64,000 nucleotides of DNA from Rhizomicrobium sp. (GCA_044339125.1 JBIIWB010000006.1:24428-88427), one strand, 5' to 3'. Positions 1-64,000 are shown, counted from the first letter of the stretch. Numbers and translations are program-made. Notes: generated from the sequence alone by a model not told the origin.

Positions 1-453
1 GGCATTGCCCTCCGCCGTCACCGGATAATTCTTGGCGACGGTTTGCAGCGACTCCGCGGTGGGCACGGCCGGAATGGCGGCGGCGTCGGTGGTCGGGGCC
101 GCGCCGGTGGAAGGCGCAGCCGCAGGCGCATTGCGGGCCACCGTGGTGGGGGCGTCGCTGGTGGGCGGCGCGTCGCCCGCGACGGCAGGCACAGCGGCAT
201 TTGGGTTGGGGGCAGCCGGGCGCGCGGCCGGAGCCGGGGCAAAGGTGGGGGCCGAGGCCATGGGGGCGGCGTCGCTGGTGGGCGGGGCATCTGCCGCAGG
301 GGCCGGGCGAGAGGCCACAGGGGCGGGCGCGGCGGCCACAGGGGCTGGGCGGGCGCCGGGGGCTGGCGGCACCGCCGGGACGGCGGGCTGGGCCAGGGCG
401 GGGCTAGCCAGGGCGGCGAGGAGGGGCAGGGCAATCAGGGAGCGGATCAACAT
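1..453 (-). CDS. exported Ala/Pro-rich protein, 5' part only (gene continues past the left edge)
   Basis: Absent from the ORF track because no stop lies in the window. The minus-strand ATG at 453 opens a frame that I checked codon by codon to position 1 (151 codons, no stop). It reads MLIRSLIALPLLAALASPALAQPAVPAVPP...IPAVPTAESLQTVAKNYPVTAEGNA. It has a Sec-type signal peptide, then an A/P/T-rich linker with a repeated DAPPTSDA unit. Confidence 0.5.
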   Translation of the reverse strand, partial: MLIRSLIALPLLAALASPALAQPAVPAVPPAPGARPAPVAAAPAPVASRPAPAADAPPTSDAAPMASAPTFAPAPAARPAAPNPNAAVPAVAGDAPPTSDAPTTVARNAPAAAPSTGAAPTTDAAAIPAVPTAESLQTVAKNYPVTAEGNA

Positions 454-685
454 GGCCGGTCTTTTAGCGGGTAAGGAGCGCCCCGGCAAAGCCGGGGGGA
501 AACGGTCCAGTGGACCGTTTCCAGCGACGAACGCCCGAAGCGTAAGCGAAGGGCAGGGCCAAATTGTGAGCGGGGCGCTTTTGGCCGCAGCCCGCCCCAA
601 TTCGGGCACCAAGACCTGGCCCCAAGACCCGGCCCCGGTCCCCGGCAAAACCCCAAGGGGTTGATATTCGTTTTGCGATTGTGTG

Positions 686-701
686 CCCCCCCCCCCCCCC
701 C
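686..701. repeat. C16 homopolymer tract (G16 on minus strand), intergenic
   Basis: Counted directly: 16 consecutive C at 686-701, followed by TCCCC. Confidence 0.95.
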
Positions 702-835
702 TCCCCTGAGGGGAAGCGCGGCGCGACGGTGAAAAGGCAGAACATACATGCCGCGATTTTATCACGGCCGGGATGTGGCCTGAAGCCAGGGGGATAAGTT
801 GTAATGCTGCGGACAGGCGCAGTTACGGCGCGCTG

Positions 836-1069
836 CTACAGACGCCACGACAGGGCGAACTGATAGGCGGCATCGGCGCTTTCGATTCTCCCATCGTGAA
901 GGTCGAGCTCATCCGCCGCGTCATTCATCTTTATGGAGAACCACGCCAACTCGGTGTTGGCCGCGCTGGTGCGGAAATCCGTCGCGATGCGACGCAGGGC
1001 CAGCGATTCCGTTGTTATCGACGTTTCCATGGGAGAGAGAACGGGCAGGTGCGCTTTATTGTTCCGCAT
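836..1069 (-). CDS. small hypothetical protein (alternative start ATG 1030, 64 aa)
   Basis: Tracked ORF of 77 aa. Third-codon positions are mostly G/C, as in the real genes here. There is no recognisable domain and no clear RBS for either start. Confidence 0.3.
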   Translation of the reverse strand: MRNNKAHLPVLSPMETSITTESLALRRIATDFRTSAANTELAWFSIKMNDAADELDLHDGRIESADAAYQFALSWRL

Positions 1070-1071
1070 AC

Positions 1072-1100
1072 GGCAATCAAGGCGCGCCGCCTTGATTGCC
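1072..1100 (-). terminator. perfect 11-bp stem hairpin downstream of the K+ channel gene
   Basis: GGCAATCAAGG-cgcgccg-CCTTGATTGCC lies 21 nt after the channel stop. No clear U-tract on the minus strand, so terminator function is uncertain. Confidence 0.35.
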
Positions 1101-1120
1101 TGATGTTTCGCGCACCCGCG

Positions 1121-1891
1121 CTAGTCGTTCTCGTCGATGATGCAGATCAGCGCACCACAGGCCTTGCAGTGCACGGCGTCATAATCGTGCCGCACCAGGC
1201 CGCAACTGGGGCAGGGATGGCGCACCTTGCTCGGTCGCATGGAGAGCTGGATCAGGCGGAAGAACAGCGAGACGCCGCCGATCATGATCAGGATGGAGAT
1301 CAGGCGGCCTGCCACGCCGGGCAGCACGATGTCGCCAAAGCCGGTTGTGGTCAGCGTGGTGACGGTGAAATAGAGCGAGTCGATGTATGAGCCGATGGCC
1401 GGCAGCCTTGCGGCGAAGATGCTGTGCACCAGCCCCGCCATGACGAAGACGAAGACCAGCAGGTTGACCGCTGCCTTGACGGTGTCGGCGACGGGGGTAT
1501 CGCGATAGCGCCCACCCGCCAGCACGCGCCAGAAGGCGGCTTCGTGGATCAGGGAATAGGCGCGCAGCGCCCGCAGGAAGCCCAGATTGATGCCATAGAA
1601 AGGCACGACCAGCGACAGGAGCACCGCCAGGTCGGCCCAGAAGAGCGGGCGCTTGAGCCACTGCTTGATGTCGCCATAGGTCCAGGCGCGCAGCACCATG
1701 TCGGCCAGCAGCAGGGCGGCGATCAGGTAATCGATGGCATAGAAGACCGCAGTGTGGGGGACAAAGGGCGCGGCGATGAAGAAGGCGATGACGCAAAGAT
1801 CGAAGATGATCCACATGCCCTGGAAGCGCAGGGCATAACTGCCCTCGCCGAAATAGAGCTCGCGTAGCTGGGCGCGGTTGGGCAGGGCCAT
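1121..1891 (-). CDS. voltage-gated-type (6-TM) potassium channel with C-terminal zinc-ribbon
   Basis: Selectivity filter TTLTTTGFGDIV, an S4-like FLRALRAYSL segment, and a C-terminal CPSC...CKAC motif. I moved the start from 1966 to ATG 1891 (AAGGAA 4 nt upstream) because the 1966 ATG sits at the edge of the groEL terminator hairpin. Confidence 0.8.
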   Translation of the reverse strand: MALPNRAQLRELYFGEGSYALRFQGMWIIFDLCVIAFFIAAPFVPHTAVFYAIDYLIAALLLADMVLRAWTYGDIKQWLKRPLFWADLAVLLSLVVPFYGINLGFLRALRAYSLIHEAAFWRVLAGGRYRDTPVADTVKAAVNLLVFVFVMAGLVHSIFAARLPAIGSYIDSLYFTVTTLTTTGFGDIVLPGVAGRLISILIMIGGVSLFFRLIQLSMRPSKVRHPCPSCGLVRHDYDAVHCKACGALICIIDEND

Positions 1892-1934
1892 CTGATTCCT
1901 TTTGGGCGATGGTGCCCGTGCGGGGCGGGCAATG

Positions 1935-1962
1935 AAAAGGGCCGGATTGCTCCGGCCCTTTT
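1935..1962 (-). terminator. rho-independent terminator of groESL
   Basis: GGGCCGG-attgct-CCGGCCC (1939-1958) is flanked by A4/T4 runs. On the minus strand the hairpin is followed by TTTTC, 29 nt after the groEL stop. Confidence 0.7.
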
Positions 1963-1990
1963 GCATTGGAATGTTGGCGGACGCCGTGGA

Positions 1991-3652
<1,662 letters not shown>

Positions 3653-3697
3653 CTAGATTCTGTTTTTGGATTTTGTGGCGGTGGGTATTGAGGGCGA

Positions 3698-4006
3698 TTA
3701 CTTCTTCGACGCCTTGCGGCCTTCGAGCACGCCCATAATGTCGCTCTCCTTCATGATCAGGAGATCCTCGCCATCGATCTTGACCTCGGTGCCCGACCAC
3801 TTGCCGAACAGCACGAACTCGCCGGCCTTGACGCTGGTGGGAACCAGCTTGCCGTTATTGTCGGGGGCGCCGGGGCCGACGGAGACGACTTCGCCTTCCT
3901 GTGGCTTCTCGGCGACGGTGTCGGGAATGATGATGCCGCCAGCGGTCTTCTGGTCTTCTTTGAGGCGGCGGACAACGACGCGGTCGCCAAGTGGACGGAA
4001 CTTCAT
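3698..4006 (-). CDS. groES: co-chaperonin GroES
   Basis: 102 aa, [31 protein letters not shown]... It lies directly upstream of groEL, with a GAGGA RBS. Confidence 0.98.
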
Positions 4007-4055
4007 GAGGAATCCTCTCTTCTAGTGGTCTGAATTCATTTGACATTCACGCGCA

Positions 4056-4083
4056 GGCAGCACTCAGCCATGGCGAGTGCCAA
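4056..4083 (-). promoter_or_regulatory. CIRCE operator (HrcA site) in the groESL leader
   Basis: The minus strand reads TTGGCACTC-gccatggct-GAGTGCTGCC. Compare the consensus TTAGCACTC-N9-GAGTGCTAA, with the same 9-nt spacer. It lies 50 nt upstream of the groES ATG. Confidence 0.8.
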
Positions 4084-4097
4084 CCCGGCACGCCCGG

Positions 4098-4127
4098 TAT
4101 TTAGGCTCCCCCTCGGGAAGGATCAAG
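4098..4127 (-). promoter_or_regulatory. candidate sigma-32 (RpoH)-type promoter of groESL
   Basis: The minus strand reads CTTGAT-N16-CCTAAATA just upstream of CIRCE. It resembles the CTTGAA/CCCCATNT-type heat-shock promoter. Match judged by eye only. Confidence 0.4.
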
Positions 4128-4269
4128 GGCCGGGCGCACCGAAACCTGGGATACCGGGCGGGCGGACCCGCGTTCTCAATACCGGAGAGGTTAATGCCCG
4201 TTCATGCTGGGTTCAGCCGCAGCGACCGATATTCCCGGCCTGGGCAGGGCAGAGTGAGAGGAGTTTGAG

Positions 4270-4590
4270 ATGAAGACCTTCAGCAAGATCGCCCCGAAAT
4301 TGATCATCGGCGCCGCCATGCTGGTCGGCGCCACCATCGCCACCGCCGCCCCCGCCGCCGCGCAGTCCTTCGGCTTCAGCCTTGGCGGCCTCGGCTATTC
4401 CCTGAACTACAATGATGGCTATGGCGGCTATTACGGGAATTATTATGGCCGCCCGAGCTACGGCTACTATGGCAGCCCTTATTACTATGACTATCCGCGT
4501 CCCTATTACGGCCGTCCGGCCTATTATGGGCGTTCCTATTATGGTGGTCGTCCCTCTTACGGCAGGCCGTATCGCGGCTATCGCCGTTAA
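4270..4590 (+). CDS. small secreted Tyr/Gly/Arg/Pro-rich low-complexity protein
   Basis: GAGGAG RBS. Signal peptide MKTFSKIAPKLIIGAAMLVGATIATAAPAAA-QS. The mature part is made of YYGRP(S/A)Y-like units, with 23 Tyr by my count. Confidence 0.6.
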   Translation: MKTFSKIAPKLIIGAAMLVGATIATAAPAAAQSFGFSLGGLGYSLNYNDGYGGYYGNYYGRPSYGYYGSPYYYDYPRPYYGRPAYYGRSYYGGRPSYGRPYRGYRR

Positions 4591-4656
4591 AATCTGACAG
4601 ACGACAGAAGCGGCTCCGGTGAAAACCGGGGCAGCTTCGCTTCAGGAGAAACGCAA

Positions 4657-5301
4657 ATGAAGACGATCTGGAAAGCGGCGCTGGGCGTCACCGCGCTGGG
4701 AATGCTGGGGGCGTGCCAGCCCTATGACGGCTATGGCGGCGGCTATTATGGCGGCGGCGCAGGCTATGGCTATTGCGATGGCTATGGCTGCCCGGACAAT
4801 TACTGGGACCAGCCGCTCTATTACGGCTCGGTCTATTATGGCGGCCGCTGGAACAATGGGCCCTTCTATTACCGCGACTGGAATGGCGGCCGTCAGTACT
4901 GGCTGGGCGGCAGCTGGCGCAACGACGATTGGCGCGGGGCGCGGCCGCAACAATATCGCGATGGCCGTTACGGCCCGGCGCTGGGCCGCGAATGGTATCG
5001 CAACAATCGGCCGGGCTTCGACCGCAACAATGATGGCCGCCCGGACTTCAATCTGAGTGGAGGGCGCGGCGGACGCGGCCCCAACATCGATCGCAACAAT
5101 GATGGACGGCCCGATTTCAGACGCGGTATTGGCCGCAACCAGGGCGAGGTTCAGCAGAACCGCCGAAGCTATCCGGATCGCAGCGGTCGCGTCTCGGGCG
5201 AGCGCCCGCAGGCGCCGCAGGCAGGGCCGCGCGGCGATGGCGGCCCGCGCGGCGGCGGCCCACGCGGCGAGGGAAGATCCCGCGGCGCGCCACAGCAGTA
5301 A
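4657..5301 (+). CDS. lipoprotein with Tyr/Gly-rich N-region, two DRNNDGRPDF repeats and an RGG-like tail
   Basis: AGGAG RBS and lipobox LGAC (MKTIWKAALGVTALGMLGAC). Contains GYGGGYYGGGAGYGY and two copies of DRNNDGRPDF (a DxNxDG Ca-loop-like motif). The C-terminus reads GPRGDGGPRGGGPRGEGRSRG. Confidence 0.65.
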   Translation: MKTIWKAALGVTALGMLGACQPYDGYGGGYYGGGAGYGYCDGYGCPDNYWDQPLYYGSVYYGGRWNNGPFYYRDWNGGRQYWLGGSWRNDDWRGARPQQYRDGRYGPALGREWYRNNRPGFDRNNDGRPDFNLSGGRGGRGPNIDRNNDGRPDFRRGIGRNQGEVQQNRRSYPDRSGRVSGERPQAPQAGPRGDGGPRGGGPRGEGRSRGAPQQ

Positions 5302-5312
5302 GTAAACAGAAT

Positions 5313-5352
5313 CCTAACGCCGGGGTGCGAACCGCTCCGGCGTTAGGTTTCC
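5313..5352 (+). terminator. rho-independent terminator after the lipoprotein gene
   Basis: CCTAACGCCGG-13 nt loop-CCGGCGTTAGG, followed by TTTCC. Confidence 0.6.
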
Positions 5353-5395
5353 ACGGTTAAGACTTTGGAAACAGGCGCGCGGCAATAATTGCCGC

Positions 5396-6631
5396 ATGAC
5401 CAAGGTTCTCATCAACCTCAGCGCTTTCTTCGCCTGCGCCTTTCTGGGCGCGTCACTGGTGCTGTTCACCGGCTGGCCGCTGGCGCTGCTGTCGACCATC
5501 GTCGCCTTTCTGGGCACACAGCAGGTTTCCGCCACGCTGGCGCGCCGCCGCGACAAGCGCGCCATGGCGCGCGAATTCGCGCAACTCCGCCAGATGACGC
5601 TGGAGTTCCAGGGCCAGATCAGCGAGACGCGCGAACGCATGGGCGCGATCAACAACCTCATCGACGAGCGCACCAGCGCCCAGAGCCGCAAGATCGTGGC
5701 CGAGCTGAAGGTGCTGGAAAGCCTGATGCGCGATTTCGCGGGCAAGATCTCGCGCACCGCGACGCCGGTTCAGGTCAACCGCATTCCGTCCACTGGCCTC
5801 GCCGCCGCCTATATCTCCACCTTCGGCGACAAGAGTGAATTGCTGGAAACCATCCGCGCCAGCCTGGAAGAAAACCGCGTCGATCTCTATCTGCAGCCCA
5901 TCGTCAGCCTGCCGCAGCGCAAGCTGCGCTATTACGAGGCGCTGTCGCGCCTGCGCGATGCGGGCGGGCAGGTGATCATGCCGTCGGAATACATGAACGT
6001 CGCCGCCGCGGCGGGCCTGATGTCGGTGGTGGACAATCTGCTGCTGTTCCGCTGTGTCCAGGTGCTGCGCCGCCTTGCCGCCAAGACGCGTGAGATCGGC
6101 ATCTTCTGCAACATCTCCGCCGACACGCTGGCCGATGCCGAATTCTTCCCCCAGTTCCTCGACTATATGGCGGCCAACCGCGACCTGTCGGCGCTGATCA
6201 TCTTCGAATTCTCGCAGGAAGCCGTGCTGAAGGCCGGTCCGGTGGGCGAGCAGAACCTGGCGCGCCTGTCGGAGATGGGCTTCGCGCTTTCGATGGACCA
6301 TGTCGAAACGCTGGCGCTGGACTTCGTCAAGCTCAAGAGCATCGGCTTCCGCCATCTCAAGGTGCGCGCCACCACCATGGTGCAGGGCATGAGCGGCGCG
6401 GGCGCCGCCGTCGCCGCCGAGGATTTCAAGAAGCTGCTGTCGCGCCACGGCCTCAACCTGATCGCCGAGCGGGTCGAGGACGAAAAGACCGTGCTGCAGC
6501 TGCTGGACTATGCCGTGGACTTCGCCCAGGGCTATCTGTTCGGCGAACCCCGCGCAGTGCGCGACGATATCGCCAAGCCGGTCCTGCCGGACCGCGATGC
6601 GCCTGTTATTCCGTTCAAAAAAGCCAGCTAG
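5396..6631 (+). CDS. membrane-anchored coiled-coil protein with degenerate EAL domain (TipF-like architecture)
   Basis: N-terminal hydrophobic segments and a heptad-like region. The EAL motif is present (YYEALSRLR), but the DDFGTG position reads SMDHVETL and the K-x-D position reads LKVRA. Confidence 0.85.
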   Translation: MTKVLINLSAFFACAFLGASLVLFTGWPLALLSTIVAFLGTQQVSATLARRRDKRAMAREFAQLRQMTLEFQGQISETRERMGAINNLIDERTSAQSRKIVAELKVLESLMRDFAGKISRTATPVQVNRIPSTGLAAAYISTFGDKSELLETIRASLEENRVDLYLQPIVSLPQRKLRYYEALSRLRDAGGQVIMPSEYMNVAAAAGLMSVVDNLLLFRCVQVLRRLAAKTREIGIFCNISADTLADAEFFPQFLDYMAANRDLSALIIFEFSQEAVLKAGPVGEQNLARLSEMGFALSMDHVETLALDFVKLKSIGFRHLKVRATTMVQGMSGAGAAVAAEDFKKLLSRHGLNLIAERVEDEKTVLQLLDYAVDFAQGYLFGEPRAVRDDIAKPVLPDRDAPVIPFKKAS

Positions 6632-6681
6632 GCGTTTTGCGGCGTTGACGGCCCGGACGAGCCATGTCATCGGCTTGAGTC

Positions 6682-7533
6682 ATGACCACGCGCCTGCTTT
6701 CCGGCCTCTCCGACATCGCGCCCGGCTATGACGCACTGATTTGTGACGTCTGGGGCGTGGTGCATGACGGCCATCGCGCCCATGACGTTGCCTGCGACGC
6801 GCTGCGCCGTTTCCGCCAGACGCGCGGGCCGGTGGTGCTGCTGACCAATGCGCCGCGCGTGCCGTCGGCCGTGGAAGAGCAATTCGCGGGCTTGGCAGTG
6901 CCGCCCGACTGTTACGATGTCATCGTCAGTTCCGGCGGCGCGGCCCGCGCCGAGATGGCGCGCCGCGCCACGAGCGGCACGCTGCCCTTCTATTATCTGG
7001 GCACCGGCCGCGACACGTCCATCTTCGACGGCCTGGATGTGGAGATCGCGCCGCTGGACGCCGCCACGGTGATGCTCTGCACCGGCATGCGCGACGACGA
7101 CAATGAAGTGCCCGCCGATTACGCCGAAGAACTGGCGCGGGTGCAGGCCAAGGGCCTGACCATGCTCTGCGCCAATCCCGATCTGGTGGTGCACCGGGGC
7201 AAGCGGCTCTACTGGTGCGCCGGCGCGCTGGCCCTCGACTATGCCGCCATCGGCGGCGAGGTGATCTATTACGGCAAGCCGCACGGGCCGGTCTATGACA
7301 TGGCGCGCAGCGAGATCGCGGCTTTGGCCCCGTCCGCCAGCCGCTTCCTGGCCATCGGCGACGGCATGCCCACCGACATCAAGGGCGCCAACGGACAGGG
7401 GCTGGATGTGCTTTTCATCGCCGACGGCATTCACGGCGAGGACGTCGAGCCTTATAACCCGGAGCATGTGACCGCATTGCTGGGGGGCGGCGGGACACAC
7501 GCCGCCTATGCCTTGCGCGCCCTCAAATGGTAA
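6682..7533 (+). CDS. HAD-superfamily hydrolase (TIGR01459-like subfamily IIA)
   Basis: 283 aa. It has the N-terminal CDVWGVVHDG nucleophile motif and the C-terminal AIGDGMPTDIKGA motif typical of this HAD subfamily. Confidence 0.85.
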   Translation: MTTRLLSGLSDIAPGYDALICDVWGVVHDGHRAHDVACDALRRFRQTRGPVVLLTNAPRVPSAVEEQFAGLAVPPDCYDVIVSSGGAARAEMARRATSGTLPFYYLGTGRDTSIFDGLDVEIAPLDAATVMLCTGMRDDDNEVPADYAEELARVQAKGLTMLCANPDLVVHRGKRLYWCAGALALDYAAIGGEVIYYGKPHGPVYDMARSEIAALAPSASRFLAIGDGMPTDIKGANGQGLDVLFIADGIHGEDVEPYNPEHVTALLGGGGTHAAYALRALKW

Positions 7534-7537
7534 TGCG

Positions 7538-7954
7538 ATGACGGTCTATCTCGAAGACATCAAGGTTGGGCAGTCGGATTCCTATACCCGCACCGTCACA
7601 GAACGCGACATCCAGCTTTTCGGCGAGGCCACCGGCGACATGAACCCGGTGCATTTCGATGAAGACTATGCCCGCAAGACCATCTTTCGCGGCCGCGTCG
7701 CCCATGGCGCGCTGACCATCGGCTTTCTCTCCGCCCTGCTGGGGACGCAGTTGCCGGGCGCGGGCACCATCTTCCAGAGCGCCACTATCGCGTTCAAGGG
7801 CCCGGTGCGGATCGGCGATACGGTGACGGTCACCGCCACGGTGCAGGCGGTCGAGGGCCGCGTCGCCCTGATCAACTGCATCTGCACCGTGGGCGAAGTG
7901 GTGGTGATGGAATCCGACGTCAAGGTTCTCGTGCCGAAAAAGCCGAAAGCGTAA
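7538..7954 (+). CDS. MaoC-like (R)-specific enoyl-CoA hydratase/dehydratase
   Basis: The hot-dog fold signature DMNPVHFDEDYARKTIFRGRVAHG is present. I moved the start to ATG 7538 to avoid overlapping the HAD gene. Confidence 0.85.
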   Translation: MTVYLEDIKVGQSDSYTRTVTERDIQLFGEATGDMNPVHFDEDYARKTIFRGRVAHGALTIGFLSALLGTQLPGAGTIFQSATIAFKGPVRIGDTVTVTATVQAVEGRVALINCICTVGEVVVMESDVKVLVPKKPKA

Positions 7955-8955
7955 TGCGCATCTTTCGTCATTTCAGCGATGTGCCGCCGCCTTTGCGCGG
8001 CGCTGTCGTGGCGGTGGGCAATTTCGACGGTGTCCATCTGGGCCATCGTGCTCTGATTGGTGAAGCGGCGCGGCAGGCAAGGGCCTCGGGCGCGCCCATG
8101 GCCGTGCTGGCCTTCGAGCCGCATCCGCAGGAATTCTTCCGTCCGTCGCCCGAAAGCTTCCGCCTGACGCCGCTGCGCACCAAGGCGCGGCTGATCGCCG
8201 AACTGGGGGCCGACGCCTTTTTCGCGCTGCCCTTCGACGCCGCCATGGCGGCGCGCACCGCCGATGTCTTTGTCCGCGAGGTGCTGGTCGAAGGTCTGGG
8301 CGTGTCCGGCGTGGTGGTGGGCGAGGATTTCGTCTTCGGCAAGGGCCGCGGCGGCAATCTCCAGACCTTGAAGGACGAAGGCGCGCGCCACGGGTTTTCC
8401 GTCACCGCCTTCCATACGGTTCTCGCCAATGCCGCCGCCGCAGGCGAAAAAACCGAGAAGATTTCCTCCACCCGCATCCGCGATGCCCTGAAGGCGGCGC
8501 ATCCGCAGGAAGCCGCCAAGCTGCTGGGCCGCCACTGGGCGGTGGAAGCCCGGGTCGAGCATGGCGACGGGCGCGGCCGTCTGATGGGGTTCCCCACCGC
8601 CAACATGCATCTGGGTCACTGCCTGGCGCCGGCCTTCGGCGTCTATGCCGTGCGCGCCAGCATCGTGGAGAACGGCCAGGTGCCCAATGGTGAGATAAGC
8701 GCGCGCCATGACGGCGTCGCCAATTTCGGCATCCGGCCCATGTATGAAGTGACGGTGCCGCTGATGGAGACCCACCTGTTCGATTTCGACGGCGATCTCT
8801 ATGGCAAGCATCTGTCGGTGGAGCTGGTGGACTATATGCGCCCCGAGATGCGCTTCTCCGGCATGCCCGGCCTGATCGCCCAGATCGCCGAGGATGCCCA
8901 GCGGGCCCGGGAAATCCTGGCCAAGTGTCCCCGGCTGCCCGCGCTGGACGCTTAA
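7954..8955 (+). CDS. ribF: bifunctional riboflavin kinase / FMN adenylyltransferase
   Basis: 333 aa. Contains VVAVGNFDGVHLGHRALI and the C-terminal riboflavin kinase region (GFPTANM). TAATG overlap with the upstream gene. Confidence 0.95.
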   Translation: MRIFRHFSDVPPPLRGAVVAVGNFDGVHLGHRALIGEAARQARASGAPMAVLAFEPHPQEFFRPSPESFRLTPLRTKARLIAELGADAFFALPFDAAMAARTADVFVREVLVEGLGVSGVVVGEDFVFGKGRGGNLQTLKDEGARHGFSVTAFHTVLANAAAAGEKTEKISSTRIRDALKAAHPQEAAKLLGRHWAVEARVEHGDGRGRLMGFPTANMHLGHCLAPAFGVYAVRASIVENGQVPNGEISARHDGVANFGIRPMYEVTVPLMETHLFDFDGDLYGKHLSVELVDYMRPEMRFSGMPGLIAQIAEDAQRAREILAKCPRLPALDA

Positions 8956-8980
8956 TCCCGGGCGGGATAGAAGCGTCCCC

Positions 8981-11839
8981 ATGTCAGACAGCCCCGCGCA
9001 AACCCCGGATTTCCGGGCGACTTTGTTCCTCCCCCAGACCGATTTCCCCATGAAGGCGGGCCTGCCCGAGGCGGAGCCCAAATGGCTGGCGCGGTGGGCC
9101 GACATGGACCTCTATGGAAAGCTGCGGGCCAAGGCCAAGGGGCGGCCCCTGTTCCTGCTGCATGACGGCCCGATCTACGCCAATGGCGACATCCATTCCG
9201 GCACCGGCCTGAACCACATCCTGAAGGATTTCGTGGTGCGCAGCCAAGGCATGCTGGGCATGGACGCGCCGTACGTTCCGGGCTGGGACTGTCACGGTCT
9301 GCCCATCGAATGGAAGGTCGAAGAGAAATTCCGCGAAAGCGGCCGCAACAAGGACGAGATTCCGAAGGACGAACTGCGCCGCGAATGCCGCAAGTTTGCC
9401 AGCCACTGGCTGGGCGTGCAGCGCGAGCAGATCAAGCGCCTGGGCCAGATCGGCGATTTCGAACGCCCTTACATGACGATGGATTTCAAGGCCGAGGCGC
9501 GTATCGCCCGCGAGGCGACGAAGTTCGTCGAGAACGGCCTGCTCTATCGCGGCTTCCGCCCGGTGATGTGGTCGCCGATCGAGAAGACCGCCCTGGCCGA
9601 TGCCGAGGTTGAGTATCACGAGAAGCAGTCGCCCACGATCTACGTCAAATTCCCGCTGGTGAAATCATCGCCGGAACTGGCGCACACCTTCATCGTCATC
9701 TGGACCACGACGCCCTGGACCATTCCGGGCAACCGCGCCATCGCCTTCTCGGAAGAGATTTCCTACGGCCTTTACGAAGTGGCCGACGCCACCGACGGCT
9801 CGCTGGCCCGCGCCAGCGAGCATCTGTTGCTGGCCGACACGCTGGCCGAGCAGGTCGCCAAGAACGCCAAGATGATGCTGTCGCGCATCCGCACGGTGCC
9901 CGCCGATGAACTGAAGACGCTGGTTGCGGCGCATCCGCTGCGCTCGCTCGGTTACAGCTTTGAAGTGCCGGTGCTGCCCGCCGCTTTCGTCACCGCCGAC
10001 ACCGGCACCGGCTTCGTGCACAACGCGCCCGGCCATGGCGAAGACGATTTCGAGCTGCTGGTCAGCCGCGACCGCGAATACCCCAACAAGAATCCCGACG
10101 CCTTCAACATGGTGCTGGCCGACGGTTCCTATGCGCCGCATGTGCCGCACTTCGCGGGCAAGCGCATCCTGACGCCGGAAGGCAAGGACGGCGACGCCAA
10201 TAGCGCGGTGATCAAGGAGCTGATCGCCCATGGCAAGCTGCTGGCCAAGGGCACGCTGCGCCATTCCTATCCGCACAGCTGGCGCTCCAAGGCGCCGGTG
10301 ATCTTCCGCGCCACGCCGCAATGGTTCGTCGCCATCGACGAGTCGTTTATGAACGGCAAGACGCTGCGCGAACTGGCGGTGGAGGCCATCGCCAAGACCG
10401 ACTGGTATCCGCCGCGCGGGCAGAACCGCATCGGCGCCATGGTGGAAAGCCGCCCCGACTGGGTGCTGTCGCGCCAGCGCGCCTGGGGCGTGCCTCTGGC
10501 CATCTTCGTCGACAAGGCGAGCGGCCTGGTGCTGAACGACAAGGCCGTGTTCGACCGCATCGAAAAGGCGTTTGAGGCCGAAGGCGCTGATGCCTGGTTC
10601 ACCTCGCCGCCGTCGCGCTTCCTGGGCGCGGATCGCAACCCCGAGGATTTCGAGCAGGTCACCGACATTCTCGATGTCTGGTTCGATTCCGGTTCGACCC
10701 ACACCTTCGTGTTCGAAAATCCGATCAACGATGCCTGGCCGCAGGCCGAGCAGGCCGACCTCTATCTGGAAGGTTCCGACCAGCATCGCGGCTGGTTCCA
10801 GTCCTCGCTGCTGGAAAGCGTCGGCACAAGAGGCCGCGCGCCGTACAAGGGCGTGCTGACGCACGGCTTCGTCCTCGACAAGGAAGGGCGCAAGATGTCC
10901 AAGTCGCTGGGCAACACCCTGGCGCCGCAGGTCATCGCCGAGAAAAATGGCGCCGAGATCCTGCGCCTGTGGGCCGCGTCATCCGATTTCACCGAAGATC
11001 TTCGTATTGGTGATGACATCATCAAGGCGAACGTCGAATCCTATCGCCGCCTGCGCAACACGATCCGCTTCATGCTGGCCAACCTGTCAGGCTTCGACGA
11101 GAAGGAGCGCATCGACCGCGTGGCGATGCCGGAGCTGGAACGCTTCATGCTGGCGCGTCTGGCCGAGCTGGACGAACAGGTTCGCGCCGCCTATCGCGGC
11201 TTCGACTTCAACCTCGTTACCACGACGCTGTTCAATTTCTGCACCAACGATCTGTCGGCCTTCTATTTCGACATCCGCAAGGACGCGCTCTATTGCGACC
11301 GTGCCGACAGCATCCGCCGCCGCAGCGTCCGTACCGTCAGCGACGAAATCTTCCGCCGCATCGTCACCTGGTTCGCGCCCATTCTCTGCTTCACCATGGA
11401 AGAGGCGTGGACCACGCGCTTCCGCGACCAGAGCGTGCATCTGCAGGATTTCTTCGCCGTGGGCGACGACTGGGCCGATGCCGACCTGCTCACCAAGTGG
11501 AAGCGGCTGCGCGAATTGCGCCGGGCCGTCACCGGCGCGCTGGAACTCAAGCGCGAAGCCAAGGAGATCGGCTCCAGCCTGGAAGCCGCCGCCACCTTGC
11601 AGCTGTCCGACGCCAGCGACCTCGCCATGTTCGACACGGTGGATCTGACCGAGATCGCCATCACCTCCACCGCCAATGTCGTGGCGCTGGCGCAGAAGGA
11701 CGCGCCGCCCGGCTATGCCATGGTGGAGATCACCCGCGCCGAAGGCGAGAAGTGCGACCGTTGCTGGCGGGTGCTGCCGGAGGTTGCAATCTCGCCCAAG
11801 CATATCTGCAACCGCTGCACCCAGGCGATTGTAGGCTGA
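8981..11839 (+). CDS. ileS: isoleucine--tRNA ligase
   Basis: The class I HIGH-type motif is present as PIYANGDIHSGT, together with KMSKS and a C-terminal CDRCW...CNRC zinc knuckle. Start set at ATG 8981 (MSDSPAQTPDFRATLFLPQTDFPMKAG). Confidence 0.97.
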   Translation: MSDSPAQTPDFRATLFLPQTDFPMKAGLPEAEPKWLARWADMDLYGKLRAKAKGRPLFLLHDGPIYANGDIHSGTGLNHILKDFVVRSQGMLGMDAPYVPGWDCHGLPIEWKVEEKFRESGRNKDEIPKDELRRECRKFASHWLGVQREQIKRLGQIGDFERPYMTMDFKAEARIAREATKFVENGLLYRGFRPVMWSPIEKTALADAEVEYHEKQSPTIYVKFPLVKSSPELAHTFIVIWTTTPWTIPGNRAIAFSEEISYGLYEVADATDGSLARASEHLLLADTLAEQVAKNAKMMLSRIRTVPADELKTLVAAHPLRSLGYSFEVPVLPAAFVTADTGTGFVHNAPGHGEDDFELLVSRDREYPNKNPDAFNMVLADGSYAPHVPHFAGKRILTPEGKDGDANSAVIKELIAHGKLLAKGTLRHSYPHSWRSKAPVIFRATPQWFVAIDESFMNGKTLRELAVEAIAKTDWYPPRGQNRIGAMVESRPDWVLSRQRAWGVPLAIFVDKASGLVLNDKAVFDRIEKAFEAEGADAWFTSPPSRFLGADRNPEDFEQVTDILDVWFDSGSTHTFVFENPINDAWPQAEQADLYLEGSDQHRGWFQSSLLESVGTRGRAPYKGVLTHGFVLDKEGRKMSKSLGNTLAPQVIAEKNGAEILRLWAASSDFTEDLRIGDDIIKANVESYRRLRNTIRFMLANLSGFDEKERIDRVAMPELERFMLARLAELDEQVRAAYRGFDFNLVTTTLFNFCTNDLSAFYFDIRKDALYCDRADSIRRRSVRTVSDEIFRRIVTWFAPILCFTMEEAWTTRFRDQSVHLQDFFAVGDDWADADLLTKWKRLRELRRAVTGALELKREAKEIGSSLEAAATLQLSDASDLAMFDTVDLTEIAITSTANVVALAQKDAPPGYAMVEITRAEGEKCDRCWRVLPEVAISPKHICNRCTQAIVG

Positions 11840-11843
11840 AACC

Positions 11844-12368
11844 GTGAGCGAAGCCGTTCTCATCGAATCGGGTCACCGCCGCCTGCGCCGGATCGGCCTT
11901 GCCATGGCGGTGCTGGCCTTCGTGGCGGACCAGGGCCACAAGCTGGCCATGCTTTACGGCTTCGGATTTGCGCAGATGGCCCCGGGCGAGGCAGTGCCGG
12001 TGACCTCGTTTTTCAACCTGGTGATGGTCTGGAACCCTGGCATTTCCTACGGTTTGTTCCCCGCCACCAGCCCCTGGGGAACCGCGCTGCAGGTCAGCCT
12101 GACCTTGGGCATGATCGCTTTCCTAGCCTGGTGGCTGTGGAAATCCAGCTCTCTGGCGGTGTCGGTGGGCTGCGGCCTGGTGGTCGGCGGGGGGCTGGGG
12201 AACCTGCTGGACCGGGTGGTGTATGGCCGGGTGGCCGATTTTTTCCACTTTCACGGCTTCGGCTACAACTGGTATGTTTTCAATATTGCGGATGTGGCCG
12301 TGACGCTCGGCGCCATCGCTTTCATCTATGATGTGCTGAAGCCGTCGGAGAGTAGCAACGATGCGTAG
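11844..12368 (+). CDS. lspA: lipoprotein signal peptidase II
   Basis: 174 aa multi-TM protein with VVGGGLGNLLDRVVYGRVADFF and FNIADVA motifs, in the conserved ileS-lspA order. GTG start as given in the track. Confidence 0.9.
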   Translation: MSEAVLIESGHRRLRRIGLAMAVLAFVADQGHKLAMLYGFGFAQMAPGEAVPVTSFFNLVMVWNPGISYGLFPATSPWGTALQVSLTLGMIAFLAWWLWKSSSLAVSVGCGLVVGGGLGNLLDRVVYGRVADFFHFHGFGYNWYVFNIADVAVTLGAIAFIYDVLKPSESSNDA

Positions 12369-12894
12369 TTCGACCTTGGCCGGAACCGGCGTGATCCTTG
12401 CCGTCGCGGTGACGCTGACCGGCTGCCAGAGCCTGCGCGAATCCGCCGGCCTCACCAAGGCTTCGCCGGACGAGTTCGCCGTCACCACCAAAGCGCCGCT
12501 GGTGATCCCGCCGGGCTTCAACCTGATGCCGCCCACCCCCGGCGCCGCGCCCACCAACATTCCGGATGCCAGTACCGCCGCCAACACCGCCCTGTTCGGC
12601 GGCGACAACGCCACCGTCGCGGCCAACCTGACGGGCAATTATTCCGCCGGCGAGCGCATGCTGCTGGCGTCTGTCGGCGTCAACCGCGCCGATCCCGGCA
12701 TTCGCCAGCGTCTGCAATCCGATCGCGGCGCGATGCAGGGCGCGGAGGCCAGCTTCACGGCGCGCCTGCTGGGCACGCCCGCCACGCCCGGCAGCGGGAC
12801 GATCAACGCCGATGCGGAGTTCGAGCGCCGCCGTGGCGTGACGCCGCCGCCCGCCCCCCGTGCATCGAGCGGCGGCTGGTTTGACTGGTTCTAG
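12361..12894 (+). CDS. DUF3035-type lipoprotein (possibly BamF-like)
   Basis: Lipobox LTGC. SPDEFAVTTKAPLVIPPGFNLMPP is the motif I associate with DUF3035, and the gene sits in the usual position after lspA. The BamF link is from memory only. Confidence 0.7.
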   Translation: MRSSTLAGTGVILAVAVTLTGCQSLRESAGLTKASPDEFAVTTKAPLVIPPGFNLMPPTPGAAPTNIPDASTAANTALFGGDNATVAANLTGNYSAGERMLLASVGVNRADPGIRQRLQSDRGAMQGAEASFTARLLGTPATPGSGTINADAEFERRRGVTPPPAPRASSGGWFDWF

Positions 12895-14245
12895 AGCCAA
12901 GCATTTCCTGATCTCGGCCTCATTGGCCGTTGCGCTGTTTCTTCCGGCGGCGGCGCAGTCACCGGCGCGCGACGTGCGGGGCGGTCAGACCTTCCAGTTC
13001 TCTCTCGCCAATGGCTTGCAGGTGCTGGTGATCCCCGATCACCGCGCCCCCGTCGCCACCCAGATGCTGTGGTTCAAGGTCGGCGCGGTCGATGATCCTG
13101 CCGGCATTTCCGGCATGGCGCATTTCTTCGAACACATGATGTTCCGCGGCACCAGGAAGGTGCCGGGCGAAGGCTTCACCCAGGCCATCGCCCGCAATGG
13201 CGGCAAGAGCAACGCCTTCACCTTCTACGACTACACCGCCTATTACGAGCAGATCGCCAAGGACCGGCTGCCGCTGGCGATGCAGCTGGAGGCCGACCGC
13301 CTCGCCAATCTCGATCTCTCCGATGCCAATGTCGCCACCGAGCGCGAGATCGTGATGGAAGAGCGCCGCATGCGCACCGAGAACGATCCGCAGAGCCTGA
13401 TGGGCGAGCAGATGAACGCGGCGCTGCACCTCTCGCATCCCTATGGCCGCCCCGTGGTGGGCTGGATGGAAGAGCTGCGCCATATCGACCGCGCCAGCGC
13501 CACCGATTTCTACCGCAAGCATTACGCGCCCAACAACGCCATCCTGGTGGTGGCGGGCGACGTTACCGCCGAGGAAGTGCGCGTCATGGCACAGCGCGAA
13601 TATGGCGCGCTGGCCGCCCGCCCGCTGGTGCAGCGTTCCGAGAGCGCCCATCCGCCGCGTCTGGCGGAATCGCGGCTGCGCGTGACGCGCAACGACGCCA
13701 AGGTGCCGGTCTTGAGCCGTACCTATCGCGTGCCGTCCTATGCCACGGCCCAGCCGGGCCGCGCCGAAGCGCTGGAAACGATGGCGCAAGTGCTGGGCGG
13801 CGACCAGACGGCGCTGCTCTATCGCGTGCTGGTGGAGCAGCGGAAGCTGGCGACGGAAGCGAGCGCTTCCTATGACGGCTATCGCCGCGACAATGGCGAG
13901 TTCAGCGTCTATGCCATTCCGCGTCCCGGCGTGACGCTGGAGAATCTGGAACGGGCGATGGACGAAGTGCTGGCCACCGCCGCCCGCACCGCCCCGAACA
14001 CGCCCGACCTGGACCGCGCCAAGACCCAGCTGATCGCCGCTGTTACTTTCCGCCGCGACAGCCAGTACCAGATGGCGAGCGCCTATGGTCAGGCGCTGAC
14101 CATAGGCCTGACGGTGGAAGATGTGAACGCCTGGCCGCAGCGCATCCGCGCCGTCAGCGCCAATTCCGTGCGCAGCGCCGCAGCCGGTCTGAACCGCCGC
14201 GAATCCGTGACGGGCTATCTCCTGCCGGGCGGAGGCGACAAATGA
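12860..14245 (+). CDS. M16 family zinc peptidase (active-site subunit)
   Basis: HxxEH zinc motif present (HFFEHMMFRGT). Signal peptide present. An alternative TTG start at 12881 gives a cleaner signal peptide. Confidence 0.9.
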   Translation: MHRAAAGLTGSRAKHFLISASLAVALFLPAAAQSPARDVRGGQTFQFSLANGLQVLVIPDHRAPVATQMLWFKVGAVDDPAGISGMAHFFEHMMFRGTRKVPGEGFTQAIARNGGKSNAFTFYDYTAYYEQIAKDRLPLAMQLEADRLANLDLSDANVATEREIVMEERRMRTENDPQSLMGEQMNAALHLSHPYGRPVVGWMEELRHIDRASATDFYRKHYAPNNAILVVAGDVTAEEVRVMAQREYGALAARPLVQRSESAHPPRLAESRLRVTRNDAKVPVLSRTYRVPSYATAQPGRAEALETMAQVLGGDQTALLYRVLVEQRKLATEASASYDGYRRDNGEFSVYAIPRPGVTLENLERAMDEVLATAARTAPNTPDLDRAKTQLIAAVTFRRDSQYQMASAYGQALTIGLTVEDVNAWPQRIRAVSANSVRSAAAGLNRRESVTGYLLPGGGDK

Positions 14246-15657
14246 TGCTGAAACGCTTCGCGCGCACCGCCCTGCTGCTGGTGGCCACAGTCGCCGCCGC
14301 CAACGCCGCCGATGTGCGCAACATCGATCTCGGCCCTCAGGCGCAGGTCTGGTTCGTCGAGGATCACACCGTTCCCATCGTCTCGTTCAACATCTCGCTG
14401 CCGTCCGGATCGGCGCACGACCCGCGCGGCAAGCCGGGCCTGGCCGCGATCACCGCCGCGATGATGGACGAAGGCGCGGGCAATCTGAACGCCGCTGCCT
14501 TCCACCAGGCGCTGGCGGCCAAGGCGATCCAGTTCTCCGCCCGCGCCGAGCGCGACTTCACCGTGATCAGCGTCAGCAGCCTGGCCGCCGATGCAGGCGA
14601 GGCGATGCGCCTGCTGCAACTGGCGCTGACGCGGCCGCGCTTCGACAATGAGCCGCTGGCGCGGGTGCGCGCCTCCATCATCCAGTCGCTGCAGCAGGAT
14701 GCGGCCGAACCGTCTTCCGTCGCCTCGCGCGCCTTCATGCGCGACTTCTTCAACGGGCATCCGTATGGCCATGCCAGCAATGGTGACGTCGCCAGCATCA
14801 ATTCGGTCACGCAGGGCGATGTGCGCGGTTTCGCCAAGGGCCATTGGGTCAAGAACGGCATCAAGATCGCCGTGGCGGGCGATATCACCCAGGCTGCGCT
14901 GACGCGGCTCTTGGGCCAGACATTCGCGCCGCTGCCGGGCATCACCGTTCCGCCGCCGCGAGATGTCGGGCGGCTGGGCCGCCCCGGCGTGCATGTGGTG
15001 CCGATGGATGTGCCGCAGCCCACGGCGGTGTTCGGCCTGCCGGGTATCATGCGCGGCGATCCGGATTTCATTCCCGGCTATGTCGCCAACTACATTCTGG
15101 GCGGCGGCGGTTTCTCGTCGCGCCTGATGGATGAGGTCCGCACCAAGCGCGGCCTCACCTATGGCGTTTCCACCGGCCTGCAAAATTACCGTAAGGCCAG
15201 TGTGATGATCGGGCAGGTGGGCACGCGCGCCAACGCCATCAACCAGACTCTTCAGGTGGTGCGCCAGACCATGGCCGATTTCGCCAGCCGCGGCCCCACC
15301 CAGGCAGAGCTGGACGATGCCAAAACCTATCTGACCGGCTCCTTCCCGCTGGCCTTCGCCTCCAACACCGGCATCGCCGCGCAGCTGGGCACCTTCCAGC
15401 GCCAGGGGTTGGATGTGGGTTATGTCGTGCGCCGCAACGCACTCATCCAGGCCGTGACCATCGATGATGTGCGCCGCGTCGCCCGCCGCCTGTTCGATCC
15501 GGCGCGGTTGACCGTGATCGTGGCGGGCAGCCCGTCCGGAGGCACCGCCGCCCAACGCCCCCGCCCGCCGGTGGTGACGCCGCCGCCCGCCGCCCAGGCC
15601 CCCGCGAAGCCGGTGGATAAGCCGGACACGACAAAGCCCCCGGCACCAACGCGGTAA
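14242..15657 (+). CDS. M16 family peptidase, non-catalytic partner
   Basis: ATGA-coupled to the previous gene. M16-like sequence without the HxxEH motif, with a signal peptide and a Pro-rich C-terminal tail. Confidence 0.85.
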   Translation: MMLKRFARTALLLVATVAAANAADVRNIDLGPQAQVWFVEDHTVPIVSFNISLPSGSAHDPRGKPGLAAITAAMMDEGAGNLNAAAFHQALAAKAIQFSARAERDFTVISVSSLAADAGEAMRLLQLALTRPRFDNEPLARVRASIIQSLQQDAAEPSSVASRAFMRDFFNGHPYGHASNGDVASINSVTQGDVRGFAKGHWVKNGIKIAVAGDITQAALTRLLGQTFAPLPGITVPPPRDVGRLGRPGVHVVPMDVPQPTAVFGLPGIMRGDPDFIPGYVANYILGGGGFSSRLMDEVRTKRGLTYGVSTGLQNYRKASVMIGQVGTRANAINQTLQVVRQTMADFASRGPTQAELDDAKTYLTGSFPLAFASNTGIAAQLGTFQRQGLDVGYVVRRNALIQAVTIDDVRRVARRLFDPARLTVIVAGSPSGGTAAQRPRPPVVTPPPAAQAPAKPVDKPDTTKPPAPTR

Positions 15658-15692
15658 TAATCGCCGTCGCGTCCCGTTAGACTGGGCGCTTC

Positions 15693-17456
15693 ATGAGCCG
15701 AATCCGCAGACTCTCCGAAGGCACCGTCAACCGCATCGCCGCTGGCGAAGTGGTCGAGCGTCCTGCTGCCGCCATCAAGGAACTGGTGGAGAATGCTATG
15801 GATGCGGGCGCCACCCGCATTGCCATCGCCACCAGCAATGGCGGCGCCGATCTGCTGCTGGTCGAGGATGACGGCATCGGCATGAACGCCGACGAACTGG
15901 CGCTGGCGGTGCTGCGCCACGCCACTTCCAAGCTGCCGGTCTTGGGCGGCGAAGATGATCTTTCGCACATCGTCACCATGGGCTTTCGCGGCGAGGCGTT
16001 GCCATCGATTGGCGCGGTGGCGCGGCTTGCCATCGCCAGCCGCACCGCCACGGGCGAGGCGGCGGAGATCCGCGTCGAAGGCGGCGCGGTACAAGGCCCG
16101 TCGCCCGCCGGATTTCTGGGGCGCGGCCAGCATGGTACCCGCGCTGAAGTGCGGGAGCTGTTCTACGCCACACCGGCGCGGCTGAAATTCCTCAAGTCGG
16201 CGCGCTCCGAGGACCTTGCCATCACCGACATGGTCAAGCGCCTGGCGATGGCGCGGCCGCAGATCGGCTTCACCCTGACCATGGATGGGCGCGCCTCCCT
16301 CGATCTGCCGCCCGCCGACCGCCTGGACCGTCTGGCCAAGATTATGGGCCGCGAGTTCGGCGACAATGCCGTGAAGATCGATGCGATGCGCGAAGGCGTG
16401 ACGCTGACCGGCTATGCCGGACTGCCCACCTACAACCGCGCCAACGCGGCCATGCAGTTCCTCTTCGTCAATGGGCGGCCCGTGCGCGACAAGCTGCTGG
16501 TGGGTGCGGTGCGCGGCGCCTATGCCGATTTCCTGGCGCGCGACCGCCACCCCGCGCTGGCGCTATTCGTGGAATGCGATCCGGCTTTCGTCGATGTGAA
16601 TGTGCATCCCGCCAAGACGGAGGTGCGCTTCCGCGATGCCGGGCTGGTGCGCGGGCTTATTGTCGGCGCCCTGAAACAAGCCCTGAGTGAAGCGGGGCAC
16701 CGCGCTTCCAACACAGTCGCGGGCGCCGCGTTGGCTGCGTTTTCGCGCGAACCGTCGCCATTCCAATCGCCCAACATCTTCTCCGCTGTCGGCGTGCGCG
16801 AAGCCGCGCCGTCCTACAATGCGGTGCCGCTGTCGGTGCGGATGGAAGAGGCGACCGCCATCGAGCCATCGGCGGCGCAACCGCTGGGCGTTGCCCGGGC
16901 GCAGTTGCACGAAACCTATGTCGTGGCCCAGACCGCCGATGGCATCGTCATCGTCGATCAGCATGCCGCGCATGAGCGGCTGGTCTATGAGCGGATGAAG
17001 GCGGCGCTGGCCCAGGGCGGCATTGCGCGCCAGCCCTTGCTGATCCCCGAAGTGGTAGACCTCGATCCCGCCGAAGTGACGCGCGTGGCCTCGCGCGCCG
17101 CCGAACTGGCCGAACTCGGTTTGGTGATCGAAGCCTTCGGTCCCGATGCCGTGGTGGTGCGCGAAGTCCCCGCCATGCTGGGCAAGCTGGATGTGAAGGG
17201 GCTGGTGCGCGACCTGGCCGATGAGATCGCCGAAACCGGCAATGCGCTCGCCCTGAAGGAAAAGCTGGAAGAGGTGGCGGGCACGCTGGCCTGCCACATG
17301 AGCGTGCGTGCGGGCCGCCGCCTCAACGCCGAGGAGATGAACCAGCTGCTGCGCGAGATGGAAGCGACGCCGCACAGCGGCCAGTGCAACCATGGCCGAC
17401 CGACCTATGTCGAACTGAAGCTGTCGGATATCGAGAAGCTATTCGGCAGGCGATAG
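15693..17456 (+). CDS. mutL: DNA mismatch repair protein MutL
   Basis: The N-terminus [38 protein letters not shown] is the GHKL ATPase region. The C-terminus carries HGRPT. Confidence 0.95.
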
Positions 17457-18008
17457 CAGTCGCACTGACGTTTCGCCATAGGCGCGCGTGTCGAGCAACG
17501 CATATCCGGCGTGATCCAGCGTCTCGTCCGCCGCCGTTTCCACCACCACGATCGCGCCCGGCGCCAGCCAGCCGCCCGCCCTGAGCGAAGCGAGGCACTT
17601 GTCCGCCAACCCCTTGCGATAGGGCGGATCGAGAAAGGCCAGGTTGAACGGCCCGCCGCTGCCGCTGCCCAGCGGTCCCAGGTCTGCGGCATCGCGACGC
17701 CATATCTTGCTGACGCCGGTCAGTTTCAGCGCCTCGACATTCTCCCGCACCAGGGCGCGGCTTTCCGCGTCATCATCGACGAACAGGCAGAACTTCGCGC
17801 CGCGCGACAGCGCTTCGATCCCCAGCGCGCCGGTGCCGCAAAAGAGATCGATTGCGGCGGCGTTTTCCAGCGTGAAATCGCCCAGATCGCGATGGGCCAG
17901 GATGTTGAACAGCGCCTGGCGCACCTTGTCAGAGGTCGGACGCACGCGGGCGTCGGACGGCGCAACCAGCGCGCGTCCACCGAACTTTCCACCTGCAACC
18001 CGCATCAT
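17439..18008 (-). CDS. rsmD: 16S rRNA (guanine966-N2)-methyltransferase RsmD
   Basis: 189 aa. Contains [31 protein letters not shown] and the DPPY motif. Confidence 0.9.
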
Positions 18009-18116
18009 GCCTCGCTGCGCCGCATGATTGACCGTGCAGCACCCCCTAGCTAACGTGCCAAACGCTTCAAAACAATAAGTTCAAAGCAGAACAACGGTCC
18101 GGGGAGAAGACAGCAT

Positions 18117-19412
18117 ATGGCCAACCGGTCACGCATTCGCGTCCATCTGACCTTCTTCGTCTTCATCCTGGCGGCGATCAGCTATCTCGACCGCACCAAC
18201 ATCTCCATCGCGGGCCTGCAGCTGATGCCGGAGTTTGGCATCTCCAACCAGGAGCTGGGCTATATCCTCAGCGCCTTCCTCGCCGGTTACGGCCTGTTTC
18301 AGATTCCGGCGGGCTGGCTCGCCAAGACCTATGGCCCGCGCAAGGTGCTGACCTGGGGCCTGGTGTGGTGGGGCATTCTCACCGCCGCGATGACGCTGAT
18401 CGTGCCGGAGATGACCAACGCCTTCATGCTGCTGCTGGTCGTGCGCTTCCTGCTGGGCGTGGGCGAGGCCGTGATCTATCCCGGCTCCAACCAGTTCACC
18501 GCCACCTGGATTCCCACCGAGGAACGCGGCAAGGCCAATGGCCTGATTTTCGCCGGCACTGGCACCGGCGGCGCGGTGACCGCGCCCTTCGTCACTTGGC
18601 TGATGGTGGCCTATGGCTGGCGCGAAGCCTTTCTCGTCTGCGCCGTTATCGGTCTGGCGGCGGCGATAGGCTGGTACATCTATGCCCGCGACACGCCCGA
18701 AGAGCATAAGGGCGTCGATGCCCGGGAACTGGCGCACATCAAGGCCGGTCTGACCGGCGTGAAACGGAACGCTTCCAGCGTCGCCGTGCCGTGGGGCCGC
18801 ATCTTCGGCAGCAAGGATGTCTTGCTGCTGAACTTCTCCTATTTCTGCTTCTGCTGGATCGCCTTCATCTTCATCTCCTGGTTCTTCATCTATCTGGCGC
18901 AGGCGCGCGGGCTGAATCTGCGCTCCAGCGCCATCCTGTCGATGCTGCCCTTCGCCATGATGGTGGTGGGCTCGATCTCCGGCGGCGCCATCGCGGACTC
19001 GCTGACCAAGACCCGTGGCAGCCGCGTCGGCCGCTGCCTATTCTCGGTGCTGGCGCTGCTGCTGGCGGGCGCGTTCCTGATCATCGGTTCGCAGGCTCCC
19101 GGTGCGGTCCTGGCGACGGTGCTGCTGGCGCTGGGCGCGGGCACGCTCTATTTCGCGCAGAGCGCCTATTGGGCGCTGGCCGCCGATTTCGGCGGGCCGC
19201 ATGCGGGCGTGGTTTCCGGCTTCATGAACACGGTCGGCATGCTGGGGGCGTTTCTCACCTCCAGCGCCACGCCGTGGCTGCAGAACCATTATGGCTGGAC
19301 CTCGGTCTTCTTCGTCGGCGCGGGCGTCGCCGTCGCGGGCGCGCTGGCCTGGCTGGTGATCGATCCGGGCAACCGGGTCCATCACGAGGAAGACGAGCAG
19401 GTTATCGCGTAA
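18117..19412 (+). CDS. MFS transporter (anion:cation symporter-like)
   Basis: 431 aa, 12 TM-like segments. The YLDRTNISIAG and GWLAKTYGPRKV motifs are typical of ACS-type MFS carriers. Confidence 0.9.
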   Translation: MANRSRIRVHLTFFVFILAAISYLDRTNISIAGLQLMPEFGISNQELGYILSAFLAGYGLFQIPAGWLAKTYGPRKVLTWGLVWWGILTAAMTLIVPEMTNAFMLLLVVRFLLGVGEAVIYPGSNQFTATWIPTEERGKANGLIFAGTGTGGAVTAPFVTWLMVAYGWREAFLVCAVIGLAAAIGWYIYARDTPEEHKGVDARELAHIKAGLTGVKRNASSVAVPWGRIFGSKDVLLLNFSYFCFCWIAFIFISWFFIYLAQARGLNLRSSAILSMLPFAMMVVGSISGGAIADSLTKTRGSRVGRCLFSVLALLLAGAFLIIGSQAPGAVLATVLLALGAGTLYFAQSAYWALAADFGGPHAGVVSGFMNTVGMLGAFLTSSATPWLQNHYGWTSVFFVGAGVAVAGALAWLVIDPGNRVHHEEDEQVIA

Positions 19413-19479
19413 GGCCGGGCGTTATGCCCGGTTTTCCGCGCCTCCTGACTTTGCCGCCTTTCTGGGCTAAGAGCGGGGC

Positions 19480-21561
19480 ATGAAACGCCTTCTCCTCGCG
19501 CTTGTTCTGGCTCTGACCGCTATCCCGGCTCTGGCGCAGGCGCCCGACCGTAGCCCCCGCGTCACGGCGCGGCTGCTGGCCGAAGGGCCGGTGGCGCCTG
19601 GTGGTCAGGTCTGGATCGCGCTGGAAGAAGTGATCCGCCCCAACTGGCACACCTATTGGATCAACCCCGGCGACGCGGGCAATCCCACCACCATCGACTG
19701 GACGCTGCCTGCCGGCTGGAGTGCGGGCGAGATTCACTGGCCGCGCCCCAAGCGCCTGCCGGTGGGGCCGCTGATGGATTATGGCTATGAAGGCAGGCTC
19801 TGGCTGCTGGTGCCGGTAAGCGCGCCCGCCAGCGCCAAGCCCGGCGAGATCGTGACGCTGGACGTGGCCGCCACCTGGCTGGTGTGCGAGCGCATCTGCA
19901 TTCCGGAAGAAGCGGCGCTGAGCGTCGGTGTGCGGATTGGCGATGGCCCACGCGATGCGGCCTTGGCGCCGGACTTCGCGGCGGCGCGCGCGCTGTTGCC
20001 CACGGATTCGCCCTGGCCCGTCAGCCACGCGATGAGCGCCAGCATCGATCTCTTCGTCGCCGCGCCCGCGCTGGCGTCGGCGCGTCCCGCTTCGGTGGAG
20101 TTCTATCCGCTGGATGCCGGGGCCATCCGCAATCCCGCGCCCCAGCTGGTCGGTTATAACGACAAGGGCCTGGTGCTGCGGCTGACGCCCGGCACCAAGG
20201 CGGCGACGCTCACCACGCTGAACGGCGTGCTGGTGCTCACCGGCAGCGACGGCTCGGTGCAGGCGCTGAACATCAAGGCGCCGCAGGGGCTGGTGCCCGC
20301 CGCCGATTTCACCGTAACAGCGGAAGCGCCCGCCGCCGACGCCATGCCGCTGCTGCTGGCGATGGCGTTCGCGGCGCTGGGCGGCCTGATCCTCAACATC
20401 ATGCCCTGCGTGCTGCCGATCCTGGCGATGAAGGCGCTGGCAATGGCGCGTCATGCCGGCAGCGAACGCCGCATCGTCGTCACCGAGACCTTTGCCTATA
20501 GCGGCGGCGTGGTGCTGAGTTTCCTGGCGCTAGGCGCGGCGCTGCTGCTGCTGCGCGCGGGCGGCGAGGCGGTGGGCTGGGGTTTCCAGTTGCAATCGCC
20601 CATCGCGGTGGCGGGCTTCGCGCTGCTGGTCTTCGCCGTGGGGCTTAATCTTTCCGGCGTCTTCGAAGTCGGCAGCGTCACCGCTGGCGAAAGCCTCACC
20701 CGCAAGAGCGGCACGGCGGGCGCTTTCTTCACCGGCATGCTGGCGGTGGCGGTGGGTGCGCCCTGCACCATGCCGTTCGGCGCCGCGGCGCTGGGCTTCG
20801 CCCTGACGCAAGGGCCCGCGGCGGCGATGCTGGTCTTCCTGGCGCTGGGCGTGGGGTTCGCGCTGCCCTTCCTTATTCTCGGCCTGGTGCCGGGCGCCTT
20901 GGCCTTTGTGCCCAAGCCCGGCCCCTGGATGCTGTATTTCAAGCAGGCGCTGGCCTTCCCGATGTACGCCGCCGCCGCCTGGCTGGCCTGGGTGCTGGCG
21001 GTGCAGGCGGGTGTGAACAGTCTGGTGCTGCTGTTCGCGGCGGCGGTGACGCTGGCGCTGGCGGCGTGGCTGTGGAATGCGACGCGCGGATTGTCGTCAC
21101 GCGGACGCGCCATCGGCGCAGCGCTGGTGGCGCTGCTGCTGCTGGGCGCGGGCGGCGCGGTGGCTCGGCTGAAAACCCCGGATGCGGCATCGCCCAATGC
21201 CGAGGCGGGCGTGGGCGCGGCGCTGCCCAACCGCGAACCTTATAGCGCGGCAAGGCTGGCCGAACTGCGCGCAGAAGGGCGGCCGGTGTTTCTGGACACC
21301 ACGGCCGCCTGGTGCATCTCCTGCCTGGTCAACGAACAGACAGCGCTGGCGAGCGACGCGGTGAAGACCGCTTTCACCGCCAAGAACATCGTCTATCTGG
21401 TGGCGGACTGGACCAACCGCAACCCGGAAGGGGCGGCGCTGCTGAAGCAGCATGACCGTGCCGGTCCGCCGCTCTACCTTTATTACGCTCCGGGCGCTGC
21501 AGCGCCGAAGGTACTGCCGCAGATCCTGACGGAATCCATCGTGTTGGACGCGCTCAGATAG
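19480..21561 (+). CDS. DsbD/ScsB-like thiol:disulfide interchange protein
   Basis: Signal peptide, a DsbD-N-like periplasmic domain, and a CcdA-type membrane core (MPCVLPIL ... APCTMPF). The C-terminal thioredoxin domain carries WCISC. Confidence 0.85.
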   Translation: MKRLLLALVLALTAIPALAQAPDRSPRVTARLLAEGPVAPGGQVWIALEEVIRPNWHTYWINPGDAGNPTTIDWTLPAGWSAGEIHWPRPKRLPVGPLMDYGYEGRLWLLVPVSAPASAKPGEIVTLDVAATWLVCERICIPEEAALSVGVRIGDGPRDAALAPDFAAARALLPTDSPWPVSHAMSASIDLFVAAPALASARPASVEFYPLDAGAIRNPAPQLVGYNDKGLVLRLTPGTKAATLTTLNGVLVLTGSDGSVQALNIKAPQGLVPAADFTVTAEAPAADAMPLLLAMAFAALGGLILNIMPCVLPILAMKALAMARHAGSERRIVVTETFAYSGGVVLSFLALGAALLLLRAGGEAVGWGFQLQSPIAVAGFALLVFAVGLNLSGVFEVGSVTAGESLTRKSGTAGAFFTGMLAVAVGAPCTMPFGAAALGFALTQGPAAAMLVFLALGVGFALPFLILGLVPGALAFVPKPGPWMLYFKQALAFPMYAAAAWLAWVLAVQAGVNSLVLLFAAAVTLALAAWLWNATRGLSSRGRAIGAALVALLLLGAGGAVARLKTPDAASPNAEAGVGAALPNREPYSAARLAELRAEGRPVFLDTTAAWCISCLVNEQTALASDAVKTAFTAKNIVYLVADWTNRNPEGAALLKQHDRAGPPLYLYYAPGAAAPKVLPQILTESIVLDALR

Positions 21562-22177
21562 GACGGCGGCGCAGCAGCCATTCCGCCGCCAACAGGTTCG
21601 GCACCCAGCACAGGAACGAGATGACGCGATAGGCGTCGTCGAAGCTGACGGGCAACAGAAAGCCCAGCGGCAGATAGAGCCGCAGCGTCACCGCCGCAAA
21701 GGTCAGCGCGAAGGACCGTATCATCCAGCGCCGATGGGCGGCGAAGTCGCGCTGCATCGCCTTTCGCCAGGCCTGCGCGGTGACAGCGATCCACAGCAAC
21801 GCCAGCAGGCCGAAGCCCGCCATGCTGACCGGACCCGTGGACACACCCAGCGCCAGCACGAAGCCGCTCATCCCGCCCAGCAGGCAGCCCGCGACATAGA
21901 TTCGGCCCGTCCAGCGGTGCAGGCGGGGCAGGCGGGCGCGCAGGCGCGGCACGAATTGCAGCGGCGCCAGCAGCAGCGCGGTGGCCGCGCCCGCGACATG
22001 GATCACAAGCGCGGGATTGATGTGGCGGTTGCCCGCGACCACTTCGGGCACTGGCCCAACGCCCGCCAGATAGCGCATGGCGGTCAGCGCCACGCCCAGA
22101 CTGAGCAGGGCGCCGGTCCAGCCCAGCAGGCGGGAGGAAATGCGCCGTGGTGGCAGGGCGGAAGCGGTGATGGTCAT
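21554..22177 (-). CDS. DUF2306 family membrane protein
   Basis: 207 aa polytopic protein with HRWTGRIYV and HRRWMIRSF motifs. Divergent from the tetR-family gene. Confidence 0.7.
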   Translation of the reverse strand: MTITASALPPRRISSRLLGWTGALLSLGVALTAMRYLAGVGPVPEVVAGNRHINPALVIHVAGAATALLLAPLQFVPRLRARLPRLHRWTGRIYVAGCLLGGMSGFVLALGVSTGPVSMAGFGLLALLWIAVTAQAWRKAMQRDFAAHRRWMIRSFALTFAAVTLRLYLPLGFLLPVSFDDAYRVISFLCWVPNLLAAEWLLRRRPI

Positions 22178-22192
22178 GGCGTCCTCGAGAGA

Positions 22193-22211
22193 ATGTAATA
22201 CATCATTACAT
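22193..22211. promoter_or_regulatory. inverted repeat ATGTAAT-N5-ATTACAT (candidate TetR operator)
   Basis: Lies in the 78-bp divergent intergenic region between the DUF2306 and tetR-family genes. Confidence 0.4.
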
Positions 22212-22238
22212 AGGCGCGAAGCTGGACCGGGTCAAAAA

Positions 22239-22257
22239 ATGTATTATGATAATACAT
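22239..22257. promoter_or_regulatory. perfect palindrome ATGTATTAT-g-ATAATACAT (candidate TetR operator)
   Basis: 9-bp arms. It overlaps the ATG of the tetR-family gene and shares the ATGTA(A/T)T half-site with the first repeat. Confidence 0.45.
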
Positions 22258-22846
22258 GGCCGCGCGAAGCACCCCGAAATCCACCTATCATCATGGCGAC
22301 CTGCGCCAGGCGCTGCTGGATGCGGCGCTGGCGGCGGTGGACCGGGACGGCGCGGACGCGGTCAGTCTGGCGGCGCTGGCCCGCGCCCTGAAGGTTTCCC
22401 AGGCCGCGCCTTATCGCCATTTCGCCGACCGCGAGACCTTGCTGGCTTCGGTGGCTGCGGAAGGCTTTCGCCTGTTCTGCGCTGCGCTGCGCGCGGCGCA
22501 GGGCGGGCGCGCCCGGCAGGCGCCGCTGATCCGCATGTGCCATGCCTATCTGGATTTCGGCCGCGACCGGCCTGGCCTGTACCGGCTGATGTTCGCGTCC
22601 CGGCTGCTGGCGGTCGCGCCAAAGGACGGTGAGCTGGCGCTGGTGGCGGCGGAAAGTTTCGGCCTGCTGGTGGCGGCTCTGCCGCTAGACGCAGCGGCGC
22701 GGCGCGAGCGCATGGCGACAAAAATCTGGGTTGCCCTGCATGGCACGGTGATGCTGGCGGGCGAAGGCCTTTTAGGCGAACGGCCCGCCGAAAATACCCT
22801 GGACGCACTGGTCGAGGATATCGTCGGCGAGCCGGGCGATAACTAG
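22256..22846 (+). CDS. TetR/AcrR family transcriptional regulator
   Basis: N-terminal HTH region YHHGDLRQALLDAALAAVDRDGADAVSLAALARALKVSQAAPYRHFADRETLL. Confidence 0.9.
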   Translation: MAARSTPKSTYHHGDLRQALLDAALAAVDRDGADAVSLAALARALKVSQAAPYRHFADRETLLASVAAEGFRLFCAALRAAQGGRARQAPLIRMCHAYLDFGRDRPGLYRLMFASRLLAVAPKDGELALVAAESFGLLVAALPLDAAARRERMATKIWVALHGTVMLAGEGLLGERPAENTLDALVEDIVGEPGDN

Positions 22847-22862
22847 CCTAGTACTTGTGCGC

Positions 22863-23135
22863 CTAATATTTATCGGGCGCGGTCTTGCCGTCCTTGACCT
22901 GCTTCTCGGCCTGCTTGACCTCATGCGTATCGGCATTCGGCGACTCGCTTTCGCGATTCACCGGCGCACCGATGGCGTGGTTGCCGCCTGAATAGGAGGG
23001 CGGATCGGAAGCCGGAAAGCTGTCCTTCATCTGCCGGTCGATCTTCTCGTCCGGGGTCTTGGGGGCCTTGGCGATGCTCGCCTTCGCCTCGGGTATCTTC
23101 GGGGCGGGCGTCTCGTGCAGCTCTTGCGTGCTCAT
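22863..23135 (-). CDS. small hydrophilic protein with SFPASDPPS motif
   Basis: Start trimmed to ATG 23135 (AGGAG RBS). The 90-aa product reads MSTQELHETPAPKIPE...MKDSFPASDPPSYSGGNHAIGAPVN... It looks like a stress-type small protein; no family is assigned. Confidence 0.55.
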   Translation of the reverse strand: MSTQELHETPAPKIPEAKASIAKAPKTPDEKIDRQMKDSFPASDPPSYSGGNHAIGAPVNRESESPNADTHEVKQAEKQVKDGKTAPDKY

Positions 23136-23154
23136 GGCGTGCTCCTGTGTCCGT

Positions 23155-23304
23155 CTAGCTGATGATGTTGGGAAACAGGCCGACAAGACCGACAAAGATG
23201 AGATAAGTCGCGACCAGCACATTCAGCAGCCGCGGCAGGATGAGAATCAGGATTCCCACCAGCAGCGCGACCAGCGGCTGAAGTATGATCACGTCAAACG
23301 TCAT
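23155..23304 (-). CDS. 49-aa membrane protein, DUF3096-like
   Basis: Not in the ORF track (under 60 aa). Hand translation gives MTFDVIILQPLVALLVGILILILPRLLNVLVATYLIFVGLVGLFPNIIS. GGAGG RBS; the stop lies 19 nt before the next gene. The LPRLLN...YLI...GL pattern matches my memory of DUF3096. Confidence 0.6.
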   Translation of the reverse strand: MTFDVIILQPLVALLVGILILILPRLLNVLVATYLIFVGLVGLFPNIIS

Positions 23305-23403
23305 GCCTTTCGCTCCTCCGGCAATCAGCGGTCATAACGCGTGAAGCAGGCAGGCGGTCTCAAATGAGGGAACTTCGGGAACCGGAATATTTTTGCAAAA
23401 AGG

Positions 23404-23441
23404 CTAAAAAGAAAGGAACCCGGCGGAACCAGGTTCCTTTC
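23404..23441 (-). terminator. rho-independent terminator of the Gln-rich small gene
   Basis: GAAAGGAACC-11 nt-GGTTCCTTTC, followed on the minus strand by TTTTTAGCCTTTTT. It lies 18 nt after the stop. Confidence 0.65.
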
Positions 23442-23459
23442 TTCGAACCAGTCGCGGAT

Positions 23460-23624
23460 TTAGCGGTCCTGGTTCTTCTGGCTCGAACGGTCCTGCTGGT
23501 TGCGGTCAGCCTGCTGGCCGCCCTGATGGTCTTGCTGGCGCTGCTGCTGGCCGGACTGCTGGCCCGGCTGCGGCTGCTGCTGATGCTTCTGGCCTTGGGA
23601 GCCCTGGTTCTGGTTGTTCGCCAT
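23460..23624 (-). CDS. 54-aa Gln-rich hydrophilic protein (stress-type)
   Basis: Not in the ORF track. Hand translation gives MANNQNQGSQGQKHQQQPQPGQQSGQQQRQQDHQGGQQADRNQQDRSSQKNQDR. It is bracketed by an EcfG-type promoter and a terminator. Confidence 0.55.
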   Translation of the reverse strand: MANNQNQGSQGQKHQQQPQPGQQSGQQQRQQDHQGGQQADRNQQDRSSQKNQDR

Positions 23625-23669
23625 TATGCAAAATCCCTTTCGGAAGGTTGTGCCCGCCAGCCCTTCTTT

Positions 23670-23694
23670 AACGGAGCGTCATCCCCACCGTTCC
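23670..23694 (-). promoter_or_regulatory. EcfG/SigT-type general stress promoter GGAAC-N16-CGTT
   Basis: The minus strand reads GGAAC-ggtggggatgacgctc-CGTT. The -10 element lies 45 nt upstream of the ATG of the Gln-rich gene. Confidence 0.6.
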
Positions 23695-23803
23695 GAAGGA
23701 ACCCGGCACGCATGTCTTCTGGTTCCGGGCTGCTTTTCACCCGGGCATGCACGCAAAATGGGCGATGCTTGCGCCGGTTCCGGACCCATGCGAGGAACCG
23801 GCG

Positions 23804-25774
23804 ATGAGCATTCAGGACCTTGCCAACCAGGCTGTCGCGGCGCTCCAGCGGGGCAATCCCGCCGAAGCCGAGCGGCAGGCGCAGGCGTTGCTGCGCCAGG
23901 CGCCGCGTGATTTTACGGGCCTGCATCTGCTGGCCATCGCCCGTTTCCAACAGGGCCGCGTCGGCCCCGCGCTGGAAGCGATGCAGCAGGCGGTCGCGGT
24001 CAACACCACCGTGCCGCCCGCCTGGAGCAATCTGGGCAGCATGCAATTGGATGCCGGCGACAAGGCCGGTGCGTTGGCGAGCTTCGAGCGCGCCCTGGCG
24101 CTGGCGCCGCCGCCCGCGCCGCCCGAACTGCTCTGCAACATCGGCAATCTTATGGTGGAGCTGGAGCGCATCGAAGACGGTGTCAGGCGCTACGGTCAGG
24201 CGCTGGCCGTGAAGCCCGATCTGGTGCCCGCGCTGGTGGGCCGCGCCAATGCGCTGCAATTGCAAGGCCGCTATGCCGAGGCGCTGACCGATTGCGACAA
24301 GGCCCTGCAAACGACGCCGGACTTCGCACCGGCGCTGAACAACAAGGTGGTGTGCCTGCTGGGCCTGTCGCGCTTCGCCGAAGCGCTGGCGGCGGCGGAC
24401 CGTTCGCTGGCGGCGCGGCCCGATGGGGCCAACACGATGAGCAATCGCGCCAGCGCGTTTCTGGGCCTGCACCGTCCGGCCGAAGCGCTGGCGGCGAGCG
24501 AACAGGCGCTGGCGCGCGAGCCCGCCTTTGCGCAGGCGCTATGCAACAAGGGCGCGGCGCTGTCGGCGCTGGGCCGCCAGGACGAAGCGCTGGCGGCGTA
24601 TGACGCCGCCTTGGGACTCGATCCGCGTCTGCACGAAGCCTGGATCAACCGGGTGACGCCGCTGCGGCACGCGGAGCGCTATGCCGATGCGCTGGCCAGC
24701 GTGGACAAGGCGCTGGCGATCGGCGCCCCCACCGCCGAGGCGCTGCGCAGCCGCGCCATCGCGCTGTTCGATCTGGGCCGCCATGACGAAGCGCTGGAAA
24801 GCATCGCCGGCGCCGTGGCGCTGAACCCCGCCGATGCCGAAGCGAAATTCAACCAGGCGCAGATGCTGATGCGCCAGGGCGATTTCGCTGCGGGCCTGCC
24901 GCTGTATGAAGAGCGCAAGCGTCTCGATCCGCCCTATGGCGCGGCCCGCTTCGCGCAGCCGCTCTGGCTGGGTGAAAGTGATATCGCGGGCAAGACCATC
25001 TTCCTGCATCCCGAACAGGGGCTGGGCGACACCATCATGTTCAGCCGTTTTGCCGCGCCGCTGGCGGAACGCGGCGCACAGGTGAAGCTGGCGGTGCCGG
25101 AAAAGCTGCGCGCCCTGTTCCGCAGCTTCGCGCCCAAGGTGGCAATCGTCGATGCCCCGCCGGCGCAGTTCGATCTTCATGCGCCGCTGGCCAGCCTGCC
25201 GCTGGCGCTGAAGAGCACGCCCGATACCATTCCCGCCTTCCCGTCCTATCTTGCCGCCGAGCCGGTGCGGGTGGCGCGCTGGCGCGAAAAGATCGGCAGC
25301 GGCGGTTTCAGGATCGGCATCGCCTGGCAGGGTGCCAAGGTCAGCAATGATATCGGCCGCTCCTTTCCCGTGGCCCTGTTCCGCGATATCGCGGCGATGG
25401 AAGGCGTGTGCCTGATCGCGTTGCAGAAAGGCGAGGCCACGAAGCAGCTCGCCGCGCTGCCGCCGGGCATGACAGTGGAGACGCTGGGCGATGATTTCGA
25501 TTCCGGCCCTGACGCTTTCCTCGACACCGCCGCCGCGATGGAAGCCTGCGACCTTGTCATCACCAGTGACACCGCCATCGCGCATCTGGCGGGCGCGTTG
25601 GGGCGGCCCGTGTGGATCGCGCTGCGCCACAGCCCCGAATGGCGCTGGTTTCTGGAGCGCCGCGATACGCCCTGGTATCCCACGGCGCGTCTCTTCCGGC
25701 AGGCAGCGCCGGGCGATTGGGACGGCGTCTTCGCCTCAATAGGTGAAGAATTGCGGCAACTGCGAAACAACTAA
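23804..25774 (+). CDS. TPR-repeat protein with C-terminal GT9 (heptosyltransferase)-like domain
   Basis: Start trimmed to ATG 23804 (GAGGA RBS). About 10 TPR units. The C-terminal region FLHPEQGLGDTIMFSRF...VITSDTAIAHLAGALGRPVW is typical of GT9-like domains. Confidence 0.8.
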   Translation: MSIQDLANQAVAALQRGNPAEAERQAQALLRQAPRDFTGLHLLAIARFQQGRVGPALEAMQQAVAVNTTVPPAWSNLGSMQLDAGDKAGALASFERALALAPPPAPPELLCNIGNLMVELERIEDGVRRYGQALAVKPDLVPALVGRANALQLQGRYAEALTDCDKALQTTPDFAPALNNKVVCLLGLSRFAEALAAADRSLAARPDGANTMSNRASAFLGLHRPAEALAASEQALAREPAFAQALCNKGAALSALGRQDEALAAYDAALGLDPRLHEAWINRVTPLRHAERYADALASVDKALAIGAPTAEALRSRAIALFDLGRHDEALESIAGAVALNPADAEAKFNQAQMLMRQGDFAAGLPLYEERKRLDPPYGAARFAQPLWLGESDIAGKTIFLHPEQGLGDTIMFSRFAAPLAERGAQVKLAVPEKLRALFRSFAPKVAIVDAPPAQFDLHAPLASLPLALKSTPDTIPAFPSYLAAEPVRVARWREKIGSGGFRIGIAWQGAKVSNDIGRSFPVALFRDIAAMEGVCLIALQKGEATKQLAALPPGMTVETLGDDFDSGPDAFLDTAAAMEACDLVITSDTAIAHLAGALGRPVWIALRHSPEWRWFLERRDTPWYPTARLFRQAAPGDWDGVFASIGEELRQLRNN

Positions 25775-25864
25775 ATCGCCGTAATCCATTGCGGCTGTCG
25801 CGGGAATGGCTTTACCCTCCCCGCCATTCAAGGACCGTGCGTGTCCTGATCTGGGAGTGAAAAC

Positions 25865-26893
25865 ATGTCCGACAAGAAAGATCAGGCGATGAGCCTGTCG
25901 CGCCGTGGCGCGTTGGGTGCAGCCGCCGGTGCGGCGGCGTCGCTGCCGCTGATCGCGCAGGCGCAGCAGGCTCCGGCGCCCGCTGGCCGTGGCGCGGCGG
26001 CGCCAGCCGCAGGTCGCGGCGGTGGCGGCCGTGGTGCGGCGCAGGGCGGCACGGGCCCCATCAAGGTCCTGTTCGTTTCCAAGTATCACCAGTTCGACCG
26101 AGAAGGTCTGGCCACGACGCTGGACTCGCTGGGCGCCGACATCAGCTGGACCCATGTCGAGCATCCGGCGGCGGAAGCCTTCTACGATCCCGCCATCGCC
26201 GCGCCGTTCGATGTGCTGCTTTTCTATGATGCGTTCGCCGGGCGCGAAGTGCGCCGCCGTCCCGATGGCAGCAACGAGACCATCTACAACCCGCCATCCG
26301 CCAAGACCCAGGCCAACCTCAAGGCGCTAATGCAGGCGGGCAACAAGGGCTTCGTCTTCTTCCATCACGCCATCGCGTCCTGGTGCCATGCCTGGCCTGC
26401 GGGCATCAACGGCTCCAACGCCTATGTCGAAGTGATGGGCGCCGCCGCCGACTGGGGCACGCCGATCAAGAACATCCGCGGCGTCGATTATCCGCCATCG
26501 GGCGCGCTGGGCGGCACGCAGCAGCACATCACCGTGGTGGACAAAAATCATCCCATCACCGCGGGCGTCGAGGATTTCGACATCGTGGACGAGGCGTATC
26601 TCTGCCCGATCTTCGAAGACTCGGTGCATCCGCTGCTGCGCACCAATTTCGTGCCGGTGGACACCGCCTTTCCGGCCCGTCCGCAGGTCAAAGGCCATCC
26701 TCCGGGCAGCAATCTGACCGGCTGGTACAAGGCAGCAGAGCGTTCGCCGGTGGTCTATATCCAGCATGGCCATGACCAGCGCGCCTGGGAAAATGTCGCC
26801 TTCCGCCGTCTGATGCTGAATGCTATCAAGTGGGCGGCATCTCCTGAATCCAAGACATGGGCACGCGCAAATGAAAAACCTATCTTCCGGTAG
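25865..26893 (+). CDS. ThuA domain-containing protein, Tat-exported
   Basis: Tat-like signal SRRGALGAAAGAAASLPLIAQA, then a GRG-rich linker. The ThuA-like core includes FFHHAIASW. Confidence 0.8.
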   Translation: MSDKKDQAMSLSRRGALGAAAGAAASLPLIAQAQQAPAPAGRGAAAPAAGRGGGGRGAAQGGTGPIKVLFVSKYHQFDREGLATTLDSLGADISWTHVEHPAAEAFYDPAIAAPFDVLLFYDAFAGREVRRRPDGSNETIYNPPSAKTQANLKALMQAGNKGFVFFHHAIASWCHAWPAGINGSNAYVEVMGAAADWGTPIKNIRGVDYPPSGALGGTQQHITVVDKNHPITAGVEDFDIVDEAYLCPIFEDSVHPLLRTNFVPVDTAFPARPQVKGHPPGSNLTGWYKAAERSPVVYIQHGHDQRAWENVAFRRLMLNAIKWAASPESKTWARANEKPIFR

Positions 26894-28019
26894 GACTGTC
26901 AGTGCTGCTGGCCTGCTGGCCGCCGCGCTGCTTTTCAGCGCACCGGCGCACGCCGCGAACATCACGGTTCAGGATTGGGGCGTTACCGAGAAGGGCGCCA
27001 CGGTGCAGCTCTACACGCTGAAAGGCGCGCGGGGACTCGAAGCGCGCATCACCAATTACGGCGCGGTGCTGTCGGACCTGATCGTGCCCACCAAGGACGG
27101 CCGCAAGGTCGACATCCTGCTGGGCTTCGATAATTTCAAGGATTATGAGCGCGGCGGCATTTATGGCGGTCTCGTCGGCCGCTATGTCGGCCGCATCAGC
27201 AAGGGCGGCAGCTTTACGCTCAACGGCAAGACGCATCAGCTGCAGAAGGCGAACCCCGCCGCCAAGTTCGTCATCCATGGCGGCACGGCGGCTTTTCATC
27301 GCAAACTGTGGCATGCCGAGATGAAGGATGGGCCGGAGCCCAGCCTGATGCTCACCATGGCCAGCCCCGACGGCGATGGCGGTTTTCCGGGCCTGCTGGT
27401 GACGACCGTCACCTACACCATGACGCGCGATAACGGTTTGAAGATCGACTATCAGGCGGTGTCGCCGGATGTGACGGTCGCCAATCTCACCAACCATGCC
27501 TATTTCGCGCTGCAGGGCGAAGGCAATGGCGACATCTCCAACCAGACCTTGCAGGTCTTCGCCGACCGCTTCACGCCGCAGGATGCCGACAATCTGGTGA
27601 CGGGCGAGATCGCATCGGTCGAAGGCACGCCGCTGGATTTTCGCAAGCCCCAGCGCGTCGGCGATGTGCTGACCTTGCCCTATCCGCAGATCGCCATGCG
27701 CGGCGGCCTCGACATCAGCATGATCGTCAACGGCAAGCCCGGCACCATGCGCCCGGCGGCGAAGCTGAGCGATCCGGGCACCGGCATCGTGATGGAGGTG
27801 CTGACCACCCAGCCCGCCGTCCAGCTCTACAGCCACAATATCGGCACCCGGACATCGGTGGGTAAGGGCGGCAAGACCTACCGCACCTACAATTCCATGA
27901 GCCTGGAGACCGAGGGCTATCTGGACGCGGTCAACCAGCCGCCATTCCCCTCCCAGACCATCAGCCCAGGCAAGCCCATGCACGAAACCACGCTTTTCCG
28001 TTTCGGGATCGTGCGTTAG
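26871..28019 (+). CDS. aldose 1-epimerase (galactose mutarotase family), exported
   Basis: Start set at ATG 26871 (signal peptide MKNLSSGRTVSAAGLLAAALLFSAPAHA). Contains HGG..GF and NLTNHAYF mutarotase motifs. Confidence 0.9.
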   Translation: MKNLSSGRTVSAAGLLAAALLFSAPAHAANITVQDWGVTEKGATVQLYTLKGARGLEARITNYGAVLSDLIVPTKDGRKVDILLGFDNFKDYERGGIYGGLVGRYVGRISKGGSFTLNGKTHQLQKANPAAKFVIHGGTAAFHRKLWHAEMKDGPEPSLMLTMASPDGDGGFPGLLVTTVTYTMTRDNGLKIDYQAVSPDVTVANLTNHAYFALQGEGNGDISNQTLQVFADRFTPQDADNLVTGEIASVEGTPLDFRKPQRVGDVLTLPYPQIAMRGGLDISMIVNGKPGTMRPAAKLSDPGTGIVMEVLTTQPAVQLYSHNIGTRTSVGKGGKTYRTYNSMSLETEGYLDAVNQPPFPSQTISPGKPMHETTLFRFGIVR

Positions 28020-28121
28020 CCGTCCGGACCGGCCGCATTAAGTAAAAGCTCCCATGTTTCTTGCGTTCTTTTGGCCCGGCGGCTTAACGTTGCCGGGCTA
28101 ATTCTTTTAACGGGGCTGGGG

Positions 28122-28535
28122 ATGATCGATACCAAGGGCGACAAGACCACCGAGGGCACGCTGTTCGTGGGCGCGGGCGTAACGCTGCGCGGCGATGTGG
28201 ATGTGCCGGGCGCGGCTTCGGTGGACGGCAAATTCGAAGGCACGCTGAAGGCCAAGACCCTGATCGTGGGCCAGACCGGCCATGTCTCCGGCCAGATCAG
28301 CGCCGAGACCGCCGAGATCCGCGGCATGGTCGATGACCAGCTGGTGGTCCGCAACAAGCTGGTGCTGCGCGCCAGCGGCAGCATCTCCGGCGCTATTTCC
28401 TATTCCAAGATCATGGTGGAAGAGGGCGGCTCGATCAGCGGCACCATCGAAGTGATGGAACGCTCCAAGACCGTGCAGGCTGCGCCCGCCGAGCCGGAAG
28501 CGCGCGTGGTGCAACTGCATCAGGTGGGCGAGTAG
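28122..28535 (+). CDS. bactofilin family cytoskeletal protein
   Basis: Repetitive beta-helix pattern (GTLFVGAGVTLRGDVDVPGAASVDGKFEGTLKAKTLIVGQTGHVSGQISAETAEIRGMV...). The tracked TTG start at 28071 would add a hydrophobic N-extension. Confidence 0.85.
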   Translation: MIDTKGDKTTEGTLFVGAGVTLRGDVDVPGAASVDGKFEGTLKAKTLIVGQTGHVSGQISAETAEIRGMVDDQLVVRNKLVLRASGSISGAISYSKIMVEEGGSISGTIEVMERSKTVQAAPAEPEARVVQLHQVGE

Positions 28536-28562
28536 CATTCGCGCCACCGCGCGGGGTCCGCG

Positions 28563-29006
28563 ATGAAGTACGACCTGTCATCCCTGACGGTGCCCGACAG
28601 CGAGGAGGCGGTCGAGCATTTCGACTGGGCCGCCTTTGCGCCCGCCGCCGTCAACCGGAAGAACAATTTCTTTCTGATCGTGGATGAATCCACCGGCATC
28701 AGCGGCAAGCTGCTGACCTGGACGGCCTTCATCCATGGCCAGGTCGATGGTCTGATCTTTGCCGAGCATGTCCAGGTGGAAGAGACCGGCCATGTCAGCG
28801 GTCTGATCTTCTGCCGCACCTTGCAGGTGATCGGGACTGTCACCGCCAATGTGATCTGCGATTCCGTGCATGTGCGGGGCAAAGGCGTTCTTTCCGGCAC
28901 GGTGAAGCACAAGAGCGTGCGGATCGAGGATTCCGGCCGGGTGGCGGGCAATTTCGAGCGCCGTACCGCCTTCGCCGGCGCGGCCAGGCTGTTGCAGCCG
29001 GTCTGA
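28563..29006 (+). CDS. bactofilin paralogue with ~45-aa N-terminal extension
   Basis: Same repeat logic (FIHGQVDGLIFAEHVQVEETGHVSGLIFCRTLQVIGTVTANVICDSVHVRGKGVLSGTV). It starts 27 nt after the first bactofilin gene. Confidence 0.75.
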   Translation: MKYDLSSLTVPDSEEAVEHFDWAAFAPAAVNRKNNFFLIVDESTGISGKLLTWTAFIHGQVDGLIFAEHVQVEETGHVSGLIFCRTLQVIGTVTANVICDSVHVRGKGVLSGTVKHKSVRIEDSGRVAGNFERRTAFAGAARLLQPV

Positions 29007-29206
29007 GGCGGGGCATCCACCCACATTACGGAAAATACGGAATTGGAAGGATTTGTCGCGGGCGCGCTTTCCTCATTTAATGAGATGCGCCCCTCGGGCA
29101 TGATTGACAGCAGGAGACCCGGTACCTTCCATCCGGCCTTATCCGGCGGTGAGACCGGAGCCAATTCAGAACAGGCGGGCCTTCGGCTCGCGAACCGGGA
29201 GACGTC

Positions 29207-31372
29207 ATGAATACCAGGAACACGCCGCTGTCGCGCCGCGCGATGCTCAAGGGCTCTGCCGGCGCCGCCGCGCTGGCGTCGCTGCCGGTCTATCAGGTCG
29301 TGGCGCAGCAGGCCCCCGCTCCCGGCGCTGCGCCCGCGCCCGCCGCCGCGCCCGCGATGCCCGATGTGGATTGGAAGCAGAGCGCCGGCGACATCGCCCA
29401 TTCGCGCTATTCGCAACTGGACCAGATCAATGCCGCCAACTTCAACAATCTGGAAGTGGCCTGGCGCTTCAAGGCCGACAATTACGGCCCGCGCAAGGAC
29501 GCCTACTTCAACGCCTCGCCGCTGATGATCAAGGGCCGTCTCTACGCGCCGGTGGGTATGGACCGCTACATGGTCTGCCTCGACGCCGCCACCGGCCAGT
29601 TGATCTGGTCTTACCGCCATGACGAGAAGGGCCGCCTGGGCGCCCGCCCCGGCACGGGCTGGGGCGCATCCTATTGGACCGACGGCACCAACGAGCGCAT
29701 CCTTTATATCACGCGCAGCTATCAGCTGATTTCGCTCGACGCCAAGACCGGCTTGCCTGATCCGAAGTTCGGCAATGGCACGGAAGTTGATCTGCGCCAG
29801 GACTGGGACCGCGTCGTTGATCCCCGCGCCCAGGTCGTGGGCATGCATGCGCCGCCTTGCATCGTCGGCACCACTGCCGTGATCGGCAATGCCTCCTCGT
29901 CCGCCGGCCCAGGACATCTGCGCGGCTATGACGTCCGCACCGGCAGGCGCAAATGGATTTTCCACACCGTGCCGCAGAAAGGCGAGTTCGGTTATGACAC
30001 CTGGCTTGTTCCCGGCCAGGCCGAAGCCGCCACCAACACCGGCGTCTGGGCCCCGATCACCGCCGATCCGGAGCTGGGCCTTGTCTATGCCGGTGTCGAG
30101 TTGCCCCAGGCCGACTGGATCGGCATCACCCGTCATGGCGATGCGCTCTTCACCGAGACGCTGCTCTGCCTCGATGCCGAAACCGGCCAGCGCAAATGGC
30201 ACTACCAGACCGAGCATCACGGCCTGTGGGACCGCGACATCGCCGCCGCCGCGACGCTGTGCGATGTGCCGATGCCGGGCGGCCGCGTCGTCAAGGCGCT
30301 CGCCCTGCCGACCAAGCAGGCTTTCCTCTTCGTGCTCGACCGCGTCACCGGCAAGCCGCTCTGGCCCATCGAAGAGCGCAAGGTCGAGAAGGGCGATGTG
30401 CCCGGCGAATGGTATGCCCCGACCCAGCCCTTTCCCACAAAGCCGCCGCCGTTCGACCGCCAGGGCTTCAGCCTGAACGACGTCATCGACTGGACGCCGG
30501 AGATCAAGGCGCGCGCCACCGCGATAGTCGCCAAGTACAAGCTGGGACCGATCTACACGCCGCCCTCCGCCATCAAGGAGGACGGCACGGGCACCTGGGG
30601 CACGCTGGCGACGCCGGAAAATCAGGGCGGCGCCAACTGGGGAGGTGGTTCCTATGATCCGGCGACCGGCATCTTCTATCTCTATTCCAAGTCGACGCCG
30701 CAGCTTTACGGCCATGTCATCCGCGCCGATGGCACGCTGGGCGGCGGCGGCGGCACCGGACGCGGCACCAACGACAATATGGGCGGCAGCTTTGGCGGCT
30801 CGGCCAATCCGGGTGGCCGCGCGGGCCTTGGCGGCCCGGTGGCCGACACCGTGCGCGACGGTCTGAACGATCCGATCACGCGCGGCCTGCTCACCATCAA
30901 CGGCATGTCGATCCTCAAGCCGCCATATGGCCGCATCACCGCCATCGACCTGAAGACGGGCAACCAGCTCTGGCAGGCGGTCCATGGCGAGACCCCGGAC
31001 TTCATCAAGAACAATCCGCTGCTCAAGGGCGTCACCATCCCGCGCACTGGCCAGTCGGGCATTCTGGGCGTGATGACCACCAAGAGCCTCGTCATTTGCG
31101 GTGATGCCGGACTGTTCACCGACGAACGCGGGCGCAAGGCGGCGCGCCTGCGCGCTTATGACAAGATGACCGGCCGGGAAGTGGGCGCCGTGTTCATGGA
31201 TCAGGCGCAGACCGGCTCGCCCGTGACCTATATGACGGGCGGACGCCAGTACATCGTGGTCGCCAGCGGTGGCTTCGAAGGCGCCGAGTTCATCGCCTAT
31301 CGCCTGCCGGTCGCGGCGCCTGCTGCTGGCGGCGGCCGTGGTGGCCGCGGCGGCAACAACCAGGGGGACTGA
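29207..31372 (+). CDS. PQQ-dependent dehydrogenase (quinoprotein, soluble, Tat signal)
   Basis: 721 aa. Tat-like SRRAMLKGSAGAAALASL signal and beta-propeller W-motif repeats typical of glucose/alcohol quinoproteins. It has a Gly-rich insert and a GGGRGGRGG tail. Confidence 0.88.
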   Translation: MNTRNTPLSRRAMLKGSAGAAALASLPVYQVVAQQAPAPGAAPAPAAAPAMPDVDWKQSAGDIAHSRYSQLDQINAANFNNLEVAWRFKADNYGPRKDAYFNASPLMIKGRLYAPVGMDRYMVCLDAATGQLIWSYRHDEKGRLGARPGTGWGASYWTDGTNERILYITRSYQLISLDAKTGLPDPKFGNGTEVDLRQDWDRVVDPRAQVVGMHAPPCIVGTTAVIGNASSSAGPGHLRGYDVRTGRRKWIFHTVPQKGEFGYDTWLVPGQAEAATNTGVWAPITADPELGLVYAGVELPQADWIGITRHGDALFTETLLCLDAETGQRKWHYQTEHHGLWDRDIAAAATLCDVPMPGGRVVKALALPTKQAFLFVLDRVTGKPLWPIEERKVEKGDVPGEWYAPTQPFPTKPPPFDRQGFSLNDVIDWTPEIKARATAIVAKYKLGPIYTPPSAIKEDGTGTWGTLATPENQGGANWGGGSYDPATGIFYLYSKSTPQLYGHVIRADGTLGGGGGTGRGTNDNMGGSFGGSANPGGRAGLGGPVADTVRDGLNDPITRGLLTINGMSILKPPYGRITAIDLKTGNQLWQAVHGETPDFIKNNPLLKGVTIPRTGQSGILGVMTTKSLVICGDAGLFTDERGRKAARLRAYDKMTGREVGAVFMDQAQTGSPVTYMTGGRQYIVVASGGFEGAEFIAYRLPVAAPAAGGGRGGRGGNNQGD

Positions 31373-31393
31373 AGACTGGCCGTACAGATTGTG

Positions 31394-31424
31394 AAAGGGG
31401 CTCGCGCCAGCGGGCCCTTTTTGC
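31394..31424 (+). terminator. probable terminator after the PQQ dehydrogenase gene
   Basis: Imperfect GC hairpin (AAAGGGGCTCG...CGGGCCCTTT), followed by TTTTTGC. Confidence 0.4.
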
Positions 31425-31426
31425 TT

Positions 31427-32050
31427 TCAGCGCCTGTCGTCGTGCGGAATGCGCAGCACCGGCAAGGTGATGCGCCAGCGGATCGAGGCGATCCGGATCA
31501 GCGCGATGGCGATGATGCCGATCATGCTGGCAGGCTCCGGCGGGATGATCAGCGCCAGCAGCAGATAGGCGCCGATGCCCGCCAGGCAAGCGGTGACGTA
31601 AAGTTCGGACTGACGGAAGATCAGCGGTACTTCCGCCACCAGCACATCGCGGATCAGGCCACCGGCGCAGCCGGTCAGCGCCCCCATGATGACGATGATG
31701 GGCGCGGAGAGCCCGGCGGCTTCGGCGATGCGCGCGCCCGCGATGCTGAAAAAGGCCAGGCCCAGTGCGTCGGCATATTGCAGGGCCTTGTCGGGCGGGG
31801 GAAAGCGATGCACCCAGGCCCAGGTCGCCGCCGCCGCCAGGATGGAAACGGCGATGAAGGACGGATCGGCGATCCAGAACACCGGATGCCGGTCCATCAG
31901 CACGTCGCGCAGCGTGCCGCCTCCCGTCGCCGTGACGATGGCCAGCACCAGCACGCCGATGGGATCGAGCGCGCGGCGGCCCGCCGCTAGCGCGCCCGAG
32001 GCCGCGAAGACGGCGACACCGGCCAGGGTGAAGAAGTGCAGGAGGGTCAT
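31427..32050 (-). CDS. trimeric intracellular cation channel-like protein (UPF0126/YadS)
   Basis: 207 aa with two UPF0126 repeats, each with the G-x-GGG-x-RD signature (TATGGGTLRDVL and GCAGGLIRDVL). Confidence 0.85.
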   Translation of the reverse strand: MTLLHFFTLAGVAVFAASGALAAGRRALDPIGVLVLAIVTATGGGTLRDVLMDRHPVFWIADPSFIAVSILAAAATWAWVHRFPPPDKALQYADALGLAFFSIAGARIAEAAGLSAPIIVIMGALTGCAGGLIRDVLVAEVPLIFRQSELYVTACLAGIGAYLLLALIIPPEPASMIGIIAIALIRIASIRWRITLPVLRIPHDDRR

Positions 32051-32068
32051 GGGCGGTTGGCCCGCCCG

Positions 32069-32365
32069 TCAGGCGACGGAGACCGGGTCGGAGACCAGCG
32101 CAACGCGGTCGGCGATATCGCCGATCTTGCTGACATAATCCTGGAAGTGCGGCGCGGCGCGATGCGCCGCCACGGCTTCGTCGCTGGCATAGAGTTCGTC
32201 CAGCACCAGGCGGTTGGGTTCGGCCTTTTCGCGCCAGACGTCGTAGCGCAGATTGCCGGGCTCGGCGCGGCTGGGGCCTACCATGCCGTCGATCAGCGTC
32301 TTCAGCGCATCGGCCTTGCCGGGCTTGGCGGTCAGGATGGCCACGATCTTCACCGGATTCGACAT
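32069..32365 (-). CDS. antibiotic biosynthesis monooxygenase (ABM) family protein
   Basis: 98 aa ferredoxin-like fold sequence (VKIVAILTAKPGKADALKTLI...EPGNLRYDVW...LDELYASDEAVAAHRAAPHF). Confidence 0.85.
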   Translation of the reverse strand: MSNPVKIVAILTAKPGKADALKTLIDGMVGPSRAEPGNLRYDVWREKAEPNRLVLDELYASDEAVAAHRAAPHFQDYVSKIGDIADRVALVSDPVSVA

Positions 32366-32618
32366 GCTGCTTTCCCTCTTGCTGAAGCGGCGCCAGCTAA
32401 GGATATCGTGCCGGGCGGATGCAAGTGGGTAAGAAGCCTGCGTCTCTGCTGCAGGACTTGTATCGTCAGGCTCGAGCGCCGCAGCAGAGCCGCGGCGCGA
32501 CCTTCAGCTTCCGACAGCTTCCTTCCCCCGCGAGCGAAGCGACGAGTGGGGAAGGTGGCGCAACGAGGTGTCTGCCTCTTGGCAGACCCGAGTTGCGACG
32601 GATGGGGGGATTGAAGAA

Positions 32619-32693
32619 TGGTGCCGATGGTGAGAATCGAACTCACGACCTATCCCTTACCAAGGGATTGCGCTACCACTACGCTACATCGGC
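32619..32693 (-). tRNA. tRNA-Thr (anticodon GGU)
   Basis: Hand-folded 75-nt cloverleaf. Acceptor GCCGATG/CATCGGC, anticodon stem ATCCC/GGGAT with loop TTGGTAA, T-arm GTGAG-TTCGATT-CTCAC, encoded CCA. Confidence 0.9.
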
Positions 32694-32807
32694 CCGGTGG
32701 TATTTCGGGACCATAAGGCCCCAACCCTTAACCAAACGTCGGTGAAGGGAGCGCTGCTATAACCGAAGGATTTGCGTAAGGAAAGCCGCCTTTTGCGGCA
32801 TGTTGCC

Positions 32808-32948
32808 ATGGCCCGATCCGACCCCGACAAGCTGGCCGCCGCCCTGAGGGCCAACCTGCGCCGCCGCAAGAGCGCCCCGCCGCCTCCGGCCCTGGAAACC
32901 CATGAAAACCCCGAATCGCCGCCGGAAAAGCCGGGCAAAAGCCCTTAG
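32808..32948 (+). CDS. possible 46-aa basic/Pro-rich small protein upstream of murA
   Basis: Not in the track. The product is MARSDPDKLAAALRANLRRRKSAPPPPALETHENPESPPEKPGKSP. The LRxNLRRRK pattern resembles small conserved alphaproteobacterial ORFs as I remember them. Weak call. Confidence 0.3.
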   Translation: MARSDPDKLAAALRANLRRRKSAPPPPALETHENPESPPEKPGKSP

Positions 32949-33015
32949 GCCGGGCAGGGCTGACAGGCTGCTTTTCCGGGTGTTCCCGCCCCCCTTGCCA
33001 CGCTAAAACCTCTGC

Positions 33016-34296
33016 ATGGACAAAATACGAATCCGCGGCGGACGCCGCCTGAAGGGCGAAATCCCCATCAGCGGCGCCAAGAACGCCGCTCTCAAGCTGA
33101 TGGCGGCTTCGCTGCTGTCGGCCGAGCCGTTGACGCTGACCCATGTACCGCGCCTGGCCGATGTCCGCGCCATGGCCGAACTGCTGCGCAGCTTCGGCGT
33201 CGGCGTCACCATCTCGCTGGGCGGCGGCATCGCCGAAGGCGATGTCATGACGCTGGATGCGGGTGCGATCACCTCGACCTTCGCCTCTTACGACATGGTG
33301 CGGAAGATGCGCGCCAGCTTCCAGGTGCTGGGGCCGCTGCTGGCCCGCGTTGGCGAGGCCAAGGTCTCGCTGCCCGGCGGCTGCGCCATCGGCGCGCGCC
33401 CGGTCGAACTGCATCTCGATGCGCTGAAGGCGATGGGCGCCGATGTCTGGCTGGAGGATGGCTATGTCGTCACCCAGGCGCCCGGCGGCTTGAAAGGCGC
33501 GCACATCACTTTCCCGTTTGTCTCGGTGGGCGCGACGGAAACCGCGCTGACGGCGGCGACGCTTGCGAAAGGCACGACCCGCATCAGCAATGCCGCGCGC
33601 GAACCGGAAGTGACCGACCTCTGCCGCTGTCTGGTAGCGATGGGCGCGAAGATCGAAGGCATCGGCACCGGCGAACTGGTGATCGAAGGCGTGAAGGAAC
33701 TGAAGGGCGCGACGCACCGCGTCATGCCCGACCGCATCGAGGCCGGCACCTATGCCATCGCTGCCGTGATCGCGGGCGGCGAAGTCGAGCTGGTGGGCGC
33801 GGAGCGTGAGCACATCGCCTCGCTGCTGTCGCTACTGGAAAAATCCGGTGCGACCGTCAGCGACACGCCCAAGGGCCTGAAGATCGCCATGAATGGCGGG
33901 CGGGTGAAGGCGCAGGACGTCACCACTGCGCCCTATCCGGGCTTTCCCACCGATCTGCAGGCGCAAGTGATGGCGCTGATGGTGGTGGCCGAAGGCTCGT
34001 CCGTGGTGCGCGAGAAGATTTTCGAGAACCGCTTCATGCATGTGCCGGAACTGGCGCGCATGGGTGCGCAGATCCGCGTCGAAGGCGACACCGCCATCGT
34101 CAAGGGCGTCGAAAAACTGCGCGGCGCGCCGGTGATGGCGACGGATCTGCGCGCCTCGGTTTCGCTGGTGCTGGCTGGATTGGTGGCCGAAGGCGAGACC
34201 TCTGTCGGCCGCATCTATCACCTGGATCGCGGTTTCGACCGGCTGGAGGAAAAGCTCGCCAAGGTCGGCGCCGATATCGCGCGGATTCCGGAATGA
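33016..34296 (+). CDS. murA: UDP-N-acetylglucosamine 1-carboxyvinyltransferase
   Basis: 426 aa, [34 protein letters not shown]... The catalytic-loop region reads [12 protein letters not shown]. Confidence 0.97.
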
Positions 34297-34712
34297 TGAA
34301 GCTGGCGGCCCAAGACGCCGACGATCTCACCATCCTGTCGGCGCGGCTGCAGGATGCCGCCGCCAAGCTCGGCGATTTCGCCTGGCTGCCGGGCCAGCGG
34401 CGTTTCGCGGGCGTGGTCAATCGCCTGCAATGGGAGACGGGCGGCAAGACGCGCGTGCGCGCCGGGCTGCATTTCGACGGCGTGCTGGGGGTGAAGAGCC
34501 AGAACGTCAAGCTGGGCGCGGACCATGCCGTGATCGCCATCCTGGCGCTGACATTCACGCCGAACGCGGTGGACGATCCGGCGGGCGTGATCGAGATCGT
34601 GCTGGCGGGCGGCGGTGCCATCCGGCTGGAGGTGGAGTGCATCGACGCCGTGCTGGCCGACATGACCCAGCCCTGGACAGCCATTGCCACGCCCGATCAC
34701 GGGGACGTCTGA
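34293..34712 (+). CDS. DUF2948 family protein
   Basis: 139 aa, [21 protein letters not shown]... In the usual murA-DUF2948-hisD position in Alphaproteobacteria. Confidence 0.8.
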
Positions 34713-36010
34713 TGGCGCGGCGGTTGAATTCGCGCGATGCCAGCTTCGCGCAGGATTTTGAGAATCTTCTGTTCGCCAAGCGCGAGGTCGAGGAAGACGT
34801 CGCCGCCGGCGCGCGCGCCATCATCGCCGATGTGCGCAAGCGTGGCGATGCGGCGCTGGTGGATCTGACCAACAAATTCGATCGCGCCAATGTCACCGTG
34901 GAAACGCTGGCCCTGTCGGCGGACGAGATCGGCGCATCGGTGGGCCAGGTGACAGCCGAGCGGCTGGGCGCGATTGAGACCGCCGCCACCCGCATCGAGG
35001 CCTATCACAGGCGGCAATTGCCTGCCGATGAACGCTTCACCGACGAAGCCGGGGCCGAACTGGGCTGGCGCTGGACCAGCGTGGACAGTGTCGGCCTTTA
35101 TGTGCCCGGCGGTACGGCCGCCTATCCGTCTTCCGTGCTGATGAACGCCATCCCGGCCAAGGTCGCGGGCGTGAAGCGCATCGTGATGGTGACCCCCGCC
35201 ACCGGCGGCAAGATCAATCCACTGGTGTTGGCGGCGGCGCGTCGGGGCGGCATTTCGGAAATATATCGCGTCGGCGGGGCGCAGGCCGTGGCGGCGCTGG
35301 CCTATGGCACGGCGACAATTTCGCCGGTGGACAAGATCGTGGGCCCCGGCAATGCCTGGGTCGCGGCGGCCAAGCGCGAAGTCTTCGGCCAGGTCGGCAT
35401 CGATTCCATCGCGGGTCCTTCGGAAATTCTGGTCATCGCAGACAATCAGAACGATCCGGAATGGATCGCCGCCGACCTGCTGAGTCAGGCCGAGCATGAC
35501 GCCTCATCGCAATCCATCCTGATCACCGACGATGCGGGTTTCGCCGACAAGGTGGCGGCCGCCGCGGCGGCGCAGATCGCCATTCTGCCGCGCCGCGACA
35601 TCGCCGCGAAAAGCTGGGCCGACTATGGCGGCATCATCGTGGTCTCCAGCCTGGCCGAAGCGCCTGCGCTGTCCGACCGTTTCGCGCCCGAGCATCTGGA
35701 GATCGCCACCGCCGAACCGGAAAGCCTGCTGGCGCAGGTGCGCCATGCCGGCGCGATCTTCCTGGGACGGCACACGCCCGAAGCGATGGGCGATTACATC
35801 GCGGGCCCGAACCATGTGCTGCCGACCTCGCGCACGGCGCGCTTTTCGTCGGGCCTGTCGGTGCTGGATTTCATGAAGCGCACCACCATCCTGTCGCTGA
35901 CGCCCCAGGCCATCGCGGAACTGGGGCCTGAAGCCATCGCGCTGGCGGAAGCCGAAGGGCTGGAGGCGCACGCCCGTTCAATCGCCGCCCGCCTGAACCG
36001 CAAAGAATGA
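34712..36010 (+). CDS. hisD: histidinol dehydrogenase
   Basis: Start set at ATG 34712 (ATGA overlap with the upstream stop). The product begins [20 protein letters not shown] and contains SQAEHD and GPNHVLPT motifs. The longer tracked ORF (from 34430) is an in-frame extension. Confidence 0.95.
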
Positions 36011-36471
36011 ATTTTCATCTCAGCGCCATCACGCTTGATGAGGCCAGCGTCGTGCAGCGCAGCCCGGCCATCGAGCAGGAGCGCGAAGTGGCGACCCTGG
36101 ATCTGCTCGACGCCAATTCCTTCCGCGTCGAAGGTTCCGATGCCGGGCCTTATGAATTGACGCTGGGCGTGGTGGAAGGTCGGCTGGTGTTCGACATCAA
36201 GCGCGCGGGCGAGCCCCACGGCAAAGTCCAGTTCTCGCTGGCGCCCATGCGCGCCGTCATCCGCGATTACTGGACGGTTTGTGAAAATTTCTACAAGGCG
36301 ATCCGCACCGCCACGCCGCAGCATGTGGAATCGCTGGATGCGGGCCGCCGCGCGCTGCATGACGAAGGCGCCAACGAATTGCGCCACCGGTTGGAAGGCA
36401 AGATCGAAACCGATTTCGACACCGCCCGCCGTCTTTTCACCCTGATCTGCGTGCTACAGCTTCGGGTCTGA
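36007..36471 (+). CDS. UPF0262 family protein
   Basis: 154 aa, translationally coupled to hisD. The sequence is typical of the alphaproteobacterial UPF0262 family. Confidence 0.8.
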   Translation: MNFHLSAITLDEASVVQRSPAIEQEREVATLDLLDANSFRVEGSDAGPYELTLGVVEGRLVFDIKRAGEPHGKVQFSLAPMRAVIRDYWTVCENFYKAIRTATPQHVESLDAGRRALHDEGANELRHRLEGKIETDFDTARRLFTLICVLQLRV

Positions 36472-36884
36472 TGATGACCGCACCTGTGCTCTTTCTGTGC
36501 AACCGCAACGCGATCCGCTCGCCGATGGCGGCGGCGTTGCTCGGCGATCTGGGCGTGGCGGCGGAATCCGCCGGGGTAACGCCGGGTGATCCCGATCCGC
36601 TCTCGTCGGCGGCCCTGGATGAGATCGGCCTGGCGATCCCGTCACCGCCAAGGGACGTGGAAAATGTGAAGCTGGGCCGCTTCGGGCTGATCGTGGCGCT
36701 GTCGCCCCAGGCCCAGCACCGCGCCCTGGAAATGACCCGCAATCTGGGCACCCCGGTCGAGTATTGGGCCGTGGCTGACCCCTCTTCGGTGGACGGCAGC
36801 CGGGAGCAGCGGCTGGCCGCCTACCGCGCGGTGCGCGATGACCTGTTGAAAAAGCTCAAAGACCGCTTCGAAACAGGGGTTTAG
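36471..36884 (+). CDS. low-molecular-weight phosphatase family protein (PTP/ArsC-like)
   Basis: The CX5R(S) P-loop is present in VLFLCNRNAIRSPMAAA. Confidence 0.8.
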   Translation: MMTAPVLFLCNRNAIRSPMAAALLGDLGVAAESAGVTPGDPDPLSSAALDEIGLAIPSPPRDVENVKLGRFGLIVALSPQAQHRALEMTRNLGTPVEYWAVADPSSVDGSREQRLAAYRAVRDDLLKKLKDRFETGV

Positions 36885-36967
36885 CGGCGTTTTAGCGGCC
36901 GAAAGCCTTGCTTTTGGCCCCTTTCTTCGACATATCTCCGCCCCTTAACCAACGCTCACGAGGAAGA

Positions 36968-37189
36968 ATGGCCAAGGAAGAACAGCTGGAATTCGAGGGC
37001 ATCGTCGACGAACTGCTGCCCAACGCGACATTCCGGGTCAAGCTGATCGCCAACGGCCATGTCATCATCGCCCATACCGCGGGCAAGATGCGCAAGAACC
37101 GCATCCGTGTCCTGACCGGCGACAAGGTGATGGTGGAGATGTCTCCCTATGATCTCACCAAAGGGCGCATCAATTACCGCTTCCGCTAA
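36968..37189 (+). CDS. infA: translation initiation factor IF-1
   Basis: 73 aa, [26 protein letters not shown]...[35 protein letters not shown], with a GAGGAAG RBS. Confidence 0.97.
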
Positions 37190-37769
37190 ACTGGTTCTGG
37201 CCAGCGCAAGTCCGCGCCGGTTGGCGCTGCTGGCGCAGGCGGGCATCACGCCCGACACTGTTCTTTCCACCGACATCGACGAAACGCCGAAGAAGGCCGA
37301 ACTGCCGCGCATCCATGCGCTGCGGCTGGCGGCGGAAAAGGCGCGCGCCGCGCAGGCGCAGCACACCGGAGAATACATATTGGCGGCTGACACGGTGGTG
37401 GCTTGCGGCCGCCGCATCCTTCCCAAAGCCGAAACCCCCGGCCAGGTAGCGGAATGTCTATCGCTGCTGTCGGGCCGCCGTCACCAGGTGCTGACCGCCA
37501 TCGCCGTCATCACGCCAAGCGGCAGGCTGGTGACGAAGGCGGCCATGACGCGCGTTTCCTTCCGCCGTCTTTCCAGCGACGAGATCGCGGCCTATGTCGC
37601 GGGCGGCGAAGGGCAGGGCAAGGCGGGCGGCTATGCCATTCAGGGCCGGGCCGAGATTTTCGTGAAAGCAATTGACGGCGCCTATTCCACCGTTGTCGGG
37701 CTGCCGCTGGGTTTGACCGTTGGCCTGCTGGAGGGACTGGGTTGGCGCCCGGAAAACACCAATGGCTAA
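37149..37769 (+). CDS. maf: Maf-like nucleoside triphosphate pyrophosphatase
   Basis: The [10 protein letters not shown] motif is present. The only canonical start (ATG 37149) lies 41 nt inside infA, so the true start may be non-canonical near 37190. Confidence 0.88.
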
Positions 37770-37941
37770 GTGCCCGGAATGCAGCAAGCCCGGCGATTCC
37801 CGCTTCGCCCCGTTCTGCTCCACCCGCTGCCAGCAGATCGATCTGGGCCGCTGGCTGAAGGGCGACTACGTCATTCCCGGCAGCCGGAGCGAGCCGGACG
37901 GCCCGGCCCCGGTCAAACCGGACGACGAGGACACCGAATAG
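37762..37941 (+). CDS. yacG: DNA gyrase inhibitor YacG (zinc finger)
   Basis: Start set at ATG 37762. The product reads [32 protein letters not shown]. Confidence 0.85.
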   Translation: MAKCPECSKPGDSRFAPFCSTRCQQIDLGRWLKGDYVIPGSRSEPDGPAPVKPDDEDTE

Positions 37942-38053
37942 GCCGTGAAGCCGGGGGTTTAGGTGCCAACTGGCCCGGTCTGGACAGGGCGTAAGCCATC
38001 CCCTAATAAAGCCGGTCCCCGCCCGCCTCCGATCCGACTGGCGCGCAGCTTGG

Positions 38054-38132
<79 letters not shown>

Positions 38133-38180
38133 AAATTCAAAAGCTTAGTAGGGCTATGGTTTCCACCGGAATTTAGGGAT

Positions 38181-38204
38181 GTGTAATTCCCGTGTAATCG
38201 CGCC
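38181..38204 (+). promoter_or_regulatory. candidate integrase arm-type sites (GTGTAAT x2, 11-bp phasing), left arm
   Basis: GTGTAATTCCCGTGTAATCGCGCC matches GTGCAATTTCCGTGTAATTGCGCC at 46797-46820 at 21 of 24 positions, in the same orientation. Confidence 0.4.
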
Positions 38205-38458
38205 ATTGCGCTTAGCATTCACGATATCACGTTCCTAAAGTCCCCAACGTCTTGGCGCCAGAGACGGCTAGATGCGACCCATCTCAGCCAGTTTGCGAAA
38301 ATGCGCTCCCAGAGCGGTCAATCGGCAGCCCGTGGAGTGGACTGCCGCATGCCACATATGTGGCTGATCGACCGGCACAATGAGTCCGTGACGATAGCAT
38401 GCTTGCAGCTAATCGAGTGCGGCGAAGCCAGCGTAAATGGTGTCTTGGAGGCGCAATC

Positions 38459-39565
38459 ATGAGAAACTCACGGAGCAATCCCAAAAACGACCGGCTCAAA
38501 CGGGACTATCTCGTGTGGCTGCGGGAGGCCAAACAGCGCTCACCGGCCACGGTGGACCAGGTTCGCCACGCCATTGACCGTTTTGAGGCCTATATCCAGT
38601 TCAAGGGTTTCGAGACGTTCAACCGCGAGCAAGCGATGGGCTTCAAGCATGTCCTGATGGAGACCGATGCCGTGCGGTCCGGCAAGCCGATGAGCCTCTC
38701 AACTGTTCATCACATCCTGCAAGCCAACAAGGATTTCCTGGCTTGGCTGCACAACCGGTCGGGATTCCGGAGGGCTATATCCCTGCACGACATAGCTTAC
38801 CTCAACCTCTCGCGAGGGGAGGAGCGCCAAGCCCGTACTTCCAAGCCCAAGGACTATCCCAGCGTAGAGGAGTTCCGGCGGGCCATCATGGCGATGCCGG
38901 GAGCCAGCACGCTTGAGAGGCGCGACCGGGCCGTCATGGCGCTTCTGCTCCAAACGGGGATCCGTGATGCCGCCCTAACCGGCGTGAAGATGCGGGACGT
39001 GGATATTCGCAGAAATTTTGTCTTTCAGGACCCGCGCCACGCCCCTACGAAATTTCGCAAGCCAATTGACTCATTCCTGTTTTCCTTCGGAGAGGATGTG
39101 GACGGCATTTTTTTTGACTGGATTCGATTTTTGCAATCCGACAGAAAATTTGGCCCGGATGATCCGGTCTTTCCCAAAACCCTAGTCGGCCCGGGACAGG
39201 ACCAGAGTTTTGCGGCGCTGGGTATCGGCCGCGAGCATTGGGCTGACGCCGGCGCGGTGCGACGCATATTCCGCGAGGCTTTTGCCCGCATCGGACTTTC
39301 CTTTACCCAACCTCATTCCGCGCGCAATACGCTGGTACAGTACGCGTACCAACAGAAATTCAGTGCTGAGCAGATGAAGGCATTGGCCCAGAATTTGGGA
39401 CATGAGAGCCCGCTTACGACTTTCGGCAGTTACGGTCCGCTGACGCGGGAAAGGCAGGGGGAGGTCATTGCCGAGGTGGGGCGGCAGTCGGGAGGAGTGG
39501 ACCTTACCCAATTGACGGCCGCCGAACTGTTGCGGGCGTTGTCCGTGAAGGTGGGTGCGGGATAG
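38459..39565 (+). CDS. tyrosine-type site-specific integrase
   Basis: Start set at ATG 38459 (GGAGG RBS). The C-terminal catalytic region carries HSARNT...LGHES...YG (the H-x-x-R, H and Y of the tyrosine recombinase signature). It lies next to the tRNA. Confidence 0.9.
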   Translation: MRNSRSNPKNDRLKRDYLVWLREAKQRSPATVDQVRHAIDRFEAYIQFKGFETFNREQAMGFKHVLMETDAVRSGKPMSLSTVHHILQANKDFLAWLHNRSGFRRAISLHDIAYLNLSRGEERQARTSKPKDYPSVEEFRRAIMAMPGASTLERRDRAVMALLLQTGIRDAALTGVKMRDVDIRRNFVFQDPRHAPTKFRKPIDSFLFSFGEDVDGIFFDWIRFLQSDRKFGPDDPVFPKTLVGPGQDQSFAALGIGREHWADAGAVRRIFREAFARIGLSFTQPHSARNTLVQYAYQQKFSAEQMKALAQNLGHESPLTTFGSYGPLTRERQGEVIAEVGRQSGGVDLTQLTAAELLRALSVKVGAG

Positions 39566-39572
39566 CTCGCAA

Positions 39573-39600
39573 TGACCGCTTTTGACCCAAAGCGGACTTT
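39573..39600. repeat. palindromic repeat family, copy A (diverged)
   Basis: TGACCGCTTTTGACCCAAAGCGGACTTT, 8 nt after the integrase stop. Stem CCGCTTT/AAAGCGG. Confidence 0.6.
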
Positions 39601-39784
39601 AGCAACTCCGCGCCCGGGTGCGTAACAGGGAGGGAGCGCCCTATTTGTTTCTGATCAATTGGTTAAGGTGGATAACCTTCGAAATTTGTCACCATATCTC
39701 TCAATAGGATACTTCGGTTTTGGCTAGCTTCCTGCGACATTCTGCTGGCTTGTAGGCGTAGTTGCATACCGGTTTGGTTCTTCC

Positions 39785-40132
39785 ATGAAATTGGCCTTCC
39801 GCCACATCCTGCTGGCCGCGCTGTTGCTGCGCGCGTTCGTGCCGCTTGGCTGGATGCCGGGCACGGCCCAGCTTGGCGAAGCCGCATTCATCATCTGCGC
39901 CGCCGACGGCACCTTGCAGCACGGCACGCCGGGCAAGGATAGCGGCGCCCCGCACAGCCAGCCCTGCGCCTTTAGCGCCGCGCTGAAGAGCTTCGATCTT
40001 CCGGAAGCTGCGGCCATCGCGCCGCCTTCTTCCACCGCACTGGTCATCGCCAGTGTCTTCGCACCGACCGCGCCCGCGCCTGATGCCGCGCGCACGCCGC
40101 AAAGCCCCCGCGCCCCACCTGCCTCCGCCTGA
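39785..40132 (+). CDS. exported hypothetical protein, DUF2946-like
   Basis: Signal-like N-terminus MKLAFRHILLAALLLRAFVPLGWMP. High GC3, no clear RBS. The DUF2946 assignment is from memory of the family pattern and its association with TonB receptors. Confidence 0.4.
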   Translation: MKLAFRHILLAALLLRAFVPLGWMPGTAQLGEAAFIICAADGTLQHGTPGKDSGAPHSQPCAFSAALKSFDLPEAAAIAPPSSTALVIASVFAPTAPAPDAARTPQSPRAPPASA

Positions 40133-40195
40133 ACGGTTTGAGCCTGACGCCGCGCCTTCGCGCCCGACGTCGCCCATGCTTTCACGGAGACACCC

Positions 40196-40495
40196 ATGCT
40201 TCTGCATGCCATTGCCGTGCGGGGCCGCTCTGCGGACTTCCCCGCAACCATGCCGGCCTTCGCCGGACATCTTGACCCGCTGTCGCAGCCACTTGCGGCG
40301 CTGGGGCTTCCCCAACGTTCGCTTAACGCCATGCGCGCAGCGGGCATCGCCACTTTGGCCGATGCCGCCGACTGGTCGCTGCGGGACCTGAAAACCCTGC
40401 CCCAAGTCGGCCCCGCCGCCTTGGACATGCTGCAGGAGGCGCTGCGTGCGGCGCATCTGGACCTGCGGCCTTCGACGCGACGCAGGAGGCTCTGA
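40196..40495 (+). CDS. stand-alone RNA polymerase alpha C-terminal domain (alpha-CTD)-like protein
   Basis: LGLPQRSLNAMRAAGIATLADAADWSLRDLKTLPQVGPAALDMLQEALRAAHLDL follows the alpha-CTD helix-hairpin-helix pattern (L.LS.RS.N.L..A.I.T..DL...S..EL.....G.KSL.EI...L...GL.L). GGAGA RBS. Confidence 0.55.
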   Translation: MLLHAIAVRGRSADFPATMPAFAGHLDPLSQPLAALGLPQRSLNAMRAAGIATLADAADWSLRDLKTLPQVGPAALDMLQEALRAAHLDLRPSTRRRRL

Positions 40496-40498
40496 GCC

Positions 40499-40588
40499 AT
40501 GCGGCTTGGCAGCTTCAACCTGTTGCATATAGCGGGAATCTGCGCGCTCGGACTGGTCGCGCTCTTCTCCTGCACACTTCACGGCTGA
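40499..40588 (+). CDS. possible 29-aa hydrophobic peptide
   Basis: MRLGSFNLLHIAGICALGLVALFSCTLHG. An AGGAGG RBS lies 8 nt upstream. It sits between the alpha-CTD-like gene and the TonB receptor gene. Confidence 0.25.
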   Translation: MRLGSFNLLHIAGICALGLVALFSCTLHG

Positions 40589-40669
40589 GCATTCTACTCA
40601 TTTAAAAACTGGCGGGTGCGGCGAGCCGGATGGCCACGCATCCGCCCCACAAATCATACGAGGGATACC

Positions 40670-42715
40670 ATGAAGACCACATTGCTTGCTTCCACCGCGC
40701 TGCTCGCGCTGGCCACTGCCCTTCCGGCGCATGCCCAGTCTGCCGCGCTGGCCGCCGAAACCGTCATCGTCACCGCCGCCGGCAATCCCGGCGATCCGCC
40801 TGTCGTGGCCGATGCGCGCGAGCGGCTGTCGCGCACGCCCGGCGCCGTATCGGTCGTGGCGGCGGAATCCTTCGAGAACCGCCTGGCCACCGGCTTTCCC
40901 GACATGATGCGCGATGTGCCCGGCGTGCTGACCAACAAGCGCTATGGCGAGGAATCGCGCCTTTCCATTCGCGGTTCGGGCCTAGACCAGTCCTTCCACC
41001 AGCGCGGTGTCCTGCTGGCGCAGGATGGCGTGCCCTTTGCCGATGCCGACGGCTTCTCGGATTTCCAGAAGGTGGATGCGCAGACCGCCCGCTATGTCGA
41101 GGTCTACAAGGGCGGCAATGCCCTGCGCTTTGGCGGGGCGCAGCTGGGCGGCGCGATCAACATGGTCACGGCCACCGGCAAGACCGCCACGGCCGAGAAT
41201 CTTCTGCGGCTGGAAGGCGGCGCTTTCGGCACCTTCCGCGGCCAGGTCGCGGTGGCGCGCGACTATGACGGTTTCGACTTCTATGCCTCGGCCAGCGGCC
41301 TTGTCGCAGACGGCTTCCGCGTCCAATCCGCCCAGAGCCAGGCGCGCGCCACGGTGAATGCCGGTTACAGCTTCGGCGAGGAACAGGAAGTGCGCCTGAT
41401 CCTGTATGGGGCGGAGATTGACCAGCAGGTGCCCGGTGCGGTCAACCTTGCCAGCGCGCTGAACACGCCGCAGGCGCCGGGTGCCAATGTCGTCACCAAC
41501 AAATGGGCTCGCGACCAGCAGGTCGCCCGCGCCAGTCTGCAGACACGCTGGCGCTTCAACGAGAATCTTGTGTTCGAAGGCGGCGTCTACACAACTGGCA
41601 CGGCGCTGTATCACCCCATCTCGATCGTGATCCAGCAGAACATTCACACACAAGGCGCCTTCGGACGCTTCGACTGGACCGGCGACATTGCTGGCCACCG
41701 CGCCGACCTGTTCGCGGGCGTGGCCTACCGGCAGGGCAGCAACAACAGCCGCCTGTACAACAATGTCGGCGGCAATATGGGCTTCAAGTTCGGCGACGCC
41801 CATCAGGAAGCCAGCGGCACCGATGTCTTCGCCGAAGGCCGCTTCTTCGTCACCGACACGCTGGCGCTGGTGGCAGGCGCCAGCTGGGGCATGGCAACCC
41901 GCGACTACATCAACAATCTGAACGCGGCGAACAACGCGAACAAGGATTTCGAATGGTTCGCGCCGCGCCTAGGCCTGATCTGGGAAAATGACAGCGGCGT
42001 GCAGGTGTATGCCAATGTCACCCGCTCGGTGGAGCCGCCGCATTATGGCGCGTTGGTGCAGTCGCCCTTCCCGGGCTTTGTGCCGGTGGCAGCACAGCGC
42101 GCCTGGACAGGTGAGGTCGGCACGCGTGGCCGCAGCGGCGACCTGCTCTGGGATGTCACTTTTTATCGCGCTTCGGTAAAGGGCGAGTTGCTGAGCTTCG
42201 TGCCCACGGCGGGCCTGCCTGCTGCAGTCTTCAATGCCGATAGCACTATCCATCAGGGCATCGAGGCCTCGCTGGACTGGGACCTGGGAGCGGACCTGCT
42301 GGGCGGACCGCTGCGGCTGCGCCAGACCTGGGCCTGGTCGGACTTCGCGTTTGATGGCGACAAGGTCTATGGCGACAACCGGCTGCCGGTTGCGCCGGAA
42401 CACCAGTACCGCCTCTCGCTGCGATATGATGACCCGTCGGGTTACTTCCTCGAGCCGGGCATTGACTGGCGGCCCGTGTCCACCTTCGTGGACTATGCCA
42501 ACACGCTGAAGGCACCGGGTTATGTGCTGTTCAACATGGGCGCGGGATATCGCTTCAGCGACAGCCTGTCCCTGTTCCTCGACCTGCGCAACCTGGCGGA
42601 CGAGCATTATGCGGCGGAGTTCGGCTCTGTCACCGATGCGCGCATCGCCCAGACCGCCGTGTTCTTCCCGGGCGAGGGCCGCACCATCTATGCAGGCATT
42701 GGCTACAAGTTCTAA
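40670..42715 (+). CDS. TonB-dependent outer-membrane receptor
   Basis: Start set at ATG 40670 (signal peptide MKTTLLASTALLALATALPAHA). Plug-domain motifs are present, and the C-terminal beta-barrel ends ...IYAGIGYKF. Confidence 0.92.
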   Translation: MKTTLLASTALLALATALPAHAQSAALAAETVIVTAAGNPGDPPVVADARERLSRTPGAVSVVAAESFENRLATGFPDMMRDVPGVLTNKRYGEESRLSIRGSGLDQSFHQRGVLLAQDGVPFADADGFSDFQKVDAQTARYVEVYKGGNALRFGGAQLGGAINMVTATGKTATAENLLRLEGGAFGTFRGQVAVARDYDGFDFYASASGLVADGFRVQSAQSQARATVNAGYSFGEEQEVRLILYGAEIDQQVPGAVNLASALNTPQAPGANVVTNKWARDQQVARASLQTRWRFNENLVFEGGVYTTGTALYHPISIVIQQNIHTQGAFGRFDWTGDIAGHRADLFAGVAYRQGSNNSRLYNNVGGNMGFKFGDAHQEASGTDVFAEGRFFVTDTLALVAGASWGMATRDYINNLNAANNANKDFEWFAPRLGLIWENDSGVQVYANVTRSVEPPHYGALVQSPFPGFVPVAAQRAWTGEVGTRGRSGDLLWDVTFYRASVKGELLSFVPTAGLPAAVFNADSTIHQGIEASLDWDLGADLLGGPLRLRQTWAWSDFAFDGDKVYGDNRLPVAPEHQYRLSLRYDDPSGYFLEPGIDWRPVSTFVDYANTLKAPGYVLFNMGAGYRFSDSLSLFLDLRNLADEHYAAEFGSVTDARIAQTAVFFPGEGRTIYAGIGYKF

Positions 42716-42723
42716 GAGACGAC

Positions 42724-43137
42724 ATGCGCAGACTGATCGCTCTTGCGATCATTGCAATGCTGGCAGGCTGCGGTCCGTCCGAAGAGGCGGACCGCATCGC
42801 CGTCATCGCGGTGATGCACAAGGTCAATGACAAGCCGGGCCTGCCCGTGGATGTCGGCCCGGTGGTGGTCGAAGGCGGCCACGCCGTCGCCGACTGGACG
42901 CAAGGCGAGATGGGCGGGCGGGCGCTGCTGGTCCGCAAGGACCATGGCTGGGTCATCACGCTTTGCGCAGGCGACATCCTGCGCACACGCGACGGTCTGG
43001 TCCGACTGGGTGTGCCGGATGCCCAGGCCGCAACACTGGCGGACGAACTGGCAGCGGCAGAAGCCAGTGTCCTGCCGGGCAGACTGAAACGCATGGCCGA
43101 ATTTCAGGGCCTGATGCGCATGGACGAGGGCCATTAG
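42724..43137 (+). CDS. lipoprotein of unknown function, co-transcribed with the receptor
   Basis: Lipobox MLAGC. It starts 8 nt after the receptor stop. No domain recognised. Confidence 0.7.
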   Translation: MRRLIALAIIAMLAGCGPSEEADRIAVIAVMHKVNDKPGLPVDVGPVVVEGGHAVADWTQGEMGGRALLVRKDHGWVITLCAGDILRTRDGLVRLGVPDAQAATLADELAAAEASVLPGRLKRMAEFQGLMRMDEGH

Positions 43138-43232
43138 CTGCTGCCTGACTAAGCAAAACAGCAATTGAAACCAAGAGACTAGCTTTCAGCGATATACTCA
43201 TGCCTGCAGGGTAATGGAAACAGCGAAAGCAT

Positions 43233-43264
43233 GAATGTCCGCTATTGGCGCAAAGCGGACGTTC
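43233..43264. repeat. palindromic repeat family, copy B
   Basis: GAATGTCCGCTATTGGCGCAAAGCGGACGTTC; stem GTCCGCT/AGCGGAC. It differs at 1 of 32 positions from copy E. Confidence 0.85.
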
Positions 43265-43337
43265 TGGGCCGCTAAGCGTCACCTTTCTTCTCATAAATGA
43301 CACCTGGTTGGCGGTGCATGTAAGTCAGTTTGCGTAT

Positions 43338-43365
43338 GTATGCAGAAATATCTGAAAGTGCATAC
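43338..43365. promoter_or_regulatory. candidate NikR operator GTATGCA-N14-TGCATAC
   Basis: Perfect 7-bp inverted repeat ending 20 nt upstream of the nikR ATG. It equals GTATG-N18-CATAC, the same half-site and spacing as the E. coli nik operator GTATGA-N16-TCATAC. Confidence 0.6.
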
Positions 43366-43385
43366 TCTCTGAAACGGAGAGAGGC

Positions 43386-43859
43386 ATGCAGCGCATCACC
43401 ATCAGTGCCGACGACGCTTTCATCGAAGAGTTGGATGCGCTTTGTGCCCTGCGCGCCTACCAGAACCGCTCCGAGGCTCTACGCGACTTAGCCCGCGCAG
43501 GAATGCGGCAGGCGCGGGATGAAGGCGGCGGCTCAGGCCCCTGCGTCGCTGCGCTGGTCTATGTATATGACCACAACGCCCGCGACCTCTCGAGGCGGCT
43601 TGCCGAGACCTTCCACGACCATCATGACCTGTCTCTGGCGGCAACCCATGTCCATCTCGACCATGACAGCGTCATGGAAGTTGCCATCCTCCGTGGCGAT
43701 GCCGCCGATGTGGAACATCTGGCGGGGCACGTTATCGCCGAGCGCGGTGTCCGCCATGGGCGACTGGTTAAGATTCCCGTTGAACAGAAGATCGAAACCC
43801 ATCGGCACGGCCATGGCAGCCATCGTCACCTCCACCTCCATGTGCGCAAGGCGGGCTGA
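43386..43859 (+). CDS. nikR: nickel-responsive regulator NikR (ribbon-helix-helix) with His-rich tail
   Basis: MQRITISADDAFIEELDALCALRAYQNRSEALRDLAR is the RHH domain. A C-terminal metal-binding domain follows (HVHLDHDSVMEV...). The tail reads THRHGHGSHRHLHLH. Confidence 0.9.
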   Translation: MQRITISADDAFIEELDALCALRAYQNRSEALRDLARAGMRQARDEGGGSGPCVAALVYVYDHNARDLSRRLAETFHDHHDLSLAATHVHLDHDSVMEVAILRGDAADVEHLAGHVIAERGVRHGRLVKIPVEQKIETHRHGHGSHRHLHLHVRKAG

Positions 43860-45859
43860 TGAAAGCATTTCTTCTCGCCGCCGCCGCCATCTTTGCTACG
43901 CCCGCGCTGGCCCAACCACAGCCCGAAACCGTCACCGTGCTGGGCCGCCAAGCCAACCTAACCGGCATCGCCACATCGGCCAATGAAGGCTCGGTCAGCG
44001 CCTCTGACATGGGCTTGCGCCCGCTCTTACGCCCCGGCGAGATCGTGGAGAATATTCCCGGCGTCATCGTCAGCCAACATTCCGGCAGCGGCAAGGCCAA
44101 CCAGTATTACTTGCGCGGCTTCAACCTGGATCACGGCACCGACCTTGCCATCACCGTCAACGGCGCGCCGGTCAACATGGTCAGTCACGGTCACGGGCAG
44201 GGCTATGCCGACCTCAACTTCGTCATTCCCGAACTGATCTCCCGCGTCGATTACCGCAAGGGGCCGTATTACGCCGAGGTCGGCGACTTCGGCGCGGCGG
44301 GCGCGTTCGACATCCGCTATTACGACCGCCTGCCGTTCGGCCTCGCCAAGATCGAAGGCGGCCAGTTCGGCTATGGCCGCGCGGTGATTGCCGACAATCT
44401 GACGCTGGGGCAGGGCAATCTGCTCTATGGCCTGTCCTTCGAGCACAGCGATGGCCCTTGGGATTTGCCCGACGACTCGCGCAAATGGTCGGGCGCCTTG
44501 CGCTACAGCGAAGGCGGCTTCAGCCTGACTGCAGAGGCGTATCACAACATCTGGAACGCCACCGACCAGACGCCGCAGCGCGCCGTGGCGGCTGGCTTAA
44601 TCTCGCGCTGGGGCAACATCGATCCCACCGATGGCGGCAAGTCGGGCCGCTACACCATCAATGCGGGATGGGATCTGGGCGACACGCACTTTCGCGCCTA
44701 TGGCCTCTACAGCCATCTGCGCCTGCATTCCAACTTCACCTATTTCCTCGACGATCCTGTCAATGGCGACCAGTTCGAGCAGGTCGATGTCCGCTTCGTG
44801 ATGGGAGGCCATGCCGACCGCGTGTTGGAACACGCGCTGGGGGGCATGGAATCCGTCACCACGGTGGGCGCCGACCTGCGACACGACAACATCAACAACG
44901 CACTCTACAAGACGATGGGTGGTACGGCGCGGCTTGGCACCACGACGAAGGACCACATCGCCGAAACTAGCCTCTCCGGCTATCTGCGCAACGAGACGCA
45001 CTGGCTGCCGTGGCTACGCTCCATCGTCGGCGTGCGGCTGGACCAGTTCTGGTTCGATGTCACCGACAAGTCGGGCGCGGGCAACAGCGGCATCACCGAT
45101 GCCGCCGCCTTCGGTCCCAAGGCGGGTCTGGTGTTCGGGCCGTGGGAAAAGACCGAGCTTTACCTGAACTACGGCACCGGCTTTCACAGCAACGATGCGC
45201 GCGGGCTGTTCGCGCCCGCCGGGGATGCCACGCCCATCGCCCGCGCCACCGGCGGCGAGGTCGGCATCCGCAGCGGGATCATTCCGGGCGTGACCTCATC
45301 GGTCAGCTTCTGGCTGCTCAACATGCAGTCCGAACTGACATGGGTGGGCGATGCGGGCACCACCGAGCCGGGCGCGCGCACCCGTCGCTATGGCATCGAG
45401 TTCGCCAATTTCTGGACGCCCACCGACTGGCTCACCATCGACCTGGATTACGCCTGGTCGAAGGCGCGCTTCATCGATTTCGATCCGGCGGGCCAGTACG
45501 TGCCGGAATCGCTGGTCTCCAACTTCGATGGCGGCATCGCAATCCACGATCTGGGCGGCTGGGCCGATCCCTTCTTCGCCGGGCTGCGGATGCGCTATTT
45601 CGGGCCGCGCCCGCTGGTGCAGGACAATACCATCCGCTCCCGCGCCACCACGCTGCTGTATGCCGATCTGGGCTGGAACATCTCCGAACGCTTCAGCGTG
45701 CAACTCAACGTCTTCAATCTTCTGGACGCGCGGGCCAGCGACATCGACTATGTCTACACCTCGCGCCTGCCGGGCGAACCGGCGGGCGGCGTCGATGATG
45801 TCCACACGCATCCATCCCAGCCGCGCGAGTTCAGGCTCAGCCTGACGGCTCGGCTTTAG
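43859..45859 (+). CDS. TonB-dependent receptor, translationally coupled to nikR
   Basis: ATGA overlap with the nikR stop. Signal peptide MKAFLLAAAAIFATPALA. Plug and barrel motifs are present; the terminal residues are ...RLSLTARL. Confidence 0.92.
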   Translation: MKAFLLAAAAIFATPALAQPQPETVTVLGRQANLTGIATSANEGSVSASDMGLRPLLRPGEIVENIPGVIVSQHSGSGKANQYYLRGFNLDHGTDLAITVNGAPVNMVSHGHGQGYADLNFVIPELISRVDYRKGPYYAEVGDFGAAGAFDIRYYDRLPFGLAKIEGGQFGYGRAVIADNLTLGQGNLLYGLSFEHSDGPWDLPDDSRKWSGALRYSEGGFSLTAEAYHNIWNATDQTPQRAVAAGLISRWGNIDPTDGGKSGRYTINAGWDLGDTHFRAYGLYSHLRLHSNFTYFLDDPVNGDQFEQVDVRFVMGGHADRVLEHALGGMESVTTVGADLRHDNINNALYKTMGGTARLGTTTKDHIAETSLSGYLRNETHWLPWLRSIVGVRLDQFWFDVTDKSGAGNSGITDAAAFGPKAGLVFGPWEKTELYLNYGTGFHSNDARGLFAPAGDATPIARATGGEVGIRSGIIPGVTSSVSFWLLNMQSELTWVGDAGTTEPGARTRRYGIEFANFWTPTDWLTIDLDYAWSKARFIDFDPAGQYVPESLVSNFDGGIAIHDLGGWADPFFAGLRMRYFGPRPLVQDNTIRSRATTLLYADLGWNISERFSVQLNVFNLLDARASDIDYVYTSRLPGEPAGGVDDVHTHPSQPREFRLSLTARL

Positions 45860-45902
45860 CGGTAAGTAAGTGTCACGTTGCCCAGATTTATGACACCGGG
45901 CC

Positions 45903-45931
45903 AATGTCCGCTTCTGGCGCAAAGCGGACGG
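45903..45931. repeat. palindromic repeat family, copy C
   Basis: AATGTCCGCTTCTGGCGCAAAGCGGACGG, 44 nt after the receptor stop. Confidence 0.8.
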
Positions 45932-45975
45932 TGGCCGATTAGCCAGGGCCATCCGCTGGTTTCTTGACGCGAAGG

Positions 45976-46003
45976 GCTGCTTCTGACCCAAAGCGGACAT
46001 TCA
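45976..46003. repeat. palindromic repeat family, copy D (left arm degenerate)
   Basis: GCTGCTTCTGACCCAAAGCGGACATTC, in the same orientation as copy C and ~70 bp from it. Confidence 0.6.
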
Positions 46004-46120
46004 GACCCAGGCCAGGCCATGATAAGGGGCTTTGGTGGCGGCACCTCAATCCCCACTATTCAGGGGCATCGCGGTCCAGCGCCGCTCCAGTTATGCTCCT
46101 CGCGGGGCAAGGGGGCACAC

Positions 46121-46624
46121 ATGACCGAGATGGTTCGCCCGAGGCGCAGATGGCCTTGGGTACTTGCCTGTGTGGTGCTGTTTGTCGCCGGCACGTATGT
46201 CGGATTCCAAGGCGCGGTCCGGACGTTGCACCGCCAGTTTACCGCCGCTTGTCCCACGGTCTTTTCGCCGCGCGAGGGCGAGGTCGAAACACTGGCACCC
46301 GGCCCCGGCATTTTCCCGCCGCGTGCGACCGCGCGGCCGGTTCGGCAATCTCAGTTGGGAGCGCTGGCGCATGTGCGCGGGAGTGTGGTGGTCCTGGCGC
46401 GGATCGAGGCCGATGGCAGCGTCTCGCGCGCCGAGTTGGCCCAGTCCAGCGGCTTTTGTCCCTATGACGATCAGGCGCTGAAGGATGTGCGGCAATGGAC
46501 ATTCCAGCCTGCGCGCCGCTTAGGCGAAGCTGTCGCCGCGTGGATCCCAATCACGGTCCGCTATGAACCCGCCGACGCCCCGCGCCCGTCACGCCCCGCG
46601 CCGCTTCCCGGGGAGAAAATATAG
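46121..46624 (+). CDS. TonB-family energy transducer (C-terminal domain protein)
   Basis: Start set at ATG 46121. It has an N-terminal TM anchor (WPWVLACVVLFVAGTYV). The C-terminal TonB fold reads VVVLARIEADGSVSRAELAQSSGFCPYDDQALKDVRQWTFQPA. Confidence 0.8.
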   Translation: MTEMVRPRRRWPWVLACVVLFVAGTYVGFQGAVRTLHRQFTAACPTVFSPREGEVETLAPGPGIFPPRATARPVRQSQLGALAHVRGSVVVLARIEADGSVSRAELAQSSGFCPYDDQALKDVRQWTFQPARRLGEAVAAWIPITVRYEPADAPRPSRPAPLPGEKI

Positions 46625-46667
46625 GCTCCCCTAACAGTCACGACCATGCTGAGTGCAAGAACTGGTT

Positions 46668-46699
46668 GAATGTCCGCTATTGGCGCAAAGCGGACATTC
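46668..46699. repeat. palindromic repeat family, copy E
   Basis: GAATGTCCGCTATTGGCGCAAAGCGGACATTC, 44 nt after the TonB-like gene. Confidence 0.85.
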
Positions 46700-46796
46700 G
46701 TCCACCCAACCCCTCCCGAAGCCAATCGCAGTATTTCGCCAAACAAGGGGGCGGTCGCAGTGAAGGGTATGCGTTGGGCTGCGCGCCCTAGCCGAA

Positions 46797-46820
46797 GTGC
46801 AATTTCCGTGTAATTGCGCC
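46797..46820 (+). promoter_or_regulatory. candidate integrase arm-type sites, right arm
   Basis: GTGCAATTTCCGTGTAATTGCGCC is the partner of 38181-38204. It lies 121 nt inside attR. Confidence 0.4.
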
Positions 46821-46941
46821 CGGGAAGGCTTAGTTCGTTCTGGAATGGAACGGATGTTCTCGGGCCGGTAGAGGTCTGCAAACGTAATGAGATCAAACCC
46901 TTGGGAATACCCCGGACATTTCAGGTGATCCCATAGCGAAA

Positions 46942-46990
<49 letters not shown>

Positions 46991-47049
46991 TATAAAATAA
47001 AAGCATACAGCTATTTTTTTTCACACTAAATCATAAGTTCAATAAACAT

Positions 47050-47952
47050 ATGAAAAAGAATACTGAAAGCGACTCATATGTGCTGGTGGTAGAAGATGTT
47101 TCTTTAGCCAGAAGATCTTTTTGCAAACTCTTGTCTCAGAATGGGTTTCGAGTACTGGAGGCGAGCAGCATTTTCGAGGCGTTAGAAGCTATAGCGAAAC
47201 ATCAAGTAGGCACCGTAGTTTTAGATATTAATCTGCCGGACGGCGAAGGATATGAACTGATTGAGAGGGTGCGTGAGCAACAAAAATCTTATCCTTTTAT
47301 GCAATTCGTAATTATATCAGCTCATGTAACGACAGAGGGCGCCATACGCGCCATGCGCCTTTCGATTAGCGAACTTCTCACAAAGCCTTTCAAGCCCGTC
47401 GATTTTCGAGAAGCTGTTCAGCGCGCATCTTCACGTGAAAGACTTCTGAGAAAAAATGCAGCTATTGAAAATTCGGCCCTTGAGTCTTTGATTTATGTGA
47501 AGTCCCAAGCCGACACAGCAGTCGATCGCTTAACTCATCATCTGTCCACTGCCATTATTAATAAAAGAGACTTAAAGCAGCAGTGTGTAGCGAACCCAAT
47601 AAGGCAATTGAAAACAGTGAAGCCCGAAATTGCACTGCTCAACGTGTTATGCAGGGAATTTAGCGTACTGGTGAGTATATCCGCTTGGCATATGCTACTC
47701 ACCATTTATGAGGCGTACCTCAAGAATGCCCCCGTCACTGTGAAGGGTATTGCCGCCGCCTGTGATGTTCCGCTTTCCTCGGCATTGAGAAAGCTTGCCG
47801 AAATGGAAAAATCCAACCTGATTGTGCGTAAAGGCGATCCAAATGATGCAAGAAGGACTTTTGTGCACTTGTCTGAGCAGGGTTTAGATCAGATCCAGGC
47901 ATACTTTTTTATGGCAGAAGATTTTCACGCAGTTGCAAAATGTACGGGCTGA
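47050..47952 (+). CDS. response regulator: receiver domain fused to a MarR-type winged-helix DNA-binding domain
   Basis: The REC signature residues are all present (ED at 15-16, D59 in VVLDINLPDGEG, S90, K112-P). The C-terminal VTVKGIAAACDVPLSSALRKLAEMEKSNLIVRKGDPNDARRTFVHLSEQG matches the MarR recognition helix and wing (DP.D.R...V.L...G). AT-rich codon usage. Confidence 0.8.
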   Translation: MKKNTESDSYVLVVEDVSLARRSFCKLLSQNGFRVLEASSIFEALEAIAKHQVGTVVLDINLPDGEGYELIERVREQQKSYPFMQFVIISAHVTTEGAIRAMRLSISELLTKPFKPVDFREAVQRASSRERLLRKNAAIENSALESLIYVKSQADTAVDRLTHHLSTAIINKRDLKQQCVANPIRQLKTVKPEIALLNVLCREFSVLVSISAWHMLLTIYEAYLKNAPVTVKGIAAACDVPLSSALRKLAEMEKSNLIVRKGDPNDARRTFVHLSEQGLDQIQAYFFMAEDFHAVAKCTG

Positions 47953-48476
47953 TACATGTCGCTTTGCGGGACCTGGCGATCCAAAAATTAGGCTTAGTCG
48001 CTTGGACGGAAGTGTCCAGCCAGCTTGACGCTCCCGAACTACCTCTTAGTTTGGAAATGTATGATGATCAGCTAACACAGGCTTTATTTTCTGAGGTTTC
48101 CAGGCGCCTTGAACTAGACGGTTCGGAGTTTCTCAAACAGTTCGGTTGCCACTGGATAAGTTTCATTGTGAAAAGCAACTATTCTAATATTCTCAAATAT
48201 TTCGGACCGGATTTCAGGAGCTGCATAGCGAATCTGGACGCGCTCCATGTGTCAGTCTGCGACACCATGCAAAACGCTAGGACGCCGAAATTCACAATAT
48301 TGGTCAATGACGCCCACAGGATTACAATTCGCTATATCAGCCAATTGAAGGGACTAAGTCCATTTGTGGAAGGGCTTCTCAAAGGATTACTACAGCACTT
48401 TAATGAACAAGGTGAAGTTTCAGTGCTGCGAAGCGCACCTGATCACACTGACTTTCTTGTAACTTTAAACAACTAG
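47940..48476 (+). CDS. H-NOX (haem NO/O2-binding) sensor protein
   Basis: 178 aa. It starts MYGLIHVAL. NLDALH (H103) aligns to the proximal His motif NLDALHDHL of sGC beta1. RYISQL sits at the Y-x-S-x-R position, with Leu in place of Arg. It overlaps the regulator gene by 13 nt. Confidence 0.8.
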   Translation: MYGLIHVALRDLAIQKLGLVAWTEVSSQLDAPELPLSLEMYDDQLTQALFSEVSRRLELDGSEFLKQFGCHWISFIVKSNYSNILKYFGPDFRSCIANLDALHVSVCDTMQNARTPKFTILVNDAHRITIRYISQLKGLSPFVEGLLKGLLQHFNEQGEVSVLRSAPDHTDFLVTLNN

Positions 48477-48477
48477 T

Positions 48478-49593
48478 ATGCCCCAAGTTCCAGTTGCCAT
48501 CTTAGCTTTGTATTGGCCCGCATATGCTATCCTTGATCGTTCCCTGATAATTCAAGACTGCGGCCCGTCCTTACAGCATCACTATCGAGGTTCCTTGAAA
48601 GGAAGGCTCGCGACAGACTTTTTCGGCATTTCACCTGCGAGTTTGGAGCTAAGTATCGATGAGCCTGGTCGCTGTTTCTTGACGCAATCAGAACTTCTCC
48701 CTCTTCTGCGTGGCACTGCATTTCGTACACAGAATGAGGAAGTGGTCCTATTAATGAAGTACGAAGTCTCAAATCTGAACGAGGCGATACATCATGGGCT
48801 TTCATCAAAGGATTTTTGTTCAATTAACGGTGAGCATCAACAATTTATAAATTCCGCGCTCAAGGATTCTTTGCTAGCTGACCTTAGAAGTTACGCCGGC
48901 GAGCTTACAATCACCAAGGACTTGCTGCAGAAAATCATGCAATCACAGGCGCGTCTCACCAACTACCTTTGCCATGATTTTACGAATTTGCTTTCTGTAA
49001 TCTCTTTTGACGCAAGTCAGTTAGATGGTTCTTGCACGAAGCGAGAACGCAGTCAGATTTGTGAGAACATTTTAGTTGCCGCGCAATTAGGTGTTCACGT
49101 TAGCAAAACCATCACAAAACTGAACGCCGAGGCGACGACTTCGCGTATCTCCGTTGTTAGTTGGGTGTTGGATAACTTAAGTCTCATGAAATCAGCTGCG
49201 CATAATGCTGAACTCCATACCGAGCTTTTCGCACAAGATTGTCTGATTGAAGTTGACGAGAGAGAACTTCTTTTTTGCTTGTTAAACCTGCTAATAAATG
49301 CCCGAGAAGCGAATTTCAGTAGAGCGCCAATTACCGTCAGAACGACTTGTGAATTTCACAAGTCCAGACGGGTAATCATTATCTCTGTGGGAGGTATGGG
49401 CCATGGAATTTCACGTAACGCCAGAGATTTACTATCAACAACAAAAGGCCGTGACAGGGGGGTTGGGTTGCTCGCGGTCAGAAGTTTTTGTGACCGTTAC
49501 AATGGAGACTTTGTGATTGAAGAAAAGCAAGGGGCCGGAACAGTGGCATCAATATTCTTGCCGGTCTGTGATTATGCAGCGATGCATGCTTAA
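48478..49593 (+). CDS. cytoplasmic sensor histidine kinase (H-NOX-associated type)
   Basis: The ATG lies 1 nt after the H-NOX stop, and there are no TM segments. H-box LCHDFTNLLSVI (H166), N-box LLNLLINAREAN, STTK...GVGLL G2 region. The G1 box reads VGGMGHGI, with Gly where Asp is expected. The N-terminal ~120 aa look PAS/HNOBA-like. Confidence 0.8.
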   Translation: MPQVPVAILALYWPAYAILDRSLIIQDCGPSLQHHYRGSLKGRLATDFFGISPASLELSIDEPGRCFLTQSELLPLLRGTAFRTQNEEVVLLMKYEVSNLNEAIHHGLSSKDFCSINGEHQQFINSALKDSLLADLRSYAGELTITKDLLQKIMQSQARLTNYLCHDFTNLLSVISFDASQLDGSCTKRERSQICENILVAAQLGVHVSKTITKLNAEATTSRISVVSWVLDNLSLMKSAAHNAELHTELFAQDCLIEVDERELLFCLLNLLINAREANFSRAPITVRTTCEFHKSRRVIIISVGGMGHGISRNARDLLSTTKGRDRGVGLLAVRSFCDRYNGDFVIEEKQGAGTVASIFLPVCDYAAMHA

Positions 49594-49610
49594 TACCGAC
49601 ATACTACATG

Positions 49611-49635
49611 CAGCAATTTATACAATTGCTGTTCT
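49611..49635 (+). terminator. possible terminator of the H-NOX operon
   Basis: CAGCAATT-tatac-AATTGCTG, followed by TTCT, 17 nt after the kinase stop. Weak U-tract. Confidence 0.35.
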
Positions 49636-49787
49636 AACGCTTTCCTCTTGCGCTTCGATGAACGGATAGCTGGCCTTTGCAAGGCGGCGTGGGGATGATC
49701 CCGTCACAATCGCCGCTATGGACGTGCCAGTCGCAGCTTCTAGCTCATCTGACCTGACGGATATTTTGTACCAGCGGCATTGAGAGA

Positions 49788-50660
49788 CTATTGCGTGGCG
49801 CCCATTTGGTCCAGAGGTGGGGCAGCTGGGCTAAATGCCTGCGGTGCTGGTGGCCGATATCCCAGCGATGAGTGGGGTCTGGCGGTGTTGTAGTGACTAC
49901 GCCATTGCCCAATCGCAGCCTTGGCCCCCTTCAGGCTGTAGAAGATCTCCCCATTGAGCAGTTCGTCACGCAGCTTGCCGTTGAAGCTCTCGCAATAGCC
50001 ATTCTCCCACGGGCTTCCAGGCTCAATGTACAGCGTCTTGGCCCCAACACTCGCAAGCCAGCTGCGTACAATCTTGGACGTCATCTCAGGCCCATTGTCT
50101 GACCGGATGTGCTCCGGAACACCGCGGGTCAACATCACGTCGGCCATAGTCTCAATCACACCCAGGCTATTGATCCGTCTGGCAACACGGATTGCTAGGC
50201 ACTCCCGCGTAAACTCGTCAATCAGCGTCATAAGCCGCACCTTGCGGCCAGCATGTGTCTGAGCCTCTACGAAGTCGTAAGACCAGACGTGGTTACGTCT
50301 TTCCGGTCTCAGCCGGACGCAAGCCCCATCATTGAGCCATAAACGGCTCCTAGCCCTCTGTTTACTGGGAACTTTAAGCCCCTCACGGCGCCAGATGCGT
50401 TGCACGCGGTCAGTGCCAACAGTCCATCCTGCTTCCTTGAGAAGCCACGTGATCCGACGATAGCCATGGCGGCCATACTCTGACGCCAAACCAATAATGG
50501 CCTGGGTCAGAGCATCTTCGTCCGCACGAGAAATCACTGTGTAACGCTGCGTACCACGTGGCTGATTAGTAAGCCGGCAAGCACGACGTTCCGAGAGACT
50601 GTACTTCTCACAAGCCCCCGCAACTGCCTGCCGGCGACGTTCGGGGCTTACATGTTTCCC
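49788..50660 (-). CDS. IS3 transposase OrfB (DDE integrase core), expressed as OrfAB by -1 frameshift
   Basis: The -1 frame is open from the slippery site: [51 protein letters not shown]... It then carries DFV..., [10 protein letters not shown] and [17 protein letters not shown] (a DDE/rve core). Confidence 0.9.
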
Positions 50661-50959
50661 GAGGCGATATCCTTGAGGACTTGCTTATCCAGTGAGAGAT
50701 CTGCAACCAGCCGTTTCAGCCGGGCATTCTCTTTCTCCAGGTCCTTCATACGCCGAGCCTGATCCAGCTCTAAACCGCCATATTCTTTGCGCCAGCGGTA
50801 GTAGCTCTGCTGCGATATCCCAGCTTCTCGGCACGCCATCGGGGCACCCTTGCCCTGAGAGATCAAAACTTCAATCTGGCGTAGCAAAATTACTATCTGC
50901 TCCGCGCTAAAACGCTTCTTCGGCATAACTAAGGTCCTTTCCAAGTCAGTTTCTCTCAA
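50648..50959 (-). CDS. IS3 transposase OrfA (HTH)
   Basis: [86 protein letters not shown] is a typical IS3 OrfA with a leucine zipper. Confidence 0.92.
50654..50660 (-). other. programmed -1 frameshift heptamer G_GGA_AAC
   Basis: The X_XXY_YYZ heptamer is in the correct phase of orfA (tcG GGA AAC atg taa). It lies 3 nt before the orfA stop. Confidence 0.7.
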
Positions 50960-51074
50960 ACCGCTTGGTACAAAAAGACCCAGTCAGGTCAGGCGCCCTG
51001 CCTCATTTTCGCCCGCTTTGACAGGCGGCCTGACCGGCGGCAGAGTTCGGCCAAATCAACAAGAAGAATATGCA

Positions 51075-51084
51075 GGGGGGGGGG
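51075..51084. repeat. G10 homopolymer at the RBS position of the permease gene
   Basis: Ten G at 51075-51084. The ATG of the next gene is at 51089. Confidence 0.95.
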
Positions 51085-51088
51085 CGTC

Positions 51089-52444
51089 ATGCCGCGTGAG
51101 GGAAGTGCCGCGCCACGGAAAACCCTGTCGCTTGTCGACGGCCTCGTACTCGTTGTGGGCATGGTGGTCGGCATCGGAATCTTCGCCCTGCCGGCGCAGG
51201 TCGCCATGTTCGCCGGCAACAGCTTCAACTATCTCGCTTTGTGGCTGGCGGGCGGCGCGCTCGCGCTCAATGGCGCGCTTTGCTACGCCGAACTCGCCGG
51301 ACGCTTCCCCAGCGCCGGCGGCGAATACCAGTTTCTCTCCCGCGCCTATGGCAAGAACCTCGCCATCCTGTTCGCCTGGGCCCGCTGCAGCGTGATCCAG
51401 ACCGGCTCGATCGCGCTGGTCGCTTTTGTCTATGGCGACTATGCCCAGTCGCTGCTGCCGCTCGGCGCGCACGGCGCGGCGGTCCATGCCGCCATCATCA
51501 TCGCCATCTTCACCGCCATCAACATGGCGGGCACCTTCCAGGGCACGCTGGCGCAGAAGGTCTTCACCAGCCTGGACATGCTGGCCTTGATCTCGCTGCT
51601 GGCGGCGGGCGCCGTGCTGATCCTGGGCGGAACCGCCGCGCCCGCGCCGGTGGCCGCACCGTCTTCTGGCGGCGGCGGCATGATCGGCCTCGCCATCGTC
51701 TTCGTGATGCTGACCTATGGCGGCTGGAACGAAAGCGCCTATCTCTCCGCCGAGCTGAAGGACGGCAAGCGCAACATGGTCCGCGTTCTGGTGTTGAGCA
51801 TCCTCGTGGTGACCGCGCTCTATTTCGCCGTCGCCTTCATCTATTTGCAGGCCGTCGGCTTCGACGCGCTCGCCAAAAGCAGCACCATCGCCGCCGATGT
51901 GATGGGCGCCGCCTTCGGTCCCGCAGGCGCCACGGCCATCGCGATCTTCATCTGCGGATCGGCCATCAGCACGCTCAACGCCACCATCTTCACCGGCGGC
52001 CGCATCTATTACGAACTCGGGCGTGATCTGCCCTGGCTGCAGAAATTCGGCCGCTGGAGCGCAGCTGGCGAAAATCCCGTCAACGCCTTCGTGCTGCAGG
52101 GCGCGGTGGCGCTGCTGCTGGTGCTGCTGGCCGTCAATCTGCAGAAGAGTGGCCTTCAGACCATGGTGGACTATATCACCCCGGTCTTCTGGCTGTTCAT
52201 GACCCTGGTGGGCGTCTCGCTCTTCCTGTTCCGTCATCGCGGCCAGGGCGAGAGCGGCGGCTATCGCGTGCCACTCTATCCGGTGACGCCGCTGATCTTC
52301 GTCGCCACCTGTCTCTATATGCTTTATTCCAGCGTGGACTATGTCCAGCAAGGCACCCTGATCGGTCTCGCCATGCTGCTGGCCGGTGTGCCGCTGCTCT
52401 TCTTCCGGGGTCGGGCCCAACCCGCCTCAAATGCCGCTGAATGA
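51089..52444 (+). CDS. APC-superfamily amino acid permease
   Basis: 451 aa, 12 TM-like segments. Contains GIGIFALPA and the ELAGRFPSAGGEYQF motif typical of APC transporters. Confidence 0.9.
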   Translation: MPREGSAAPRKTLSLVDGLVLVVGMVVGIGIFALPAQVAMFAGNSFNYLALWLAGGALALNGALCYAELAGRFPSAGGEYQFLSRAYGKNLAILFAWARCSVIQTGSIALVAFVYGDYAQSLLPLGAHGAAVHAAIIIAIFTAINMAGTFQGTLAQKVFTSLDMLALISLLAAGAVLILGGTAAPAPVAAPSSGGGGMIGLAIVFVMLTYGGWNESAYLSAELKDGKRNMVRVLVLSILVVTALYFAVAFIYLQAVGFDALAKSSTIAADVMGAAFGPAGATAIAIFICGSAISTLNATIFTGGRIYYELGRDLPWLQKFGRWSAAGENPVNAFVLQGAVALLLVLLAVNLQKSGLQTMVDYITPVFWLFMTLVGVSLFLFRHRGQGESGGYRVPLYPVTPLIFVATCLYMLYSSVDYVQQGTLIGLAMLLAGVPLLFFRGRAQPASNAAE

Positions 52445-52475
52445 TCCCGTTTTCGCAATCCTTGAGGAGGTACCT

Positions 52476-53276
52476 ATGACATCCAAGTTTGCTTTCCGTT
52501 CCATCATCGCCGCCGGTGCGTTCGCCCTTGTCGCCGCGGGCGGCGTCGCCATCGCCCAGCAGAAGCCGTTCGAGCCGCAGGTCGGCCAAGCCGGCAAGGA
52601 CGTGGTCTGGGTGCCGTCGCCGGATGGCCTGGTCACCGCCATGCTCGACATGGCACGTGTGACCAAGAGCGATTATCTGGTCGATCTGGGTTCGGGCGAC
52701 GGCAAGACCGTCATCGCCGCCGCCAAGCGCGGCGTGCGGGCCCAGGGCATCGAATACAATCCCGACATGGTGGCGCTGTCGCGCAAGAACGCCGCCGCCG
52801 CGGGCGTGACCAACCTGGCCACCTTCACCAATGGCGACATCTTCCAGACCGATTTCACCAAGGCCACGGTCGTGACGATGTTCCTGCTGCCGTCGCTCAA
52901 TGTCCGCCTGCGTCCGCAACTGCTCAAGATGCGGCCGGGCACCCGCATCGTCTCCAACTCGTTCGACATGGGCGACTGGACCCCGGACCAGGAAGCCGGC
53001 GCCAAGGGCGACTGCACCAGCTATTGCCGCGCCATGCTCTGGATCATCCCGGCGCAGGTGGACGGCACCTGGAAGACCACCAATGGCCAGCTGGTGCTGG
53101 ACCAGAAGTACCAGATGCTGATCGGCTCGATGACCAATGGCGGCAGCACCTCACAGATCAGCGAAGGCAAGATGAACGGTGAGAATATCACCTTCACCGC
53201 CGGCGGCCGCACCTATTCGGGCAAGGTCAATGGCAACAGCATTCTGGGCAATGGCTGGACCGCCACCAAGGGCTAA
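52476..53276 (+). CDS. class I SAM-dependent methyltransferase with N-terminal signal peptide and C-terminal beta-rich domain
   Basis: Start set at ATG 52476 (GAGGAGG RBS). Signal-like MTSKFAFRSIIAAGAFALVAAGGVAIA-QQ. SAM motif I reads YLVDLGSGDGKTVIAAA. Confidence 0.8.
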   Translation: MTSKFAFRSIIAAGAFALVAAGGVAIAQQKPFEPQVGQAGKDVVWVPSPDGLVTAMLDMARVTKSDYLVDLGSGDGKTVIAAAKRGVRAQGIEYNPDMVALSRKNAAAAGVTNLATFTNGDIFQTDFTKATVVTMFLLPSLNVRLRPQLLKMRPGTRIVSNSFDMGDWTPDQEAGAKGDCTSYCRAMLWIIPAQVDGTWKTTNGQLVLDQKYQMLIGSMTNGGSTSQISEGKMNGENITFTAGGRTYSGKVNGNSILGNGWTATKG

Positions 53277-53281
53277 AGTCC

Positions 53282-53303
53282 GACCTGACCTGACCTGACC
53301 TGA
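53282..53303. repeat. (GACCT)x4 pentanucleotide tandem repeat
   Basis: GACCTGACCTGACCTGACCTGA lies between the methyltransferase stop and its terminator. Confidence 0.9.
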
Positions 53304-53305
53304 AC

Positions 53306-53346
53306 AACCCCGCCGTGCGGCGACGCGCGGCGGGGTTATTCTTTTT
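53306..53346 (+). terminator. rho-independent terminator
   Basis: AACCCCGCCG-12 nt-CGGCGGGGTT, followed by ATTCTTTTT. Confidence 0.75.
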
Positions 53347-53350
53347 GGAA

Positions 53351-54706
53351 TTATTCCTTGCGCACCTTTGCCGCCGCCGCGCCCTTGCCATGCGTGGTGG
53401 TGAAATAGAGCGTCAGGATCGCCGCCACCATGCCGCCCGCGATGGCGGGGGCCCGCCAGTCAAGCTGCAATAGCTGTCCGGCGATAAGCCCGGCGCAGAT
53501 CACGGCGCCGCAGGCGGGCACGACGATGGGCACGTTGAAGCGGCCCTTCAATTTGCCTTCCCGCCGCATCAGCAGCACCAAGGCGCTGTTGACGATGGTG
53601 AAGACCAGCAGCAGCAGCAGCACCGTGGCGCCGGCCAGCTGCGAGATGTCGCCCGCGAATTGCAGCGCCACGATGATGACGAACAGCACCATCACCGCGA
53701 CATGCGGCGTGTGGCGCGTCGCATGCACCTTGCCGAGCGCGGATGGCAGAAGGCCCTGCTTGGCCAGGCCATAGAGCATGCGCGAGCCCATCACGGTATT
53801 GACCAGCGCAGTATTGGCGACGGCGGCGATGGTGATGAAGGTAAAGCCGATGGCGGGAAACCAGGGTGCGGCCCGTTCGATCACGGCGCGCAGGGGCGCG
53901 GGCGCCGCCGCCAGTTCCTTCCACGGCACCACCGACACCGCCGTAAGCGCCACCAGCATGTAGAGCGTGCAGACCACCAGCATCGCCCCGATCATGGCGA
54001 TGGGCATGTTGCGTTCGGGCTCTTTCACTTCCTCGGCGACATTGAGCATGTCTTCGAAGCCCAGGAAGGAGAAGAAGGTCAGCAGCGTTCCCTGCATCAG
54101 CAGCGCCGCCGTCACCAGGCCTTCGGGATTGGCGGCGGTGGCGGGCACTTCGGTCAGGTCGGCCTGGCCCCAGAAGCGCATGCCAACCGCGATCACCAGC
54201 ACCAGGCCCGCGGCCTCGATGAAGGTGCAGGCGGTGTTGGCCCACAGCGACTCGGTGATGCCGCGCCAGACAAGGCCGCACACCAGCAGCAGAAAGCCCA
54301 CTGCCAGCAACAGCACCTCCAGCGGCGCGCCCGCCACCGAGACGCCGAAATCCAGTCCGAACAGGGTGTTCAGGTTCAGCGCCACAACCTTGGACTGGGT
54401 GGCGGCCGAGGCGATGCCCGACGCCACCACCGCCAGCCCCACCAGATAACTCAGCCACGGGGCGGCGAAGGCGCGTTGGGTGGCATAGGCGGCCCCGGCG
54501 GCGCGCGGGTAGCGCGAGGCGATGGAGGCGTAGGAAAGCCCGGTCAGCAGGGCTGCGGTCATGGCCAGCAGAAAGGCCATCCACATGGCCCCGCCCATCA
54601 CCCCCGCCGCGCGCCCCACCAAGCCGTAAATGCCCGCGCCCAGCATGGAGCCGATGCCATAGAGCATCATCTGGCCGGGGCCGACGGTGCGTTTCAGTTC
54701 CGCCAT
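53351..54706 (-). CDS. APC-superfamily amino acid permease (second, different subfamily)
   Basis: 451 aa. MAELKRTVGPGQMMLYGIGSMLGAGIYGLVG..., polytopic. Confidence 0.9.
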   Translation of the reverse strand: MAELKRTVGPGQMMLYGIGSMLGAGIYGLVGRAAGVMGGAMWMAFLLAMTAALLTGLSYASIASRYPRAAGAAYATQRAFAAPWLSYLVGLAVVASGIASAATQSKVVALNLNTLFGLDFGVSVAGAPLEVLLLAVGFLLLVCGLVWRGITESLWANTACTFIEAAGLVLVIAVGMRFWGQADLTEVPATAANPEGLVTAALLMQGTLLTFFSFLGFEDMLNVAEEVKEPERNMPIAMIGAMLVVCTLYMLVALTAVSVVPWKELAAAPAPLRAVIERAAPWFPAIGFTFITIAAVANTALVNTVMGSRMLYGLAKQGLLPSALGKVHATRHTPHVAVMVLFVIIVALQFAGDISQLAGATVLLLLLVFTIVNSALVLLMRREGKLKGRFNVPIVVPACGAVICAGLIAGQLLQLDWRAPAIAGGMVAAILTLYFTTTHGKGAAAAKVRKE

Positions 54707-54811
54707 GACGGGTTCCCGCTTCGCTTATTACGCTTCATGGGGGCCATCATGGGGGCAAACGCCGTGGAAATGCGAGCGGGCGGGGTATTAGACTGCGGCC
54801 GGAGGTCCCCC

Positions 54812-55708
54812 ATGCGCGCCATCCGTCTGTTGCCCATCCTGCTGTCGCCGCTGCTGCTGGCCGCGACGCCCGCTGCCAAGGACCCCGTCACGGTCTGGAA
54901 GCAGGGCATCGCCGACCAGAACCGTTTCTATGCCGCGACGCCCCACGCCATGCTGAAGATCCAGGACTCGGTCTATCTGGGTGAGGGCGAGTCCGCCGTG
55001 CTGGAAGGCCGCAAGGGCGTCGCATCCAGTTGGCGCTGGAACAGCAAGCCAGGCGCGCCCAAAAAGGGAGAGGATGCCCCTGTGCGGCTGTCCATCAAGG
55101 GCGGCAAGCTCGCCATCCAGCATGACAGCAAGCCGGTGGCCCCGGCCCAATTGCAGAAAAGCGTGGTGGTGGATGCCGGTGTCGATATTTCCGGCCAACC
55201 CACCCAGGTTGGCGCAGGCGTGGATGGCTGGCGCATCTTCGTCTTCAACCAGACCCATAAGGCGGCCAGGGCCTTCAAGAGCGTGTCGTATTTCGCTTAC
55301 GACCCGGCCTTTCGCGTCGAAGCGCGTTTCGTGGCCAACGCGAAACTGCCGCCGCGCGTCTTCAAGACCTCACGCGGCACCGACAAGAAGTTCTTCCATG
55401 CTGGCGATGCGCTGTTCCGCCTGAAGGGCAAGGATGTCCGCTTGCCGCTCTACACCAGCGACACCAGGAACATCGCCGACATGTCGTCCTTCTTCACGGA
55501 TGAACTCAGCACCAAAGGCGTCTATGGCGCCGGGCGCTATGTCGATGTCGCCGGTTTTGGCCGTTTCCCGCCCAAGGCGGTGCCCATCGATTTCAACAAC
55601 GCCTATAACCCCAATTGCGCGCTGTCGCCGCATTTCACCTGCCCGCTGGCTGTGGATGCGATTCCGGTGGCGATGACGGCTGGCGAACGCGATCCGGGCA
55701 AGCACTGA
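54812..55708 (+). CDS. DUF1684 domain-containing protein, exported
   Basis: Start set at ATG 54812 (GGAGG RBS, signal peptide MRAIRLLPILLSPLLLAATPAA). The C-terminal DFNNAYNPNCALSPHFTCPLA is the DUF1684 signature as I remember it. Confidence 0.8.
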   Translation: MRAIRLLPILLSPLLLAATPAAKDPVTVWKQGIADQNRFYAATPHAMLKIQDSVYLGEGESAVLEGRKGVASSWRWNSKPGAPKKGEDAPVRLSIKGGKLAIQHDSKPVAPAQLQKSVVVDAGVDISGQPTQVGAGVDGWRIFVFNQTHKAARAFKSVSYFAYDPAFRVEARFVANAKLPPRVFKTSRGTDKKFFHAGDALFRLKGKDVRLPLYTSDTRNIADMSSFFTDELSTKGVYGAGRYVDVAGFGRFPPKAVPIDFNNAYNPNCALSPHFTCPLAVDAIPVAMTAGERDPGKH

Positions 55709-55726
55709 CTAGAGTGCGATGCACTT

Positions 55727-56572
55727 TTAAAGTGCAATTCCTTGGGCATTGAGACGCTGCACCACCATGGCGATGTCTTCGCGCACGGCCTGGCGCTTCT
55801 TGCCCATGAAGATCACCGTCTGCGTGCCCGGCGCATATTCGGCCCGCGCCACCGGCTTGATGGCGCTGATGCTGTCGGTGTCGATCGCCACGGCCTTGCC
55901 GTCGGGCCCGGTCAGGTGCACGGCGTTGACCAGGCTGGCGGGCGAGGCCTTCAGATAGGCGGTGATCTGCTTCAGATAGTTGCGTGTCTCGGTCGGCAGG
56001 GCGCGGCGGCCACGGCGGTGCAGCTCCCAATTGCCGGGGCCGAAATTGTAGGCGGCGAACATGCCGGGAAAGCCGTAGCGGCTTTTCAGCCAGCGCAGAT
56101 AGGCCGCTGCGGCATGGATGTTGTCGCGGGCGTTGAAGGGGTCCGCCCCCAGTCCGTGCGTGGCCGCCATTTCCTCATAGGTGCCGGGCATCAGCTGCAT
56201 CAGGCCCTGCGCGCCCGCATGGCTGACGATGGGGACATTGCCCGACATCACGGTGCGGCCGCCGGTTTCGTTGCGCATCACCGCGCGCAGCCACATGGCG
56301 GGAACGTCGTATTTTTCGGCCGCCTCGCGCACCACCGGGTTCCAGCGGTCGAGCAGGCTGCGCGGGCCCATCTTGCTTTCAATATCGTGGGTGGTGGGGC
56401 GGTGGGGCACCGTGTCCTCGATGATATGCGACAGGCGTATCGCAACCGAAGGCGATTCCGCGCGTTGATGTTGCAGCCAGAGCATGCCCGCCTGGGCGAG
56501 CAACGCCGCAAACAGCAGGGCGCTGGAATATTCGAAAAACAGCCGCGAAGCGGGAATGATGGCCGGGGGCAA
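55727..56572 (-). CDS. lytic transglycosylase (SLT domain) protein
   Basis: Contains ETGG and AGAQGLMQLMPGTYEEM, with catalytic Glu context and an N-terminal membrane anchor. Confidence 0.85.
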   Translation of the reverse strand: MPPAIIPASRLFFEYSSALLFAALLAQAGMLWLQHQRAESPSVAIRLSHIIEDTVPHRPTTHDIESKMGPRSLLDRWNPVVREAAEKYDVPAMWLRAVMRNETGGRTVMSGNVPIVSHAGAQGLMQLMPGTYEEMAATHGLGADPFNARDNIHAAAAYLRWLKSRYGFPGMFAAYNFGPGNWELHRRGRRALPTETRNYLKQITAYLKASPASLVNAVHLTGPDGKAVAIDTDSISAIKPVARAEYAPGTQTVIFMGKKRQAVREDIAMVVQRLNAQGIAL

Positions 56573-56773
56573 ACTGATGTCTCCGGCGCAAAAAGGTTTG
56601 TGCCTCCCGCTTGCGCGCGAAGCCGTTCAGTTCAAACTTCATCTCCTGCAGCAATCGGAACCAGCGCGCGCATGGCGTGCCGTCTTACTGTTCCCATGGC
56701 GATTTCTCGCCCCTTCGACGCGGACTTTGTCCGTCGCCCTCTCGTTACGAAATCACTTATCCCGCGTCAAAAC

Positions 56774-56807
56774 GGAACCGTGCGGAACCGGATGGAACCA
56801 AAGTTCC
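56774..56807. promoter_or_regulatory. three GGAACC boxes at exact 10-bp phasing plus an inverted GTTCC
   Basis: GGAACC occurs at 56774, 56784 and 56794, then GTTCC at 56803 (GGAAC-caaa-GTTCC). This is in the 257-bp gap upstream of the transglycosylase gene. Function unknown. Confidence 0.3.
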
Positions 56808-56829
56808 GGCAACAAATCCGTGTACGGAA

Positions 56830-59100
56830 TTATTCGACGGCGAACGAAGTTGGCACAGCATTCGCGCGGCTTTTTTCGACCATGACGCGATAGGCGCTTT
56901 CCAGATCGCGGGTGAAGCGCGAGGTGTCGAACAACGGCGCGGTGTCGCGTGCCGTCGCAAGCTTGGTCCGCAGCGCCGTCAAGCGGCCTGCGTCCTGCGC
57001 CAGCGCGAGGGCCAGCGATTCATAGGCGTCGAGATTTTCCGTGATCAGTTCGGGCAAGCCCATAGCCTTGAGCAGGCTGGCGGCGACGCGGCCCGCAAAG
57101 GCGGCGCCGCGGCAGGTCAGCAGCGGCACGCCCGCCCATAGCGCATCGCTGGCGGTGGTGTGGGCATTGTAGGGTATTGTGTCGAGAAACAGATCGGCCA
57201 GCGCCAGCCGCGCCAGATGTTGATCGAGTTCCAGCGGCTCGGCGAAGATCAGACGCTCCGCCGTGATGCCTTGTGCTTCCGCCCGCCGCCGCAGGCTTGC
57301 CATGGCGATGTCGTTGTCGCGCAGCAGCCACAGCACGCTGCCGTCGCGGTTTTGCAGCAGTCGCAGCCAGACCGCGAAGATTTCCGGCGTCAGCTTGTAG
57401 AGCTGGTTGAAATTGCAGAAGACGAAACCCTGCCCGGGCAGGCCCGCCGCCGCGCGCGTGGGCGGCGCAGGCCGGGCGCGGCGGGAATCATTGGCCTGGT
57501 AGCTGTGCGGCAGCCACACCACCGCCTCGTCATAGAAGCGGCGCTCGTCTTCCGGGATCACGGTACGGTCGGCTATGATGTAGTCCATCCAGAGCGCGCC
57601 CAGCGTGGCGGGGAAGCCGAGATAATTCACCTGCACCGGGGCGGGCCGCAGCGCGAAGACGCCGTTGCGCGGCTTGCCGAAATAGCCGTTGAGATTGACC
57701 AGGATATCGATGCCCGCCGCCTGCACGGCTTGCGCCGCGCGCGCATCGTTCAGCGGGGCGATGGCGGTGAAGCCGCCGAACGCGCTGCGCAGCCGCGCCC
57801 GCATCGGGCTGTCATCGTCGAAGCCATTGTCGAAGGCGGTGATTTCGAACTGCGAACGGTCATGCGCTTCATAGACGCCCGCCATCAGATAGGCGGTGGC
57901 CTGTTCGCGGAAATCGGCCGAGACATAACCGATGCGGATGCGCTCGCGCTGGGGCGCGGAACGGCGTGGCGGCGGGGCAGCCGGAAATTCCGCCGCCGCA
58001 TAGATGCGCGCGCAGTTCTGCAGGCTTGCGGGATCGGCGCTGATCGCCTGCCAGGCGAAGGGCCGCACGACAGGCTTGCCCGCCGCGATGGAAGCCGCCA
58101 AAGCCGCATGCTCCGCCGCGCGCCCGTCCCACTCCGCGACCTGCATTTTCAGATAGGCCAGTTCGCCGGCCAGCCAGGGCATCTCCGGCTCGAGCGCCAC
58201 GGCGCGCGCCAGGTCGGCCTTGGCATCTTCGTAACGCCGCTCCTCCGTCCAGAGCAGATGGCCGCGATTGCTGCGCGCCAGCGCCAGATCGGGGTTCAGC
58301 CGCAGGGCGGTGTCGAAACTCGCCAGCGCTTCGCGGGAGCGCCCCAGCGCCCGCAACGTCGCGCCATGCCGGTTCCAGATATCGGCATCATCGGGCATCA
58401 GCGCCAGCAGGCGCTCATAATCCGCCAGCGCCTCGGCAGGGCGGCCCATCCCGCCCAGCGCCAGGGCGCGATTCACCAGCGTCGGGCGGTGGCACGGGTC
58501 TGCTGCCAGCGCCCAGGCCCAGTCCGCCAACGCGGCATCGGGGCCGCGCCGAGTCCATGCCAGCAGGGCGCGGTTGCTCAGGGCTTCGACATGGCGGGGC
58601 TGCTGCGTCAGCAATGCGTCATACCCGGCCAGCGCCGCATCGGGGCGGCCCATATCGGTGAGCAGCAAGGCGCGATGAAACAGGGCCTGCGCCTGTTGCG
58701 GCTGCAACGCCAACGCCTGGTCATAGGCGGCCAGCGCTTCTTCCGCCCGCCCGGCATCGCCCAGCGCCAGGCCAAGCTGGACATGCGCTTCCGCCAGGCC
58801 GGGCTGAAGGCCCACGGCGCGATCGAGACTGGCGACGGCTTCGGCGGCGCGGCCCAGCAGGCGAAGCGTCATGCCGTGATTGACCAGCAGCGAGAATTCG
58901 CCGGGATTGAGGCGCAGCGCGGTGTCCAGCAGTGGCAGCGCCTCGGTCAGGCGGCCCTGCTGCATGCAAATGGCGCCCAGATAGTAATGCGGCGCGAAAT
59001 CCTCCGGCGTCTGCGCCAGCCATTGCCGGTACAGCATCTCCGCGTCCGCCAGGCGGCCCTGCTGATGCAGGGCGATGGCGTTCTGCGCCAGTTGTGACAA
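56830..59100 (-). CDS. TPR-repeat protein with C-terminal GT41 (O-GlcNAc transferase/SPINDLY-like) domain
   Basis: Start trimmed to TTG 59100 (GGAGA RBS, 20 nt after the maeB stop). It has many TPR units. The C-terminus reads VNYLGFPATLG...FVFCNFNQLYKLTPE...DTIPYNAHTTASDALWAGVPLLT. Confidence 0.8.
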   Translation of the reverse strand: MSQLAQNAIALHQQGRLADAEMLYRQWLAQTPEDFAPHYYLGAICMQQGRLTEALPLLDTALRLNPGEFSLLVNHGMTLRLLGRAAEAVASLDRAVGLQPGLAEAHVQLGLALGDAGRAEEALAAYDQALALQPQQAQALFHRALLLTDMGRPDAALAGYDALLTQQPRHVEALSNRALLAWTRRGPDAALADWAWALAADPCHRPTLVNRALALGGMGRPAEALADYERLLALMPDDADIWNRHGATLRALGRSREALASFDTALRLNPDLALARSNRGHLLWTEERRYEDAKADLARAVALEPEMPWLAGELAYLKMQVAEWDGRAAEHAALAASIAAGKPVVRPFAWQAISADPASLQNCARIYAAAEFPAAPPPRRSAPQRERIRIGYVSADFREQATAYLMAGVYEAHDRSQFEITAFDNGFDDDSPMRARLRSAFGGFTAIAPLNDARAAQAVQAAGIDILVNLNGYFGKPRNGVFALRPAPVQVNYLGFPATLGALWMDYIIADRTVIPEDERRFYDEAVVWLPHSYQANDSRRARPAPPTRAAAGLPGQGFVFCNFNQLYKLTPEIFAVWLRLLQNRDGSVLWLLRDNDIAMASLRRRAEAQGITAERLIFAEPLELDQHLARLALADLFLDTIPYNAHTTASDALWAGVPLLTCRGAAFAGRVAASLLKAMGLPELITENLDAYESLALALAQDAGRLTALRTKLATARDTAPLFDTSRFTRDLESAYRVMVEKSRANAVPTSFAVE

Positions 59101-59120
59101 CTTTTCTCCGAATTTCCGGC

Positions 59121-61400
59121 TTAAGCCTTTTGCGCCAGTTCGGCCTGCGCCACCGCCAGCGCCGTCATGTTGACGATGCCGCGCGCCGTGACCGACGGCA
59201 CCATGACATGGATCGGCTGGGCGACGCCCAGCAGCAGCGGCCCCACCAGCAGCGCCTCGGTCGCCGCCGACAGCAGCGTGAGGGCGATATTGGCCGCGTC
59301 CAGGCTGGGCATCACCAGCAGGTTGGCCGAGCCGGAAAGCGGGCTGGAGGAGACATAGCGCCCGCGCAGCACATCGCTGAGAGCCGCGTCGGCATGCATC
59401 TCGCCATCGATCTCGAAATCCGCACCGGCGGCGCGGATCAGCTTCAGCGCCTTGCGCATCTTGCGGGCGCTTTCGGAATCCGAGGTGCCGAAGCTGGAAT
59501 GCGACAGCAGCGCGGCCTTGGGCGCCAGCCCGAAGCGGCGCACGCTTTTGGCCGCCAGCAGCGTCATCTCCGCGATCTGCTCGGCGGATGGGTCCATGTT
59601 GAGATGGGTGTCGCAGAAGAACAGCGCGCCCTTCGGCAAAATGAGCGCCGACAGCGAATAGAGACGGCTGACGGCGGGATCGCGCGGAATGATGGGCAGG
59701 ATGTTGGCCAGTTGCCGCGCCCAGTCGCCCAGCCCACCGCACAGCGCCGCATCGACTTCGCCGGTTTCCAGCAGCATGGCGGCGGCGATGCCGTGGCGGC
59801 TCTTGATCCAGCGCGCCGCCGATTCCGGCTGCACGCCCTTGCGCTCGACCAGGCGCTGGTAACGCTCGGCCAGCGGCAGGAAGATGTCCTTGTCGGATTG
59901 CGGATCCAGCACCCGCACCTGTTTGTCCAGATCCAGCCGCAGGCCCAGCGCCTTGCTCTTCTGCGCGATGACATCGCGCCGCCCGATCAGGGTGGGATGG
60001 GCCAGGCCTTCATCCACCACCGTCTGCACCGCGCGCAGCACGCGGTCTTCCTCGCCTTCGGCATAGACGACGCGGCGCGGATTGGCGCGCGCCACTTCGA
60101 ACACCGGCCGCATCAGCTGGCCGGAGCGATAGACGAATTTCTCCAGCTCGATCTCATAGGCGTGGAAATCGGTGATGGGACGGCGCGCCACGCCCGATTC
60201 CATCGCCGCCTTCGCCACGGCAGGGGCGATGTGCAGGATCAGGCGCGGGTCGAACGGCTTGGGAATGATGTAGTCGGGGCCGAAGCCGGTCAGCGCGCCG
60301 CCATAGGCCTGGGCCACCACATCGCTGCCTTCGGCGCGGGCCAGGGCGGCGATGGCTTCCACCGCCGCCACCTTCATGGCTTCGTTGATGGTGGTGGCGT
60401 CCACGTCGAGCGCGCCGCGGAAGATGAAGGGAAAGCACAGGACGTTGTTGACCTGGTTGGCATAGTCGCTGCGGCCGGTGGCGATGATGGCGTCGGGCCG
60501 CGCCGCCTTGGCCGCTTCCGGCGTGATCTCGGGATCGGGATTGGCCAGCGCCATGATGATGGGCTTGGCCGCCATCTGCGGCAGCCATTCGGGCTTCAGA
60601 ACATTGGGGGCGGACAGGCCGAGAAAGACATCCGCGCCCACCAGCACATCGCCCAGGGTGCGGGCGTCGGTGGCCCGCGCATAGCGCGCCATGTTAGGCG
60701 GCATCTCGTCGCCGCGGGCCTTGTGCACCACGCCCTTGATGTCGGTGAGGGTGACGTTGGCCACCGGCAGGCCCATCTCGACCAGCAGATCGACACAGGC
60801 CAGCGCCGCGGCGCCCGCGCCGCTGGTCACCAGCTTGACATCGGCCAGCGTCTTGCCCTGCAGCACCAGGCCGTTGCGGATGGCGGCGGCGCAGACGATG
60901 GCGGTGCCGTGCTGGTCGTCATGAAAGACCGGAATCTTCATGCGCTCGCGCAGCTTCTTTTCGATGATGAAGCATTCGGGCGCCTTGATGTCTTCCAGAT
61001 TGATGCCGCCGAAGGTGGGCTCCAGCGACGCCACGATGTCGACGAAGCGATCCACTTCCAGGGCGTCGATTTCCAGGTCGAACACGTCGATGCCGGCGAA
61101 TTTCTTGAAAAGGACGGCCTTGCCTTCCATCACCGGCTTGGAGGCCAGCGGGCCGATATTGCCCAGACCCAGAACGGCGGTGCCGTTGGTGATCACCGCC
61201 ACCAGATTGGCGCGGGCGGTGTAGTCGCGGGCCAGCGCGGGGTCGCGGGCGATCTCCAGGCAGGGGGCGGCGACGCCGGGGGAATAGGCCAGGGCCAAAT
61301 CGCGCTGGTTGGCCATGCGCTTGGTGGGTTCGACGGACAGTTTTCCGGGCCGCGGGCTGCGGTGATATTCCAGCGCGCTCTTGCGAAAACTCTCATCCAT
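59121..61400 (-). CDS. maeB: NADP-dependent malic enzyme (malic enzyme + PTA-like domain)
   Basis: 759 aa. [44 protein letters not shown]..., with a C-terminal phosphate acetyltransferase-like half. Confidence 0.95.
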
Positions 61401-61566
61401 TAGCGCGCATGATCCCTGTGGCCGCTGCTTGTTTTTGTTTGGAACTTGGCTGTGGCGGGGGTCGAAAGCAAGCCTTTTGCCCGCCGTTCCGCAAATCGTT
61501 TGCGCAGGGCATACTGCGATGGAATCGGCGGAGATTTACCCGCCGCAATAAGCATCGGGAGCGCAA

Positions 61567-62562
61567 ATGCAGATCGGGATTGTCGGCCTGGGCCGGATGG
61601 GGGCCAACATCGCACGCCGCCTGATGCGGAATGGTCATACGGTGGTGGGCTATGACGCCGTACCCGAGACGCGGGTGGACGGCGCGGCAACCGCCGCCGA
61701 CCTCGCCGCGCTGGTGAAGGCGCTGGCGCCGCCCCGGGTGGTCTGGGTGATGGTGCCGGCGGGCAAGATCACCGAAGCGGCGATCGAGACTTTGGGGGGG
61801 CTGCTGCAAAGCGGCGACACCATCATTGATGGCGGCAACGCCTACTACAAGGATGACGTCCGCCGCGCCAAGACGCTGGCGGCGCGCGGCATCGCGTATG
61901 TCGATGTCGGGACCTCGGGCGGCGTCTGGGGGCTGGAGCGCGGCTATTGCATGATGATCGGCGGCGACAAGGCGGTGGTGGAACGGCTGGACCCGATCTT
62001 CGCCACCCTGGCGCCGGGCGCGGGCGACATCGTCAAGACTCCCAACCGCGAAAAGCGCGATCCCCGTGTGGAGCGCGGCTATATGCATTGCGGCCCTGCC
62101 GGGTCGGGCCATTTCGTCAAGATGGTGCATAACGGCATCGAATACGGGTTGATGCAGGCCTATGCCGAAGGCTTCGACATCATGCGCGGCCGCAATTCCA
62201 AGGACCTGCCCGAAGACGAGCGGTTCGACATCAATGGGGCCGACGTCGCCGAAGTGTGGCGGCGCGGCAGCGTGGTGGCGTCCTGGCTGCTCGATCTCAC
62301 CGCCATCGCCCTGTCGGAATCCGAAACGCTGGAGGAGTTCAGCGGCAAGGTGGGCGATTCCGGCGAAGGCCGCTGGACCATCCAGGCGGCGGTGGACGAA
62401 GCCGTGGCGGCGCCGGTGATCACGGCGGCGGTGTTCGCCCGTTTCCGCAGCCGCACCGAAAATACCTTTGGCGAGAAGATGCTGTCGGCGATGCGCAAGC
62501 AGTTTGGCGGCCATCTGGAAAGCATCGTGCCGTCGCACAAGGCGAAAGATCCGGACAAGTGA
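61567..62562 (+). CDS. gnd: 6-phosphogluconate dehydrogenase, decarboxylating (short Gnd-like form)
   Basis: [19 protein letters not shown] is the Rossmann motif. [16 protein letters not shown] is also present. Confidence 0.9.
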
Positions 62563-62575
62563 AGGACGTGGGTAA

Positions 62576-63283
62576 ATGAGCGGCATCGCGGGCGAGATGA
62601 TCGTGGTGAAGGACGCCGATGCGCTGTCACAGGCGGCGGCGGAGCTGATCGCGGCGCGCATGACAGGCTGCGCCGCGCCCTTCCGCATGGTGCTGTCGGG
62701 CGGTACCACGCCCGTCGCCGCCTATCGCAAGCTGTCGCGGCTGTCCGGCCTGCCCTGGGGCTGCGTCGAACTCTTTCTCAGCGACGAGCGTTTCGTGCCG
62801 CCGGACCATCACCACAGCAATTACCGCATGGTGCGCGAGACGCTGCTGGCCGACGGCAAGGTGCAGCCGCGCAAGCTGTTCGCCATTCCCACCGACGAGA
62901 CGCCGCAGAGCGCCGCCGCCCGCTATGACGAGATGCTGCGCCAGCAATATGGCGCGGGTGAACTGGAAGCGGGCGTGCCGCTGTTCCATCTGACGCTGCT
63001 GGGGCTGGGCGATGACGGCCACACCGCCTCGCTGCTGCCGGGCCAGCCGGTGCTGGACGAGCGCAAGCTGTGGGCCGCCGCCGTGCCCAAGGGCCGCGAC
63101 GAGCCGCGCATCACGCTGACCTATCCGGCGCTGGAATCCAGCGCGCTCACTCTGTTCCTGGTTTCCGGCACCGCCAAGCGCGATGCCCTGGCGCAGGCGC
63201 GCGGCGGCGCGCTGCCCGCGGGACGCTTCCAACCGCAGGGCGAAGTGATCTGGCTGGTCGATGAAGCGGCGGCGGGCGTCTGA
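62576..63283 (+). CDS. pgl: 6-phosphogluconolactonase
   Basis: 235 aa. Contains LSGGTTP, FLSDERFVP and LLGLGDDGHTASL motifs. Confidence 0.9.
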   Translation: MSGIAGEMIVVKDADALSQAAAELIAARMTGCAAPFRMVLSGGTTPVAAYRKLSRLSGLPWGCVELFLSDERFVPPDHHHSNYRMVRETLLADGKVQPRKLFAIPTDETPQSAAARYDEMLRQQYGAGELEAGVPLFHLTLLGLGDDGHTASLLPGQPVLDERKLWAAAVPKGRDEPRITLTYPALESSALTLFLVSGTAKRDALAQARGGALPAGRFQPQGEVIWLVDEAAAGV

Positions 63284-64000
63284 ATGGCGCGATACCGCCG
63301 CATCCTGGCGTTCGACATTGGCGGCGCCGGGCTGAAGGCGGCCATTGTCGGACCCACGGGAAAATTCCTCAGCGACAAGCTGCGGGTGGAAACGCCGCAT
63401 CCCTGTCCGCCCAAGCTGATGGTCAAGCTGCTCACCGGCATGGTGACGCCGCTGGGAAAGTTCGACGCCATCACCATCGGCTTTCCCGGTTATGTGAAGA
63501 ACGGCGTGGTCCACACCGCGCCCAATCTGGGCACCGGGGACTGGGCCGGTTTTGCGCTGGAAAAGGCGCTGGCCAAGGCGTTGGGCAAACCGGCGCGGCT
63601 GCGCAACGACGCCGATGTGCAGGGGCTGGGCGCCATCAAAGGCAAGGGGCTGGAACTGGTGGTGACGCTGGGCACCGGCTTCGGCACCGCCTGGTTCGAA
63701 GATGGCGATCTGTTGCCGCATCTGGAATTCGCCCATGTGCCGATGCATCACCGCCACGATTTCGACGCCTATATCGGCGAGGTGCAGCGCAAGCAGATCA
63801 GCGCCACCAAGTGGAACCGGCGGGTCCAGGCCTCGCTGGAAATCCTGCGCGTGGTCTTCAATTATGACCATCTCTATATCGGCGGTGGCAATGCCCGGCG
63901 CATCCGCTTCAAGCTGCCGGACAATGCCAGCATCATTTCCAATGACGACGGCATGATCGGCGCGGCGTTCGTGTGGAATGAACGCTCTAAGCGCGCCGGA
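63284..64000 (+). CDS. ROK-family glucokinase (polyphosphate glucokinase-like), 3' end beyond the window
   Basis: Not in the track (no stop in the window). The ATG at 63284 overlaps the pgl stop. The product reads MARYRRILAFDIGGAGLKAAIV...NDADVQGLG...TLGTGFG. The frame stays open to 64000. Confidence 0.8.
   Translation, partial: MARYRRILAFDIGGAGLKAAIVGPTGKFLSDKLRVETPHPCPPKLMVKLLTGMVTPLGKFDAITIGFPGYVKNGVVHTAPNLGTGDWAGFALEKALAKALGKPARLRNDADVQGLGAIKGKGLELVVTLGTGFGTAWFEDGDLLPHLEFAHVPMHHRHDFDAYIGEVQRKQISATKWNRRVQASLEILRVVFNYDHLYIGGGNARRIRFKLPDNASIISNDDGMIGAAFVWNERSKRAG

Follow-up and report, generated by a model that had tools for sequence, protein, structure and literature searches.

The window, by which we mean the whole 64,000-nt stretch of DNA that was analysed, contains at positions 46991-49749 an AT-rich cassette of three genes on the plus strand, which together span 47050-49593. 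The first gene encodes a response regulator of 300 aa (47050..47952, +), the second a stand-alone H-NOX protein of 178 aa (47940..48476, +) and the third a soluble histidine kinase of 371 aa (48478..49593, +). As reported in a preliminary description of this sequence, the three open reading frames are packed like an operon, and their coordinates confirm both the 13-nt overlap of the first two and the 1-nt gap between the H-NOX stop codon and the kinase ATG. A Pfam search agreed with that description on a REC domain joined to a MarR winged helix, an H-NOX domain and a soluble kinase. The window is matched at 100% by three independent assemblies, and the sequence is the same in four assemblies.

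To the left of the cassette lies a tRNA-associated island. A tRNA-Phe (GAA) gene detected by ARAGORN (38054..38129, +) is the integration target; its 3' end is covered by one copy of an exact 49-bp direct repeat (attL, 38084..38132, +), and the second copy (attR, 46942..46990, +) ends where the cassette begins. The 24-nt core of the repeat has 0 expected occurrences in shuffled sequence. Between the two copies, Pfam matches and composition delineate an 8.8-kb integrated island (38133..46941), in which Pfam identified a tyrosine integrase (38399-39565), a first TonB-dependent receptor (40616-42715), NikR (43386-43859), a second TonB-dependent receptor (43859-45859) and TonB (46019-46624). The cassette is the neighbour of this island and is not inside it. 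Whereas the island has both the direct repeats of a tRNA 3' end and the integrase by which tRNA islands are recognised, the cassette lies outside the repeat pair and has no integrase, and a third att copy was not found in the window. The cassette is at most the remnant of a tRNA-integrated element. If the 8.8-kb island were excised, the cassette would sit directly 3' of tRNA-Phe.

To the right, a spacer (49594..49749) separates the kinase stop codon from an IS3-family element; its GC content rises from AT-rich to about 60%, and it has no homology to any compared locus except the identical L001. The IS3-family element (49750..50991, minus strand; 1242 bp), identified by Pfam and terminal inverted repeats, contains orfA (HTH_Tnp_1, 50648-50959) and orfB (rve, 49788-50537), and carries the inverted repeats TGACCTGAC, of the TG...CA type, at both ends (49750 and 50991). 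Thus, the exact repeat and the confirmed IS3 bear out the earlier placement of the cassette between attR and an IS3 element, of which there is one copy within the window. The target-site duplication of 3-4 bp that a simple insertion leaves is absent, the flanks reading ATC and GGC, which implies that one end was afterwards rearranged or deleted. The element is 74.6% identical to a Bradyrhizobium IS3, and its relatives are mostly alphaproteobacterial; judged from these relatives, an alphaproteobacterial host is plausible.

The GC content of 46991-49749 is 45.1%, with 44.9-45.5% in the genes and 0.40-0.48 in 300-nt windows, compared with 65.8% to the left, a host-like 62.5% in the island and 65.9% to the right of the cassette. 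Windowed GC agrees with the composition switch previously placed at attR and lasting to about 49.65 kb, the climb back starting from about 49.6-49.7 kb. The contrast in GC described at the same time also holds (45.1% vs 64-66%); the figure of 38-42% given for the cassette was, however, a few points too low.

Relatives of the cassette form a very rare clade of four lineages, found in metagenomes only. Among 5.8 billion proteins, we detected four relatives of the regulator, three of the H-NOX protein and three of the kinase. No relatives were found with kinase and regulator alignments in 185,579 GTDB species genomes or in two scans of viral contigs, and the sole match in a metagenome scan was an unrelated kinase with 24% identity. 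The order regulator-H-NOX-kinase is kept in L004, L006 and L007, each of which also has divergent genes encoding a 76-aa protein and a PAS_5 protein. The sister sequence recurs among these loci: L004 and L005 encode the same protein, and L017 matches L004 at 100% along 602 nt. A 78-aa ORF before the H-NOX gene of L010, considered as the clade's divergent 76-aa ORF, turned out to be unrelated.

All relatives lie on contigs of 44-49% GC, irrespective of their flanks, and a search for syntenic relatives at host-like GC found none. Low GC could therefore be intrinsic to the gene family, imposed by a constraint on composition or codons, with the cassette being ancestral at the locus. We regard this as highly improbable, because the composition switches exactly at the att repeat and is back at the host level by the IS3 element, the relatives are absent from the species genomes, L007 repeats the pattern of a low-GC block in another GC-rich genome near a different tRNA gene (tRNA-Val), and the flanking genes within the low-GC islets are also low in GC. 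The horizontal acquisition proposed in the preliminary description is upheld by the 45% GC islet and by the absence of relatives from the GTDB species genomes.

The regulator, characterised by Pfam, alignment and an AF2 model, consists of a REC domain, a linker helix (residues ~116-175) and a MarR-type winged helix (residues ~183-299). Response_reg matched with 77.7 bits, and the matches to MarR_2 (27.7; cut-off 27) and MarR (24.9; cut-off 24.6) were both marginal. The REC pocket and switch residues E15/D16, D59, S90 and K112 are invariant in the regulator alignment, and the wing motif DPNDARRTFVHLSEQG is present in the winged helix. The AF2 model (pLDDT 77) has a topology of helix-turn-helix and beta-hairpin wing. 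In Foldseek searches, its REC part reached TM-scores (target) of 0.8-0.88 against REC domains; with the full-length model, REC matches dominated among PDB entries and left the C-terminal domain uninformed. By contrast, when residues 181-300 were used in a sequence search of the PDB, 39 of 39 matches were MarR-family proteins, in register, and 2951 MarR-like representatives match the C-terminal domain. From these matches and the predicted structure, we conclude that the C-terminal domain is a MarR-type winged helix.

The H-NOX protein was assigned with the HNOB profile (PF07700; 117.1 bits, cut-off 25.5, profile positions 1-162 of 163) and by alignment to the H-NOX domain of sGC beta1 (E = 2e-18) and to Nostoc H-NOX (E = 3e-16). 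Its proximal haem ligand H103 aligns with H105 of sGC beta1, P116 is invariant across a 12-sequence alignment, Y132 and S134 are conserved, and the distal position is occupied by F142 and lacks a Tyr. The YxSxR motif, which hydrogen-bonds the haem propionates and has been termed 'absolutely conserved' (PMC12329717), reads Y132-I-S134-Q-L136, i.e. the Arg is replaced by Leu. This Arg is missing in the window protein and in P0069 and present in P0070, L007 and all outgroups; R136L is common to the window copy and its sister copy, while more distant clade members retain the Arg. K137, which adjoins L136, might stand in for the lost Arg.

The kinase, analysed by Pfam, alignment, an AF2 model and Foldseek, has a PAS-like N-terminal domain (residues ~10-100) followed by DHp and CA domains, and the best Foldseek match of its model is the PAS-DHp-CA kinase YF1 (4gcz). 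HATPase_c matched with 37.8 bits; neither HisKA nor HNOBA was matched in the Pfam scan of the cassette. The phospho-acceptor His166 in YLCHDFTNLLSVI does not vary in the clade or among the hybrid relatives and lies within the long helix 120-181 of the model. The N box (LLN270LLIN274AREA) and the G2 box (GVGL) are present. The G1 box is degenerate (G305-G306-M-G-H-G), with G306 in place of the Asp; the corresponding sequence is DTGVGM in hybrid relatives and DCGHP in the distant relative L007. The G1-box Asp is the adenine-binding residue of GHKL ATPases. Because the G1 box is also atypical in L007, a relative under purifying selection in comparison with the window copy, the unusual ATP lid may be a property of the clade rather than a sign of decay. 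As in pairs of the HnoX/HnoK type, the H-NOX gene is adjacent to and co-oriented with a gene for a kinase that lacks other sensory input. Moreover, the N-terminal domain of the kinase recurs in hybrid kinases encoded directly downstream of HNOB genes in MAGs and, together with the conserved gene order, this supports coupling of H-NOX and kinase.

Upstream of the regulator gene, the window has a 59-bp AT-rich stub (46991..47049, +); three relatives have there a native intergenic region of ~200 bp and, divergently oriented, the genes for the 76-aa and PAS_5 proteins, all of which the window copy lacks. Alignable homology to L004 begins at 47028, i.e. 22 nt before the ATG, with 17/22 positions identical. 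Upstream blocks conserved between L004 and L006 (TTGGCAT... and TGAAACCATTA) have left nothing in the stub, and an alignment of upstream regions did not reveal a clear palindromic operator in the intergenic regions of the relatives. Scans of the window for sigma-70 promoters and terminators did not exceed shuffled sequence in the number of sites and placed none in front of the regulator gene; as no terminator was found, transcription may run in from the TonB gene upstream.

Compared with the closest relative over 768 codons, dN/dS was 0.92 overall (CI 0.68-1.25), and 0.84 for the regulator, 0.73 for the H-NOX protein and 1.11 for the kinase, all values being derived from one close pair. The differences are distributed flatly over the three codon positions (97:87:83), and the two lineages have almost the same number of derived amino-acid changes, 33 for the window copy and 32 for the sister copy. 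This flat spectrum is not explained by sequencing or assembly error, which is ruled out by the recurrence of the sister sequence in independent samples and by the 0 indels in 2.3 kb. All three ORFs of the window copy are intact. In the sister copy, codon 282 of the kinase has changed from AGA to TGA and N274H has removed an Asn of the N box. Neutral simulation predicted about 10 stops for the 267 substitutions, and one was observed, that of the sister copy (P(<=1) = 0.0007). Similarly, replacements at outgroup-invariant columns are depleted in the H-NOX protein (4% vs 26%, p = 0.018) and in the kinase (10% vs 32%, p = 0.0005), and the replacements are milder than random (mean BLOSUM62 0.06 vs -0.43, p about 0.001). 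His103, Tyr132, Ser134, Pro116, His166, the N box, the G2 box, Asp59 and Lys112 are retained, and the comparison of L007 with the window copy shows purifying selection. The depletion of stops and the spared conserved columns rule out a pure pseudogene as the sole explanation; with the lack of indels, they also show that the genes do not evolve as free-running pseudogenes, and function may persist. In total, these sequence comparisons indicate that the window copy is under strongly relaxed constraint, although constraint is not wholly gone.

The same values could reflect diversifying instead of relaxed selection, given that an omega of ~0.9 with conserved columns depleted of change would mean an omega of at least 1 at the variable sites. 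The module would then be functional cargo of tRNA-targeting integrative elements, serving as a dedicated sensor through which NO, or a different diatomic gas, would bring island genes under MarR-type control (the divergent genes for PAS_5 and the small membrane protein, possibly excision or transfer), with variable surface sites re-tuning partner specificity or signal in each new GC-rich host and the catalytic core being kept. The absence of indels, the scarcity of stops, the equal rates in both lineages and the location of the cassette in low-GC islets close to tRNA genes of two GC-rich genomes are consistent with this idea. However, the kinase of the sister copy carries a nonsense codon and no longer has the N-box Asn, the lost YxSxR Arg and G1 Asp belong to the core and not to the surface, no integrase or att site is assignable to the cassette's own element, viral contigs lack relatives, and with a single pair of sequences positive selection is not distinguishable from relaxed selection. 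We consider both the diversifying selection and the role as a cargo sensor improbable; if this reading were true, the cassette would be without precedent among H-NOX systems in its MarR-type output, and its ATP lid and haem pocket might be non-canonical.

The preliminary description had proposed an active NO- or gas-responsive phosphorelay. In its strongest form, a fully functional relay has been recruited by the host, the kinase being regulated by H-NOX and the REC-MarR protein controlling host promoters. The intact and translationally coupled ORFs, the presence of the phosphorelay residues (His166, Asp59, Lys112) and of the haem-pocket residues (His103, Tyr132, Ser134, Pro116), the spared conserved columns with stops and indels below the neutral expectation, and the identical sequence in four assemblies would all fit such a relay. 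Nevertheless, the analysis does not support the proposal, and we think it unlikely: a dN/dS of 0.92 and a flat codon-position spectrum, the absence of both the G1 Asp and the Arg of YxSxR, the missing native regulatory region and partner genes, the lack of a promoter consensus in the 59-bp stub and the truncated kinase of the sister copy argue against it.

Altogether, we favour as reasonably likely that the cassette is a horizontally acquired low-GC H-NOX operon that persists as a truncated, drifting remnant with probably impaired signalling. The cassette would be what is left of the left end of an AT-rich element that had earlier occupied the 3' flank of tRNA-Phe. The left cut, at the att site, would have removed the native promoter/operator region together with the divergent 76-aa and PAS_5 genes, and the right cut would stem from an IS3-associated rearrangement. 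Later, the 8.8-kb nickel/TonB island would have entered the same tRNA gene and displaced the cassette by 8.9 kb. In the intact ancestral module, by analogy with characterised H-NOX/kinase pairs, the ferrous haem carried by His103 would bind NO in a distal pocket that is apolar, and H-NOX would act on the kinase, probably via the PAS-like N-terminal domain, to inhibit autophosphorylation of His166. Phosphotransfer to Asp59 would alter the geometry of a regulator dimer formed by linker helix and winged helix, and with it the binding of operators; these most plausibly lie in the intergenic DNA between the regulator gene and the divergent PAS_5 and 76-aa genes. The window copy would remain an open, translationally coupled operon, in which canonical signalling is probably impaired because the haem-propionate Arg and the adenine-binding Asp of the kinase are both gone. 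On this reading, the window copy is a dated example of an acquired signalling operon that is eroding while selection against frame disruption persists, and one tRNA-Phe site has been used repeatedly by successive islands. The more distant members of the L007/L006 type still have the Arg and the partner genes upstream and are better constrained.

Several known systems resemble parts of the cassette. The hybrid kinases P0266 and P0268, encoded directly downstream of an HNOB gene (MAG GCA_027484625.1, L010), share with the window kinase a PAS-like N-terminal domain, an HDFxNLLSVI H-box and a CA domain at 25-28% identity. They differ in having a C-terminal REC domain and the canonical G1 box DTGVGM and in lacking an adjoining REC-MarR gene; their architecture resembles that of the Silicibacter hybrid H-NOX-associated kinases (PMC4436077). 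Operons of gammaproteobacterial MAGs (L013, L014) encode an NtrC-type regulator, H-NOX and a hybrid kinase in the same order as the cassette, i.e. with the DNA-binding regulator first, and outside the cassette clade no H-NOX proteins are closer than theirs (35% identity). However, their regulator is a sigma-54 enhancer-binding protein, their 663-aa hybrid kinase has HNOBA-like, REC and Hpt domains, and their GC content is host-like (57%).

In Shewanella oneidensis HnoX/HnoK, the kinase phosphorylates the regulator HnoC, according to Plate & Marletta (2012, 2013) as presented in PMC8738867, PMC4436077 and PMC6335343. On these accounts, HnoX/HnoK/HnoC and the cassette alike have a stand-alone H-NOX protein beside a soluble kinase and a DNA-binding regulator containing REC, and HnoC feeds back on its signalling genes. 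HnoC is there described as an orphan encoded elsewhere and as one of three targets, of which the others act on c-di-GMP, whereas the cassette has a single regulator, encoded at the head of the operon and with a MarR-type output. The H-NOX of S. oneidensis matches that of the window weakly (E = 5e-9).

The regulator also has counterparts. A 'MarR' family of response regulators is listed, as a minor class, in a survey of Azospirillum two-component systems (PMC4618731 Table 5), and the alphaproteobacterial REC-MarR regulators WP_181377268 (Ochrobactrum pLM19O1) and WP_230463495 (Sphingobium pNIN1) align with the window regulator at 27% identity over 295 residues (E = 7e-27). They share the REC domain, a long linker, the MarR-like winged helix and the motifs WHMLL and DPxDxRRxFV. 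They pair with other sensors and never with H-NOX: the partner in Ochrobactrum is a dCache-PAS-HisKA kinase, and the Sphingobium gene lies downstream of Tad pilus genes. A characterised REC-MarR member was not found, and a literature search for 'REC-MarR' was empty. Classical MarR repressors (PDB 2hr3, MexR, SlyA, MepR) match the recognition helix, the wing and the next helix in register (query 47-102 vs MarR 49-104). MarR proteins are ~150-aa, ligand-controlled dimers. In the cassette regulator, the winged helix is fused to the receiver via a helix of ~60 residues, and control would thus be exerted by phosphorylation and not by a small ligand.

H-NOX signalling is known to work via c-di-GMP enzymes and quorum-sensing relays, and HnoC is its one characterised transcription factor. 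Given HnoC as a known direct transcriptional output of an H-NOX kinase, the NtrC-type regulator-H-NOX-kinase operons found in this analysis and the REC-MarR proteins catalogued in cultured Alphaproteobacteria, the earlier view of the wiring as uncharacterised has to be narrowed: the new element is the combination of H-NOX with REC-MarR. A REC-MarR protein as the cognate regulator of an H-NOX kinase would add a new type of output to H-NOX signalling and, conversely, the cassette would give a physiological input to the REC-MarR class of response regulators in cultured Alphaproteobacteria.

The AT-rich three-gene cassette that the preliminary description placed between attR and an IS3 element was confirmed. 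The response regulator gene (47050-47952, + strand, 300 aa), the H-NOX gene (47940-48476, + strand, 178 aa) and the histidine kinase gene (48478-49593, + strand, 371 aa) were found at the positions and with the packing claimed, i.e. the regulator and H-NOX ORFs overlap by 13 nt and the kinase ATG follows the H-NOX stop after a single nucleotide. On the left, the cassette is bordered by the second of two exact copies of a 49-bp direct repeat (38084-38132 and 46942-46990), which includes the 3' end of tRNA-Phe (38054-38129) and the 24-nt core of which occurs at only two sites in the window and at none in shuffled sequence; the right neighbour is an IS3-family element (49750-50991, 1242 bp). The GC content of 46991-49749 is 45.1%, with individual cassette genes at 44.9-45.5%, against 65.8% in the left flank, 62.5% in the island between the repeats and 65.9% in the right flank. 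Thus, the low-GC segment was correctly described in its contrast and limits (46991 to ~49.65 kb), but the initial estimate of 38-42% was slightly low. The cassette region matches the window at 100% in three other public assemblies.

The regulator contains a receiver domain (Pfam Response_reg, 77.7 bits), in which residues E15/D16, D59, S90 and K112 are invariant across the cassette clade. Pfam MarR matches in the C-terminal part were barely above the cut-offs and, therefore, three additional tests were applied to this domain. Residues 130-300, used as query in an exhaustive HMMER search, returned 2951 representatives, mostly MarR-sized proteins of ~150 aa; in a sequence search of residues 181-300 against the PDB, all 39 matches were MarR-family proteins aligned in register; and the AF2 model (pLDDT 77) places, after the REC domain and a helix of ~60 residues, a helix-turn-helix bearing a beta-hairpin wing and then a terminal helix. 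The proposed REC domain plus MarR-like winged helix was supported.

The H-NOX assignment was also borne out, with an HNOB match of 117 bits and with H103 at the haem-His position, aligned with H105 of sGC beta1. Moreover, P116, Y132 and S134 are invariant in the cassette clade, five outgroup H-NOX proteins, sGC beta1 and Nostoc H-NOX. A Tyr-free distal pocket is a mark of NO/CO selectivity rather than O2 binding in H-NOX proteins. In the window protein, F142 occupies the position aligned with sGC I145 and the distal pocket lacks Tyr, suggesting that this H-NOX would be NO/CO-selective rather than O2-binding. The YxSxR motif, which has been termed absolutely conserved (PMC12329717), reads YISQL; its Arg is missing from the window protein and its closest relative and is present in the two more distant clade members.

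For the kinase, which had been described as a soluble HisKA/HATPase kinase, a Pfam profile search gave HATPase_c matches and no HisKA or HNOBA match. The H-box (YLCHDFTNLLSVI, His166), N box and G2 box are all present, and the G1 box reads GGMGHG as opposed to DTGVGM in related hybrid kinases. The structural model comprises a PAS-like domain, a long helix, DHp and CA, with the PAS-DHp-CA kinase YF1 as best Foldseek match. Hybrid kinases of 521 aa with the same N-terminal domain are encoded directly downstream of HNOB genes in MAGs, which supports that the H-NOX/kinase pairing is genuine.

The cassette proved extremely rare. A search of 5.8 billion proteins gave full-length relatives of the regulator (four), H-NOX (three) and kinase (three), all metagenomic. 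No relative turned up when kinase and regulator alignments were scanned against 185,579 species genomes, nor in viral contigs. Every relative keeps the order regulator, H-NOX, kinase. Same-gene synteny at host-like GC had been named beforehand as evidence against the cassette being foreign; syntenic relatives were found, but on contigs of 44-49% GC throughout. In three independent loci (L004, L006 and L007), a divergent gene, encoding a 76-aa protein whose N-terminus is hydrophobic, and a PAS_5 (PF07310) gene lie ~200 bp upstream. In L007, a low-GC block (1-4900) holding a distant cassette copy, XRE-type HTH genes, the PAS_5 gene and the 76-aa gene ends ~900 bp from a tRNA-Val (5811-5885), itself in DNA of 60-70% GC; therefore, here too the cassette forms an islet of low GC close to a tRNA, with a GC-rich genome around it.

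The closest relative of the window copy is a sister sequence composed of two loci (L004 and L017) whose overlap is 100% identical. The two copies align gap-free over 47028-49353 with 86-89% identity, and dN/dS (NG86) is 0.84 for the regulator, 0.73 for H-NOX, 1.11 for the kinase and 0.92 over all 768 codons (bootstrap 95% CI 0.68-1.25). Differences per codon position are 97:87:83 and, with L006 and L007 as outgroups, 33 derived replacements fall on the window copy and 32 on the sister. Relative to L006 and L007, dN/dS is <=0.3 and dS has reached saturation, so that the whole family is under constraint. The sister kinase, from freshwater metagenome SRR4198832, is a pseudogene: ahead of its G1 and G2 boxes, codon 282 is changed from AGA to TGA (L017 1147-1149, corresponding to window 49321-49323); in addition, the N-box Asn is replaced by His. 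Nevertheless, the cassette copy is not in free decay, because stops are depleted (one internal stop against ~10 expected from 267 randomly placed substitutions, P(<=1) = 0.0007), indels between window and sister are absent (0), replacements avoid outgroup-invariant columns in H-NOX (4% vs 26%, p = 0.018) and kinase (10% vs 32%, p = 0.0005), and replacements are more conservative than under random placement (p ~0.001). The regulator had no such avoidance, with two outgroup sequences only. Our reading is that constraint has been strongly relaxed on an operon predicted to be still translated; diversifying selection, which one sequence pair cannot tell apart from relaxed constraint, is less likely.

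Besides being under apparently relaxed constraint, the window copy lacks parts. Homology to the closest relative is alignable from just 22 nt before the regulator ATG and the att repeat lies 59 bp upstream of this ATG; therefore, this copy has neither the native intergenic region nor the divergent partner genes. No promoter consensus was found in the 59-bp stub. The att pair bounds a separate 8.8-kb island (38133-46941) of host-like GC encoding a tyrosine integrase, NikR, two TonB-dependent receptors and a TonB protein, and its excision would put the cassette against tRNA-Phe; a third att copy was not found in the window. The IS3 element lacks a target-site duplication (ATC at 49747-49749 vs GGC at 50992-50994), suggesting that sequence was deleted or recombined at one end; such an event may be why the AT-rich element has no right part. 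We infer that an older AT-rich element may have integrated at tRNA-Phe, that its far side would then have been lost via an IS3-associated rearrangement, and that another integration at this site would have moved the remnant away from the tRNA.

The island itself looks like a mobile nickel or metal uptake module. Five 33-nt copies of a palindromic REP-like element (TGAATGTCCGCTATTGGCGCAAAGCGGACATTC), 73-100% identical and some inverted, lie inside and at the edge of it (39569, 43232, 45901, 45970 and 46667). Elsewhere, a ten-G run (51075-51084) 4 nt upstream of an amino-acid permease ATG (51089) may be prone to slippage or may be an artefact of assembly, and the host part of the window has a gene for an EAL-domain (c-di-GMP phosphodiesterase) protein (5396-6631), for which no link to the cassette was found.

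In total, we conclude that the cassette in this genome is a truncated, drifting copy, and its canonical signalling is probably impaired. Of the earlier interpretation, the domains and the horizontally acquired low-GC operon hold, but an active phosphorelay is not supported. Experiments would best be directed at the better-preserved clade members (L007 and L006 types).

The wiring had been thought uncharacterised; however, in Shewanella, HnoC is already an established case of direct transcriptional output from an H-NOX kinase (PMC8738867, PMC4436077, PMC6335343). Moreover, the closest out-of-clade H-NOX proteins are encoded in operons with the same gene order as the cassette, i.e. NtrC-type regulator, HNOB and hybrid kinase. 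Two such operons (L013 4545-8537 and L014), adjoining glycosyltransferase genes, encode an NtrC-type (sigma-54) regulator, HNOB and a 663-aa hybrid kinase with HNOBA-like, REC and Hpt modules; H-NOX wired to an enhancer-binding protein in this manner was not found among characterised H-NOX systems in the literature examined. REC-MarR regulators are catalogued as a minor class in Azospirillum (PMC4618731), and REC with MarR or HTH_27 was present in 15 of the 35 longer matches in the exhaustive search with the regulator C-terminal part. Full-length homologues of the regulator (27% identity, E = 7e-27) are encoded on plasmids of cultured Alphaproteobacteria, after a dCache-PAS-HisKA kinase in Ochrobactrum pLM19O1 (L018 2929-5936) and after a Tad/Flp pilus cluster in Sphingobium pNIN1 (L019 4929-5807), where they are annotated only as 'response regulator'; these are paired with non-H-NOX sensors, in contrast to the cassette. 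Because HnoC, the NtrC-type operons and the REC-MarR class already exist, what is new is only that an H-NOX input is paired with a REC-MarR output; each part by itself was already known.
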